Part shown: piece by piece, positions 1 to 64,000 of the stretch
Position numbering within the stretch: the stretch's first letter is position 1
How the letters are laid out: every line of letters begins with the position of its first letter
Origin: Haliotis rufescens
Taxonomy: Eukaryota
DNA: 64,000 nt
Assembly (NCBI RefSeq): GCF_023055435.1
Contig: NW_025963890.1
Coordinates: 33,914,001 to 33,978,000, forward strand
Direction: 5' to 3'
The notes under the pieces: generated by a model
Told to the model about the DNA's origin: nothing
Databases searched by the model: none
What the model saw: the letters and a program-made list of their open reading frames with translations, nothing else
Program-made: the position numbers and the translations under genes

Positions 1-349
1 ATTTTTTACGTTTCCATGGCAACAAGATGGACTTAGGTTCTGTGAGGGTAGGGTTCGTTTCCGGAGCATAACTCATAAACCGTTCAATATTTTTTCACGA
101 AACTTTGCAGGTTTGTCAGGTTCATGCTGAACTGGTGCCTTTGGCTATTTAGAAATTTTAGAAATTTTTATTTTTTTACGTTTCCATGGCAGCAAGATGG
201 ACTTAGGTTCCAAACTCTTCTTTCTTTCACAATTTCCATGACAAGTTCCACCTCGGTTAAAAAAGGTTAGGGTTTGTTTAGATTTAATTATGTCATAAAT
301 TCTGCAACAGGGGCGGGGGATATAGCCACGTTAGTGGCAAACTCTTGTT
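1..349 (+). mobile_element. 3' part of a non-autonomous Helentron-associated (HINE-like) element with tandem core
   Basis: ttttttacgtttccatggcaacaagatggacttaggttc occurs at ~2 and again (one mismatch) at ~172. The element ends in ggggcggggga, a short hairpin (gccac-gtta-gtggc) and actcttgtt, a typical HINE-type terminus. Confidence 0.5.
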
Positions 350-2477
350 GGAATAAATTTAGAAATGCTTTGTGAAATTGTTCTAAAAATCATGATAGAA
401 TCTATGAATGTATTACCCCCCGGTATGAAATGATGTGGAACTAACACCGAAAATATGTATGCAGCATTTTATTGCTTATATATTTCCTATTATATATTCA
501 GCAACGCAGGAATGTTATTTTGAAACACGTTTTGTGAAGCCCATTTTCACGCACCTGTTGTAGAGGGTGATCTTGCTGATCAACGATATCCATAGACGTA
601 TTGCGTAGGGTACTCTTGTTGTAGTGACACTTATCAGTGTGTACATCGCAGAAATATTAATCATGTCCCATTAATATTCACCGTAACATTGAATGGTGAT
701 TCTTATATATCAACAGAAGTTCAAATAAAAGATACCGAGAAACTTGCATGTGGCATGTTGATTTATCGTCTACCGTTTCCGGGTCACGGGAGCATGTAAG
801 GTCAAACGGATTAAATAATATGCGAATTATATCGTCGAAGTCACATTTTTATTTCATATTGGTGGTGATTACTGCTACTATGTATTGACTTATGTTTTTG
901 CTGTATGTGATAGGCGAAATATTTCAAAATTTACTGTAATTGTTTTGTATTCTTAAATATTCAACCAAAATGCTTGAAATTAGGATTAGTGAATATATAT
1001 AAGTCATTGATTGTTTCTATGCTTATTTTATAACATGACACATCAGATTAACCCGAATGTTCGTATTTCTGACACCGACATGATGACCTCGAAAATTAAG
1101 TTATTTTTCTGTTTAACATTTAGATAATACATTTACTGAAATGGTTCATAATTTACCATCGCGCTGTTATTTGCCGATAAAAAACAACAACAATTTTTTA
1201 CTTAATTATAATTAAGATATCGGAGATATGATTATTGAAATCAATTTGCACAAATGTTACGATATAAATAGGTTTCTAACATGAAACACAAACCACCTTC
1301 AATAATGCAATTCAGGTAAGTACAAGAATAAATTTATAAATTTTGTTTTCGCTTTGGTCCTAACCTTGGTATGATCGAAAACATCAAGATAATTTATATA
1401 GTACTGTGTTGTTTTCTATCAGGAATAAATGTGCAAAATATTTCTTCAATTGGCCCTTGTTTAATGAGGCACTGACTGTTTGAAATCACCCACCCTCTTT
1501 AGAGCGCCTTCTGCTAAAATTAATCCAGCAGACAGGGGTAAGAAGTGTGAAAACAATTCAGCAGGCTAAAGATTAATGCATATAATGTAATAATTTGGAA
1601 TCCACATTCAAGCTTGAAGTAGGTAAAGTAAATGAAGTGCAAGGGAAATATCATGTATGACATAATAAAGTTCAGATCCTAAGGAATCACCTGACATGTA
1701 ATTACAATACTTTAACATACTTAACATACTTAAGTCTCAACACCAGCATAGATTTGCTGTACCTTGTCCTCATGATCCTCAAATCTGGCATCGTTGTCAC
1801 ACTGGATGTCACATGGTGCGATAGGAGTCAAAATCATGTACATCTATTCATTGAAATGTCACAGAGTTTACATTGTGTTGTTTGAACAATAGGTGTACTT
1901 TCTTAAGTCATGAAGCTTTTCATTGTTTATATCACTGGCAAACAAGAAATCTACTGCATTTGCCTTATCACTAAACAGACCATAGGTAAGATATAAAACA
2001 AGCTACTGGTAACCATGGTAACTCTAAATTGCTAATCACTTGTGTCTTGTTTAGATTCAAAATCTATTTACTCAGTACAGGTGAACTATGATTCCTCATA
2101 GCACCTAAATTATGCCCCATCGACAAGGAATGACGATGTGAAACATGAGTAATTTAAACTGAACAAATTTCTCCCACCAGGGCCATGTTCCACAAAAGAA
2201 GTGAGTGCAAATGTGAGCCTTTGTTAGGAAGCACTTACTACTAATCACTGTTTCAATATTGGCAAGGCTGTTGTTATTTTGTTTCTAAATGTTCATGTTA
2301 CTTTATTAGTATTACGAAAAGACTGTAAACGAATCATACCTATCTATAGAAACTCAGAAACAAACATTCTTCCTACAATAGCTTTGTCATGTTTAAATAA
2401 TGAAGACTATAACTGAGGATATTGGATTTGTTTTGTAACTAAGCACCAAATGATCCTCTTCCTTTCATTTTATTATC

Positions 2478-3790
2478 TTACCTGCTCCAAAGGACCAAGG
2501 TGAGCTTATGCCATACCGTGGCGTCTGTTGTCCGTACGTCAACAATTTTTTCAAACGACTTCTTCTTCTGAACCACTAATTGGAAATTAACGAAATTTGA
2601 CTGGAAGCATCCCTAGGTGGTGGGGATTAAAAATTGTACAAATGGTGGTGCTGACCCCCATGGGACTGAGGGGCGGGGCGAAATATGGAATAATTTGGCT
2701 ACAACTTCTTCTCTGGAACAAAGAGATAGATATCAACCATATTTGGTTGGAAGCATTCTCCAGTGGTGAGAATTCAGAATTGTACAAATGGAGGGGCTAA
2801 GGGGCGGGGCGAAATATGGAGTAATTTGGCTTTATTGCTTTAAGCAACTTCTTCTCTGTAACTTAGAGATTGATATCAACCATATTTGGTTGGAAGCATT
2901 CTCCAGTGGTGAGAATTCAGAATTGTACAAATGGAGGGGCTAAGGGGCGGGGCGAAATATGGAGTAATTTGACTTTATTGCTTTAAGCGACTTCTTCTCT
3001 GTAACTAAGAGATTGATATCAACCATATTTGGTTGGAAGCATTCTCCAGTGGTGAGAATTCAGAATTGTACAAATGGAGGGGCTAAGGGGCGGGGCGAAA
3101 TATGGAATAATTTGGCTACAACTTCTTCTCTGGAACAAAGAGATAGATATCAACCATATTTGGTTGGAAGCATTCTCCAGTGGTGAGAATTCAGAATTGT
3201 ACAAATGGAGGGGCTAAGGGGCGAAATATGGAGTAATTTGGCTTTATTGCTTTAAGCGACTTCTTCTCTGTAACTAAGAGATTGATATCAACCATATTTG
3301 GTTGGAAGCATTCTCCAGTGGTGAGAATTCAGAATTGTACAAATGGAGGGGCTAAGGGGCGGGGCGAAATATGGAGTAATTTGGCTTTATTGCTTTAAGC
3401 GACTTCTTCTCTGTAACTAAGAGATTGATATCAACCATATTTGGTTGGAAGCATTCTCCAGTGGTGAGAATTCAGAATTGTACAAATGGAGGGGCTAAGG
3501 GGCGGGGCGAAATATGGAGTAATTTGGCTTTATTGCTTTAAGCGACTTCTTCTCTGTAACTAAGAGATTGATATCAACCATATTTGGTTGGAAGCATTCT
3601 CCAGTGGTGAGAAGTCAGAATTGTACAAATGGAGGGGCTAAGGGGCGGGGCGAAATATGGAGTAATTTGGCTTTATTGCTTTAAGCGACTTCTTCTCTGT
3701 AACTAAGAGATTGATATCAACCATATTTGGTTGGAAGCATTTTCCAATGGTCGGGATTCAAATTGGAGAAATGAAGGGGCAACCTTGTCC
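2478..3790 (+). mobile_element. HINE/Helentron-associated element with internal ~143-bp tandem array (~8 copies)
   Basis: Starts acctgctccaaaggaccaaggtgagcttatgcc...gtccgtacgtc...aacgacttcttct, a molluscan HINE-like head. The core marker caaccatatttggttggaagcatt recurs at ~2734, 2877, 3020, 3152, 3289, 3432, 3575 and 3718. Confidence 0.65.
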
Positions 3791-4164
3791 ATAACATGCA
3801 AACAGATATTATCCCCACCCTATAATATACATTTTACATTTATGCCAATTGGATTCTCCCTGGGGTCCGGCCTTGCCTCTGGAGACTGAGATCCTGGATC
3901 ATAACATGGAAATGGTTCAGATCTTTATGCTATATTCATATCTAGAGAAATACATGTTCATGCTGTCAGATTTGTCATCCACCCATTTTAAATGCTGACA
4001 GAATCAAAATTACGAAATATTTGCAGTATTATATACATGTACAATGCAAATGTATATTTTGTCATGATTGCATAAATATACAGGCCTCTTGTTTTCTTTC
4101 TCTCACTCCCCTCTCCTCTAGTCATTGGTCAGTAAGTAATAACCTATGTAATTTCTCATTTCAG

Positions 4165-4230
4165 GAAAGGAGAATTGAGGAAGTGCGGAAGAACAAGAGT
4201 TCTCTGCAGTCCACAGGTGTTGATGCCTGA
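4165..4230 (+). CDS. Probable terminal coding exon of an upstream gene (ERRIEEVRKNKSSLQSTGVDA*), product unknown
   Basis: Acceptor atttctcatttcag| followed by a phase-0 open frame to TGA. About 2.2 kb of UTR-like unique sequence follows, with AATAAA clusters near 6405. Confidence 0.45.
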   Translation, partial: ERRIEEVRKNKSSLQSTGVDA

Positions 4231-7019
4231 GCATGTGCTTGGTGACCAGTGGTCAGTTTCTGCTATTGTCCTGAGGCCAGCATCTCTGGTCACCTCCTGA
4301 CCACCAAGGAAGACATACACACACTTAATGGAGTCTGAGTTGCTACTCTGTCAGCCAGTGACAGCAGCATTTATAATATTATTGTTTATTTGACTACATG
4401 ATTCCAGCTCTTCATTTATCTGTATAGTGCTGTTCGTAAGGCATAGAAGTTAATCAACTCAGTTGTTTTTGAGTTGGACATGTTAAACCTGATGAAAATG
4501 CTGTAAAGTGATACCAGTTGGATGCCCTCTCCCTCCCTCGTTTTACACTGTCGTCTGTGGACACACAATTATTTCAGTACAGGTGTATTGCTGACTTGAA
4601 TCTCCGTCTGTATGAATCTCTTTCTCTGTCTGTATTACTCTACAACTACTTTTTGCTTGTTCTGGACTTATTGTCCATCTTGGTGTTAATGAAAGAAGTG
4701 CAAATTTGTCATGTATTTCATACTGCCATTTTTATTATCATCCACAAGCTATGCATTATTTTTTCGTCAACCTAGATGATAGAAGGATTTCATACGCATG
4801 AAAGATTGTGTGCAAGCATTTCATCAGTAATAATTATTGTAGCCCTCCATCTCTCCACCATTCATTCCGTTCATGTATTGCCATGCCCAAGTTGTAGCTT
4901 TTATAGTCAACTTTTTAGTACAAGGTCAATTTGCGTGCTTTAAGAGGACAATCAACAGTATTGTAGTTAGTGGCGACATGCGTCTATTGCAGATGTTTTA
5001 TCACTTGCCACCATTTCAGCATTGAAGGTTTCAATAATTGTTCACAAAACATCCAGCTCCTCATCAACCTGCAGCTGATTCAAACATGGATTATCTTGCC
5101 AACAAGCATGTTCTAATTTTTCACTCTGTGTGTATGTTGAAGTTAGAATACGCTGACAGTTCATTGTCCCGACATGTTTTCTAAAATTGATTAAACTTCC
5201 TTGAAACTGACCTTTTTATGAAACTCCATTTTATTGCAAGATTAATGCGTGATTAATGTGAATCCTTTTTAGTGTTTGGCAGTGATGAAGTAACATTGTG
5301 TGAGTGTCTCTGCTCAAGACGCATGTTACCACAAGATTGTATCATACGAGGAGTAGACCGGCAGTAGTCTAGTCAGCAGGCAATGTAGCCACTTTCAGTA
5401 GCACTGATAACGTCCCTTGTACATCCGAACAAGACTTTATCTTTACAGGGATGATGCCAGCACACTTGTATTGTGTAAAACCCGGCGGGTGACTAATTGA
5501 TGGTTTGGAACACAGAGTGTTAAGGATCTATAAAGTGCTGAGTACAGGTTTTGTATGATGGACTGCTGTTGCAAAGTGTACTATGAACCATGTGCTAATG
5601 TGCGAGCTACGCTTGTTGCACCAACATGTATGTACGCCAGATTGTTGATTGTTACGCACAATGTTCAGAACTGTGTTATGCCAGTGGGACCAAGATGTGA
5701 TTTTGTTTTTGTGCATCATAATTTGCAAAGGCCCCTTGCTTGTTTTTTCAGCATTTTGGAACTTAGTACATGTGAATAAAAATTTGGTTACTTGCCTTCT
5801 AATTACGCCGTTTGTTATTGCTTCAGTATGTCTGAAAATACACCAAGATGGATACAGAGTGGTTGTGCTGGACACTAAGGTTTGGAATGTGCATCTGCCA
5901 GTGTCTCTCAATGCATGTTAAGTTGTTTTTAACAATTAACACCTCTGAAGCAGCCTTACATACCTGATGTATGTGGAACAACTCACAGCATACATTACAC
6001 TCAAGGATAAGGCCATTGTTTGAAGTAACTAAACTATGTAACTGGTTTGATATCCAGCCAACATTGAAAGGAATGGGTATAATAGGAAGATGATTTGTTT
6101 GTATTGCTGCTTAATTGGCAATACTCCAGCTACATGTATGTGAAGGCGGTCTGTGAATAGTCAAGTCTGGCCCAGAAACTCCTGTGATTGAATGCAATCA
6201 ACCAAGTCACAGCTCTAACTGCCCAAGCCATTTAGACGCCTCTTAAGACAAGCACATCTATAGATTGCTGGGTAGCTCCTAGACACCAAGGATGGGAGCA
6301 AGATGAACGTGAATGTGTATTTAATGCTGTAAATGGTTTTCAATACTGTCAACTACAAATAAGATGCAGCTGCTCTCTATTATGGTGATTGTGAATGTTT
6401 ACATAAATAAATAAATGTCTCCCCAGTGTATAGATGGCAACAACCATGCGTGGAGTTCAAAACGCAGCCGACTGACTGTTGTTTACAAACAAGTGATGAC
6501 TGACCTGACGCCAAATACTCTTACCCCTGCTCAAATATTTTCCTTGTTTGTCAATTTGAATTTCTGTTTCATTACAATTATCTCAAACCAATCTGATCAA
6601 ACAACCAGAATGGTAGATTCTAAATTTATTTAAGAAACATAGTCAGTCGTAAACATTCACTATGATCGCTTTCCCCAAGACGTAAACAAAAGCATAAACA
6701 TGACTACATTAGGGGTCAGAGGGCAAATTTCAAGCTTAGGGACGAAAAATCAAAGGGAAACAACTCTCTATTAAGCTGTTTCCTTTCACAGCCAATAGTT
6801 TCCAGGGGAGGGTGCGCTTGCGCTACATTGCGCAGCCTATCCAGGGAGGTGCCGTTGTACAAGACAACCTTAGCGCTACGGCTGTCTAAGTCTGCGATAA
6901 GGATGCACAGCTCCTGGTTTAGCTGCAGACGTCCCAGGACACTTTAACCATAGCGAAACAACATGGATATAAACACAATGAAATAAAGTACAAGCAGTGT
7001 TGTTTTAGAATCCACAGAA

Positions 7020-7255
7020 TTCTGACACCCCTGGGCATTCCGAGTAAGAATTGCAGGTCCCCAGCAACCTATGCTATTAGTGGCGACCGAATGGATCGGG
7101 GTGTCCAGCTCGGTGACTTGGTTGAATTGCATTGCGGCGTAGTCCAGTTGCGTGGATCGATGCTCAGGATATCGATCACTGGATTGTCTAGTCCATACTC
7201 GATTATTTACTGACAGCCGTCATGTTGCTCGAATATTAAAACAACAAACAACATT
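7020..7255 (+). mobile_element. Dispersed SINE-like repeat, family A (degenerate)
   Basis: Reverse complement of the copies at 20495, 30935 and 32675 (gatcactggattgtctagtccatactcgattatttac...gaatatt...aaacaac). Confidence 0.7.
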
Positions 7256-8549
7256 ATCCTGACTTGAACTGTGAATGGATTAGCCTGGGTCTCGACGACT
7301 TATATGTATTTGGAATGGTAGGCATTAGCTGGCTACCAGCCATTGGAAGAAGAATATCACTTATGGATATGTGATGTTTTTGTCTCAGTGTCAATATAAC
7401 TATTTTTGAGTGAGATGTTGAGGTATCATAGGACACTTGGCAACATTTGTAGTGTACAGTACGAAATGGGGTTGAACATGGCCTGTTTTTATGTTCCTAT
7501 GATGTTTCTCACAAACCTCTATTAATTATTGGCAATAACTATCTACACTCGTGACCTACAGTGTCGCTTCGCGCAGTGAAGAGATTCATGACATAGGGCA
7601 GGCCATCACCGGGGGACAGACGGCTTATTTCCTTCAGCACATACTCCTCGTCCGAAAGTATACCCCTGTATATTAGATGTGACTGTGTGGTGCCATCATT
7701 GATCTAAATGTGATGTTAGGACATGGTATAGTTGTACACATTCTACATGTACGTGTACGGACATACACTTTTTTTTTGTAAAAGCCACGAAGCCCTGCAG
7801 CTCGCCTTCACTGGTAAGTATTTGTAGGTGGTAAACATTTAGGTTAGCTGGTTAAAATCTAGATTTAAACATTCAACGTCTATCATTTATACAACACCAG
7901 TCACGTGATATTAAATACCCAAAGGATCTCAAAAATGTATTTGGGACTGGGGAAAAGGTTCTGGCACACTTCGGCCAGCTTAAATGTATGGGCGTGGAAT
8001 TTTCTTTTTCGTTAACTCTTTTATACCTTCAGAAGAAAACTAAATGCAGTTTAGTGAGTTGATCATTTTATTGCCAAATGACACATGATATAAATTATAC
8101 AAATCGCAATACATAACAAAGGTAATTTGTAATAAACAACAGTGACACAACTGGTCCCAAAAAGTGCACCGGAGTTGAATCACTCCACACGAGACATCTG
8201 CCCGACTGAATCACCCCTCTGTGCGTCTCTACCTGTCCGGCCCCACAGACAACATGACTGGGTTCTGTCTGGGATACTTGTGACGAAACGACTCATGTAT
8301 CTACCACGTAACTCTGTATACTTCACCAACGGGAAAATGAAATGGCATATTTACAATAATGAAGAAAACATATCCCGTCAATGTTGCAGTTTGATCTCAA
8401 ATGGTCGTACGTGAAGAAACAGACGTTATTGGGCTCTGTGTTTATTTCAAGTTCTGAATAAAATTAATTATCTGATTAGCATAATCCCCTTTTTATGAAA
8501 TATGCAATATGTGAAAATATTATATTATACCAAGACAGTGTAATGTTGA

Positions 8550-8792
8550 CCGCTCTGAGTGGTTAGCGATAGTAGACAGATGTCGGACCATACGAGAGAC
8601 TGCTTGCACGGAGTATTTCCGAATTGTTGACATGCGTACATGGGAATTTACTTTGTCGCGTATCATGTTGCCCACAGAGTGATACTTCAGTAGAAATAAT
8701 CAAGTAGGCAGGCAGCCGCGACCAGTTGGATGTCTACAATGTCGTCAAACCCTGACGGGATGTTAACACTCACTCACTCACTCACTCACTCA
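8550..8792 (+). mobile_element. Degenerate SINE-like element ending in (ACTC)n tail
   Basis: A-box-like gagtggttagc at the 5' end and gttaac(actc)n at the 3' end, the same tail type as other SINEs in the window. Confidence 0.4.
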
Positions 8793-9526
8793 GTCCACAT
8801 ATGATCAAAGTGTTCCGAGTGCAAATATGTTCCGAATAGAAAAGGTGATATATCTGTGAAAAAAGGCGCTGATATATACTCTACGATTACATCGTTCACG
8901 AAGCAAAGCACCATTTGGGTTGTTTTTGACCATAGTTTTAAAGATTTTAAGCTCCGATTCACATATCTTTATGCTGCGGTTAACAATTAGTTACTATAAT
9001 CTACATATGTTAAGTAACACGACTGCAGATACAACACAGACAAATTCACCTAGTTCACCTAGTACCAGAGTGTTCTTGGAATATTGATATAACAGCAGCA
9101 CACCGTCCTTGCAATGGCAAACATACTGTGTATCCCTCTGCTTATGTTTGAACCAGACATTATGTCAAAGTAAGATATCAACGTGCACATAGGCGACAGA
9201 TGCGACTAGACGGTAAATGACGAAATGGTCTTTGAGGCTCGAGCCGGGCACATCTGCCGCCACAAATGTCCTGTCCGTATCACTGGCATGCGAGGGTATC
9301 GTTGATGGTGATGTTCAAGATTTTTCCAGCGCTCACGGTGGAGCCGACTTCGCACTTGGAGCAACAATGAAGGTCCGTCTTGTATATCTATTTCTGCCAC
9401 GTTTCACCTAATGTTCTAAACTGGTAATAGTAGGTGCGACATATTATTTGCATGTGTTACATGAGTCCCTGAATCTTGCATAGCGTTTTCGGAAGAAGGT
9501 GGTAAACATGGAGACGCTGTTTGTTT

Positions 9527-9603
9527 CTACCGTTGGAAGAAGACAGCGAGCAAGGCAAGGCAGATGCAGCCAAGGAAAGAACAGTTCACAAATGATGCCG
9601 AGT
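9527..9603 (-). CDS. Exon 4 (last) of GPI-anchored RGM-N/neuritin-like protein: (D)SASFVNCSFLGCICLALLAVFFQR*
   Basis: Strong acceptor ttggttctttttcag|. Phase 1 matches exon 3. Small residues followed by a hydrophobic tail and stop fit a GPI signal. Confidence 0.75.
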
Positions 9604-10083
9604 CTGAAAAAGAACCAAATACAAGATTGATACTGTATTTCTATTCAACAATACAACAAGAACGTACACCAATTGTTGAAAAAGTCACGGCGCAATAAGT
9701 GACGAGTTGTAAAACACTACAGCATGTAATCAGTACGGAAGATTCAAGTATGTTTACAATTTGTGAAGCTTGTCAGCACCTGGACATGGAATGTGGTAGT
9801 CATCATCGACATCGTACTTGCAATGGTTTAACCTATAGGGACAGGTCCGCCCTGACTATTATCCTTGGTTTACCAGCACCATATATTGTCCTTCGGGCTT
9901 TTCTCAAATATTATATATGATAGGTTTCTATTTCTCACCCCCGAAGGACCATAGAGGTTCTTTTACCATACTTCGCATACTACAATGATAGTTGTTTTCA
10001 ATTCCGATTTTTCAAGCCAGAACAAGCTGCGAGGCTTTGGAGTCTTTATGGACGTGGTTGGTATAGATATAGTATCTACTTAC

Positions 10084-10199
10084 CGCACTGGGGGTATTTA
10101 TCCTTGGCAGTGTCGATGTCATTCTGCACCCACTCGTTCTGCTTTGGGGTACATGCTCCCTTGACGTTCTCCAGGCAGTCTATCTTTTGTCGTATGTAC
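10084..10199 (-). CDS. Exon 3 of the same gene: (W)YIRQKIDCLENVKGACTPKQNEWVQNDIDTAKDKYPQC
   Basis: Acceptor cctctctatcgctgcag| and donor |gtaagt. 116 bp, phase 2 to 1, open frame. Confidence 0.8.
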
Positions 10200-13100
10200 C
10201 TGCAGCGATAGAGAGGATTCTGTAACACCACAACACAAGCAGTTAATCTTCTCTCATGTGTACCTACACAGGGAGACTCATTTAACACCACAACACAAGC
10301 AGTCAACCTCCCCATGTGTACCTACACAGGGAGACTCATTTAACACCACTACACAAGCCGTCAACCTCCCCATCTGTACATACACAGGGAGACTCATTTA
10401 ACACCACAACACAAGCAGTCAACCTCCCCATATGTACCTACACAGGGAGACTCATTTAACACCACAACACAAGCAGTCAACCTCCCTTATGTGTACCTAC
10501 ACAGGGAGACTCATTTAACACCACAACACAAGCAGTCAACCTCCCCATGATTACCTACACAGGAAGACTCATTTAACACCACAACACAAGCAGTCAACCT
10601 CCCCCATGATTACCTACACAGGAAGACTCATTTAACACCACAACACAAGCAGTCAACCTCCCTTATGTGTACCTACACAGGGAGACTCATTTAACACCAC
10701 AACACAAGCAGTCAACCTCCACCATGTGTACCTACACAGGAAGACTCATTTAACACCACAACACAAGCAGTCAACCTCCCTTATGTGTACCTACACAGGG
10801 AGACTCATTTAACACCACAACACAAGCAGTCAACCTCCACCATGTGTACCTACACAGGAAGACTCATTTAACACCACAACACAAGCAGTCAACCTCCCCC
10901 ATGATTACCTACACAGGAAGACTCATTTAACACCACAACACAAGCAGTCAACCTCCCCATGGTTACCTACACAGGGAGACTCATTTAACACCCCAACACA
11001 AGCAGGCAACCTCCCCCATGTGAACCTATACAGGGAGACTCATTTAACACCACAACACAAGCAGTCAACCTCCCCATGTGTACCTACACAGGGAGACTCA
11101 TTTAACACCACAACACAAGCAGTCAACCTCCCCATATGTACCTACACAGGGAGACTCATTTAACACCACAACACAAGCAGTCAACCTCCCCATGTGAACC
11201 TATACAGGGAGACTCATTTAACACCACAAAACAAGCAGTCAACCTCCCCCATGTGTACCTACACAGGGGGACTTATTTAACACCACAACACAAGCAGTCA
11301 ACCTCCCCATATGTACCTACACAGGGAGACTCATTTAACACCACAACACAAGCAGTCAACCTCCCCCATGATTACCTACACAGGAAGACTCATTTAACAC
11401 CACAACACAAGCAGTCAACCTCCCTTATGTGTACCTACACAGGGAGACTCATTTAACACCACAACACAAGCAGTCAACCTCCCCCATGATTACCTACACA
11501 GGAAGACTCATTAACACCACAACACAAGCAGTCAACCTCCACCATGTGTACCTACACAGGGAGACTCATTTAACACCACAACACAAGCAGTCAACCTCCA
11601 CCATGTGTACCTACACAGGGAGACTCATTTAACACCACAACACAAGCAGTCAACCTCCCTTATGTGTACCTACACAGGGAGACTCATTTAACACCACAAC
11701 ACAAGCAGTCAACCTCCCCCATGATTACCTACACAGGAAGACTCATTTAACACCACAACACAAGCAGTCAACCTCCCTTATGTGTACCTACACAGGGAGA
11801 CTCATTTAACACCACAACACAAGCAGTCAACCTCCCCCATGATTACCTACACAGGAAGACTCATTAACACCACAACACAAGCAGTCAACCTCCACCATGT
11901 GTACCTACACAGGGAGACTCATTTAACACCACAACACAAGCAGTCTACCTCCACCATGTGTACCTACACAGGGAGACTCATTTAACACCACAACACAAGC
12001 AGTCAACCTCCCCCATGTGAACCTATACAGGAAGACTCATTTAACACCACAACACAAGCAGTCAACCTCCCTTATGTGTACCTACACAGGGAGACTCATT
12101 TAACACCACAACACAAGCAGTCAACCTCCCCATATGTACCTACACAGGGAGACTCATTTAACACCACAACACAAGCAGTCAACCTCCCTTATGTGTACCT
12201 ACACAGGGAGACTCATTTAACACCACAACACAAGCAGTCAACCTCCCCCATGATTACCTACACAGGAAGACTCATTTAACACCACAACACAAGCAGTCAA
12301 CCTCCTTTATGTGTACCTACACAGGGAGACTCATTTAACACCACAACACAAGCAGTCAACCTCCACCATGTGTACCTACACAGGAAGACTCATTTAACAC
12401 CACAACACAAGCAGTCAACCTCCACCATGTGTACCTACACAGGAAGACTCATTTAACACCAACAACACAAGCAGTCAACCTCCCTTATGTGTACCTACAC
12501 GGGGAGACTCATTTAACACCACAACACAAGCAGTCAACCTCCCCATATGTACCTACACAGGGAGACTCATTTAACACCACAACACAAGCAGTCAACCTCC
12601 CCCATGATTACCTACACAGGAAGACTCATTTAACACCACAACACAAGCAGTCAACCTCCCCATGGTTACCTACACAGGGAGACTCATTTAACACCCCAAC
12701 ACAAGCAGGCAACCTCCCCCATGTGAACCTATACAGGGAGACTCATTTAACACCACAACACAAGCAGTCCACCTCCCCATGTGTACCTACACAGGGAGAC
12801 TCATTTAACACCACAACACAAGCAGTCAACCTCCCCATATGTACCTACACAGGGAGACTCATTTAACACCACAACACAAGCAGTCAACCTCCCCATGTGA
12901 ACCTATACAGGGAGACTCATTTAACACCACAAAACAAGCAGTCAACCTCCCCCATGTGTACCTACACAGGGGGACTTATTTAACACCACAACACAAGCAG
13001 TCAACCTCCCCATATGTACCTACACAGGGAGACTCATTTAACACCACAACACAAGCAGTCAACCTCCCCCATGATTACCTACACAGGAAGACTCATTTAA

Positions 13101-16100
13101 CACCACAACACAAGCAGTCAACCTCCCTTATGTGTACCTACACAGGGAGACTCATTTAACACCACAACACAAGCAGTCAACCTCCCCCATGATTACCTAC
13201 ACAGGAAGACTCATTAACACCACAACACAAGCAGTCAACCTCCACCATGTGTACCTACACAGGGAGACTCATTTAACACCACAACACAAGCAGTCAACCT
13301 CCACCATGTGTACCTACACAGGGAGACTCATTTAACACCACAACACAAGCAGTCAACCTCCACCATGTGTACCTACACAGGGAGACTCATTTAACACCAC
13401 AACACAAGCAGTCAACCTCCCCCATGATTACCTACACAGGAAGACTCATTTAACACCACAACACAAGCAGTCAACCTCCCTTATGTGTACCTACACAGGG
13501 AGACTCATTTAACACCACAACACAAGCAGTCAACCTCCCCCATGATTACCTACACAGGAAGACTCATTAACACCACAACACAAGCAGTCAACCTCCACCA
13601 TGTGTACCTACACAGGGAGACTCATTTAACACCACAACACAAGCAGTCTACCTCCACCATGTGTACCTACACAGGGAGACTCATTTAACACCACAACACA
13701 AGCAGTCAACCTCCCCCATGTGAACCTATACAGGAAGACTCATTTAACACCACAACACAAGCAGTCAACCTCCCTTATGTGTACCTACACAGGGAGACTC
13801 ATTTAACACCACAACACAAGCAGTCAACCTCCCCATATGTACCTACACAGGGAGACTCATTTAACACCACAACACAAGCAGTCAACCTCCCTTATGTGTA
13901 CCTACACAGGGAGACTCATTTAACACCACAACACAAGCAGTCAACCTCCCCCATGATTACCTACACAGGAAGACTCATTTAACACCACAACACAAGCAGT
14001 CAACCTCCTTTATGTGTACCTACACAGGGAGACTCATTTAACACCACAACACAAGCAGTCAACCTCCACCATGTGTACCTACACAGGAAGACTCATTTAA
14101 CACCACAACACAAGCAGTCAACCTCCACCATGTGTACCTACACAGGAAGACTCATTTAACACCAACAACACAAGCAGTCAACCTCCCTTATGTGTACCTA
14201 CACGGGGAGACTCATTTAACACCACAACACAAGCAGTCAACCTCCCCATATGTACCTACACAGGGAGACTCATTTAACACCACAACACAAGCAGTCAACC
14301 TCCACCATGTGTACCTACACAGGGAGACTCATTTAACACCACAACACAAGCAGTCAACCTCCCCCATGATTACCTACACAGGAAGACTCATTAACACCAC
14401 AACACAAGCAGTCAACCTCCACCATGTGTACCTACACAGGGAGACTCATTTAACACCACAACACAAGCAGTCAACCTCCCCCATGATTACCTACACAGGA
14501 AGACTCATTTAACACCACAACACAAGCAGTCAACCTCCCTTATGTGTACCTACACAGGGAGACTCATTTAACACCACAACACAAGCAGTCAACCTCCCCC
14601 ATGATTACCTACACAGGAAGACTCATTAACACCACAACACAAGCAGTCAACCTCCACCATGTGTACCTACACAGGGAGACTCATTTAACACCACAACACA
14701 AGCAGTCTACCTCCACCATGTGTACCTACACAGGGAGACTCATTTAACACCACAACACAAGCAGTCAACCTCCCCCATGTGAACCTATACAGGAAGACTC
14801 ATTTAACACCACAACACAAGCAGTCAACCTCCCTTATGTGTACCTACACAGGGAGACTCATTTAACACCACAACACAAGCAGTCAACCTCCCCATATGTA
14901 CCTACACAGGGAGACTCATTTAACACCACAACACAAGCAGTCAACCTCCCTTATGTGTACCTACACAGGGAGACTCATTTAACACCACAACACAAGCAGT
15001 CAACCTCCCCCATGATTACCTACACAGGAAGACTCATTTAACACCACAACACAAGCAGTCAACCTCCTTTATGTGTACCTACACAGGGAGACTCATTTAA
15101 CACCACAACACAAGCAGTCAACCTCCCCCATGATTACCTACACAGGAAGACTCATTTAACACCACAACACAAGCAGTCAACCTCCCTTATGTGTACCTAC
15201 ACAGGGAGACTCATTTAACACCACAACACAAGCAGTCAACCTCCCCCATGTGAACCTACACAGGGAGACTCATTTAACACCACAACACAAGCAGTCAACC
15301 TCCACCATGTGTACCTACACAGGAAGACTCATTTAACACCACAACACAAGCAGTCAACCTCCACCATGTGTACCTACACAGGAAGACTCATTTAACACCA
15401 ACAACACAAGCAGTCAACCTCCCTTATGTGTACCTACACGGGGAGACTCATTTAACACCACAACACAAGCAGTCAACCTCCCCATATGTACCTACACAGG
15501 GAGACTCATTTAACACCACAACACAAGCAGTCAACCTCCACCATGTGTACCTACACAGGGAGACTCATTTAACACCACAACACAAGCAGTCAACCTCCCT
15601 TATGTGTACCTACACAGGGAGACTCATTTAACACCACAACACAAGCAGTCAACCTCCCCCATGATTACCTACACAGGAAGACTCATTTAACACCACAACA
15701 CAAGCAGTCAACCTCCACCATGTGTACCTACACAGGGAGACTCATTTAACACCACAACACAAGCAGTCAACCTCCACCATGTGTACCTACACAGGGAGAC
15801 TCATTTAACACCACAACACAAGCAGTCAACCTCCCCCATGTGAACCTATACAGGAAGACTCATTTAACACCACAACACAAGCAGTCAACCTCCCTTATGT
15901 GTACCTACACAGGGAGACTCATTTAACACCACAACACAAGCAGTCAACCTCCCCATATGTACCTACACAGGGAGACTCATTTAACACCACAACACAAGCA
16001 GTCAACCTCCCTTATGTGTACCTACACAGGGAGACTCATTTAACACCACAACACAAGCAGTCAACCTCCCCCATGATTACCTACACAGGAAGACTCATTT

Positions 16101-18485
16101 AACACCACAACACAAGCAGTCAACCTCCCTTATGTGTACCTACACAGGGAGACTCATTTAACACCACAACACAAGCAGTCAACCTCCCCCATGATTACCT
16201 ACACAGGAAGACTCATTTAACACCACAACACAAGCAGTCAACCTCCCTTATGTGTACCTACACAGGGAGACTCATTTAACACCACAACACAAGCAGTCAA
16301 CCTCCCCATATGTACCTACACAGGGAGACTCATTTAACACCACAACACAAGCAGTCAACCTCCCCATGGTTACCTACACAGGGAGACTCATTTAACACCC
16401 CAACACAAGCAGGCAACCTCCCCCATGTGAACCTATACAGGGAGACTCATTTAACACCACAACACAAGCAGTCAACCTCCCCATGTGTACCTACACAGGG
16501 AGACTCATTTAACACCACAACACAAGCAGTCAACCTCCCCATATGTACCTACACAGGGAGACTCATTTAACACCACAACACAAGCAGTCAACCTCCCCAT
16601 GTGAACCTATACAGGGAGACTCATTTAACACCACAAAACAAGCAGTCAACCTCCCCCATGTGTACCTACACAGGGGGACTTATTTAACACCACAACACAA
16701 GCACTCAACCTCCCCCATATTTACCTACCCAGGGAGACTCATTTAACACTACAACACAAGCAGTCTACCTCCACCATGTGTACCTAACAGGGAGACTCAT
16801 TTAACACCACAACACAAGCAGTCAACCTCCCCCATGTGAACCTACACAGGGAGACTCATTTAACACCACAACACAAGCAGTCAACCTCCACCATGTGTAC
16901 CTACACAGGGAGACTCATTTAACACCACAACACAAGCAGTCAACCTCCCTTATGTGTACCTACACAGGGAGACTCATTTAACACCACAACACAAGCAGTC
17001 AACCTCCACCATGTATACCTACACAGGGAGACTCATTTAACACCACAACACAAGCAGTCTACCTCCACCATGTGTACCTACACAGGGAGACTCATTTAAC
17101 ACCACAACACAAGCAGTCTACCTCCACCATGTGTACCTACACAGGGAGACTCATTTAACACCACAACACAAGCAGTCAACCTCCACCATGTGTACCTACA
17201 CAGGAAGACTCATTAACACCACAACACAAGCAGTCAACCTCCCTTATGTGTACCTACACAGGGAGACTCATTTAACACCACAACACAAGCAGTCAACCTC
17301 CCCATATGTACCTACACAGGGAGACTCATTTAACACCACAACACAAGCAGTCTACCTCCACCATGTGTACCTACACAGGGAGACTCATTTAACACCACAA
17401 CACAAGCAGTCAACCTCCACCATGTGTACCTACACAGGAAGACTCATTAACACCACAACACAAGCAGTCAACCTCCCTTATGTGTACCTACACAGGGAGA
17501 CTCATTTAACACCACAACACAAGCAGTCAACCTCCACCATGTGTACCTACACAGGGAGACTCATTTAACACCACAACACAAGCAGTCTACCTCCACCATG
17601 TGTACCTACACAGGGAGACTCATTTAACACCACAACACAAGCAGTCAACCTCCCCATATGTACCTACACAGGGAGACTCATTTAACACCACAACACAAGC
17701 AGTCAACCCCCCCCCCCATGGTTACCTACACAGGGAGACTCATTTAACACCACAACACAAGCAGTCTAGCTCCACCATGTGTACCTACACAGGGAGACTC
17801 ATTTAACACCACAACACAAGCAGTCAACCTCCCTTATGTGTACCTACACAGGGAGACTCATTTAACACCACAACACAAGCAGTCTACCTCCACCATGTGT
17901 ACCTACACAGGGAGACTCATTTAACACCACAACACAAGCAGTCTACCTCCCCATGGTTACCTACACAGGGAGACTCATTTAACACCACAACACAAGCAGT
18001 CAACCTCCCCATGATTACCTACACAGGGAGACTCATTTAACACCGCAACACAAGCAGTCAACCTCCCCCATGTGAACCTATACAGGGAGACTCATTTAAC
18101 ACCACAACACAAGCAGTCAACCTCCCCCATGTGAACCTATACAGGGAGACTCATTTAACACCACAACACAAGCAGTCAACCTCCCTTATGTACCTACACA
18201 GGGAGACTCATTTAACACCCCAACACAAGCAGTCAACCTCCCCATATGTACCTACACAGGGAGACTCATTTAACACCCCAACACAAGCAGGCAACCTCCC
18301 CCAAATGTGTACCTACACAGGGAGACTCATTTAACACCCCAACACAAGCAGGCAACCTCCCCCAAATGTGTACCTACACAGGGAGACTCATTTAACACCC
18401 CAACACAAGCAGGCAACCTCCCCCAAATGTGTACCTACACAGAGAGACTCATTTAACACCCCAACACAAGCAGGCAACCTCCCTC
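10200..18485. repeat. ~58-59-bp satellite, ~140 copies, with 1703-bp (29-mer) higher-order duplication; fills intron 2
   Basis: Monomer tgtgtacctacacagggagactcatttaacaccacaacacaagcagtcaacctccccca. Variant landmarks and repeat ORFs recur at exactly +1703 (11136/12839, 11429/13132, 11782/13485, 12076/13779). Confidence 0.97.
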
Positions 18486-18494
18486 CATTATACC

Positions 18495-18628
18495 CTCTCT
18501 CACACACACACACATATACACTCACTCTGTCACACACACACATACACACTCACTCCCTGTCAAACACATACACACACTCACTCACTTACTCTCTGTCACA
18601 CACACACACACACACTCACTGTCACACA
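18495..18628. repeat. Imperfect (CA)n/(CACT)n microsatellite abutting an assembly gap
   Basis: Direct reading. Confidence 0.9.
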
Positions 18629-18796
18629 NNNNNNNNNNNNNNNNNNNNNNNNNNNNNNNNNNNNNNNNNNNNNNNNNNNNNNNNNNNNNNNNNNNNNNNN
18701 NNNNNNNNNNNNNNNNNNNNNNNNNNNNNNNNNNNNNNNNNNNNNNNNNNNNNNNNNNNNNNNNNNNNNNNNNNNNNNNNNNNNNNNNNNNNNNNN
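18629..18796. other. Assembly gap (N-run)
   Basis: Run of n. Confidence 1.
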
Positions 18797-18843
18797 GACA
18801 TCCGCCCCCTCTCATGACGTATGATCCCAAACAGCAGTCCTAC

Positions 18844-18958
18844 CAGCAGAAGGTTCCCTCATCAATGCCTGTACGTGATGCTTGTCTGGAGAACACTTGG
18901 TTACATTCAGTCGCCTTGATACACTGCGATACACCGCGGACGGTGCTCATGAGGTGGA
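18844..18958 (-). CDS. Exon 2 of the GPI-anchored protein gene: (V)HLMSTVRGVSQCIKATECNQVFSRQASRTGIDEGTFC(W)
   Basis: Acceptor gtttatgtttcag| and donor |gtagga. 115 bp, phase 1 to 2. The terminal TG joins the first G of exon 3 to give Trp. Confidence 0.78.
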
Positions 18959-19602
18959 CTGAAACATAAACGTGACATGCACATGACTGTGTAGGAAGCA
19001 TGCCAGGCTTTTAAGATACACACAAGGAAATAACTAAGCACCCTGTGTTTGCGACAATCTATGTGCACCAACGTGGTATCACAACATGGGCACGTCGTGG
19101 TTACACTCGCAACTGATTCGAAGGATTTGTGAGTTGTCTTCATGAGATTACAATGAACGTTCTGGGGCTTAGTAATTGTTGTTCCCATTTTGACTCATTA
19201 CAGTACTGATGAAATACTGTGTTATTCACGTACTTATTGACCACTGCCATCTTTATCTGTGCTTTCTTTCGTCAAGAGCCTCATCTTCCGCGAGTACTGC
19301 CATGTTGTTAGACATACATGGTCGAAGAAACGGGGACTGCTTCATTTCCAGGTGTATAGAATAATAACGATCGGTTTTTGTAAAATCAGTAAACCTGAGG
19401 TTTGTACACGACGTCAAGCTAAATGTTTATTCCTAAGTGTGAGAGAGTGAGTAGAGTGTTTCAATTATGTCGCGACGGGTCAGATTAATGTGCGGGGAAC
19501 TAATGGAGTGGACGTTGACATCTTCAGTGAAACACAAGAGTGCCTATATGGTATTTGTGAGGTGAAAAGGGGTTTAACGTCGCGTTCAAGAATATTGCAC
19601 TT

Positions 19603-19766
19603 NNNNNNNNNNNNNNNNNNNNNNNNNNNNNNNNNNNNNNNNNNNNNNNNNNNNNNNNNNNNNNNNNNNNNNNNNNNNNNNNNNNNNNNNNNNNNNNNNN
19701 NNNNNNNNNNNNNNNNNNNNNNNNNNNNNNNNNNNNNNNNNNNNNNNNNNNNNNNNNNNNNNNNNN
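19603..19766. other. Assembly gap (N-run)
   Basis: Run of n. Confidence 1.
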
Positions 19767-19960
19767 TGCCGATTTTATAGTGCTAGCCCATTGAGAAACC
19801 ATGCCGTAGTTTAACACGAATACCCAATTCAGACACAGTGTACTGACTCCGAGGAGTCAGTCCTTGTTTCAACCACTTATGCCGAGCGCCAGGCAGGGTA
19901 ACAACAAGTACCATCTTTTAGCGTCTTTTGGTATGATGCGGCCGGACATCGAACCTCACG
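19767..19960 (-). mobile_element. tRNA-headed SINE fragment (Meta/V-SINE-like core); related fragment at ~24560-24640
   Basis: agcgccaggcagggtaacaacaagt...ttttggtatga is shared with ~24580. A reverse B-box (tcgaacc) lies at ~19950. Confidence 0.5.
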
Positions 19961-20494
19961 AGTCGGTCCGGTATGGAACTGACATGTATCAGTAGATCCT
20001 GGCTCGAATGGGCACAACGATTCGGTTTGTAGAGACGCAGTTCAAGTTTGTTATGCATCCTATCTCACGATATGAAATTACGTTTCAACCAGGCCCCGTA
20101 AGGATTCCGGGCCAGAATAGGTACCCAGTCTCTCCATGCTGTAAGAGCCCACTAATGATCACTGGCTAGTTACACCGTGTCACCGCTGCTGATCATGTAT
20201 GTGATATCGTACTCAGACGACGTGGATCGTTGCTGATGTTGTTGACCCTACCCCTTATATACATGCCGTCTTGGAATATCACTGCGGCGCACCACAACAT
20301 GCATATACTACAACCGCTGGTTCTTCACAGGAACTTCAACTATCAGTTCTCCACATTTCGCTACTACGGGAATCGAACCAAGTTGATATTGTGATACGAG
20401 AGGTGGGGTCCAGGTTAACACGTGGTTCCTGCAACGAGGTATGGCACTATCTGTTGTCTGTTAGATGAGGGGCGGCGCCTAGAGATCTCCCATC

Positions 20495-20702
20495 CAACCA
20501 TCAATATTCCAGCTTTATGACGGCGGTTCATAAATAGTCGAGTCTGGACCAGACAATCCAGTGACTGACATCATGAGCATCGATTCAGGCAATTTGGATA
20601 TGACATGCAATCAAGCCTTCCCACTCAATCCACTTACTCGCCTCTTATGACAAGCATCGGCTGCTGTGGACCGGCATCCTTACCCGGGATCCCTACGGGT
20701 CT
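20495..20702 (-). mobile_element. SINE-like repeat family A; an oppositely oriented degenerate copy lies at ~20095-20300
   Basis: aatattccagct...cgagtctggaccagacaatccagtga...catgagcatcgat...cgcctcttatgacaagcat is shared with 30935 and 32675. Confidence 0.75.
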
Positions 20703-20742
20703 TATCCTGAGAGTTTGATGGCAAACCACAAGAGAGATTTAT

Positions 20743-22337
20743 GGCCAGGTTCACTACAGTGCCGATTATGGCTCCCGTTTGAGATCAGACAGCGCTACGA
20801 CCCGAAAAGTGAAAAAGTCGGATTACTATCCTCAATGACCGATATGGAATGTCCTATCATTGTCTGAACGCAGTCGTATACGTGCTACCCCCATCACAAC
20901 AAACTAGTTCTCAATACTTTCGTGAAAATGTTGTCGAACGGGCTCCAACTGTGTATGAACGTAGTGGACGTAGTAACAACTATCGACAGTCTTTTTACGA
21001 ACTTCATGGACGGGCTCGGACGGGGAGGGTGCTCTAGAACTTTGAGTCTGCTAAAAATTGTATCCCGTCCATCCCGTTCTGCAATTAGTCGGACTGACAA
21101 CGTACTTAAAACGAGAAAGACGTATTACGAACAGAATTGCCGTACTTCGAACGGAATTGCCGCACTTCGAACCTACTAGGGACGTGTTACGACGAGGTGC
21201 AGTCGGACATAAATTTCAGTACGTGTGCACACCGACAGGGTCGACTTCTCTTTGGAGGCATGATGTGTACAGCTCGGGGCCCTGAACTTGAATGAAGACT
21301 GGCTACAACGCGCTCGGTACCCATAGGAGTCGAGCCAGGACGGGCCAGGACGCGAATACACACGCACTTGGGACGAGATGAGGACGTATTGCGAACGAGT
21401 TGGTCGGGTTAAGAATTAGTTAGAACTGGCTTGGACGTATTGTGGACGAGATAGAGCGAGGTTGAGCTGGTTAAGAACGGGTTCAGAACGGCTACGGACG
21501 TGCTCGAACTGCTTCGAAACGTTGTCGGGATGAGGTGAAAGGGCACTTTTACACATCTGAACTGGATATATACAAGGACTGCAGACTGGCTAAGAACGAG
21601 ATAAGAACGAGATAGACGTATTGAGGACTGCTTATGAACGAACTAGCATCGTATTTTACGCCAAACTACGCGTTCTACCGTGATCACAGCCCGTTCTAGT
21701 ATTTTGTTTAGAACGGGGTAGAACGGGATAGAACTACTTTAGTGTGATGGTAGCATTCGTAACAGTCCTACGGATCGAGAAAGGTCCAGAGAGGTCGCGG
21801 CCAAGCACTCCCGTAACATTCGGGAAACTCAGCCGATTATGTCTAGTCGGACTACAATCGTGACTATGCCGTGACAGATTCTGCTGTATCGGATCAAAAT
21901 CGTAACAATGTCCTGTGTTGTCTGGACGGTGTCTTGTGGATCGGAACGCTGGCGTGATGAACGGGCATGAATTGTTCATTGCCGTTTCTTGTTGCTTGAG
22001 TCCAGATTGCGTCCAGATCTTGCCGAATGCGAACCGTCTTTGTCGGTTCACTGTCCGATCACTGTCGGATCTATGTCGGATCGCATTCGGGAGAATAGGG
22101 ACACCGTCGGGACAGATTCGGTTGTTATTTACCATGCGGAAGAAACAAATCAGATCAGATTCGGATTGAAAACGGGAGAATCGGGCCGAATTCGGCTGGG
22201 ACGCTTTCTGAACAATATATCTGATTGTGAATTTCCCGCCACAAATCACAGGATCTTGATCAGACTTTTGACAAATTTTTATGGGGAATGCTCCTATCAT
22301 GGACGGCAGTAAAAATCCTGAATGCGTGACTGAGCCC
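20743..22337. mobile_element. Non-autonomous TIR element (MITE, PIF/Harbinger-like ends) containing a nested second MITE at ~20882-21757
   Basis: Outer imperfect TIRs are ggccaggttcac...aaaaagtcggattactatcct versus the reverse complement gggctcagtcac...caaaagtctgatcaagatcct. Inner TIRs are tgctacccccatcacaacaaactagttct versus the reverse complement tgctaccatcacactaaagtagttct. CpG-rich; no transposase. Confidence 0.55.
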
Positions 22338-24056
22338 ATATTTGTCACACAAATATTTCACCATACTGATAAAATTGTCACGTGTGTAAATAGTGAATTG
22401 TACAGGCTTTTTCGAGCTGACAGTTCGTGTACAATAAGTGTATTTGTTTGCAAGCCCATTCAGCTTTAAATCCCACACACGCCGCTGTGGACACACAATT
22501 AATACTTTTACAACACCTTGCTCATCAGTTCATCACACAAACATCCTACACCTCCACACTAATCGTTATCATGCTTATGACTGCTTACACAAGTAAAGTT
22601 ACGATTGTATAAACTTTAAGTGATATTTTCAGCATGTAGATAGACATTAGTATTGAAGTTCGAGGATGTATCCACTTGGTCCTAAATAAAGGTGTTCATA
22701 TCAATCCCGTCATTATTTATCAGCGCTACACTCTGACGCAGACATTTTTATCTAAACGTGGGTGGTAACAGGCTTTTCAAACCCCGACTTCTACAACGCC
22801 AACTGCACTGGCCTACTAGCTCCATGATTAGTAGCACAGCCTGCAGATTTAGCAATAGGCTAATCAGAGCCCTTCACCTACACGACAGTGAACACTTACA
22901 AGCTGACCTAGCTAGTGCTATAGGTGTGGCCAACATTCATCGATTTTATGGTGAGGCTTTTCACCCTTTAGTCGTGTTATATCGAGGGTTTATATTGTGT
23001 CCGAGGTTGCCAGGAGATAGACTTAAGACGTAAAAAATTACATTTTCGATTACGTCCACAGCATCTAAACCTAATGCATTTTATCTGGATTAAAAGTTTT
23101 ATCCCGAATTTTAATAGTTTGCGGAAATATTAGGACAACCTTATAAATCATCGATCGGAACATATTTGATTTCGTTGATAAATATTCAATAATTCATCTA
23201 TATTTCACGTCCGTCGTGAAGTCGCCTTGACTTGCAGCTGAAAAGTACAGACAATATTACCATAGACGCGATACTTGTGGTTAATATTTGGATGTTTCAG
23301 AAATAAGGCGGATATATCTGTAGTGTGCTGCATTGTAGGATACGGTGACTTGAAGTGCGTCGCTGATAGTACCTGGTTGACCGCATGGCGCTCATATTTC
23401 AAAACAGTAATGTGAAAGGGTGGATTTATGTTGGTATATTCAACTCTTCAGCATACCGAGGACATTTTACAGTGTAGACTCACAACTGTACAGTACATGA
23501 CGTATCACGTGATCAAGAAATGTACATACGCTGACAGGTGATACGCCCATTAGTGACGAATGGTTATGGCTAAAAATAACTTGAGCAAAATTCCGCCTAA
23601 ACGAGCACAAGCGAGCACGATTAATCATAATAGTGACAGAACATGCAGTTTTTAGGAAATGCAAGGAGAGAGAAACATTCTCTTGGCTCCTAATGTAGCG
23701 ACAATGCAACCCATCACCACCGCCTACAATTACTTGTCTGTTACGACAGGTATTTCTGACTTTTTAAACGTGTCATCCCGTAAATATGAATAACGACTTT
23801 CAGATCAACCACAAGTCACGAGACACACTGTTACTCCGTGCCAAGCTGGTCAGGGCCCGTGTTTTAGTGGAAGTATAGCGACAATGTTCCCACAGCTAAA
23901 ACGCTAAACAGAAACATCACCTGCCGTTACACTTGGCTACACTTCTCAAGTACGGGCAGGACAACAACGACTAGACTGGGTCAGGACGTTTATAGTAATA
24001 TATACACAATGAAGAAATGTCGTGATCATCGTCAGACACAATACAAGATGGCTTAC

Positions 24057-24087
24057 CTGAACACAGTATTGCCAAAACGTATTTCAT
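24057..24087 (-). CDS. Exon 1 (coding) of the GPI-anchored protein gene: MKYVLAILCS(V), signal peptide N-part
   Basis: aaaATGaaatacgttttggcaatactgtgttcag|gtaagc. Phase 1 matches exon 2, giving the signal-peptide-like MKYVLAILCSVHLMSTVRG. Confidence 0.7.
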
Positions 24088-27000
24088 TTTCAGGTATGAA
24101 GACTAGGAATCCCCCAAGTCCGCGACTGTTGCACGACCTCCTGGTCTGAGCTGTATCTGTCGTCTGCGCCAGGTACGAAGCGTGTCCTACTTACTCGTTG
24201 CCGTATATACTCTGCAGAATTACCCGCGAACAGGTAGACGGTGCAGGTTACATGAACTGTGGAGTCATTAGGGGCTTTTCGATAAGGATCAATATTAGAA
24301 CCCTCAGACGCTGTTCCAACACATTTCGACACATAGCCTGAGGCTTCAGTTGGACAGTTTTACAACACTATCCGTATGGATTTGCTGCAGATTCGATCGC
24401 GAGTATTGACTGTACATGGGTCAGTAGACCCGTAATTTATAATGTAGGCTGTATTTTTATCAGATCCGTACTGATAATGGACAGCAATAACCTACGCGAT
24501 ACCCTCGATGCTGCTGACGCCTGGGTCCACTCGCACAAATTCATCAACCTGAGACTCCATAACATAACCTTTAAGGTTAAGCGCCAGGCAGGGTAACAAC
24601 AAGTGCCGTCTACACACACATTTTGGTATGACATTGGCGAACAACTGACCTTCAGGGACCCGGCATGCAGTCTCCAACCGATGCCTTAGTCGGTTGTAAG
24701 ATATTAACGACGTTGTAAAGGGCGCACAGCACAATACACACGAAGTGATAAACTGGAGAAGATATTGTATTGTGCCCAAAATGTTATTAATATAAAACGA
24801 ATTGACTCAGGGCCGCGTTCAAGACCTTTACAAATTGTCCAAAGTAAAAAAATCTAGCTGGCTTAATTGGGAAACGAGAAAAGTGTCTTCCGCTTGTGTA
24901 TGCCATGAGTAAGTATTTCGTTAAAGTAGTGAGTTTCAGCGCCATCACCTCCCTGTGACACCCATTTTGTACAAAACACTGTATACATGTACATCATACA
25001 TGTATTACTGAATCACTGCGGTAACTTCTAATTAACCTTGTGTGAGTGCGCGTCCAACCGTGCATTTAGGGTTGTAATCCGTTTGCACTTTAAGATGCAG
25101 TTGAGGCAAAATGGAGTTTATTATTTGTTCAACCGTAAGTGTTGTGGAACAATGAATACTTATGCCCCGAGTAAGTATTCAGTTAAAGAAGTTTAACGCA
25201 ACCTGTGTCTATGTTATAAGCCATTTGTACTTCAAGACTCAGTTGAGGCTAAGTAGAGTTATGCCCCTTAGTTAACCATTCATCGGCTATTTCACAACAC
25301 ACTGATGTATTCTGAAATGCCAGAACTGCAGTGTTGATGATAAGATTGTGAGATGGGAAATCCAAGGGAAGTAAACATGCTGACCTTGTCAACTATTCCA
25401 TGTATGCAAATTATTTGTACTTACGCCCTGTGTTTTATTTATCACCCTGATATATAAGGCAGGAGTTGATATTTCCAAAAGAGGTCCGGAGGGGTCTGGG
25501 TTATCATGAATTCTCGAATTTACATCCCCCCAACTCCAACAATAGACCTTTTTGTCGGCAGCTTCAATTTAGAACCAAAATGGTAGATATGGTGTTTGGC
25601 TGATCGGGTACACTTGCCCAGACAATGGCTCTAGATACCAGTAAGTGGTATACTTATTGAGTCATTTGAACAGACATTATAAATTAGTTGATGCTTATTC
25701 ATATCGAGTAATGGCGAAGTCTCCCATTCAAATCTCTCATTTTACTACACACACATAGACATGGCGAACATCGTCAACACTTAATATTCTTGTCAAAAGT
25801 CAACATGGAAATTTGAAATTGCTTGCTCCCATGTCAAGAAAAACGGTCAGATATCAATCTTTAACTTGTGTCTATTTAAACGTTAATCGAAACCTACGTT
25901 GTTTGACTGCATGACACATGTCATGATGTATATCATTTTTGTGGTTAATTGTTTATAACTAAATTACAAATGATTACTTGACATTTGACTGGCTAACCAA
26001 GCAATGGTGTTTGGGTTTATGTTTCAACAAAACAAAAAGAAACATTCCACGCTATTTCCTGATTGGCTGATTGGGTGGGGCTAGTATTTGATTATTGCGC
26101 TGAACAATGTCATTGATTTCGTGTTGTTGTCACAAGATTTGTTGGAGTTAATGATTAAATATGCAGCCTGTGAAGGTTTTTTTTTGTTAACGTATATATT
26201 TATAAAAAAAATGATTTAAATATGTTTGTGCGTTTATGAAGTGAAAACTTAAAACCCGGTGTGCACACATTGATGTACCTCAACAAACGCAAAAAATATA
26301 TTAAACTCAATTTTTAACACACAAGCCATCTACTACAAGATGCACGTACATATGTAGGCGGGAATATTCACTAAACTCAGAGCCAAGCATCCATTGAACC
26401 AGATTCATAGCATTTATTGTGAAATCCTCTTTTCTGTTGTATGTTCGAATTATTGTGATCAGATATACGTTTGTAGCAGAATACTATCTGTCAAGTTAAC
26501 GTGTATCATTTTAGCTCTCTTCAAACGATGCTCGTATTAGAACTAGCGTTTTATGTCGAACAAGGTATTCCTTTTAGAAACGAAATTTTTGAAATAAAGA
26601 TTTATACGAATATGTAACACTCTGTACTGATAGGTAAATCCTGTGTGTAGGGGGTGTGGGGTGTGGGGGTGTGGGGGACTTTAAATGCTGAAAATATATT
26701 TGGCTTCGAACATTTTCACAAATATATAACAACAATAATGAGCTATTTTATGTCATATAGATGGAATATTGCTGAGTGCGAAGTTAAACAATCAAACAAA
26801 CGAACAAACAAAAATGATACAGATAACATAGGCGATGTAACATGCATCTGAATAACCCATCAAATTATTCCCCTTTAATTGAACTTTTATTACCTTAATC
26901 AGAACTTTAGATTTCTGTGCTGTGAATATATAGGATATTCATTGCTAGGTTACCATGCGTATTATACTTGTCGGTAGCGTCTCTACCGCTGAACTGTCAA

Positions 27001-27839
27001 AGGGGATTCATGTCTTGGGATTTTCCTCCCTTTGGTTCAAGGAAATGGAAGCGTGGAATCACATTGCATATTTAATCGAGACGAACAATAAAGAAAATAG
27101 CTTGCATAGACCTGTAGTTAGTCTTCAACTTGGTATATATAACATTGTCACTGTCAGTTTACCACAGATCATTGATACGTCATACATATTTTAATGTTTC
27201 TGCTATGAAAACACTTTTTGATCAAGTTGATATAGCCGTATTAAAATACCTTTTCTCAGAAGGAAGGAATCTATACTACATTATAATATATCTATCTCTT
27301 TTCCCCCGTGATATAGGACTTTATATGTTGTGATGATTTTGACATCAAATTTACAATAATTGTTCTTTATGTGCAAATGCTGGGTTTGCAAACTAGTTCT
27401 CGCCGTGAAAAGATGTACAATTGCTGATGCTGTGTAAAGCAATATCATTCATTCATTCATTCCGCTATAGCTGTTAAGAAAGGGAGATAATTTACTGAAC
27501 AAGGGGAGATAAACTCCAAAATTTGTAATCAAACTACTCACAATATTGCCAACATCTTCTGAACATTGATTCGCGTCTGCATTTGTTCCATTGTTACGTA
27601 CTTTAGCTCATACATCTATGATATGAAAGATACAGCTGGTTTACTACAACAAAGGTCGAATACGCCACGAGAAGTCATATGGGGTGCTACCGGCACATAT
27701 ACCAGTCTTTCCCAACTCCATGAAGCCTTTATATATGGGGCGGTGGGAGTTGCCTGTAGTGGTTAACGCATAGCTAACATTAATATCACTCACTAGCACC
27801 GTACGTTAGAATAAAGACAATCAGCCGAACGGTTTGACT

Positions 27840-27995
27840 TGGCCACCAATCTCATTAAAATCTGACCTTAGTTCTCGCTACCGCTAAACAGTTTGTTTAG
27901 CGGTAGCAGAGACCATATAATAGATTTATAATCTATTATATGGTCTCTGGCGGTAGCGAGAACTGAGATCTGATTTTAATCATATTGTTTGGCCA
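27840..27995. mobile_element. Palindromic hairpin MITE (tggcca...tggcca) interrupted by a 43-bp palindromic footprint
   Basis: ttaaaatc...agttctcgctaccgctaaaca-gtt-tgtttagcggtag[insert]cgagaact...gattttaa. Confidence 0.7.
27907..27949. mobile_element. TIR-only remnant (19+5+19 bp) with 7-8-bp TSD; sister copies at 28336-28367 and 28742-28765
   Basis: cagagaccatataatagat-ttata-atctattatatggtctctg flanked on both sides by gcggtag. The sister copies are flanked by gttgtac and attgagc(c) duplications. Confidence 0.75.
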
Positions 27996-28099
27996 CATAA
28001 GATACATGGGTTATATATATAAAAAAAACCATTTAATTTCTATTTTCGTACTCTCCACTACCCAGAGTTCCATGCGGCCGGCAGCCAGCCAGCTTAGTT

Positions 28100-28102
28100 A
28101 TG
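28100..28102 (+). CDS. AKAP7: Probable AKAP7-like exon 1 (ATG-only coding part)
   Basis: gttATG|gtgagt strong donor in a CpG-rich patch. Phase 0 matches the acceptor at 29142. Confidence 0.5.
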
Positions 28103-29141
28103 GTGAGTCACCACGGATACGCAACAGCCGGCGGATACCAGTTTACAGCTGATGAATGTCGTAAAATATATTCAATAATAATCTCTAAGATTTAGAGTTG
28201 TGTACGATATATTCAATTGTATAATATGTGAAAGCTATGATATAAGGATTCATTTTGTAAACATTCCGCGAATGTCGTAAAGGTAAACACACGCCATTCG
28301 AAGACAGTAAGGTCAGAATTAAGATTCGTTGTACCCAGAGACCATATAATCTATTATATGGTCTCTGGTTGTACAATACGTCTTTGGTTGTACTGAAATG
28401 TAACAGTAACTGTACTGAAATGTAATAGCTTATGTACTGAAATGTAAAAACATTATCTGCGTAGCATGAAAGTGTGAAAACATTCTGTTGACTGACAACT
28501 GCGTGGCAAGTGCTTGCATGGGCCTGATGTTACGCTGTTCCACGAGAACATTGCCTAACGTACACTCAATTTGTTAATGACCACTGATACTTACTTACTT
28601 ACTTACTTACTTTGGAGATTTAACGTGCGCTTTCCGACTGATGCGTATTTCGCACACGGTACACACACTGATACTGACGAACTCGAATATTTATAGAATA
28701 CGTCTTCTAACCAGCTTTGCGGCTTTTTGACTTAATTGAGCCAGTGATCTATTATATGGTCTATGATTGAGCCGAATTACAAAATTTGACATGTTCATAC
28801 AGAAGTTATAATACTGTATCATACTGTTCCTGACATCTAGTACAGTGGTGCACTGTCACTGTGTAATCAGAATGGATGCTTGAATATGCATAGACTCACG
28901 TGTACTGCTTTTATACAGCCAGTGTTGGAAGCACTCGTAGGTTGCATGGTACAAAGACATCCGTTCTGACAGCACTGGTTAATTTCTACTATTTGTTCAC
29001 ACATTTTTGCATACTATGGTGCACATGCAGTTCTCCAAAAACATCTGCATATCTACAATAAAACGTCTACTTTCCACTATTTTTCATATCCATAGCCTCA
29101 GAATTTTAAGTCTGAATAATGTGTTTTTTCACAAAATTCAG

Positions 29142-30771
29142 TTTGTTTACTGCTGCGACAGGCTTTGGTTTTCATGTTTGATGGTCATGTCTAAACGGAA
29201 ACTGCAGCCAGAGATATATTATATCCAAAAGACAAGAGTTGTGGAAACAGTGGCTCTTGGCAGAAGTACTGTCAAATCTGGGAGCATGTTAGGCAGGTGC
29301 ATCTCTTCACAGATTGAGAATGTACAAGATAATTGTGCTTGTTTGGATCAGGCCTCACCGCAGCCAGCAGGGGACAGATGGAAGTTGTCACGACCTGACC
29401 TGGTATGTCCTGAACCAGTGATCGCGAGGGGTGTCTCACACAAGCCTCAATACAACATGAGTAAAGGGCAAGATATTAAAACTGAAGGGAAGCTAATCAC
29501 ATGTGTTCAAGAGGACACTGTCTCTCAGAATCATTTTGAAAGTTGTCAGGATGGTCGTATTGGAAGTGCAGAGGATGTAAATATTATTGCTGAAAATAAT
29601 GAAAATGCTGCACTGTGTGCAGAAAATGAGGAGATCCTGTATTGCCAGCCTGGTGAAGTTCAACCACTTGACTCTCAGCCTCAGCAGTCTGACCAGTCAG
29701 ACATGTTACCTCCTGACTCTCAGCCTCGGCACTCTGACCGGTCAGACATGACACCTCCTGACTCTCAGCCTCGGCAGTCTGACCGGTCAGACATGACACC
29801 TCCTGACTCTCAGCCTCGGCACTCTGACCGGTCAGACATGACACCTCCTGACTCTCAGCCTCGGCAGTCTGACCGGTCAGACATGACACCTCCTGACTCT
29901 CAGCCTCGGCACTCTGACTGGTCAGACATGACACCTCCTGACTCTCAGCCTCGGCACTCTGACCGGTCAGACATGACACCTCCTGACTCTCAGCCTCGGC
30001 AGTCTGACCGGTCAGACATGACACCTCCTGACTCTCAGCCTCAGCACTCTGACCAGTCAGACATGACACCTCCTGACTCTCAGCCTCGGCAGTCTGACTG
30101 GTCAGACATGACACCTCCTGACTCTCAGCCTCGGCACTCTGACTGGTCAGACATGACACCTCCTGACTCTCAGCCTCGGCAGTCTGACCAGTCAGACATG
30201 ACACCTCCTGACTCTCAGCCTCGGCACTCTGACTGGTCAGACATGACACCTCCTGACTCTCAGCCTCGGCAGTCTGACCGGTCAGACATGACACCTCCTG
30301 ACTCTCAGCCTCGGCACTCTGACTGGTCAGACATGACACCTCCTGACTCTCAGCCTCGGCAACCCAACCGATCGGACATGACACCACCTGACTCCCAGCC
30401 TCGGCAACCCAACAGGTTAGAAACAACACCACCTGACTCTCAGTGGCGACAATCTGCCCGGCAAGACACGACACCTCCCGACTTTCCGTCTCTGCAACCC
30501 GACTGGCCAGACACAACTGCAACACAGACAGAGCCTGACACAGTTACTCACAAGAAGACAAAACCAACAGTTTTACCAAAACATGTCCTTGAAAAGGTTG
30601 AGCATTTAGTGTCCAAGAAATGTGAAAGTGACATTTCCTGGATACAGGATGTTGCGATGCATCCTTCTAACCCAACACTCTCCGATGCAGAGGAGGAATG
30701 TTTGTTTGGAAATTTATTTTCTGATCAACAGGAAAATTTCAAGAAGAGAAATCAAGCCAGCCATGAGAAAA
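29142..30771 (+). CDS. AKAP7: AKAP7-like exon 2: long low-complexity N-terminal region with 15-aa repeats
   Basis: Acceptor ttttttcacaaaattcag|, within the 590-aa ORF 29007-30779. Donor a|gtaagt, phase 1, fits exon 3. Confidence 0.72.
29670..30500 (+). repeat. Coding 45-bp minisatellite, ~18 copies (DSQPR[H/Q]SD[R/W/Q]SDMTPP)
   Basis: Unit gactctcagcctcggcagtctgaccggtcagacatgacacctcct, frame-preserving. Confidence 0.95.
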
Positions 30772-30934
30772 GTAAGTGAAGATGCACTTCATGACATACC
30801 TACATTAGGCCCCTTATTATTTTGTTACTGTTAGTTTTACAGTTGGCAAACTAAATACTGGTTAACATACCGATAGATGGTCTTCTCAACTTTTGCAACG
30901 AATATTTGTGGGTGTATGTTAATGATGGTAGATC

Positions 30935-31130
30935 GTTTGTTGTTTAAGACTGCACTCAGCAATATTCCAGCTATATGACAGTGGTCTGTAAACAATCGAG
31001 TCTGGACCAGACAATCTAGGATTGACATCATGAGCATCAATCTACGCAATTGGGATACGATGTCATGTGTCAACCAAGTGAGTGAGCCTGATCATCTGAC
31101 CCTGTTAGTTGCCTCTTATGACAAGCATAG
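30935..31130 (-). mobile_element. SINE-like repeat family A
   Basis: cactcagcaatattccagctatatgac...gcctcttatgacaagcat. Confidence 0.8.
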
Positions 31131-31791
31131 TAAATATGTTAAGATGATTGGCTCTGCTGAAACAAGTGTCAAACCATTGACTACCAATTCTACCAAAACA
31201 AAACTGACAATATGCTAAAGTTCATTTGGTAGATTTTGATATCTTATCTGATCACCTACATTGACTTGGGCCAAATATTTCTTAAACCAAATGATTACTA
31301 AGTAAAATAGACAACATATGATCCCGAGAAATATCTTATTTTGTTTCTGTTATTGTGTTAGATTTAAGATATTATGACTAATACATATAAAGAAAAAGGG
31401 GCCATTGGCTCTAACTCTCAGTTTATTAATAGTCTGTAATACCTGTCTTGTTTTTCAAATGGGCAGCACCTTTGATCTTGCCCCCAAACATGATAAATAA
31501 ATAAATAAAAATGTCTTAGCATTGGCAACTGACATATGATATATTTCTATGGGCCATAGGACTAGTTTTCCTGTATACTGCATGCACATGTGATGACTCA
31601 CTCTGCTATGCTGCATTTCAGACAAAATAACCATGTTTGAATGGTAAAGTGGAGTGAAGTGTCATCTCAATTACTAACATAAGTGAATTAACACTTGTGT
31701 CTGTGGATCAGTAGAATCTTCAAACCCTGGAATGAATATTATGTTTAGAGATAGTTTTAGAGACTAATTTCTTTTGTGGCATCCTCTCCAG

Positions 31792-31901
31792 AGAAAGGCC
31801 ATGATGAGTCTGGGGGAGTACCAAGGGGGAAGGGAGACCGCCAGATACCACGGAAACCCACTCCAAACTACTTTGTTGCTGTGCAGATAACAAACCCACA
31901 G
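31792..31901 (+). CDS. AKAP7: AKAP7-like exon 3 (...RKPTPNYFVAVQITNPQ)
   Basis: cctctccag|...|gtgctt, phase 1 to 0. PNYF motif that opens the AKAP7 2H domain. Confidence 0.88.
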
Positions 31902-32011
31902 GTGCTTTTTCATGTCATCCAGTCAGCAAGGTCAGGTGGGGAGGTCAGCTGACACTAGTTGGATTTCAGTTATGCCACTGACCAGTCCTTGATTTGTTAA
32001 TCTGATTCTAC

Positions 32012-32255
32012 AGGGGGCCCGGGTGTCCAGTTGTATAAGGCACTGCAATTCTATGTGCAGAGTTGTGTCCCTTGTGCACCCATGAAACCGATGATTGTGG
32101 GTTTGAATCCCTCTTGTGCCCTGATTATGTTTCTATGTTTGTCACCAAATTGGTAAACGTCTCACACCTATTTTACTTCTGGCTTTCCTCCCACACTGTT
32201 CTGACATGCAGTGATAAAACTGGAATACTGTTTAAAGTGATGTTAAATCCAACTT
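32012..32255 (+). mobile_element. tRNA-derived SINE family B (older copy)
   Basis: Aligns along its length with 33474-33733 (tgtgcagagttg.gtccctt...gattgtgggtt.gaatccc...ggtaaacgtct...ggctttcctccca). Confidence 0.75.
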
Positions 32256-32340
32256 GCTCATTGTTCCTATGAGCACGTGTAAATGTTATGTGTCCTACAT
32301 GCTTAGTTACTACCATGGCTACTCTGTTTCCTGTCTACAG

Positions 32341-32477
32341 ATCCACTCCGGACTGTCACAGGTCCAGCAGGAAGTCATGGCTGTCAACCACAAGATGAGA
32401 GAAGTGATGATTAAACTGCCAACTTTACACATTACTCTCATGGTCATCAACTTGCAGACAGAAGAGGACATTGCAAG
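32341..32477 (+). CDS. AKAP7: AKAP7-like exon 4 (IHSGLSQVQQEV...LHITLMVINLQTEEDIA), first HxT motif
   Basis: tttcctgtctacag|...ag|gtacgc, phase 0 to 2; contains HITL. Confidence 0.92.
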
Positions 32478-32674
32478 GTACGCATTACATTTTGCAGTTG
32501 AGACCTACCCAGTGTGTACTCGTATCTGGGGCTGGAACAGGTCCCCACTTCCCATGCTTGTCCTAAGACTTCTAAGACTTGTAAGAGCAGACACAAGGAG
32601 GGAGTGGCTATTTTGTGTATCTGGGGCTGGAACAGGTCCCCACTTCCCATGCTTGTCCTGACTCCACTTGACCA

Positions 32675-32915
32675 TGTTTGTTGTTCTACACTGCACTCCG
32701 CTATATGACAGCTGTCTGTAAATAATCAAGTCCGTACCAGACAATTCAGTGATTGACATCATGAGCATTGATCCACACAATTGGGATACAAAGACATGCA
32801 TCAACCAAGTCAGTGAGCTTGACCACCTGATCCTGTTGAGTCGCCTTTTACGACAAGCATATTTTGCTTTTTATAGGTGCTGAAGACCTATTCTAACCCA
32901 GATCTTCACGGGTCT
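32675..32915 (-). mobile_element. SINE-like repeat family A, near full length
   Basis: Same sequence as 30935 and 20495, extending to ttctaacccagatcttcacggg. Confidence 0.8.
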
Positions 32916-32944
32916 TGACTATGTTGATGCACTCCTCAACACAT

Positions 32945-35610
32945 TACTCGATACAGTCCTTGACACACTATATGACAGTCCTTGTCACACTACATGACAG
33001 TCCTTGTCACACTATATGACAGTCCTTGACACACTACATGACAGTCCTTGACACACTACATGACAGTCCTTGACACACTACATGACAGTCCTTGACACAC
33101 TACATGACAGTCCTTGACACACTACATGACAAGGTCCTTGACACACTACATGACAGTCCTTGACACATTATATGATAGTCCTTGACACACTATATGACAG
33201 TCCTTGACACACTACATGGCAGTCCTTGACATGCTACATGACATAGTCCTTGACACACTACATCACATGGTCCTTGACACACTACATGACACGGTCCTTG
33301 ACACACTACATGACAGTCCTTCACACACTACATGACAAGGTCCTTGACACACTATATGACAGTCCTTGACTCACTATATGACACGGTCATTGACACACTC
33401 CATGACAGTCCTTGACACACTACATGACAGTCCTTGACACACTATATGACATGGCCCTTGACACACTATATGAAGGGGGCACGGGTGGCCCAGTCGTCTA
33501 AGGCGCCGCGATTCGCTGTGCAGAGTTGCGTCCCTTAGGCACGCCAGAAACCTATGATTGTGGGTTCGAATCCCGGTTTGCCCCGATTATGTTTCTAGGT
33601 TTGTCAGCACCATACCCGTGCTCGTCGGTTTCACCGAAGTGGTAAACGTCTGAGACCTGCATCACTTGGGGCTTTCCTCCCATGATATAACTGGAATACT
33701 CTTAAAAGCGGCGTTAAACACAACTCACTCACTCACACTATATGACAGTCCTTGACACACTATATGACAGGGTCCTTGACACACTACATGACATGGTCCT
33801 TGACACACTACATGACAAGGTCCTTGACACACTATATGACAAGGTCCTTGATGCACTCCTTGACACACTACATGACAGTCCTTAACACACTACATTACAG
33901 TCCTTGACACACTACATGACATGGTCCTTGACACACTACATGACACGGTCCTTGACACACTATATGACATGGTCCTTGACACACTACATGACAGTCCTTG
34001 ACACACTACATGCCACGGTCCTTGACACACTACATGACACGGTCCTTGACACACTACATGACAGTCCTTAACACACTACATGACAAGGTCCTTGATGCAC
34101 TATATGACAGTCCTTGACACACTACATGACAGTCCTTCACACACTACATGACAAGGTTCTTGATACACTATATGACAGTCCTTGACACACTATATGACAT
34201 GGTCATTGACACACTACATGACAAGGTCCTTGACACACTATATGACATACTCCTTGACACACTACATGACAGTCCTTGACACACTTTATGACAGTCCTTC
34301 ACACACTATATGACATAGTCCTTGACACACTACATGACAGTCCTTGACACACTACATGACACCGTCCTTGACACAATACATGACATGGTCCTTGACACAC
34401 TACATGACAAGGTCCTTGACACACTACATGACAGTCCTTGATACACTATATGACACGGTCCTTGACACACTACATGACAGTCCTTGACACACTACATGAC
34501 AGTCCTTGATACACTATGTGACATGGTCCTTGACACTATATGACGCGCTCCTTCACACACAATATGACACGGTCATTGACACACTACATGACAGTCCTTG
34601 ACACACTATATGACAGTCCTTGATACACTATATGACATGGTCCTTGACACATTATATGACACGGTCATTGACACACTATATGACAGTCCTTGACACACTA
34701 TATGACAGTCCTTGATACACTATATGACATGGCCCTTGACACACTACATGACATGGTCCTTGACACACTATATGACACGGTCATTGACACACTATATGAC
34801 AGTCCTTGACACACTATATGACAGTCCTTGATACACTATATGACATGGTCCTTGACACATTACATGACACGGTCATTGACACACTATATGACAGTCCTTG
34901 ACACACTATATGACAGTCCTTGATACACTATATGACATGGCCCTTGACACACTACATGACATGGTCCTTGACACACTATATGACACGGTCATTGACACAC
35001 TATATGACAGTCCTTGACACACTATATGACAGTCCTCGATACACTATATGACATGGCCCTTGACACACTACATGACATGGTCCTTGACACACTATATGAC
35101 ACGGTCATTGACACACTATATGACAGTCCTTGACACACTATATGACAGTCCTCGATACACTATATGACATGGCCCTTGACACACTACATGACATGGTCCT
35201 TGACACACTATATGACACGGTCATTGACACACTATATGACAGTCCTTGACACACTATATGACAGTCCTCGATACACTATATGACATGGCCCTTGACACAC
35301 TACATGACATGGTCCTTGACACACTATATGACACGGTCATTGACACACTATATGACAGTCCTTGACACACTATATGACAGTCCTCGATACACTATATGAC
35401 ATGGCCCTTGACACACTACATGACATGGTCCTTGACACACTATATGACATAGTCCTTGACACACTACATGACAGTCCTTGACACTATATGACAGTCCTTG
35501 ACACAATTCATGACATGGTCCTTGACACACTAAGTGACGGTCCTTGAAACACTACATGACAATCCTTGAATACTACATGACAGTCCTTGACACACATGAC
35601 ACAGTCCTTT
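32945..35610. repeat. ~22-24-bp minisatellite (gacagtccttgacacactacat) with a 116-bp higher-order block at ~34940-35430
   Basis: Direct reading. The ggcccttgac landmark recurs every 116 bp (~34939, 35055, 35171, 35287, 35403). Confidence 0.95.
33474..33733 (+). mobile_element. Young full-length tRNA(Leu/Ser-like)-derived SINE family B with 12-bp TSD
   Basis: A box gtggcccagtcgtctaagg, B box ggttcgaatccc, (actc)n tail; cacactatatga duplicated on both sides. Confidence 0.88.
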
Positions 35611-35729
35611 TCACTTTCCCTGACATACCCCTCTGTCACCATTTTTGACAGTCATTACAGTTCCTGACACTCTGTTGGTTGGTTTGTTGTTTAACACCGC
35701 ACTCAGCAATATTCCAGCTATATGACGGT

Positions 35730-37195
35730 CTTGACACTCTACTTGACACACTACATGACATACTACTTGACACACATGACACTCTATATGACACACTACA
35801 TGACATACTACTTGACACACATGACACTCTACATGACACACAACATGACATACTACTTGACACACATGACACTCTACATGACACTACATGACATACTACT
35901 TAACACACATGACTATACATGACACACTACATGACATACTACTTGACACTCTACATGACACACTACATGACATACTACTTGAAACACATGACACTCTACA
36001 TGACACTACATGACATACTACTTGACACACATAACACTATATGACACACTACATGACATACAACTTGACACACATGACACTCTACATGGCACATTACATG
36101 ACATACTGCTTGACACACATGACACTCTATATGACACACTGCATTACATACTACTTGACACACATGACACTCTACATGACACACAACATGACATACTACT
36201 TGACACACATGACACTCTACATGACACTACATGACATACTACTTAACACACATGACACTACATGACACACTACATGACATACTACTTGACACTCTACATG
36301 ACATACTACATGACATACTACTTGACACACATGACACTCTACATGACACACTACATGACATACTACTTGACACACATAACACTATATGACACACTACATG
36401 ACATACAACTTCACACACATGACACTCTACATGACACACTACATGACATACTACTTGACACACATGACACTCTACATGGCACATTACATGACATACTGCT
36501 TGACACACATGACACACTACATGACATAGTACTTGACACACATGCCACTAAATAACATACTACTTGACACGCATGACACTCTACATGACACACTACATGA
36601 CATACTGCTTGACACACATGACACACTTCGTGACATACTACTTGACACACATGATACTACATGACATACTGCTTGACACACATGACACACTTCATGACAC
36701 TCTACATGACACACTACATGACTTACTACTTGAAACACATGACACTCTACATGACACACATGACATACTACTTGACACACATAACACTATATGACACACT
36801 ACATGACATACAACTTGACACACATGACACTCTACACGACACACTACATGACATACTACTTTACACACATGACACTCTACATGGCACATTACATGACATA
36901 CTGCTTGACACACATGACACACTACATGACATACTACTTGACACACATGACACTACATTACATACTACTTGACACACATGACACTCTACATGACACACTA
37001 CATGACATACTGCTTGACACACATGACACACTTCATGACATACTACTTGACACACATGACACACTACATGACATACTACTTGACACACATGACACACTTC
37101 ATGACACTCTACATGACACACTACATGATTGACTACTTGGCACACATGACACTCTACATGACACACTACTTGGCACTCTACATGACACACTGCTT
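35730..37195. repeat. Complex AG-free minisatellite (gacatactacttgacacacatgacactctacatgacacactacat) running up to the exon-5 acceptor
   Basis: Direct reading; related to the upstream array through tgacacactacatgaca. Confidence 0.95.
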
Positions 37196-37199
37196 GCAG

Positions 37200-37357
37200 G
37201 GCGAGTGCAGCACTGTCTGAGAGTGGCAGTGAGGTGAGGGAGAGGTTCAAGACACTGCCAGTGTTGGAGGTGGCAGGACTGGGGACATTCCGGAACCAGG
37301 TTGTGTTTGCCAAAGTCTCACCTGGTGATGCTCTTGATGACCTCACACATATACATG
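37200..37357 (+). CDS. AKAP7: AKAP7-like exon 5 (...LEVAGLGTFRNQVVFAKV...)
   Basis: cttgcag|...g|gtaggt, phase 2 to 1. Matches the AKAP7 GIGTFGNQV motif. Confidence 0.9.
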
Positions 37358-38111
37358 GTAGGTAGAGATTATCTCTCACTAAATTATGTACCTTGCAATG
37401 TGTCTAGCTTGAACCTTTCAAAGAAAAAAGCTAACTGCTTACCTCAGAATGATTTCCAAAGATTAGAATTTCGGTAAAATTAATCATTCTGTCCTGATAT
37501 AGTGAGCATGTTAGCCTATATGACACTCAATCATGTCCATTAGAAATGAGCCATATATTGGGTACACTAAATGTTCCAAGATCACAAGACTAGACAAGCT
37601 GGAGGCTCCATAATCTGTGCACAGTATGTTCAAATAAGATGTCCTAACATTTTGACATTAATCAAATTGATGTAATCTTGATAAGATCTAATCCTTATCA
37701 AGACAATGGCAAGCTCTCTATACGTGGGACATCTTGCCAATGGGATGACATAGACTACTGTCTGTACAGGAAAATGCTGCTTATATCATCACAGAATGAG
37801 AGAGCGCTCAAATTGCCTGGAGCAATATGCCAACTACAACACAAGCAAAGCAGACATCAGTGTTAATGAAGAGAACACCCATCATTGCTGAAGAAACACA
37901 ATCAATGAAACACTAAATAAGGAAGTTAGGTCATAGCTAAAAGTTTGTCTTTTTGGGGTTGTCTTTCACACAGAAACTGCCCCAACTATGCCATCATTGT
38001 TACCAACCTATCCTTTGGGGATGCCATGTTAGACAAGCACTGCAGTACATCTGTGTTGTAGTGTGGACCTTACAACAGTCATGTCCAAGTCAGCTGTAGT
38101 TTACTTTACAG

Positions 38112-38228
38112 GGTGTGTGACCGACAAGATGGCCGGCCATGGAGTAGTCTCCACGGAGACAAGGGGCCTCACTCCTCACATCACCATCATGAAGATGAGC
38201 ATGGCTAAGCCTGCCTTTAGGAGGTCAG
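38112..38228 (+). CDS. AKAP7: AKAP7-like exon 6 (...RGLTPHITIMKMS...), second HxT motif
   Basis: ttttactttacag|...g|gtcagt, phase 1 to 1. PHIT.MK.S resembles AKAP7 PHLTFMKLS. Confidence 0.92.
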
Positions 38229-38820
38229 GTCAGTTGTGTGTTCATTCTGCAAGTCTGCAACAGGTAACACAAGATTTACGTGTGTAGGGCAGTTCCAGCT
38301 TATTAAAAAATAAAATAATCTCAAAGTTATCCATCTGGACATAAAGTTTAATGTTTATATATTCAGTATTGCCCTGGAATGACAAAATAGCTTGTTTAAA
38401 CAAACTATTTGATATGAAATCAATCAATATCAAAGATTACAGTACATGTAAATAAAAATCCATTTTTTAGAAAGACTACTGGTATAAGAATGCTTAAGTC
38501 ATCTCAGATCATGCACCTTTGTTCTCGGACATCTTATGGAAAGGTTGAATGAACATGATAAATACTCAAATCATTGTTCTGTTCAAAGAAATGTAATATC
38601 TATTAAAGTGAGGTTTTGAGCATGACACCTTACATTATCAAATGAGGCACTTTTTAAATATTGTGACCCTAATCTCAGATATGTGCTAAACAGTTATTTC
38701 TGTGTTTGTTGAAGAATGTTTATAACCTATCAGACACGTAATATCAGTTTGAAGAAATCTTCATCTTGATATCTTTAATGCTGTTAATAGTCATGTTGAA
38801 TTTTGTCATTACTTTTTCAG

Positions 38821-38967
38821 TTGCCAAGAAAATTGACCTATCTTTGTACAGCAAGTTCAAGGACATGACCTTTGGCACAGAAACGGTACAGAGGCTGCAA
38901 TTATGTGCAATGTTGAAGCCCAAGGTCACATCTGGCTATTACCATGTAGCTCACGAAGTGTATTTAG
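38821..38967 (+). CDS. AKAP7: AKAP7-like exon 7 (VAKKIDLSLYSKFKDMTFGTETVQRLQLCAMLKPKVTSGYYHVAHEVYL)
   Basis: actttttcag|...g|gtagat. Matches AKAP7 VKKIDPDLY...FGEE...LCSMLK...GYYH. Confidence 0.93.
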
Positions 38968-39124
38968 GTAGATTGTGATTTACACGCCACAATAGGGAGT
39001 CATTTGCTGACACTTTTATATTTGGTTTGTTTATGGATTTGAATGACTGAGGTTAAAAGCCAGGGGCGCCATTGGTCCTCATGCCTCAGTTTGCTGAGTA
39101 GAGTTGTGTCCCTTTCTTGAACTT

Positions 39125-39630
39125 AAGGGGTCGTTGTCGGCACGGGTACTGCAGACATGTATCCCAGGTGTGTTTTTGTACCCTAGCAAAACTCAGAATA
39201 CAGAGAGGTACCTAGTACCCTAAACGACCGATGAGTCCATATTCCTGAACCATAAACTGAAAGCGGTTCATGTTGTAGTTCTGGTTCGCCTGAAGACGAG
39301 TGCACACTGGACAATGCTGTGCATGGTGGAATATAATATTAGAGTAATGTATGTACATCACTTTGTTGCTTGTTTCTTATATGACACTCTGGAATGCATC
39401 TCTAACAACAATATGACAGTTCAGATCCATTTATGGAAAGGATATACTGAGAGAAACATAAACAATGCGTACTGCCATGTTGAATCTTACCTCGGCTTGG
39501 CATCCAGGATGTTTTGTATACTTAAGCGTTCAAGAAACAGCCTGCGGTGGGATGGACTCATCTAAGGGTAACTTTCTGTATTCTGATTTTGGCTAGGGTA
39601 CATTTCTGTATTGGGTACAACCTCCCCTGA
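39125..39630. mobile_element. MITE-like element with ~60-70-bp imperfect inverted repeats in AKAP7 intron 7
   Basis: gtaccctagcaaaactcagaatacagagagg...gatgagtccat (39177-39240) is inverted at 39552-39601 (atggactcatc...ctttctgtattctgattttggctagggtac). Confidence 0.6.
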
Positions 39631-39918
39631 TTATGATCATTGATATATGAACGTTATGACCTTGATCCTGGACCAATTTAATGATCATCTACACCTGTGT
39701 GGGCTTTCTTCCCACAAGTGACTGAAATACTGTTCTAAGAGTTCTTTGGTTGGTTTCTTGTTTATTGTCGGACTCAGCAATATTCCAGCTAAATGCTGTG
39801 GCCTGTAAATATTTAAAACTGGGTTATATCCCCATTTTACACAGTTTATCACTATGCCAATATCTGATAAGCATGATAGATGCATTCAGTTCTGTATCTT
39901 GCACTGGTATTATTTCAG

Positions 39919-40166
39919 GACAAGGGGAGGTAACTCTTTCTGAGTTCAGTCGCTCTCTGGTCCAGTCGTCCATAGTATCAGCCATAGAGAGTGTGAAGCT
40001 GGATAGTGTCAAGTCCCAAACAGAAACACAAGTAAATTCACAGAACAGTAAAGGAAAGTTGGAACATAAACCTCAGAAAAAGAAACACAAGACTAAGAGA
40101 TCCAAAGAAAGCGGAAATGGTGGTTCTGTCTTAAAGCCAGGAAAGGCAGACTCCACTGTCAAATAG
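39919..40166 (+). CDS. AKAP7: AKAP7-like exon 8: PKA-RII-binding-type amphipathic helix (LSEFSRSLVQSSIVSAIESV) and basic tail
   Basis: tattatttcag|, phase 1. The helix aligns with AKAP7 [20 protein letters not shown]. Spliced CDS totals 2550 nt = 849 aa + stop. Confidence 0.85.
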
Positions 40167-40637
40167 AGCTTGGATGTGTCTGCTTGATGAGCACACACTG
40201 TCAGCCATGGTGGATGGGCTCGGTGTCCATACTCACGGTGTGGTGGTTACATACTTAACGACATTGCCACAAGGACTCACGGTCTCGCAAGTACGGCAGT
40301 CAGAATGACATGAGAGTTGATGGGAAGTATGTTGGTCTCAAGACCAGAAGAACATATATGTGGATAGATTTAGTGCTGTGCACAACCTGATCTCATTCAC
40401 AGATGTCACAAAGCATGATATCCAGTGTTTCATAGTGAGTTTGCATTAAAAGGGATGTTATCAAATGGAGTTTATGAGGTGTCAAGATAAACCCTCAGTT
40501 CCCTGCGTGAGAGGGGCAACCTATGCTCTCCCAACAAGACTTGCCATGAAATCACATGTTCACTTCCTTCCACCGTCATCTAAATCCAGTCTGCCAAACT
40601 CACTGTATATTTATCATGAGCATGTCTCCCAGAAATG

Positions 40638-40803
40638 TAGTGAGTGAGTGAGTGAGTATGGTTTTACTACGCCCCTTTAGCAGTATTCCAGCAATATCAT
40701 GGTTGGGACACCATCATACATTGTACCCATGTGACGTGGGGAATTGAACACAGGCCTTTGGCGTGACAAGTGAACGCTTTAACCACTAGGCTACCCACAT
40801 GCC
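40638..40803 (-). mobile_element. tRNA-derived SINE family C (Asp-like head)
   Basis: Reverse complement reads gggtagcctagtggttaaagcgttcacttgtcacgcc...tgttcaattcccc...gatattgctggaatactgctaaaggggcgt...(actc)n. Confidence 0.8.
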
Positions 40804-42417
40804 GCTATTCTATAATCTATTAATCTATATATAGTCTCTGAGTTCATCTTCTGAGGCAAAGGAGTCACCACTGACTTCCCAGACTAACTGGCATTACCGG
40901 ACAACATACAACACATGTACATGACCATCTTCAGTAGGCAAGAGAGTTAACTGACTATAAAAAGAACTACTTTGGAGGAATTTCGTGATTCGATTGTAGT
41001 GCCACCAGTGGCTATGTCCCTCATGTGTACCTCCTTTATCCAATCAGATTCTACCTCTCATGTCACTTGCATTTGCATCTCATCAATAATTAAGACCTAT
41101 TTTGTTATAAAAAACTGGTCTTATCTCGCGAAGACGCCCAGTTGAGGGTACACATGATTTGCAAATTCTGCAGTCGACCGAAATCTGCAGTTGAAATCTA
41201 TGTTGTTTACGAACCGGATGTCTCGTTCATTACACGTTTTTTATTGGACTATACTTAGACTCATTAATCCAGCCAAACTGGAACTCCGGAATTCCGCCCT
41301 GGTTCAGCAAGGATGGAAACTGGACTTTTATAGTAAGTTTACTCCCTTGCCTCGGGAAGATATGTTAAGTTATACAAAATTACAATGATTCTATAAAGTC
41401 ATCCTCATCCAAAAGCAGCCCCTTCACTACCACTATTTAAAGGACAAAGTAATCCTTCAAAAATAGCATGCATTTCAAGTTGGCCGATAAAACAAGTTTA
41501 AGTGCCCTGACTAAAGTGGTCACAGTGAAGACCCGGGGCGTTGCGCAGCAAATAGAAATGTAATCAAAACTTGTTACAGTACATTTTTATGTTTTAACAC
41601 TCTTGTCAAAGGACCGTACAAGATATCTGAAACAGAGATATCACAAAGACATTCCTACCACGCTCTGGCTATAACACATTGTACGTGTAGAACAGTTTGA
41701 TCATTCTGACCAACCCATATATCCTCAACAATTAATGAAACAAGCAAACACAACACTATCGAACCAGCACACCCACCACAAGTTCCACACTGGAAGCTGG
41801 GTCAACCTGTCATCAGGCGGAGGATCACTTAACAATAACAAACGACTGAAAGAACACACACTCTCTCTTTTTCAAAGGATTGTATTGTTTTATTTTGTAA
41901 CGTTTGCGAAGTGTAATGGCTTACTTTTTATGCTAGGTAGTAGATGCGCCACTACAACCTATACGGTTCTGCTCCAATAGCATCATTTTGAGCCCTTTTA
42001 TGTTTGGGAAACATGTTCGGTTTTGAATCAGCGAGTCCTGTGCCCTTCCATTGTATTGTATCACAGGTGGTTTGGACAAATACATGTCAAATGCAGTGTG
42101 ACAACTGAATGCTCTATTGCTTCTAGTTATGTACTGTTAATCGTGACATTGGTTGTGAGCACAAAGTGTCTCTTGCTCCATTAACATTTGACCCATTTTT
42201 TCCACACACATTTGAATATATTGTCATGTCAGATTCGCTGCACATGGCCGGAATCGATGACTGGCACAGTGTGTCTCGCCAAGTTCCGTGTTTACATAAG
42301 TTGATCAAGCTGTTCTGACAGTCGTCACCCATGTATGACATCGTCTGTGAAGAACAGTAACCTGACCGATAATCTGATGACTTGCTATTACAAGCAGAAC
42401 ACTGCTCACCTTGTAGT

Positions 42418-42592
42418 AGTGAGTTGGTGAGTTGTGTTTAACGCCGCTTTTAACAGTATTCCAGTTATATCACGGTGTGTCAGCTTAATGTGGGAGGAAA
42501 GCCCGAAGTGATGCAGGTCTCAAACGTTTACCACTTCGGTGAAACCCACGAGCATGGGTATGGTGTTGACGAACTTGAAACATAATCAGGGA
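42418..42592 (-). mobile_element. 5'-truncated SINE family B copy
   Basis: Reverse complement matches the 3' two-thirds of 33474-33733. Confidence 0.8.
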
Positions 42593-43665
42593 TAATACAT
42601 TTAAGCAAACATTACCAGACATGTTCAAACAAGCCTTTTTCTCCCTACATTTGCAATTTCTTTGCATTATGATGAGATGAAGTACAGGTAAGGTTAAAGT
42701 TAGAGAACATTGACAATTGTGCGACCTGTAAGATGTACACGTACATGTTTTTACAGTTAGGAGCTATGTTACTCTTAGAGATTATGGTGCAAAAACACAG
42801 TTTGTTTGTCTGCATTCTAAAAGGATAAATGTAATGTAGCAGGATATGCAACAAGTATGTGGTTTTCGGAAAGACATGTGTTTTGTTCTTTGTTATATTT
42901 AATGTTTAATTCAGCTTATGACCTTTGACTTTCATTACCCCCATTTTCCTGGTATTAGCGCAGTTTTACCTCCTCTCCTCTCGCTCTCTCTCTCAATGTG
43001 TTATGACGTCACGAAACTATGGCCTGAAGGAGGAAACGCTCATCAATTATATAAGGACATGGCTCCATTATGACAGGCTCCGCCATCATGCATGATAGAA
43101 GAACTTCAAGTTAAGACGAGAGATATTATTGGATGAAATGGTCGCGGATGTGGAGGTACTGGTGGACTGCAGCAATGAGCTTAACCCCTGTTAAGCAACC
43201 CCAACTGCAGCAACCGTTGCCAAGCAACCCATGTTGCTTACCAATGCAGCGCCTGCTGCCCTGCAACTACCGTTGCCAAGCAACCCATATTGCTTACCAA
43301 TGCAGCGCCTGCTGCCCTGCAACTACCGTTGCCAAGCAACCCATGTTGCTATGCAGCTATCGCTGCCAGGCAAGTACCATTGCCAAACCATGAGCGAGGG
43401 CAACTATTGTTGCCAAGCTGACCATCCGCTGTAAAGCGGACACTAAGCCATCTGCTGTAAAGCAGAATGGATAAATTGGTTCCTGCTGTAAAGCGGGCAA
43501 TCCTATCCTAAATAATTTATAATATGGGATGTATCCCAAGACGCCAAATGTAACTTGTAATGCAGTCCACCAGCACCCCGCCACAAGCACCAAGGTGCTT
43601 CCCCACAACCACGACCATTCGCGGTCATGTACACCCACCGTGTTATCCTATACTGAAAATGTTTC

Positions 43666-44214
43666 CTACAAGCATACTGCGGAAAGGGAGCTGCCAATGT
43701 TTTGTGTGAATAGATCAAGTCCGGCCGGTGACAAATGAACCCCGTCACGCAGGTACAGTTGCTGCTCCTGCCGGTTGAACACTGTGTGGGGAACCCGTAT
43801 CCCCCCAAGCTCACGGGCCCTGTTCCCCTCTCGTCTGTTCAGCTTCTGCCTGGACCCGTCCAGGTTCCGGGCACGGCTGGCTACATGCCAGTACCTCCGT
43901 GGTAGCATGTCTGACCACAGAATGACAGCACCAGGTAGGAGGAGGTGTATCCTCAGGAGTGGCAGCTTGATCTCATGATATAGCTGACATGTGGTTACCT
44001 TACCCAGGTCGTTCGAACCAAGGTGAATCACCACCGCCTTTGGTGGTGTCTGCATTGCTTTGACCTGGGCATCTATCAGCTTGGTCAGCTCCTCCCACCT
44101 CATGCCGCCCCTTGCCAACCAGAGACATCCCCCTGGAATACCGAAGTCACTGTCCTGTAGGTGCTCTCTCGCCCGGGTCAGGAAGCTGGACCCAACCAAC
44201 CATACTGAAAACAT
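43666..44214 (-). CDS. SGNH/GDSL-type hydrolase ORF of the Ngaro element (intact frame)
   Basis: VWLVGSS (block I), RGG (II), HLGSND (III), DGVHLS (V). Confidence 0.88.
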   Translation of the reverse strand: MFSVWLVGSSFLTRAREHLQDSDFGIPGGCLWLARGGMRWEELTKLIDAQVKAMQTPPKAVVIHLGSNDLGKVTTCQLYHEIKLPLLRIHLLLPGAVILWSDMLPRRYWHVASRARNLDGSRQKLNRREGNRARELGGIRVPHTVFNRQEQQLYLRDGVHLSPAGLDLFTQNIGSSLSAVCL

Positions 44215-44254
44215 GAATCAATAGGAAGAAAACTGTTCTTGCATAGTTGGCAAT

Positions 44255-45231
44255 TTAAATGTTTGCAGGTATGCGTATATAGCTTTTATAACATTCTGAC
44301 CCCCACCTACCGAAGTGCTGTATCAAATCTGAACTACCGGCTGCTGTCGTTGCTGCGCCAATCCTGAAGGAATACGAAGAGTATGCTGCTGTGCAGATAC
44401 CGCTATGCGCCAGTGCTCTTTTTAGCACGGCCTGAAATTGATACCTGGTCAGGGGAGATTTATCAAAGTGTACGAAAGCTTGAGTCTGACCCTGTGATCG
44501 AACTGTTAGCTATATAGGTATGCTTTAACTGCAGCCACTGGACACAGATTGTGGCCAGGTATGGCGGAAATGGAAACAACTATGCCATGTGACTGCCTGT
44601 CCGTTTTTGAATGCCTTAGAGCGACTGTTACTGTCTTAGTCGTCTCTTGGACTTCTAGGTCTAAGAAAGTGCACCCTGGCTGAGAAAGTTTGGTTTGCAC
44701 GAGTTCACTCACCCGAAAGAAACCAAAGAAGGCCAAGCAATATACTGCTTTCAACAATCTTACTTCATAGGTAGAAGAGCAGACAAATTGCAGGTTGTTT
44801 ACAATTACTTTGAGCAGGTCTCTTGTTATTGGTTTCCTGTGATCCTGCCTCCCCTGACACTTTTGCATCCCGGTAATCATTTTAGAAATAACAAAGTGGC
44901 CGGTGCGGTCTTCCATGCTGTGTAGCCTATGGTACGTTGAGATACCGGCCATATACCTTCTTAGCGTACTCGGTGCATGTCCTGACACTGACAGGTGAGC
45001 AATGAAATGTACCAGATGAGTGGTTGGAACTGGCCAGACTTCTCCCAGGTTTTGTGATGCCCTGAATGCTTGCAACGCTTGGGTTCCTGCCTGGTAAGTT
45101 GCCCACGTGTTTGCCGCCAATGATCGCTGAAGGAGCCTCTCTGCCTCGATTGTTAGCCCTGCCAGAGATTGTCTGGAAGTGGTGTGGGATGCAGGTTGGC
45201 TGATGGAGCTGCATTGCGGAATCGTTCCCAC
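44255..45231 (-). pseudogene. Tyrosine recombinase of the Ngaro element (frameshift near 44510)
   Basis: AFFGFFRVSEL, HSKTD and LCPV. The continuation frame reads YSFRIGAATTAA...GRWGSECYKSYIR (HxxR His changed to Tyr). Confidence 0.88.
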
Positions 45232-46813
45232 TGAAATCTCGACAGTGCATCCTCAATAATATTGTCCTGTGTTGTTATATATCTGGCCTTGAATAAAATG
45301 TTGTGTTTGAGGCACTGCAGCACTAGCTGCCTAATCAGTGACATGATTCTGGGTGCCTTTGAAGACTGTTTATTTATTATTGACACTACAGCTTGGTTAT
45401 CACAAAAGAAAAGTACTTTCCTGTTAGCAAAGGCTGTCCCCTACAGACAAACTGACAGCACAATCGGAAACAACTCCAGCAGTGTCATGTCACGAGTCGA
45501 GCCGTCCTCCACCCACTTACGGGGCCAGAGCCCGTTTGCCCAGTTCCCGTTATAGTATGCGCTGAACCCCACAGTGCTGGCTGCGTCAGTAAACAGCTGC
45601 AGACATGTATTGTCAGCACACTTTTGGTTCTGAAAAACCGACACACCGTTAAATTCCCCCAAGAACCCGAGCCAAACCTCTAGGTCCTCCCGAACTCCCC
45701 GCGTGATGCGAACACGGTGTGCTTGATGACTTACCTTTGTATAGGCATCAATCAGTCTGCGGCAAAACGGTCTACCCACAGGTATTGCCCGGCACATGAA
45801 ATTTAGCTTACCCACCAGAGACTGCCAAGCTTTACGGGTCACTTTGTGCTTACCTGAGGCCAGCATATCGTGTATGATTGCGTTGATATTTACAATCTTT
45901 TCCTGTGGTATTCTAACCTGCATCCTGAGTGTGTCGATTTCAAGACCTAGGAATGTTAAGCAGGATGCAGGACCTACTGTCTTCTCATGTGCTACGGGTA
46001 CGCCCAGCTCCTGGAAAGTACTGAGACATGTATCAAGGTTGTCACCACAATCTTTCGTTCCTGCAGTTCCGCCTGTGATAAAATCATCAAGGTAATGCAT
46101 GAGTTGGCCGTTAGGCAACTTTTGCTGGACACACCATTGCAAAAAGGTGCTGAATTTTTCAAACACTGAGCATGATATGAAACAGCCAAACGGCAAGCAT
46201 TTATCAAAGTAGTATTTACCTTGAAAGCACAAGCCTAGCAACTCAAAGTCCTGAGGGTGTACCGGCATAATCCTGAAAGCCGATTTCACATCAAATTTTG
46301 CAAGTAGAGCAAGTAGAGAGTTGGACCAAGTTGCTGTACCATACTGACAGCCTCGTCGAACCGTGCACATGACACGGAGCATGCTTCGCTGTCTATGTTG
46401 TCGTTGATTGATCTGCCTTGAGGATAAGAAAGGTGGTGTATTAAACGAAAATCGTCTGTCCCAAGCAAGGACTGACTCTAACCCGTTTGCTTTTTGGGTA
46501 CGAGACCGATGGGTGAAACTTGTAGGTTCAGCAGGGGCCGCGTTTCGAAAGGACCTGCCACCCTACCTAATTTTACTTCCTTTTTCAATTTGGCAGCTAC
46601 TATCTCTTGTAAAATGGGATCCCTGGCTGAGCATAGATTGTCAGACCAACGACTTAGGCGTGCCCCACTATATTCCAGTTGAAAACCTGATTCCAAACCT
46701 TGTAATAAATAAATGGCATGGGCATGGTTAGAATGCTTGTACAGTTGCAAATGTCGCTGTAATCTAGTGAGTATGAGTGGAGTTGGGGCCAGTGCCTTTA
46801 GCATGGGTTGCAT
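45153..46813 (-). pseudogene. Reverse transcriptase-RNase H of the Ngaro element (frameshifts)
   Basis: SPIGLVPKK, FRLIHHLSYP, AKFDVKSAFR, LPFG, HYLDDF, LFTDAAS, LELFPI, N..EDALSR. Confidence 0.92.
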
Positions 46814-47586
46814 GGGTTGTTTAGTTGTTTGGAGGGTCTACGACCCCCCTTTGCGCGAAAGCAAGAATAGGCGGGATGTTGTTCGCCACAATTGGAGCAT
46901 TTATGAATAAACTTGCATTCTGGCCTGGCGCACCTTGACCTGTTGTAGTCCCAGCATGCGTTGACTGTAAAGTCACAGCCCCTCCTGAAAGGCACTGTAA
47001 AGCATTCAGTCTTATTTTCTTGAACACGGGACATAGTCGGTGTCATGTGCTTCAACCACAATTCACTGTCTATCTTGCCCCACTCCCGAATTGTGTCTCA
47101 TGCCATACGGTGTCGGAATTGCTGGTCGTAGTTTGACCAGCCAAAACCCCCGGAGCGGACTGCGGCATTACGGATTGTTTCCATGTATGCCAACATGCCC
47201 TGTATGGTGGACTAACAAAAAAAATTCACCACGTAAATGCTCATATATATGTGGAAAGCTGACGTCCATTGACCAATGCTTAGTGCCCTGGCGTTAGCCG
47301 GCTTGGCCGGCGAGAATCGCAGATTACCCGACGAATCCATCTGCATCTTAAATGCATCGTCATCGTCATGCGACTGTGCGCCTGGCAACAATGTAGTCAA
47401 CTCCACAAACTCCCCTCTCCATACTCTCTCCCGTACAACTTGACGGACGTGAGCGCTGATAGCATCCGCCTGGAAGGTCAGGGATTCCCCTGTTCCCTGA
47501 TTGGTTGACCGGGCTCCTGACCCGTGGTGTGACGTCACGGGAAACTCCCGGCTCGCCCGAGTGTGCACTGCTAAATGACAACACAT
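46798..47586 (-). pseudogene. Gag-like ORF with C-terminal zinc-finger motifs
   Basis: VRERVWRGEFVELTTLL, W.SAF.IY and CWDYNRSRCARPECKFIHKCSNCGEQHPAYSC. Confidence 0.8.
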
Positions 47587-49037
47587 CGGGATTTCTTGAC
47601 ACCACCGACCCCGTTACCCCCAGATCATTTGTACTTGCCCTATGGCGGCGGATAGTGATAACGCTGTTTTCTTGTTATCTATGACGTGTACCGGTTAAGA
47701 TGTAGAAAGTGGAGCTTGTTGTCCTCTTCGCTTGGGAGGCTCACACTGAACGTCAGTTGGACGTTTCTGAATCCTTGAAGACAGACTGAAGGTAGAATAT
47801 TCTGGAACCTCTGGTTAGTAGACCAGACAATCTCTTTTTGGATGGTGTGTAGTCTACCACTGAAGAATTGTGGACCTGTGATAGACTTCGACAACATATT
47901 ACTCCTCAGCATGGCTGGAAGGCGCTGAAGTATCTGCTGAATGAGGTGGTAGCGCTACATGAAAAGAAACACTTGAGCTGACTGGAGATCTTCCTGGATC
48001 TTGAAGATATGGTCCAAGAAGCTGTACGCCAAGTTCTACTGTTCCACTATCATATTGACTCGGAGTCCAAGGGTTGACCAGCAAGGTGATTGATCGGAGG
48101 GATGACACAGTCTAATGTCACGAACCAATTGATGTAGGCATTGATGCTCATCATCTGTTTGTTGACAGTATCAAGCTCCTTGAACTTGCCCATGTCAATT
48201 CGAGACTTGGTCGTCGGATTTCTTACTATCTCGTGATATGTTCGTCTATGATAGGATGCAGCTGCAAGGGACAATTGAGGGTTTTGTAGATGCTCTTGCT
48301 GATCAGAGGCAGGTGAGTCTAACATTTTTATCTGTGGGTGTATTCACTGACCTATTTATCCTTTTCGTTATGTTGTTAGTATACGAGGGAAGGGTAGAGT
48401 GCTGATTTCTTCCGCCTTAACACGCACGCCCAATCGAAGGCTTGCTCAGCTGTTCTTCCTTGTTAGTAGACTGTAACACAGGGATAAAGTTGTACCATTC
48501 CTGAAGGATATCCTTGACCGTATAGTTGTCATGCTTGATCGCTTCCTCCTGAACAGATTCAGCATCGTAGGAAAAGACTTGGGTTGCACAGTCGCACACC
48601 CAAGACCAACAGTGCTGTGGTGAGCCATTGTGATGAGGTGGCGAACTGCCTTGGAATCCCACCTGCGACTTGAGCTGCACGAGGCACCTGCCGGAGGCTG
48701 GCCTAGAATTGTCTCAGTGGTAAATCAAATGGCACAAACATAATGTGAAAGGACACGTCTGCTAGGCTTTGCAACAGGATTTATTTACTCGTCTAGAATC
48801 ATGTTGTTATTGTGTAGATAACTCGGAGGAGATTGATATCTGTCCTTATTATCTCTGTGATGAGACACAGTTTTATTTACGTTACACGTGGAAAGGCAGT
48901 GACTCGTGAAGCTTACATGTGACATTCCTATTGTCATGAGTGTTTACCGACTCAGCCTGACTAGATTAATGGTGTTCCCTGGTTGACGATGCCCTGTGTA
49001 ATATGATTTATCCTTCGATTTTGATTTATCAATATCT

Positions 49038-51830
49038 TCATGCTCTTTTTAATTGCAACATGTCCTGAGATTTGTACACCAGACATTTGTTGATTACTGC
49101 TGTTGTTATGGTTTGTGGTTTTAAAAACTCATTCAGGCAAAAGGAGATGTGTGGGATAAGGTGCGGCACCGAGGCCTCTTTCAAACCTGAACTGCGCACC
49201 CTACCCATCAGGACCGGACACACGTCGGTGGATCGGCATTCAGCAAGGTACACCTGCTCCTTTTCATCCTGGGGCGGCTGGGACAGGCAGGAGATCTCCA
49301 GTCTGGGGGAGTCGTAAGAGAAAGTCTGCCACAATCGGGATGGTGATTTGATCATCAGCTTTTCCTCTTTGTCGTCTCCAGTGGACAAACTTGTCCCATC
49401 GGTTGTCGTATATGAGGGATGAAGAGGGTCTCCACAGCTGAAGAGGCAGACTGAGAGAAGCCGGAAGCTTCCATCTTCTGCACGATACTTTCCCGGTGGT
49501 GAGATGAAGATTCTGATAAAAGATGTCCGACATAGTGACATGATCAACAAGAAGACACCTTGGTGAAGAGTCCATTCCGTTGCTACAATTTGACCCCGGC
49601 GAGAAAGGCTGTCTGCCATTATGTTAAACTTCCTGGGTGAGGCCTGCAAAGGCAAACAACTGTGTAGTCTGTCATCGGGGAGCTGGTGTTGTTATGGTGT
49701 CCATGGCTATGAGGACCGAGGAGCGAGAGAGTAGGACTTTCCAGTGTCTGAGAGCATAATATACTAGCCACATAAAGAAACTGCACGGAGAAAATATATT
49801 CTGGATTGAAATACAACACAGCAAGAACAAAATGATGCAGACGCTGTAGCAGCTGAATGATAAGAAAATGTCAACGGGACCTGAACAACATCTGTTACGA
49901 TGACGTCAGAAGATCAAAATGGAGTAGGGGGTCAAACGACGAAGTCACAAAGTCAATAACGGGTATGACCACCCTGTGCGTGAATCACAGCAGTGCATCG
50001 GCAACGCATGGAGTCCACCAAATGGGCATGGAAGGCCTGGGGAATGGCCTGCCATATCCTCCTCAAATCCTGTGCCAAGTCACGGACGTTATCTGGAGGA
50101 TGTGGAAGACGATGCAGACGGCGCTCCATTTCATCCCACACATGCTCTATTGGGGAGAGATTTGGAAAATTTGCAGGCCATGGCAGTAACATGACATTGT
50201 TATGGTGAAGGAAATCCATTGCGACCCCAGCCGTGTGAGGACGAGCGTTGTCCTGTTGAAATGTCAATCCCGGGCCATGACGTTGCAGGAAAGGAATGAC
50301 CACAGGCCTCAGAATCTGATCTCTGTAGCCAACACCGGTGAGACTGCCCTGAACAACCACCAAAGGGGTTCGGTGCTGTGCTGTTATCCCACCCCAAATC
50401 ATCACGGAGCCACCTCCAAAACGATTCCTCTCCACAATACAGTTGTGTGCATAAAGTTCTCCCAAACGCCGGTAGACACGTTGGCGCCCGTCACTGTGGG
50501 AAATGTTGAACCTCGATTCAACATTTCCTCACTATATTCGAGGTTGGCAAACATGATTTCGACACCATCTTAGAGGGTTGACGCGATGACGGTGTGTCAG
50601 GATGGGACGTATGGCAGGGCGTCGTGGTCGAATCCCGTACGGACGTAAACGATTCCTGACAGTGTTGGGATGGATACGGCGCAGTCCAGGAATTGTCTGG
50701 GACGTTGTTACTGCCGTTTTGAACCTGTGTCGGAGATGTGTAACTCGAATCCATCTGGCCTGTCTTGGCGTCGTTACTCTGGGACGTCCTGAACGTGGGT
50801 GGTCGGCAACGTCATTTGTATTCTGATAACGCCTCACCAATACCGATATCGTGTTACGATGGCATTGGAAATGTGTTGCCACCTGTTGTTGCCTCATTCC
50901 CGCTCGGATCATTCCAATGGCTTCATGACGCTGTGCAGCTGTCAATCTTGGCATGATTTGCTTGTGATATGCTTGTGTCTGCGCCTGAGAAGTTTTGAAT
51001 TTTTGAATGACCACAGATCATGCTTTCCAAAGTGACAGCGAAATTTGAGTTGCACATGCTGTGTACAGCGGCACAGGATGCACGTGCAGTAACACATTGC
51101 ACGTTCATAGGCCCCCCATCAATGACGTCATATCGCATGGCACGTGCATGAGCGTTTGAATGTCTCCAATAATTGCTGTGTTCAGACCTATATTTCATAT
51201 GTGGATGGTGTGCCCTTATATCTATATTTTCTCCGTGCACAGATTCTTTATGTGGCTAGTATATATTGCCTTCATTTCCCTGCAAAATGACCAAAGACCC
51301 TTGATCTTGAGATCGTCCATGTCAGCTCCCTATCCTGAGTCGGAGGCGTCCGTAAACCAATTGATGTTCTGGGGACGGGATCCCTGCGTGTCCATCAAAG
51401 TAATTAATTAGTTTAAGAATTCAAACGCTCTGGTTGGGGCAGAAGAGACATCGTCCAACAAATGGGCCGAGATGGGATCGTGTGTATCATCGAAAGATCT
51501 TTGACAAAGCGACCTCCCGAAGGACAGAGGCAGCCAATGTGGAGTTGTAATCCGGCCCCAATCTTTACGATGTCTTGTACTGGTACGATCTGACTAGGTC
51601 GGATGAACCAGAAAACTGAGGTACGTCATGGATTGAATCAAGAAGACCATACTCTGATGGAGTTGGCCTTTGTCTTGACCCGCCGCAAGGAAATCGTCCC
51701 GATACCCATGAAGACGTACAAGATGTAGATGGACGAAGCTGATAATTGGAGCCATAACCCTGGTGAAGAGCCAAGGGGCTATTGCAGTCCTAATGGCAGG
51801 ACACGGAACGTCTCACGTTGACAGTGATGA
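49038..51830 (-). mobile_element. Highly decayed DIRS1-type relic (RNase H and YR N-terminus) interrupted by a Tc1 element
   Basis: WFTDASDSG*GA...GLWS at ~51360-51280; NIMADSLSR...TEWTL at ~49630-49560; YDNRWDKFVHW...IVADFL at ~49410-49315. Confidence 0.7.
49762..51261 (-). mobile_element. Tc1/mariner DD34E transposon, 1.5 kb, defective transposase
   Basis: ~37-bp TIRs tactagccacataaagaa...tgcacggagaaaatata with TA TSD. HTH/GRPR at 50954-50532; ESRF, GGGSVMIWG, QQDNARPH and PIEHVW with 34-residue D-E spacing. A stop plus deletion near 50520-50540 removes the first catalytic Asp. Confidence 0.95.
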
Positions 51831-53818
51831 GGGTCTGGAATACCACCCTAACTATCATCATCAATATTGTAATCATTTCATATTTAATGTTTCTTTTTAA
51901 TGATACATAACTTTATCGTTTGAGAGATACAGAGATAACTTTAAAATAATTTTGAAAATAAACGTTTTAGGCGTCACAAACATGTATCTGGTATTAATTT
52001 TGTGTCATTTTGAATGTTATTTAAGAGTTTTCTATATGACAATGATGTGAAAACATTTATATAGACAAGGATGCCGGAGACAAAATACATCTTTTAATTT
52101 AAAGGGACCAGTTGGGCAGTAAGAAACAGATCGCGATCGCCGTTACGTTGTGAGGAATGATGAAAGGTCCCCGATGAAGCAAACGTAAAATATTGCTTTC
52201 CCTGCATGTTGTGCAGCGTCTATGTGCTCACTTTATGCTGCCTTAATGAAAGTGCGCCCGACAGTGTCACTGTGGTACATTTATGATATCTCAAAACAAT
52301 TTTAATTTCAAAGGACAGATTTCATAATTGTTACAGTCCATACGTAACAATTAAGTCTTGTTTCAGTCATAAAACTTTCGCTGATTCCTCCAAAACGGTG
52401 ATCGACCATGTGGTCCTATTACCGGTAGCCTTCCCCAAAGAGAGATACTGCTTGTATGGTGTTTTGGGACAGAAACTGTCAATAACTGTATGTTTGTTTT
52501 ACAAGTGTTTTAATTCAGTTGGGTTGAAGTATATTATTGTTCTGCTTCAGTGTGGATGTGTGTCCTTACACAGCTCTGGCATCAACACAAGTTTTCAAAC
52601 ACCACATGAAATGAAAAGAATGAAGACACAGTTATCTTTGATAATTTTATTATTACCATTGTGGGAGTTTGACATGCAACAGGAGGTGTCATCATGTTAC
52701 ACAAGGCTTTCCTGAACACATACATGAATTTAAAGTTTATGAAAAATAGCAAATGGAGCTAGTAGTTGAATACAGCCAACTAGGTTAGGATTAATGAAGC
52801 AGTGGGTTCCCCCTCCTGCTGCTAGCACAGAGTGATGAGGAGTCTGTACATCCTACATGTGTATACACAGCAGTCACACAGGCTGCTTCCCCCTGCTACA
52901 ACATGCACACACACACAGACAGCCGCTGTGGCACCCAATGGTCAGCCCAAATCTGACTATAATACCATGATTCAATAATTCTAGCTTAGTGGTTCCTGGT
53001 TGGTATTGAAGATAGGGGCATACTCCACCCAGAGATGCAAGCTCAGGCAGTTATAGACTGCTCTACTATGCAGACAGCAGACAGCAGCAGCAGACTAACA
53101 TACACAATACTAAACAAAATCACATGGTGAGATCCTGGCACTGTCACATTATGAGAGTTGCAAGTTGCGCTCTTGCTCCACTGATACATGAAGCTACACA
53201 ACATATCCTGCAGCACTGAAGCAGCCATGGCTATAGAACTTGTTCATAAACATTGTATAACAAATAACAAACTGTCCATGCTACTATCACGGTGTTGTTC
53301 CACTTACCAGATTTCAGGGACTAAGGGTACTAAATCAATATTCAACAACAAATAAATGATTTTGATCATTAGTTTGCTCTAATACATGGAAGACCTTAAC
53401 CAGTTCTAAAAATTCCTGGAAGTGAGTTCAGTAGGATTCAGTGTAGACGTATCTCCCAGACGTGTGGTAGAAGCACACAGCTGACAACAGTGCATGAGCC
53501 AGCCTGCCACACAGCTTGTATCTGAACACATTATTGCATATACACAAACTTCAATATTTACAATCAGTAATGCATGCAGATACACAACGAAGCAAAGTAT
53601 TTACAATATATACCAATGTTGAAAATAAAATTTGTCAAATCTTTAAACACAGATTTACATATGATGTCTGTCCTTATGGAACGAATATAGAAGTGAGATT
53701 ATTTGATATAATTTCAGAAATATACAGATCATATTGAAGGTAGAACCTGTTACATACTTATATTTGCCGGGTCAATAATATTCTGTTACTAGGGCTACTC
53801 ACAACCACAGGTACCACT

Positions 53819-53849
<31 letters not shown>

Positions 53850-54279
53850 GTATATGTATATGTATATGTTGGCTACAATGATTGGGCTATGTCTGATCTC
53901 ACCAATAGCTAACAGCAGAAATTCTGAGTATTTCTGGATGCAGACTAATACTTATCTGGGCAGCTCAACGACAAAGGAGACTCCCATGTTACCAATCCAG
54001 TGAAGGCACGATGGCTACTATGTGTCATCTAGGAAGTGTACAAGCTCACAGCCTGTCACAGTGCTGGACCATTTCTATAGTTGACTAACAGGAGCACACC
54101 TGACATCCTCTATCAATGGAGCCTGCATGACTTGCTCTTTTGATTTATATAAGATGTTATAAAAACTCAGAATTGAACTAGTTAATAAACATGGCTGCAG
54201 TGCCTTCTGTGTGTAAGAGTGGACAGGCCACAGCACTCGACATGCCTGGAATGTCTCGCTAAACCACAGCTTACATAGC

Positions 54280-55915
54280 AATATTACCTTGTGTCACTGT
54301 GAACCCAGTAATATTACCTGTGTCACTGTGAACCCAGTAATATTACCATGTGTCACTGTGAACCCAGTAATATTACCCTGTGTCACTGTGAACCCAGTAA
54401 TATTACCATGTGTCACTGTGAACCCAGTAATATGACCCTGTGTCACTGTGAACATGTAATATTACCTTGTGTCACTGTGAACATGTAATATTACCTTGTG
54501 TCACTGTGAACCCAGTAATATTACCTTGTGTCACTGTGAACCCAGTAATATTACCTTGTGTCACTGTGAACCAAGTAATATTACCTTGTGTCACTGTGAA
54601 CCCAGTAATATTACCATGTGTCACTGTGAACCCAGTAATATTACCCTGTGTCACCGTGAACATGTAATATTACCTTGTGTCACTGTGAACATGTAATTTT
54701 GGCATGTGTCACTGTGAACCAAGTTATATTACCTTGTGTCACTGTGAACCCAGTAATATTACCATGTGTCACTGTGAACCCAGTAATATTACCATGTGTC
54801 ACTGTGAACCCAGTAATATTACCTTGTGTCACTGTGAACCCAGTAATATTACCTTCTGTCACTGTGAACCCAGTCATATTACCGTGTCACTGTGAACCGC
54901 GTAATATTACCATGTGTCACTGTGAACCCAGTAATATTACCATGTGTCATTGTGAACATGTAATATTACCTTGTGTCTCTGTGAACATGTAATATTACCT
55001 TGTGTCACTGTGAACCAAGTAATATTACCATGTGTCACTATGAACATGTAATATTACTGTCACTGTGAACCCAGCAATATTACCATGTGTCACTGTGAAC
55101 CCAGTAATATTACCTTGTGTCATTGTGAACCCAGTAATATTACCATGTGTCACTGTGAACCCAGTAATATTACCATTTGTCACTGTGAACACAATAATAT
55201 TACCATGGGTCACTGTGAACATGTAATATTACCTTGTGTCACTGTGAACCCAGTAATATTACCATGTGTCACTGTGAACCCAGTAATATTACCTTGTATC
55301 ACTGTGAACATGTAATATTACCATGTGTCACTGTGAACATGTAATATTACCATGTGTCACTGTGAACCCAGTAATATTACCTTGTGTCACTGTGAACCCA
55401 ATAATATTGCCTTGTGTCACTGTGAACCTAGTAATATTACCTTTTGTCACTGTGAACCCAGTAATATTACCTTGTGTCACTGTGAACCCAGAAATATTAC
55501 CATGTGTCACTGTGAACATGTAATATTACCATGTCACTAACCCAGTAATATTACCATGTGTCACTGTGAACCCAGTAATATTACCTTGTGTCACTGTGAA
55601 CATGTAATATTACCATGTGTCACTAACCCAGTAATATTACCATGTGTCACTGTGAACCCAGTAATATTACCTTGTGTCACTGTGAACCCAATAATATTAC
55701 CATGTGTCACTGTGAACCCAGTAATATTACCATGTGTCACTGTGAACCCAGTAATATTACCTTGTGTCACTGTGAACCCAGTAATATTACCATGTGTCAC
55801 TGTGAACCCAGTAATATTACCTTGTGTCACTGTGAACCCAGTTATATTACCATGTGTCACTGTGAACCCAGTAATATTACCATGTGTCACTGTGAACATG
55901 TAATATTACCTTGTA
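54280..55915. repeat. 29-30-bp minisatellite (aatattaccttgtgtcactgtgaacccagt), ~55 copies
   Basis: Direct reading. Confidence 0.97.
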
Positions 55916-56371
55916 AGTAAGGATAACATGTATGGATAACAACTTCTTTATTACCTTCTATCACCTCTTTTGTGTACATAACAGGCTTCTCGACTCCAGT
56001 GTAACCACATCCCAATCTACTCAACTGCATAAACACTGCCTCATACCTATACATATGCTTGTCAACCATACTTTGTACATCACTTGCTTGATAATGGTGT
56101 TAGAACCTACAACAGAAATGTCACTCCTAATTGTAATAAAGAAGTTGTTCATCCATATATCTTATCCTTACATAGAACTCCAACTTCTAATTGCGCCTCA
56201 GAGAAGAAAATATTACATTGTGTCAGTGGACCCAGGAATTTTACCAAGATCACTGAAACCGCACTGAACATTAATTTTTACTCTTATATAAAGTTATCTA
56301 TTAATGCACTGGCCCCTTAACAGAACAAGACATTTCCAGGAGATAGAGGACATTGCATCCCTCCCAACTGA

Positions 56372-57590
56372 TGTAAAGCTTCCCTCACAGACATGTTCCC
56401 TCCATAAGATCCAGGCAGCAGGTTAACGTGGTGGGAGGTGAAGCTTCCCTCACAGACATGTTCCCTCCATAAGAAGATCCAGGCGGCAGGTTAACATGGT
56501 GAGAGGTGAAGCTTCCCTCACAGACATGTTCCCTCCATATGAAGATCCAGGCAGCAGGTTAACGTGATGAGAGGTGAAGCTTCCCTCACAAACATGTTCC
56601 CTCCATAAGAAGATCCAGGCGGCAGGTTAACGTGGTGGGAGGTGAAGCTTCCCTCACAGACATGTTCCCTCCATAAGAAGATCCAGGCGGCAGGTTAACG
56701 TGGTGGGACGTGAAGCTTCCCTCACAGACATGTTCCCTCCATAAGAAGATCCAGGCAGCAGGTTAACGTGATGAGAGGTGAAGCTTCCCTCACAGACATG
56801 TTCCCTCCATAAGATGTTCCAGGCAGCAGGTTAACGTGGTGAAAGTGAAGCTTCCCTCACAGACATGTTCCCACCATAAGAAGATCCAGGCAGCAGGTTA
56901 ACGTGATGAGAGGTGAAGCTTCCCTCACAAACATGTTCCCTCCATAAGAAGATCCAGGCGGCAGGTTAACGTGGTGGGAGGTGAAGCTTCCCTCACAGAC
57001 ATGTTCCCTCCATAAGAAGATCCAGGCGGCAGGTTAACGTGGTGGGGCGTGAAGCTTCCCTCACAGACATGTTCCCTCCATAAGAAGATCCAGGCGGCAG
57101 GTTAACGTGGTGGGGCGTGAAGCTTCCCTCACAGACATGTTCCCTCCATAAGATCCAGGCAGCAGGTTAACGTGATGAGAGGTGAAGCTTCCCTCACAGA
57201 CATGTTCCCTCCATAAGATGTTCCAGGCAGCAGGTTAACGTGGTGAAAGTGAAGCTTCCCTCACAGACATGTTCCCACCATAAGAAGATCCAGGTGGCAG
57301 GTTAACGTGGTGAGAGGTGAAGCTTCCCTCACAGACATGTTCCCTCCATAAGATGTTCCAGGCGGCAGGTTAACATGGTGAGAGGTGAAGCTTCCCTCGC
57401 AGACATGTTCCCACCATAAGAAGATCCAGGCGGCAGGTTAACGTGGTGGGAAGTGAAGCTTCCCTCACAGACATGTTCCGTCCATAAGAAGATCCAGGCA
57501 GCAGGTTAACGTGGTGGGAGGTGAAGCTTCCCTCACAGACATGTTCCCTCCATAAGAAGATCCAGGCAGCAGGTTAACGTGGTGAGAAGC
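56372..57590. repeat. 65-68-bp minisatellite, ~18 copies
   Basis: Unit gtgaagcttccctcacagacatgttccctccataagaagatccaggcggcaggttaacgtggtgggag. Confidence 0.97.
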
Positions 57591-59702
57591 ACAAGCAGGT
57601 GTACACAGGAAGAATGCCAGCTGTGTGGGTATTATGGTCATCATGAGGTGAAGGTGTGTGTGTCAACACTTCTCACAAACAACATGGCTGCACAAAGCTC
57701 AGTGGAGAAATAGTACATGCCAAACAGAGAAAAATAAGCTCTGACAGATAAAGATAACAATCACCAACAAATTATCAAAATATCACACTCAACTTGGATA
57801 CCTTGAGAAGATATCTAGGTCTTTTCTAGATAAACAAAGTGATCATACCATATAATCCAGGTTATAGCACCAATAAGCTCTTCACTTTCCCTTTTTCTCC
57901 CATCTCAGGCCCCTCCTTCCCCTCATCCCGGTCCTCCCCACCCCACCCCCCTCACATCCCATCTCGACCAGCCTACCCACGCTCCCATGCCCAACTGTCC
58001 CTGTGTCATCCAACACAACCAGCCTGTGCCCACATAGACAGGATGACAAACTCAAAGCCAGTCAAACATTCAACATCAGCAGGATTGACAACATATTCAT
58101 CACTGGAGACAACCCACAAGACCAAGGTGGATTTCATCATGGTTGGTATTCTGGGTATTTAGGAGGTACACTGTAAAAACTAGCCATCCTCCAGCACTAG
58201 GCATTTACATAATTAGGCACTTAATCCGATACATTGAGACCTGGAGAAGAATTCTTCAGTTTTATTGTCAAAAGCTGACATACACTAGGCATAGAGATGT
58301 TTGTGCAGCATACAAAGCTATTAAACACAATGTAGTTCCTGCAATGACCACTACATGCGAGTATTTTGATTCCAACAAGCTACCATTGCCAGACCTGCCA
58401 ACCTGACACTACAGAAGAACTTACTATTTTGAACAAGGAGTCCATTAACTATCAACTTCCAAGGGTCCTGTATAAAAGCCACAGAAATGCTCATAAAATC
58501 TTTGGCTGTGTTGGTAAATGCTTTTACATAGCCTATTCTCACTCCAAGAGTGGAGAGCTATGTCTGTCCCGTGCCTCCCTCCAGATGGCAAACTCTGCTG
58601 CCCTGGTGCATACTGAACACCAATGGCTATGTTACTCTCATATTGCACTGAAAGAATCTTTTCAGAATTTGGCAATGAAGACAACACAATGCACCACTCC
58701 ACACGCGTTTCTAACAGGAGCTAGAGGTGCCTCCGTGGTGTCCTCTGTCACATTTTGTGTTGTAGAACCACCATACTCAGCCCTGAACAAGTAAGATATG
58801 TATGAAACACAACATTTACAATCCCACATTGCATAATCATAGTAGCTGCACAAAGATCAGTTGCATATAAATAGTACGATTTCTTAAATATAAAAGCTTG
58901 GCAAAAGTGAAGTGTGATTGGGAATAATTATGAGAACTTCCATATTAATGGTTAATGTAGTCGGCAGCTGGTGTAGATTGTGTGTCACAGCCTGTCTGTT
59001 CTTGTATGCTGATAATCAATGCTACATTGATGCGTCCAACTTCCCAGCACGAAGCACAACTTTGCAGAGGTAGTGGACATTGTCCATTAAGACACACTGT
59101 ACACCATGGTAGAGATTACATATTTCAACAAAAGAAATAAGCCATAAAAAGTCAAGTATTCGATCACAACAACATTGTGCCTCCATGTTTAAGTGGCAAC
59201 TATCTAAGTAATCACCTGGTTTCATCATGCTGGGAGTGAAGCATGTGGATGTGGTTTTCTGTTGTCAGACCTTGTGTCAGTGCAGCAGATCTCCTTCATT
59301 GGTTAGTGTTGGCTTGAGATATGCATGAGAGTACAGGTGTTGGTCAGTGTAGGGTCTGCATGGTACATTCTCACCACTCTACTAACCAGCAGACCCCCCT
59401 CCCTAGTGCTAGTACCAACTAAGGACTATATATGTAGACTGCAATTGGGCTTCCTGTTCTGCCCCAAACTGAGATACTGAAGTTGCTCATGACGTAAGGT
59501 TGGTTCCATCCCTGGGGATCCTGTGGGTCAGGCAGGTTAGTGATATGATACGGTGCCAACAGCCACCAGGAGGCAAAAGTTGGCCGGGGTTAGACTTCTT
59601 TGATAAGACCCTGCATGACAGGGTTGGGACAAGCTAGGCAATGTTGGGTCGAGTCCTCATGACCGAGGGTTGGGACAAGCTAGACAATGTTGGGTCGAGT
59701 CC

Positions 59703-59805
59703 TCATGACCGAGGGTTGGCTGGTAGTGTGGCAGACTTGCTGGCCATGGCGTGGCCACGCTGCTGGGGTCCATAGGAGGAATACTGCTTTGTGCCTCGTA
59801 ATGTC
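59703..59805 (-). CDS. Possible terminal coding exon of a minus-strand gene (TLRGTKQYSSYGPQQRGHAMASKSATLPANPRS* in phase 2; frame uncertain)
   Basis: Strong acceptor tgttttttcttgcag| followed by GC-richer sequence, then several kb of UTR-like DNA. Confidence 0.4.
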
Positions 59806-60233
59806 CTGCAAGAAAAAACACAATATGAGGACAGTGGAGAGCATGGTCTAGATTCTTAAAAACATCTTAGTTTGGCTGAAAAAAGAAAGAAAATTGGTTC
59901 TCAGGCAATAGCTTTTGAAAATATTGTGCGGGCGGGCGGCCATTTTGTTGTTGTTGTTGTTGTGTACACACTAGTAAGAATCCAAATCCGTATATTGCTG
60001 TGTATAAGGCGAGTTTTTCATAACTAGAATTAGGAGGCTTTCAAGGTATGTGTGTGTGTGTGGGGGGGGGGGGGGGGTCGTCTTATACACAGGGTTGAGT
60101 ATTTTATGGGTTTTTTTCCGCAACACATAGACATTACTGTGGGCACGGAACACCGGAAATACCATGTCAACAAATCCGTACTTAAATGCTCAAATTAATC
60201 ATGTAATTACACTGTCTGGTTGTAGAAAGAGTT

Positions 60234-60543
60234 TTGTAGAATTTTCCTATTCGGAATATTCTATAAGAAATACGTTACCACTGTTATACCGAGGCTGCTG
60301 TCTCCCACAACTGCTGCTATAGCGAAATCTACCACAGAGATCTCAATTACCTCATGCAGCACGTGCGTAGCCACCTAGCTGCCATGTGACACCCTTCACT
60401 CTTGTCTCTAGCAAGAGCAAGTGCTCAAGGGACGGTCGAGCGGGCATCAGCCTAGTGGTAACGTATTACTTATAGAATATTCTGAATAGGAAAATTCTAC
60501 AAATTACATTAAGTAATATGTTACCACTGTTATACCGAGGCTG
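60234..60543. repeat. DIRS terminal inverted repeat / internal complementary region
   Basis: 60234-60282 is inverted at 60454-60502; gttaccactgttataccgaggctg is repeated directly at ~60274 and ~60520. Confidence 0.8.
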
Positions 60544-61118
60544 ACTACCAGAGTAGGCGGTGGGGAGCACCTACAACCCGAACCTGACTGCTCGTGTTCC
60601 TTCCGACCAGCGGAAGTAAACAACAAGGCGGAAGCACTCGATGCGCATGCTCCTAGCTCGGTGTTACCCTACAGGAATACCAAAGCACTGTCAAGCGCAT
60701 ACCGTAAGGCTCAATTGTCTTTGCCAAACGGTTGGTGACTCCAAACGGCCCCACTGGATAGGTATTTCATCGCCACAGCGGATGAGAACACAGTATCCGT
60801 GTGAGCTAAATCTTAGATCAGGTTAAACAGTCGAAAAGCAAGCCTACTTAAAGTATGCATTAGGCGCGTGACCTAATTCCAGTATTTGTAAGCATGAATC
60901 ACAAGGTTGGGATACACGACAGACAATTAAATACATAATTGTCAAAATACAAATAAGGACAAAACACACAAAAAGCTGCCCTCACCTGTGGTGTGAGTGC
61001 GCTTGTTTGTGGGACCCTCACTCCTGTACCCAAGGGTGGGAACATTGGAGAAGACCCAGATTGACCACCATGCAAGGTCTGAAGCCTGAGGAGTTCGGAA
61101 TTGCACTGGGCACACCCC

Positions 61119-62130
61119 TTAGATGACCGCTTGGGTCGCGATCAGCGGCCCAAGACGGTGCACACCCTCCACGTCTTCATCAGAAACCTTTCTGAGGTAA
61201 TGATTGGCAAATACCGAGTCAGAACGCCAGTAACAACCTCTTACTATTCTGTGAAGAGAGATATTAGAGTGTAGGGCAAATGTTGCCGCTAGCGCCCTGA
61301 TCTCGTGCGGGTTTGACCCTGCAACCGGTAAGCCCCGAGACCAGTACGCCAGATTGATGACAGAACGAAGCCATAACGCAATCGAGTTGTGAGTTATGTC
61401 AGCAGTCCGATTAGGGTTACACAATATGAACAGACGGTCACGCCCTTGTCTGCGTTCATTTGAAGCCTTAAGATAATACTTAAGGGCCCTAACCGGACAC
61501 AGTGATCTGTCCTCAGTATCAGCAGGATGTGAGATTTCTTTGAGTGATCTTACACTGAATTCTCCGTCCGTATGGCCAAATTTCTGATTCTTAGCGACGA
61601 AGCCCATGAGCAGGCCCAGACGGACCGTTCCTTCGTCGCCCCTATCGAATCGTACTTTAGTGACATCGAGTGCATGAATCTCAGACACACGTGCCGCCGT
61701 GGCAAAGGAGAGGAGAAATGCTGTTTTCTCCAAGTCACATGCCGAAACGAAGCACTACTCAAGGGTTCATACGGAGCTTCCGTAAGTGATTTCAACACTA
61801 AGGAAAGATCCCAGGCCGGTGCCCGAAGGCAGCCTTTCTTAAGATCTTTGGCTCTTTTGAGACAATAGCAACGTCCCGTACCATAGCAACGGAAGAGACA
61901 TAGTTGGCAATGGAACCCCCAGAGAGTTTCCGGGTCTCTCGTAAGTGAGACATGAAACGAGCAATATGCTGCACAGATACCTTATCTGGCGAATGAATAT
62001 GATGTTTACAACACCACTTCGTGAAAATAGCCCAACGTGCATTATACACCTTCTGGGTAGAATCACGATGCATACTAACGTATGCCTGAGACGCCCGACG
62101 AGAAAAACCTTTACACCTCAGCCGCTCGGT
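61119..62130 (-). pseudogene. Tyrosine recombinase of the DIRS1 element
   Basis: STQKVYNARWAIFTKWC N-terminal domain; catalytic R...K...HxxR...W...Y in ORF 61119-61733; frameshifts near 61750-61860. Confidence 0.88.
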
Positions 62131-62489
62131 GACAACATCCACGCGTGCAGATTGAACTGCCCTGCGTTTGGATGAAGTTGACGGGTGTGAGGGTGGATCA
62201 GGAGATCCGGTCTCACAGGCAGTGGAAGTGGCATCTGTGTGGCCTGGGCCAGCAAGTCGGGGTACCACGATCTGTTCGGCCACATGGGCGTGATCAGCAC
62301 CATTCGACAGCGCACTCCTCGGAGCCGGCTTAGAATGAGTGGTATTAACGCCGTCGGCGGGTAAGCATAAGCGTCCATGCCCGTCCAGTCTAACACGAGA
62401 GCATCGTGATCGATGGCCCTCGTGTCCGGGACTGGTGATACAAACAACGGGAGTTGATTGTTGAACCTGGTTGCGAACAGGTCGACCAT
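62118..62489 (-). pseudogene. DNA adenine methyltransferase-like domain of DIRS1 pol
   Basis: VDLFATRFN (motif I-like), DAL..DW, YAYPP (motif IV-like), P.WP...WYP. Confidence 0.8.
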
Positions 62490-64000
62490 CGGACGACCCA
62501 GACGTTCGCACAGTCACTGAAACAATACTGGGTTGAGCATCCACTCCCTGGGGCTCGGGACAGAGCGTCGGCAAGTACGTTCCTCACACCGGGGATGTGA
62601 CAGGCGCGTACCTGGCACGGGACACTGTCCACCAGGGCGTAAAACTCGAACGTGAGATCAAGTAGCGAGTGACTGTGGGTTCCCCCCAGTTTGTCAACAT
62701 AAGATTCTACCGTCGTGTCGTCGGTCTCCAGCATAAGCCGGGCGTAGACGAGGCAATGCTTCAAGTGATTGACTGCGTTGATCACTGCCTTGAACTCGAG
62801 GCAATTGATGTGAAGACCTAGTTCGTCTACACACCACAGCCTCGAGCTCACCTCCCCCTCTAGATGGGCGCCCCAGCCCACTAGAGAAGTGTATGTATAC
62901 AGGTTCAACGTGGCCCGGAAGGGCCGCATAGAGACTCCTGATAAGACGTTGCAAGGGACCGTCCACCACTCCACATGCGGTTGGAGCCGATCCGGGAGGG
63001 TGACTGTCACACTGTTCTCCTCCTGTACTAACAACTGGATAAGAAACTGTTGCAGCGGTCAGAGTTGGAGACGACCCCGATCATTGCAGTCCGGGGCTGA
63101 CACAAGCACCGCTATGACTTTGGCAATCATCACCTGAATCTTGTGCCACCAGTCTGGGGGGACAAAGAGGCGATGGGTCACCGTGTCGAACCGACCTCCG
63201 ATGAACTTCAAGTTCTGTGAGGGGGTTAGCTTGCTCTTGGGGAGATTGACAATCCACCCAAAGTTCTCCAAGAGCCGAAGTGCGAAATCAAGCTGACGAG
63301 ACAGCACGTCTGTCATTCGATTAGCAACTAGCGCGTCGTCCAGGTAGGCAAAGTACCTGACACCCCTCCTGTGGAGAGACCCCACTATGGGGGCGGTTAA
63401 CCGGGTGAACAGACAGGGAGCGGACGATAAGCATCCTTCAGGTCGAAGAAGCGAGTCAGTCGGCGGGCATGATCAGCGCTTTCAGGTCCACCAAGGTCAA
63501 CATTCTGAACTTGGGCGGCTTGTGCAGGTAAAACTCGTTGAACGATTTTAGATTGTGAATCATTCTGAGTTCGGCACTGTCCTTCTTGAGAACGAGAAAT
63601 ATCCTGGAGTAAAACCCCAGTGTTATTTCTGGTAGGGCTAACTCCCGTACCGCCATCTTCTCCACCAACCTGCCGATGGCATTGGCGAGGATGGGAATAT
63701 CGGTTTCCGAATAGAAACCTGCTAACGGGGCAACGGTGAGTGTCAGATCCGCCTTGAGATCTAGCTGGTAGCCGTACCGGATCGTGTTGACCACCCACGG
63801 GTCGTCGAACACTTGTTCCCAATTCTCCCAGTAAGTCTGGAGTCTGGTTCCCACCGGGGAAGGGGAGGGGGGCCTGACAGGCTGCGGCAGGTGCAACTGT
63901 CCAGGGCTGAGTGACACGGGTTCGCCCACGGGCCAACCGAAGTTGGCGCTGTCGGCATACGAACCCCTCCAGTGAGAGTGGGCCCTTGCCATCCTTAGAC

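What the first reader, a model, noticed from the sequence alone, without database searches (positions are those of the whole stretch)
9527..24087. Hidden 4-exon gene for a stand-alone, GPI-anchored RGM-N/neuritin-like protein
Seen in sequence: four minus-strand exons (24087-24057, 18958-18844, 10199-10084, 9603-9527) with GT-AG sites and matching phases (1, 2, 1) splice into MKYVLAILCSVHLMSTVRGVSQCIKATECNQVFSRQASRTGIDEGTFCWYIRQKIDCLENVKGACTPKQNEWVQNDIDTAKDKYPQCDSASFVNCSFLGCICLALLAVFFQR (112 aa). It has a signal peptide, C-x5-C-x18-C-x8-C-x7-C-x21-C, and a small-residue site followed by a hydrophobic tail. Established (from recall): the BMP-binding N-terminal three-helix domain of repulsive guidance molecules has FC-x8-C-x7-C-x21-C spacing, and neuritin/CPG15 is a small GPI-anchored protein with C-x8-C-x7-C. 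Inference: a minimal RGM-N/neuritin-fold surface protein lacking the vWD domain. It could be an invertebrate BMP co-receptor/decoy or a neural surface factor. Only one exon appears in the ORF track.
Basis: partly seen in the sequence, partly recalled or inferred. Interest (0 to 1): 0.8.

Follow-up and report, generated by a model that had tools for sequence, protein, structure and literature searches.

The report
Small RGM-N-like abalone surface protein
A real, expressed four-exon abalone gene encodes a tiny secreted, probably lipid-anchored protein whose predicted three-helix, three-disulfide fold best matches the BMP-binding head of repulsive guidance molecules; the gene is already annotated as 'uncharacterized' and its function is untested.

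Summary
All four minus-strand exons, their GT-AG sites and phases 1/2/1 are in the sequence. Both assembly gaps lie in introns. Spliced transcript contigs from four runs (four studies, two species) carry the exon 3-4 joint and run from exon 3 straight into exon 2.

The gene is not hidden. RefSeq protein XP_046327711.1 (Haliotis rufescens, 'uncharacterized protein LOC124111881', 112 aa) matches every exon letter for letter.

It belongs to a small gastropod family (Haliotis, Patella, Pomacea). All members have a signal peptide, C-x5-C-x18-C-x8-C-x7-C-x21/22-C, and a 24-26-residue GPI-type tail.

RGM_N is the best match by every method, but never significantly by sequence:
- Pfam: top hit, 15.8 bits against a cut-off of 24.2.
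- PDB profile search: only hit, E 0.58.

Neuritin appears only as a weak embedding lead. The RGM residues that grip BMP/GDF (loop Gly, Leu knob) are absent, so a BMP co-receptor role is unsupported.

The genome also holds a canonical RGM gene and one distant paralog of this gene. The paralog is possibly what this scan noted on another piece of the genome (s1-811150).

Exons were never joined; full-length work used the public protein.

The parts
24057..24087 (-). Exon 1 coding part (MKYVLAILCS plus 1 nt). The 5'UTR reaches at least about 24125.
   Evidence: In-frame TAG 18 nt upstream. Contig tail lengths. Identical start in P0001.
18959..24056 (-). Intron 1 (GT..AG, phase 1). Contains assembly gap 19603-19766.
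18844..18958 (-). Exon 2: end of the signal peptide, helix 1, Cys1-Cys3.
   Evidence: Its 3' end is found as the loose end joined to exon 3 in four runs.
10200..18843 (-). Intron 2 (GT..AG, phase 2, in the codon after Cys3). Contains gap 18629-18796 and the 59-bp satellite at 10223-18488.
10084..10199 (-). Exon 3: helices 2 and 3, Cys4-Cys6.
   Evidence: Identical in the related species (X13).
9604..10083 (-). Intron 3 (480 nt, GT..AG, phase 1).
   Evidence: Joint 9603|10084 in one contig of each of four runs.
9527..9603 (-). Exon 4 coding part: putative omega site (D88/S89) and hydrophobic GPI-signal tail. Stop codon at 9529-9527.
8096..9526 (-). 3'UTR (at least 1.4 kb), broken in contigs at a (GAGT)n microsatellite at 8761-8801. 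AATAAA at 8072-8067 lies just beyond the last contig end.
   Evidence: (tables 2 and 8).

Best explanation
This is a genuine, transcribed gene of an abalone (identical to Haliotis rufescens LOC124111881).

It makes a 112-aa precursor with three parts:
- a signal peptide (about residues 1-19, cut after VRG);
- a mature domain of about 69 residues and 8 kDa, with three helices (24-39, 44-64, 67-83) locked by three disulfides from six invariant Cys;
- a C-terminal GPI-attachment signal: small residues D88-S-A straight after the last Cys, a short spacer, then a terminal hydrophobic run.

The mature domain would sit on the outer face of the cell, held by a lipid anchor and releasable by phospholipase. 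Its fold is that of the N-terminal, ligand-binding head of repulsive guidance molecules, standing alone without the vWD/GDPH part that binds neogenin.

It most likely acts as a tethered binding module for a secreted or surface partner. The strictly conserved helix 3 face (WVQNDIDTA in Haliotis) is the likeliest contact surface. That partner is probably not bound in the RGM-BMP manner.

Shown: the gene, two of its three splice joints, expression, family and Cys framework. Predicted: the fold. Inferred: the GPI anchor, homology to RGM_N and any binding function.
For: - Exons and splice sites. Spliced contigs in four runs, four studies and two species.
- Identical RefSeq protein and Haliotis orthologues.
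- Family members in Patella, Pomacea and two unnamed samples at E 1.6e-6 to 4e-5, with identical Cys spacing and the same termini.
- Exon 3 is identical and exon 4 differs once (1 change in 193 coding nt) between the two species, against 22 changes in the 725 nt of 3'UTR covered by the same contig.
- AlphaFold model with core pLDDT 79-90 and three helices.
- RGM_N is the top Pfam hit (E 0.017; best member 0.0067) and the only PDB sequence hit, with four Cys in register.
- RGM_ND is described as a bundle of three helices with three disulfides: PMC7354924.
Against: - No sequence test reaches significance: 15.8 bits against the 24.2 cut-off; E 0.58; hhalign against the abalone's own RGM_N gives P 0.057 and probability under 1%; BLASTP finds nothing.
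- The model comes from only 10 sequences. AlphaFold was trained on RGM structures and may be cued by the Cys spacing, so fold and spacing are not fully independent evidence.
- The GPI anchor and the signal cleavage site rest on sequence features only.
- The domain is split by an intron here, but lies in one exon in the canonical RGM gene.
Confidence: 0.6

Rival explanations
1. It is a lineage-restricted gastropod Cys-stabilised helical surface protein with no evolutionary tie to RGM or neuritin. On this view the likeness is a common three-helix arrangement plus a coincidental Cys spacing.
Against: Four different methods independently put RGM_N first. The last four Cys match RGM exactly (x8, x7, x21), there are six Cys in total, and the F/Y before Cys3 is shared. 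Identity in the structural alignment is about twice that of other bundles.
Confidence: 0.25
2. It is the gastropod counterpart of vertebrate neuritin (NRN1/CPG15): a small GPI-anchored neurotrophic factor that acts membrane-bound or after release.
For: Neuritin clusters are the best named hits in the ESM Atlas (0.85 for the whole protein, 0.75 for residues 20-90). Neuritin has the same overall design: a small protein with an N-terminal signal and a C-terminal GPI signal (PMC12877949). The abalone genome has no canonical NRN1 gene that would fill this role. From recall only: neuritin also has six Cys with C-x8-C-x7-C.
Against: Embedding scores under 0.9 are leads only by the tool's own calibration. 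No family member hits Pfam NRN1 even at E 10, whereas two hit RGM_N. The x21 spacing before the last Cys matches RGM, not what I recall for neuritin. No neuritin sequence or structure could be obtained for a direct test.
Confidence: 0.15
3. It is a BMP/GDF co-receptor or decoy that binds the ligand's type-I-receptor site as the RGM heads do.
For: The best fold match is the BMP2/GDF5-binding RGM head. A GPI tether like that of RGMs is likely. An aromatic residue stands where RGMB His106 stacks on GDF5 (W72 here; Y or F in three of the four distant relatives, N in Patella), and an acidic residue often stands at the RGD 'D' position.
Against: In RGMB, Gly101, Leu103 and His106 are essential: G101R, L103E and H106R impair or abolish binding (PMC7354924). 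Here the matching residues after Cys5 are T-P-K-Q. No family member has the Gly, and all have polar Q or T in place of the Leu knob. The abalone's true RGM keeps G-D-I.
Confidence: 0.15
4. The C-terminal hydrophobic run is a transmembrane anchor, or the protein is simply secreted, rather than GPI-anchored.
For: No GPI predictor or experiment was available. The hydrophobic tail could in principle span a membrane.
Against: In all ten family members the tail is 24-26 residues, starts with two or three small residues right after the last Cys, and ends in a 12-17-residue hydrophobic run with zero to five residues after it. That is too short for a helix plus cytoplasmic stop-transfer and is typical of a GPI signal.
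Confidence: 0.15

Closest known systems
RGM N-terminal domain (Pfam PF06535; RGMA/B/C heads in PDB 4UHY, 4UHZ, 4UI0, 4UI1, 4UI2, 6Z3J, 6Z3M)
   Different: It stands alone, with no vWD-like C-terminal domain, no GDPH autocleavage site and hence no neogenin-binding part. The Cys1-Cys2 and Cys2-Cys3 gaps are x5 and x18, against x4 and x20-22 in RGM. The RGD/RGN-loop Gly and the Leu knob needed for BMP2/GDF5 binding are absent. The domain is split by a phase-2 intron. Its score is below the Pfam gathering cut-off.
Neuritin / CPG15 (Pfam PF15056 NRN1)
   Same: A small precursor with a signal peptide, one Cys-rich domain and a C-terminal GPI signal. It is the best named cluster by protein-language-model features.
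   Different: No Pfam NRN1 match in any member. The embedding scores (0.85 and 0.75) are below the tool's level of trust. NRN1 clusters are chordate, whereas this family is gastropod.
MIT domains and other generic three-helix bundles
   Different: They are cytosolic, have no disulfides, show 3-13% identity and have no shared Cys framework. The resemblance is in fold geometry only.

Membership tests
RGM_N domain (PF06535) | Score at or above the Pfam gathering cut-off (24.2 bits) | tested here: not met
   P0001 scores 15.8 bits, E 0.017, and RGM_N is the top hit. 2 of 8 members hit, best E 0.0067. The exon pieces alone give no hit.
RGM_N domain (PF06535) | Bundle of three alpha-helices stabilised by three disulfides (PMC7354924) | tested here: met
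   Predicted only. The AF2 core has pLDDT 79-90, with helices 24-39, 44-64 and 67-83 and six invariant Cys. RGM heads rank first by Foldseek and VIA-align. Disulfide pairing could not be read because no coordinates were available.
RGM_N domain (PF06535) | Cys framework [F]C-x8-C-x7-C-x21-C | tested here: met
   Spacing is 8, 7, 21/22 in all ten members. The same spacing is seen in human RGMA and in the abalone RGM exon.
RGM_N domain (PF06535) | BMP/GDF contact residues: RGD/RGN-loop Gly, Leu knob, His on helix 3 | tested here: not met
   T66-P67-K68-Q69 stand in place of R-G-D/N-L. No member has the Gly or a hydrophobic knob. An aromatic residue stands at the His position in all Haliotis members and in three of the four distant relatives (N in Patella).
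RGM protein family (RGMA/B/C, DRAG-1) | C-terminal vWD-like domain with a GDPH autocleavage site (neogenin-binding part) | tested here: not met
   The protein ends 25 residues after the head domain. The abalone's true RGM exon carries GDPHLRTF.
RGM protein family (RGMA/B/C, DRAG-1) | GPI anchor | tested here: inconclusive
   The tail has the form of a GPI signal in all members. No predictor or experiment was available.
Neuritin (PF15056 NRN1) | Match to the Pfam NRN1 model | tested here: not met
   No NRN1 hit at E up to 10 in any of 8 members. There is also no NRN1 locus in the genome above the cut-off.
Neuritin (PF15056 NRN1) | Small precursor with an N-terminal signal and a C-terminal GPI signal (PMC12877949) | tested here: met
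   Sequence features only.
Neuritin (PF15056 NRN1) | Same fold or Cys framework as neuritin | not testable with these tools
   No neuritin sequence or structure could be fetched. The only evidence is embedding scores of 0.85 and 0.75.

The most novel reading that the evidence does not exclude
The gastropod family, vertebrate neuritin and the RGM head may be one ancient superfamily of GPI-tethered three-helix, three-disulfide modules. On this reading the abalone protein is the invertebrate counterpart of neuritin, a free-standing 'RGM head'. That would give neuritin, whose fold relationships and binding partners are still unsettled, a structural template and a candidate class of ligands.
Probability: 0.15. 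Interest if true: 0.75.

Novelty: new variant of a known kind. Interest (0 to 1): 0.5.

Why it matters
RGM heads are known only as the N-terminal part of large RGM co-receptors. A free-standing, lipid-anchored copy of that fold would be a new architecture for this module. It is conserved across three gastropod orders and sits alongside a canonical RGM gene in the same genome.

If the tie to neuritin also holds, it would link two families of neural surface proteins that are treated separately, and it would suggest where to look for neuritin's partners.

Practically, it gives a name and a testable hypothesis to a set of RefSeq 'uncharacterized proteins'.

Tried and rejected
- Exon-by-exon Pfam scans gave nothing; the pieces are too short.
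- Own-genome searches with the exon 2 and exon 3 peptides found only the gene itself.
- phmmer of P0001 against PDB gave only an RNF4 RING hit (E 0.03), whose two stretches each have E 12. I rejected it as chance between Cys-rich segments.
- The Pfam DSHCT hit (E 0.031) and the DSHCT structure rows in the Atlas were rejected as generic helical matches.
- hhalign and BLASTP against the abalone's own RGM_N exon were not significant.
- The weaker PF06535 and PF15056 hits in the genome that I looked at (L008, L011) are repeats, not genes.
- The paralog's two exon pieces have no Pfam hit and do not bridge to RGM_N.
- Literature searches for a neuritin-RGM structural link, or for stand-alone RGM_N proteins in molluscs, found nothing relevant.
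Full-length searches, the fold and the alignments used the public protein P0001 by its id. P0001 was returned by a search with the unjoined open frame around exon 3.
Full report
**1. What is in the sequence**

Each piece translates, in its own frame, to the stated peptide.

A script that looked at each exon and each split codon separately, with no joined sequence built, gave the following:
- GT..AG at all three introns, which are 5098, 8644 and 480 nt long.
- Split codons G+TC (V11), TG+G (W49) and G+AC (D88).
- An in-frame TAG 18 nt upstream of the ATG.

**2. The assembly gaps (asked to be tested first)**

The N runs at 18629-18796 and 19603-19766 lie in intron 2 and intron 1 respectively. 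No coding frame crosses them.

A hidden exon in the intron 2 gap is excluded for the main mRNA, because transcript contigs go from exon 2's last letters straight into exon 3. For intron 1 the evidence is indirect:
- Contig tails of 177-178 nt beyond exon 3 fit the remaining 109 nt of exon 2 plus 31 nt of coding exon 1 and about 38 nt of leader.
- The 112-aa proteins annotated on four separate Haliotis assemblies are colinear across that boundary.

I filled in no N.

**3. Expression**

The run search listed small contig sets that hold 69-88% of the stretch.

I laid four of them on 8000-10222 (three studies of organism A and one of a related organism B). Each has one contig that skips 9603|10084, which reads CT..AC on the plus strand and so GT..AG on the minus strand.

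Each such contig also has a loose end at exon 3's 5' edge. Its 30 printed letters are the reverse complement of exon 2's 3' end.

Exon depth is 48-580 against 3-5 in intron 3. The own genome holds only one copy of exon 2 and of exon 3, so a retrocopy does not explain the spliced form.

The 3'UTR runs to at least 8096. Contigs break at a (GAGT)n run at 8761-8801, and an AATAAA sits at 8072-8067.

In organism B, exon 3 is identical and exon 4 has one change (9550, Leu to Phe in the tail). That is 1 change in 193 coding nt, against 22 changes in the 725 nt of 3'UTR covered by the same contig. This is a modest sign of constraint.

**4. Already annotated, and a family**

I searched with the unjoined 81-aa open frame around exon 3. 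It returned P0001 = XP_046327711.1, 'uncharacterized protein LOC124111881 [Haliotis rufescens]', 112 aa. All four exon peptides sit in it at residues 1, 12, 50 and 89.

So the gene is not hidden, and the window is from H. rufescens or something nearly identical to it. From here on, full-length work used P0001 by id. I never joined exons myself.

Orthologues exist in H. cracherodii, H. rubra (two isoforms with different first exons) and H. asinina, at 63-96% identity.

A profile search of 1.84 billion representatives found only four more relatives, at E 1.6e-6 to 4.2e-5:
- Patella caerulea KAK6188431.
- Pomacea canaliculata XP_025111053.
- Two unnamed sequences.

The ESM Atlas shows two mollusc clusters of 66 and 51 members as nearest neighbours.

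**5. Architecture**

All ten sequences share the following:
- An N-terminal hydrophobic stretch.
- Cys spacing of 5, 18, 8, 7, 21/22.
- No other conserved Cys.
- A 24-26-residue tail that begins with small residues right after Cys6 and ends in a hydrophobic run at the very C-terminus.

That is the shape of a signal peptide plus a GPI-attachment signal. It leaves a mature domain of about 69 residues and 8 kDa, mostly acidic, with no N-glycosylation site in Haliotis.

No SignalP or NetGPI was available, so cleavage and anchoring are inferred.

**6. Is it RGM-N-like?**

*Sequence.*
- RGM_N (PF06535) is the top Pfam hit for P0001: E 0.017, 15.8 bits against a cut-off of 24.2, residues 25-65 on profile positions 2-46.
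- RGM_N is hit by 2 of 8 members, best E 0.0067.
- A family profile against all PDB sequences has a single hit at E up to 10: the RGMA head 4uhy_C, E 0.58, with four Cys in register.
- Against the abalone's own RGM_N exon, hhalign gives P 0.057 and BLASTP gives nothing.

None of this is significant on its own.

*Structure.* With ten sequences AlphaFold gives a core of pLDDT 79-90 and helices 24-39, 44-64 and 67-83.
- Foldseek against 350,542 PDB chains ranks an RGMB head first: probability 0.89, target TM 0.69-0.72, rmsd 2.6-2.8 Å, but E about 1.

Tool output confirms the recalled spacing. RGMA reads FC-x8-C-x7-C, and the abalone RGM reads C-x8-C-x7-C-x21-C.

*My reading.* The fold likeness is probable (about 0.75) and common descent is plausible (about 0.55). 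Two caveats apply. Three-helix bundles are common. Also, the model may have been cued by the same Cys pattern that prompted the hypothesis.

**7. Neuritin**

Neuritin clusters are the best named Atlas hits: 0.85 for the whole protein and 0.75 for residues 20-90. Both are below the tool's level of trust.

No family member hits Pfam NRN1, and the genome has no NRN1 locus above the cut-off.

Neuritin's overall design, a small protein with a signal peptide and a GPI signal, is the same (PMC12877949). I could bring no neuritin sequence or structure into the session, so its Cys spacing remains recall.

**8. BMP binding**

In RGMB the alpha2-alpha3 'RGD/RGN loop' Gly101, the Leu103 knob and His106 make the key contacts. 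G101R, L103E and H106R impair or abolish BMP2/GDF5 binding (PMC7354924).

After Cys5 the abalone's true RGM reads Q-G-D-I...Y.

This protein reads T-P-K-Q...W. Its relatives read P-S-D-T, Q-S-D-T, T-P-E-Q and P-V-D-T.

The Gly and the hydrophobic knob are missing throughout the family. Only an acidic residue and an aromatic residue recur. An RGM-style grip on BMP is therefore unlikely, though another mode or another ligand is not excluded.

**9. Genome context**

- The genome has one canonical RGM exon (C1:83852242-83852442, 64.5 bits), with GDPH in the same open frame.
- It also has one distant paralog of the window gene on contig C556.
- One paralog exon reads (C)RGLRDYLAC-x7-C-x22-C (hhalign against the family: P 4.5e-5, probability 69%).
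- About 1.5 kb upstream, a second paralog exon reads C-x5-C-x18-C and ends in a phase-2 donor in the codon after Cys3. That is exactly where intron 2 of the window gene sits.
- No further copies were found.
It may be this paralog.

**10. Verdict**

It is a new variant of a known kind rather than a member by Pfam's standard.

Noticed in passing
window 10223-18488 (intron 2): An 8.3-kb satellite of a 59-bp unit (about 140 copies, 92% alike) ends 24 nt from exon 3. On the transcribed strand it carries 97 copies of TGTGTAG|GTACA(C/T), look-alikes of exon 3's acceptor GCTGCAG|GTACATACG. Transcript contigs nevertheless use the true acceptor. The same stretch was noted earlier as s1-811133.
   Followed up: partly
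G000:C556:39831195-39831350 and about 39832817-39833005 (L015, L019), minus strand: A distant paralog of the window gene with the same Cys spacing and the same phase-2 intron after Cys3. Its first and last exons were not located, and neither exon piece has a Pfam hit.
   Followed up: partly
G000:C1:83852242-83852442 (L003), minus strand: The canonical RGM gene of this genome. The whole RGM_N domain (64.5 bits) and the GDPHLRTF autocleavage motif lie in one open frame.
   Followed up: partly
window about 24088-24900, upstream of exon 1: The contig of run X1 continues 907 nt beyond exon 3's 5' edge, about 730 nt more than in X3 and X12. This suggests a longer leader, an alternative upstream exon or retained intron. 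H. rubra has an annotated isoform with a different first exon.
   Followed up: no
window 8761-8801: A (GAGT)n microsatellite inside the 3'UTR, at which all transcript contigs break.
   Followed up: no
window 43669-47586, 49956-51014, 61122-63992: Transposon remains. There is a reverse transcriptase next to tyrosine-recombinase-like ORFs (DIRS/Ngaro-type) and a GDSL-lipase-like ORF, a Tc1/mariner-type DDE transposase with HTH domains, and a second recombinase/RT-like cluster at the window's end.
   Followed up: partly
window 29007-30779 (+): A 590-aa open frame with about 20 tandem copies of a 15-residue unit (PPDSQPRHSDRSDMT) and no Pfam match.
   Followed up: no

What the first reader, a model, noticed from the sequence alone, without database searches (positions are those of the whole stretch)
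10172..18485. 8-kb intronic satellite is an amplified copy of the gene's own 3' splice junction: ~140 AG|GT sites
Seen in sequence: on the transcribed (minus) strand the monomer reads gtacacatggggaggttgactgcttgtgttgtggtgttaaatgagtctccctgtgtAG|GTac. The true junction reads ...attaactgcttgtgttgtggtgttacagaatcctctctatcgctgcAG|GTacatacgacaaaagatagactgc. Each monomer therefore equals ~25 nt of exon-3 start plus ~35 nt of intron end, and the unit nearest the exon is intermediate in sequence. Every unit carries a branch-like TTGAC, a short pyrimidine run and TAG|GT. Some variants read AG|GTAATC or AG|GTAACC, which are better donors. Established: duplication of AGGT-containing segments is a proposed intron-gain route, and AG|GT ratchet points mediate recursive splicing. 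Inference: the expansion may be tolerated because use of a decoy acceptor regenerates a donor. Alternatively, array length could tune splicing efficiency of the gene.
Basis: partly seen in the sequence, partly recalled or inferred. Interest (0 to 1): 0.78.

Follow-up and report, generated by a model that had tools for sequence, protein, structure and literature searches.

The report
Splice-acceptor-derived minisatellite in abalone intron
An 8-kb run of about 140 head-to-tail 59-base copies fills an intron of a small abalone gene and descends from that gene's own intron-exon junction, but the gene is still spliced normally, and repeats of this kind ("mirage" minisatellites) are already known.

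Summary
A 59-bp tandem array (10223-18488, 140.6 copies) fills intron 2 of a four-exon minus-strand gene. That gene matches a public Haliotis rufescens protein (LOC124111881) exactly. 139 of 140 unit boundaries read AG|GT, as does the real acceptor.

The first 25-28 nt of exon 3 are homologous, in register, to the start of the last, degenerate unit (21/28). None of 110,229 control 25-mers scores as well. The last 23 nt of the intron are not demonstrably related to the unit. The unit's core occurs nowhere else in the 1.33-Gb assembly (129 of 129 matches lie here). The exon start encodes residues conserved in two other Haliotis species. So the array came from the junction, not the reverse.

RNA-like contigs from three runs of two species join exon 2 to exon 3 at the authentic acceptor, and none joins exon 2 to a unit. 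Donors regenerated after decoy use would be weak: U1 pairing of -2.6 to -5.3 against -7.7 to -11.0 kcal/mol for the real donors.

This is an acceptor-side "mirage" minisatellite, a kind described in amphioxus. Here it occurs in a mollusc at an extreme copy number. This scan found the same kind twice before on other DNA of this genome. Recursive splicing is unsupported but not excluded.

The parts
24057..24087 (-). Exon 1 coding part (ATG at 24087; MKYVLAILCS, then phase-1 donor CAG|GTAAGC)
   Evidence: Sequence and ORF list. Identical to the start of the public protein P0001.
18844..18958 (-). Exon 2 (115 nt), ending ...CCTTCTGCTG|gtagga
   Evidence: Sequence and translation, matching P0001 residues 12-48. 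Its 3' end is read as the loose end of the RNA contigs that cover exon 3.
10200..18843 (-). Intron 2 (8,644 nt). It holds a masked N stretch, a TG/GA-rich microsatellite, the array and the terminal unit.
   Evidence: Bounded by the exon 2 donor and the acceptor confirmed by RNA contigs in X1, X5 and X14.
18629..18796 (.). Masked N stretch (168 nt), left alone
   Evidence: It hides the far end of the intron, so the distal breakpoint of the array cannot be reconstructed.
18501..18628 (-). Compound (TG)n / GAGT-rich microsatellite abutting the distal end of the array
   Evidence: Tandem Repeats Finder rows with periods 2, 26-32; sequence.
10264..18488 (-). 59-bp tandem array, about 140 units, built of block duplications
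   Evidence: period 59, 140.6 copies, 92%. (38 distinct unit sequences among 138 segments). (exact repeats of 939 bp at offset 1703 and 736 bp at offset 1059). (the 30-nt core with up to 3 mismatches: 129 in the genome, 129 in the window).
10200..10263 (-). Terminal, degenerate 64-nt unit. 10263..10239 is exon-like, 10238..10223 is identical to the unit core, and 10222..10200 is the working polypyrimidine tract plus CAG acceptor.
   Evidence: Two contigs of organism B (10165-10274, 2-3 differing letters) bridge it, so it predates that species split.
10172..10199 (-). First 28 nt of exon 3, homologous in register to the start of the repeat unit; encodes (W)YIRQKIDC
   Evidence: 21/28 ungapped. 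0 of 110,229 control 25-mers reach the score against the terminal unit. The residues are conserved in H. asinina and H. rubra proteins.
10084..10199 (-). Exon 3 (116 nt), donor GCG|GTAAGT
   Evidence: Translation. The 38-aa peptide finds P0001 at 100%. The joint 9603->10084 appears in X1, X5 and X14.
9604..10083 (-). Intron 3 (480 nt, GT..AG)
   Evidence: Joint 'skips 480, CT..AC' in 3 of 3 RNA-like runs.
8054..9603 (-). Exon 4: hydrophobic tail and stop (9603..9527), then 3' UTR
   Evidence: Translation. RNA contigs at depth 105-273 run down to 8054-8065.

Best explanation
This is an acceptor-side splice-junction ('mirage'-type) minisatellite. A segment of about 64 bp spanning the end of intron 2 and the first 25-28 nt of exon 3 of a small Haliotis-restricted gene was duplicated in tandem. 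The upstream copies, now intronic, were multiplied by unequal exchange or slippage in blocks of many units. They were homogenised into a 58-59-bp unit, about 140 copies and 8.3 kb in all. The copy next to the exon stayed outside the homogenisation and kept a working branch region, polypyrimidine tract and CAG acceptor. The spliceosome uses only this last, authentic acceptor in the dominant mRNA, and the whole array is removed as intron. The roughly 139 upstream AG|GT sites are pseudo-sites. They are somewhat weaker acceptors (T instead of C at -3, fewer pyrimidines, an AG only 13 nt upstream). Except for the last few, they have no usable donor downstream to define an exon. If used with the exon 3 donor, they would give a stop within 4-7 codons. 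What is shown: the array, its register with the junction, its locus specificity, its presence in related species, and normal splicing. What is inferred: the order of events, why the decoys stay silent, and the neutrality of the array.
For: Array and AG|GT counts. In-register homology of the exon start with the terminal unit: 21/28; 2 of 127,190 window 25-mers reach 19/25, namely the unit itself and the exon start; 0 of 110,229 control 25-mers and 0 of 424 AG|GT-anchored ones reach the observed global score. The homogenised monomer start also resembles the exon start, more weakly (46 of 110,229; 2 of 424). Locus specificity: 39 of 39 DNA matches lie in the array, and the 30-nt core has 129 matches in 1.33 Gb, all 129 in the window. 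The exon is ancestral: FCW[YF][IL]RQKIDCL is conserved in the H. asinina and H. rubra proteins, which are 63-64% identical overall. Splicing: the loose end at 10205 in X1, X5 and X14 reads the 3' end of exon 2. The aligner ran 6 nt over because CTGCTG resembles CTGCAG (1 differing letter). So the junction is exon 2|10199 in 3 of 3 RNA-like runs from organisms A and C. The public prediction P0001 equals the 4-exon model. Array in relatives: organism B contigs bridge acceptor and terminal unit, with array bins at depth 850-9777 against about 26-30 for unique sequence; organism C has an 89-nt unit contig. Recent block growth: exact repeats of 939 and 736 bp. Decoys weaker: 11/20 against 13/20 pyrimidines, T against C at -3, nearest upstream AG at 13 against 20 nt, and stops within 4-7 codons. 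[quoted passage not shown] These do not disturb splicing, and their boundary units are excluded from homogenisation (PMC3087553, passages).
Against: The unit's last 19 nt and the intron's true last 23 nt are not significantly alike, so the intron half of the supposed founding duplicate cannot be shown. The difference is uneven: 0 of 16 positions differ in the core against 11 of 24 columns in the tract. That needs an added assumption, either selection keeping the real tract or partial gene conversion of the terminal unit. The monomer consensus against the exon is not significant without the register constraint (969 of 2000 shuffles). The distal end of the array begins inside the exon-like part of a unit, next to a microsatellite and a masked stretch. 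The two ends are therefore not in the same phase, as a simple duplication would predict. Silence of the decoys rests on assembled contigs, which drop rare forms.
Confidence: 0.8

Rival explanations
1. The decoy AG|GT sites are used as acceptors, and each use regenerates a donor, so the intron is removed stepwise (recursive splicing). Alternatively, array length tunes the gene's output.
For: Every unit boundary is a juxtaposed AG|GT, and exon 2 ends in G, so a GT-initial donor would be recreated. The decoy acceptors are not hopeless: a pyrimidine run of 7 and TAG. AGGT sites able to act as either kind of site, and their link with tandem repeats, are in print (PMC10809524, abstract and passages). 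Unit-only contigs are present in RNA-like runs at depth 14-21.
Against: Regenerated donors pair poorly with U1: -2.6 to -5.3 kcal/mol, against -11.0, -7.7 and -9.0 for the gene's three real donors. 0 of 139 listed boundaries has G at +5, and they match 4-7 of 9 consensus positions. 0 of 3 RNA-like runs has a contig joining exon 2 to a unit, while 3 of 3 have the authentic junction. The intron is only 8.6 kb. As I recall, described ratchet points sit in much longer introns and have near-consensus donors.
Confidence: 0.07
2. Array first. A pre-existing intronic satellite supplied the acceptor and the first 25 nt of exon 3 (exonisation of a unit), rather than the exon seeding the array.
For: The same in-register homology fits either direction. 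The gene is found only in Haliotis: 3 proteins at E<=1 and 1 representative at E<=0.001. A young exon boundary is therefore conceivable.
Against: The exon start encodes W-Y/F-I/L-R-Q-K-I-D-C including a conserved cysteine. This is one of the best conserved stretches among three species whose proteins are only 63-64% identical overall. The unit exists nowhere else in the genome that could have donated it. The terminal unit, not the exon, is the intermediate, decayed copy.
Confidence: 0.08
3. Chance resemblance or an assembly artefact.
For: The unit's tract against the true tract is not significant. Array lengths in assemblies can be wrong.
Against: 0 of 110,229 control 25-mers reach the terminal-unit/exon score. 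Units and the bridging terminal unit are seen in independent runs from four studies and three organisms.
Confidence: 0.02

Closest known systems
'Mirage' minisatellites of amphioxus (Adh3, globins BflGb6/BflGb9, TnC, PGBD5)
   Same: Tandem repeats whose unit spans an exon-intron boundary. BflGb6 is the same side as here (3' end of the intron plus 5' part of the exon). Many units keep AG/GT, regular splicing is undisturbed, and there is concerted evolution inside the cluster with the boundary unit excluded (PMC3087553 passages; PMC3902484 passage).
   Different: Those cases have 3-6 units of 150-160 bp (globins) or units of 10-72 bp (Adh3), in a cephalochordate. Here there are about 140 units of 59 bp (8.3 kb) in a gastropod mollusc. 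The unit's acceptor-proximal part has diverged beyond recognition from the working one. The founding paper (Canestro et al. 2002) was not held, so I know it only through these citations.
Human donor-side junction minisatellites: F7 IVS7 37-bp VNTR; IFI6 (6-16), CBS IVS13, LMNB2, PDGF
   Same: The first monomer spans the exon-intron boundary, so the splice site is reiterated in the intron as pseudo-sites that stay mostly or wholly silent (PMC1557585, abstract and introduction passages).
   Different: Those are on the donor side, with 5-26 copies and pseudo-sites often identical to the real site. The site next to the exon wins by 5'-to-3' scanning. Here the acceptor side is involved and the authentic site is the one farthest from the donor, so a different selection logic is needed (branch point to AG, exon definition).
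Recursive splice sites / ratchet points (Drosophila zero-nucleotide exons)
   Same: Juxtaposed acceptor and donor, AG|GT, inside an intron (abstracts of 10.1101/006163 and PMC8605326, seen in the listing).
   Different: The regenerated donors here are weak. There is no RNA evidence for their use. The sites are a by-product of repeat origin rather than conserved single sites.
Dual-specific AGGT splice sites in tandem repeats (UBC, VCX3A) and intron gain by tandem duplication of AGGT segments
   Same: A tandem repeat carries one AGGT per unit, and duplication of a segment with AGGT is a route to new intron sequence (PMC10809524; PMC3265369 and PMC4974935, listing and abstract starts).
   Different: In those cases the repeats are exonic and splicing between units makes or changes introns. 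Here the duplication lengthened an existing intron, and no new intron or isoform is seen.

Membership tests
Mirage (splice-junction) minisatellite | Head-to-tail repeats of minisatellite unit size inside a gene | tested here: met
   Period 59, 140.6 copies, 92% matches.
Mirage (splice-junction) minisatellite | The unit spans an exon-intron boundary: an exon part and an intron part, with the authentic copy at the end of the array | tested here: met
   Exon part: 21/28 in register, and 0 of 110,229 controls reach the score. Intron part: the 16-nt core is identical, but the last 23 nt are not significantly alike. The feature is therefore met through the exon part and the register, not through the acceptor tract itself.
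Mirage (splice-junction) minisatellite | Units keep AG/GT splice signals | tested here: met
   139 of 140 boundaries are AG|GT.
Mirage (splice-junction) minisatellite | Regular splicing of the mRNA is not disturbed | tested here: met
   The authentic exon 2|exon 3 junction is in 3 of 3 RNA-like runs, and 0 of 3 have a unit junction. The evidence is contigs only, so rare forms are not excluded.
Mirage (splice-junction) minisatellite | Concerted evolution inside the cluster, with the boundary unit excluded | tested here: met
   Exact blocks of up to 939 bp occur inside the array. The terminal unit is diverged and shared with organism B.
Mirage (splice-junction) minisatellite | Length instability between alleles or in the soma | not testable with these tools
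   This needs spanning long reads from several individuals.
Recursive splice site (ratchet point) | Juxtaposed 3' and 5' splice sites, AG|GT | tested here: met
Recursive splice site (ratchet point) | The regenerated 5' splice site is strong enough to be used | tested here: not met
   U1 duplex of -2.6 to -5.3 against -7.7 to -11.0 kcal/mol for the real donors; no G at +5 at any of the 139 listed boundaries. This is a heuristic that uses a recalled 11-nt U1 motif and a recalled consensus.
Recursive splice site (ratchet point) | RNA intermediates: upstream exon joined to the site, saw-tooth intron coverage | tested here: inconclusive
   0 of 3 RNA-like runs show such a contig. Contigs cannot show rare intermediates or coverage shape.
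Genome-wide satellite DNA family | The unit is present at many loci | tested here: not met
   129 of 129 genome matches of the core lie in this array. 39 of 39 DNA matches lie here too, from 1 first-look candidate.

The most novel reading that the evidence does not exclude
Splice-junction minisatellites may be a recurrent, lineage-wide feature of abalone genes. This is the third locus this scan has noted in this genome. They could be made by a process biased towards exon-intron boundaries rather than by chance placement. The roughly 139 pseudo-acceptors of this array could be engaged co-transcriptionally at a low level, leading to NMD or slower intron removal. In that case the unstable array length would act as a heritable dial on the output of this Haliotis-specific gene.
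Probability: 0.1. Interest if true: 0.75.

Novelty: new member of a known kind. Interest (0 to 1): 0.4.

Why it matters
This locus is a clean natural experiment on 3' splice site choice. About 139 pseudo-acceptors, all closer to the donor than the real one, are skipped in the dominant mRNA of at least two species. It extends the 'mirage' class from cephalochordates and human donor-side VNTRs to a mollusc, to the acceptor side, and to a copy number roughly 5 to 20 times that of the printed cases I saw. It shows how an intron can gain 8 kb from its own boundary. It also warns gene predictors, because the array offers 139 false acceptors in one intron. In itself it is not a new mechanism.

Tried and rejected
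**Protein family, exon by exon.** Pfam gave 0 families for the three exon peptides. With the public full-length protein, the only hit was RGM_N at E=0.017, below its cut-off, in 1 of 3 orthologues. A PDB profile search gave nothing below E=0.1.

**Paralogues.** The 35-aa exon 3 peptide finds only itself in the genome at E<=10.

**Monomer consensus against the exon without the register constraint.** Not significant (969 of 2000 shuffles). I kept this as evidence against.

**Unit tract against the true acceptor tract.** Not significant.

**Copy number in organism B.** Not derived, because depths of piled-up contigs are not copy numbers.

**Comparing array and intron 3 depth in the RNA runs.** Rejected, because contig depths cannot rank parts of a gene.

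**Literature for an acceptor-side case outside amphioxus, or any mollusc case.** The searches found none in the held library. One abalone paper reports a length-polymorphic 27-bp intronic minisatellite, with no word on junctions (PMC6905558, passages). Subscription papers are not searched, and supplements are closed. Additional files 4-7 of PMC3087553 (mirage alignments and trees) might bear on how like this array those are. MaxEnt-type splice scores were not available, so I used simple counts and U1 duplex energies.


Full report
**What is there.** Tandem Repeats Finder reports one array at 10223-18488: period 59, 140.6 copies, 92% matches, no indels, with a 235-bp four-unit higher order. The + strand of the stretch has a GC skew of -0.40 to -0.46, so the minus strand is G+T-rich.

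Read on the minus strand, I cut the array at 139 boundaries. 138 are AG|GT and one is AT|GT. One boundary that my pattern missed, inside a double segment, is also AG|GT. That gives 139 of 140, plus the real acceptor. The six letters after AG at the 139 listed boundaries are:
- GTACAC 76
- GTAATC 23
- GTACAT 18
- GTTCAC 14
- GTAACC 5
- three singletons

There are 38 distinct unit sequences among 138 segments. Variation is concentrated in the first 12 positions after the GT, and the 16-nt core is nearly invariant. The array grew in blocks: there are exact repeats of 939 bp at an offset of 1703 bp (29 units) and 736 bp at 1059 bp (18 units). A 301-bp probe has four 100% copies.

**The gene.** On the minus strand there is a four-exon gene:

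| Part | Coordinates | Notes |
|---|---|---|
| Exon 1 | 24087..24057 | start codon at 24087 |
| Exon 2 | 18958..18844 | |
| Exon 3 | 10199..10084 | |
| Exon 4 | 9603..9527 | hydrophobic tail and stop, then a 3' UTR |

I searched the model exon by exon and did not join the exons myself.

The 38-aa exon 3 peptide, scored against 1.84 billion representatives, found one protein at E<=0.001. That protein, P0001, has 112 aa and equals the four-exon model from end to end. NCBI names it 'uncharacterized protein LOC124111881 [Haliotis rufescens]'. Used by id, P0001 finds only two relatives at E<=1, from H. asinina and H. rubra, at 63-64% identity. I could not place the protein family: Pfam gives only a sub-threshold RGM_N hit in 1 of 3, and PDB gives nothing.

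**RNA evidence.** I had one read-laying run, on 8000-10700, with four runs kept as contigs. X1 and X5 (organism A) and X14 (organism C) behave as RNA:
- Exons and UTR have depth 105-273, against 3-6 in intron 3.
- All three carry the joint 9603->10084 (480 nt skipped, GT..AG on the minus strand).
- All three have a loose end at 10205 whose letters are the reverse complement of the 3' end of exon 2.

The aligned piece runs six letters into the intron with one differing letter, because exon 2 ends CTGCTG and the intron ends CTGCAG. No contig in these three runs joins exon 2 to a repeat unit. Unit-only contigs of 89 nt are present at depth 14-21. Contigs drop rare variants, so this shows the dominant form only.

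**Is the unit a copy of the junction?** The last unit (10263..10200, 64 nt) matches the monomer at 38 of 41 positions over its first part. Its first 28 nt match the first 28 nt of exon 3 at 21 positions without a gap, and both begin at the first base after an AG. The controls were:
- Only 2 of 127,190 window 25-mers reach 19/25 against the terminal unit's start: the unit itself and the exon start.
- 0 of 110,229 25-mers outside the array reach the observed global score, and 0 of the 424 that follow AG and begin GT do.
- The homogenised monomer start resembles the exon start more weakly (46 of 110,229; 2 of 424). Without the register constraint it is not significant (969 of 2000 shuffles).
- The terminal unit is the intermediate: 15 columns shared by all three, 5 with the monomer only, 4 with the exon only, 1 monomer=exon only.

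The intron's last 23 nt, which are the working tract and CAG, are not demonstrably related to the unit's last 19 nt (662 of 5000 shuffles, 391 of 3384 AG-ending controls, 99 of 747 pyrimidine-rich ones). The unevenness is 0 of 16 core positions changed against 11 of 24 tract columns. I read this as the terminal unit being partly converted by its neighbours, while the real tract is held by selection. That is inference.

The distal end of the array starts inside the exon-like part of a unit. It is followed by a TG-rich microsatellite and a masked N stretch, which I left alone. The far breakpoint therefore cannot be read.

**Direction and specificity.**
- The 30-nt core with up to 3 mismatches occurs 129 times in the 1.33-Gb assembly, and all 129 are in this window. 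The reversed control pattern gives 0.
- A 301-bp DNA search gave 39 matches, all inside the array, from a single first-look candidate.
- The exon start encodes W-Y-I-R-Q-K-I-D-C, which is identical in H. asinina and reads W-F-L-R-Q-K-I-D-C in H. rubra.

So the coding exon start is old and constrained, and there is no outside source for the unit. The array descends from the junction.

**Age and spread.**
- Organism B (X18, single-copy depth about 26-30) has two contigs bridging exon 3, the acceptor and the whole terminal unit, with 2-3 differing letters in 110.
- Organism B's depth over the laid units is 850-9777.
- Organism C has a unit contig.
- Flanking unique sequence in B and C differs by about 3%: 36 letters in 1255 and 26 in 802.

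The array and its decayed end unit therefore predate these species splits. The refutation test 'absent from orthologous introns' could only be applied to these close relatives, and there the array is present.

**Would the decoys work?** These are simple measures.

| Feature | True acceptor | Unit (decoy) |
|---|---|---|
| Pyrimidines in the 20 nt before NAG | 13 of 20 | 11 of 20 |
| Base at -3 | C | T |
| Nearest upstream AG | 20 nt | 13 nt |

Used with the exon 3 donor, the five nearest decoys give a stop within 4-7 codons.

The donor recreated after decoy use is exon 2's CTG followed by the unit start. It pairs with the U1 5' end at -2.6 to -5.3 kcal/mol. The gene's three real donors pair at -11.0, -7.7 and -9.0. 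None of the 139 listed unit starts has G at +5. The U1 motif and the consensus are recalled, not taken from a call. Recursive re-splicing is thus unlikely, though not excluded. Exon definition by the strong GTAAGT donor 116 nt downstream of the real acceptor is my inferred reason why the last site wins.

**What is known.**
- Ebner et al. [quoted passage not shown] Many units carry AG/GT, splicing is undisturbed, and boundary units are excluded from homogenisation. They credit the term to Canestro et al. 2002, which was not held.
- PMC3902484 (one passage) adds PGBD5 and TnC.
- Donor-side human cases are listed in PMC1557585 (abstract and passages): F7 IVS7, IFI6 with 25 pseudo-sites, CBS, LMNB2 and PDGF.
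- AGGT sites in tandem repeats and intron creation are covered in PMC10809524. PMC3265369 and PMC4974935 I saw only as listing and abstract starts.
- My searches found no mollusc case and no acceptor-side case of this size in the held library. Supplements were closed and subscription journals are not searched.

**Verdict.** The origin claim is supported in substance. The recursive or tuning claim is unsupported. This is a new and extreme member of a known kind, found before by this scan at two other loci of the same genome (notes s1-805550 and s1-814393, whose loci I did not re-examine).

Noticed in passing
window 2704-3780; 29669-30483; 32953-37191; 54280-55914; 56376-57587: There are five further sizeable tandem arrays in the same 64 kb: 143 bp x 7.7; 45 bp x 18; 24- and 12-bp families of over 100 copies each; 30 bp x 55; 68 bp x 18. 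The genome is very rich in minisatellites, which bears on how often one should span a splice junction by chance.
   Followed up: no
window 10056-10058 (intron 3): Contigs of X1 (organism A) and X14 (organism C) leave the assembly at 10056 with the same 30 loose letters. X18 (organism B) breaks at 10058. This points to an insertion/deletion or alternative haplotype in intron 3 relative to this assembly.
   Followed up: no
window 9527-24087, minus strand: The host gene (P0001, 112 aa) has a signal-like start, conserved cysteines and a hydrophobic tail. It has detectable relatives only in Haliotis: 3 proteins at E<=1. Its only family hint is a sub-threshold RGM_N match (E=0.017).
   Followed up: partly
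window 18501-18628 and N at 18629-18796, 19603-19766: A compound TG/GAGT-rich microsatellite sits directly at the distal end of the array and may have grown out of the TGTGT of a unit. Two masked stretches lie in and just upstream of intron 2; I left them alone.
   Followed up: no
window array, about 10 units (e.g. type F): A minority of units read TAGAC instead of TTGAC (10 of 137 aligned units have A at that column). This is the letter the exon has at the matching place. It could be an ancestral remnant or a coincidence.
   Followed up: no
window 8761-8801 and 8065: Contigs of all runs break at the (GAGT)n microsatellite at 8761-8801. The X1 contig ends at 8065 in adapter-like letters, next to an AATAAA at 8067-8072 on the minus strand, which is probably the transcript's 3' end.
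   Followed up: no
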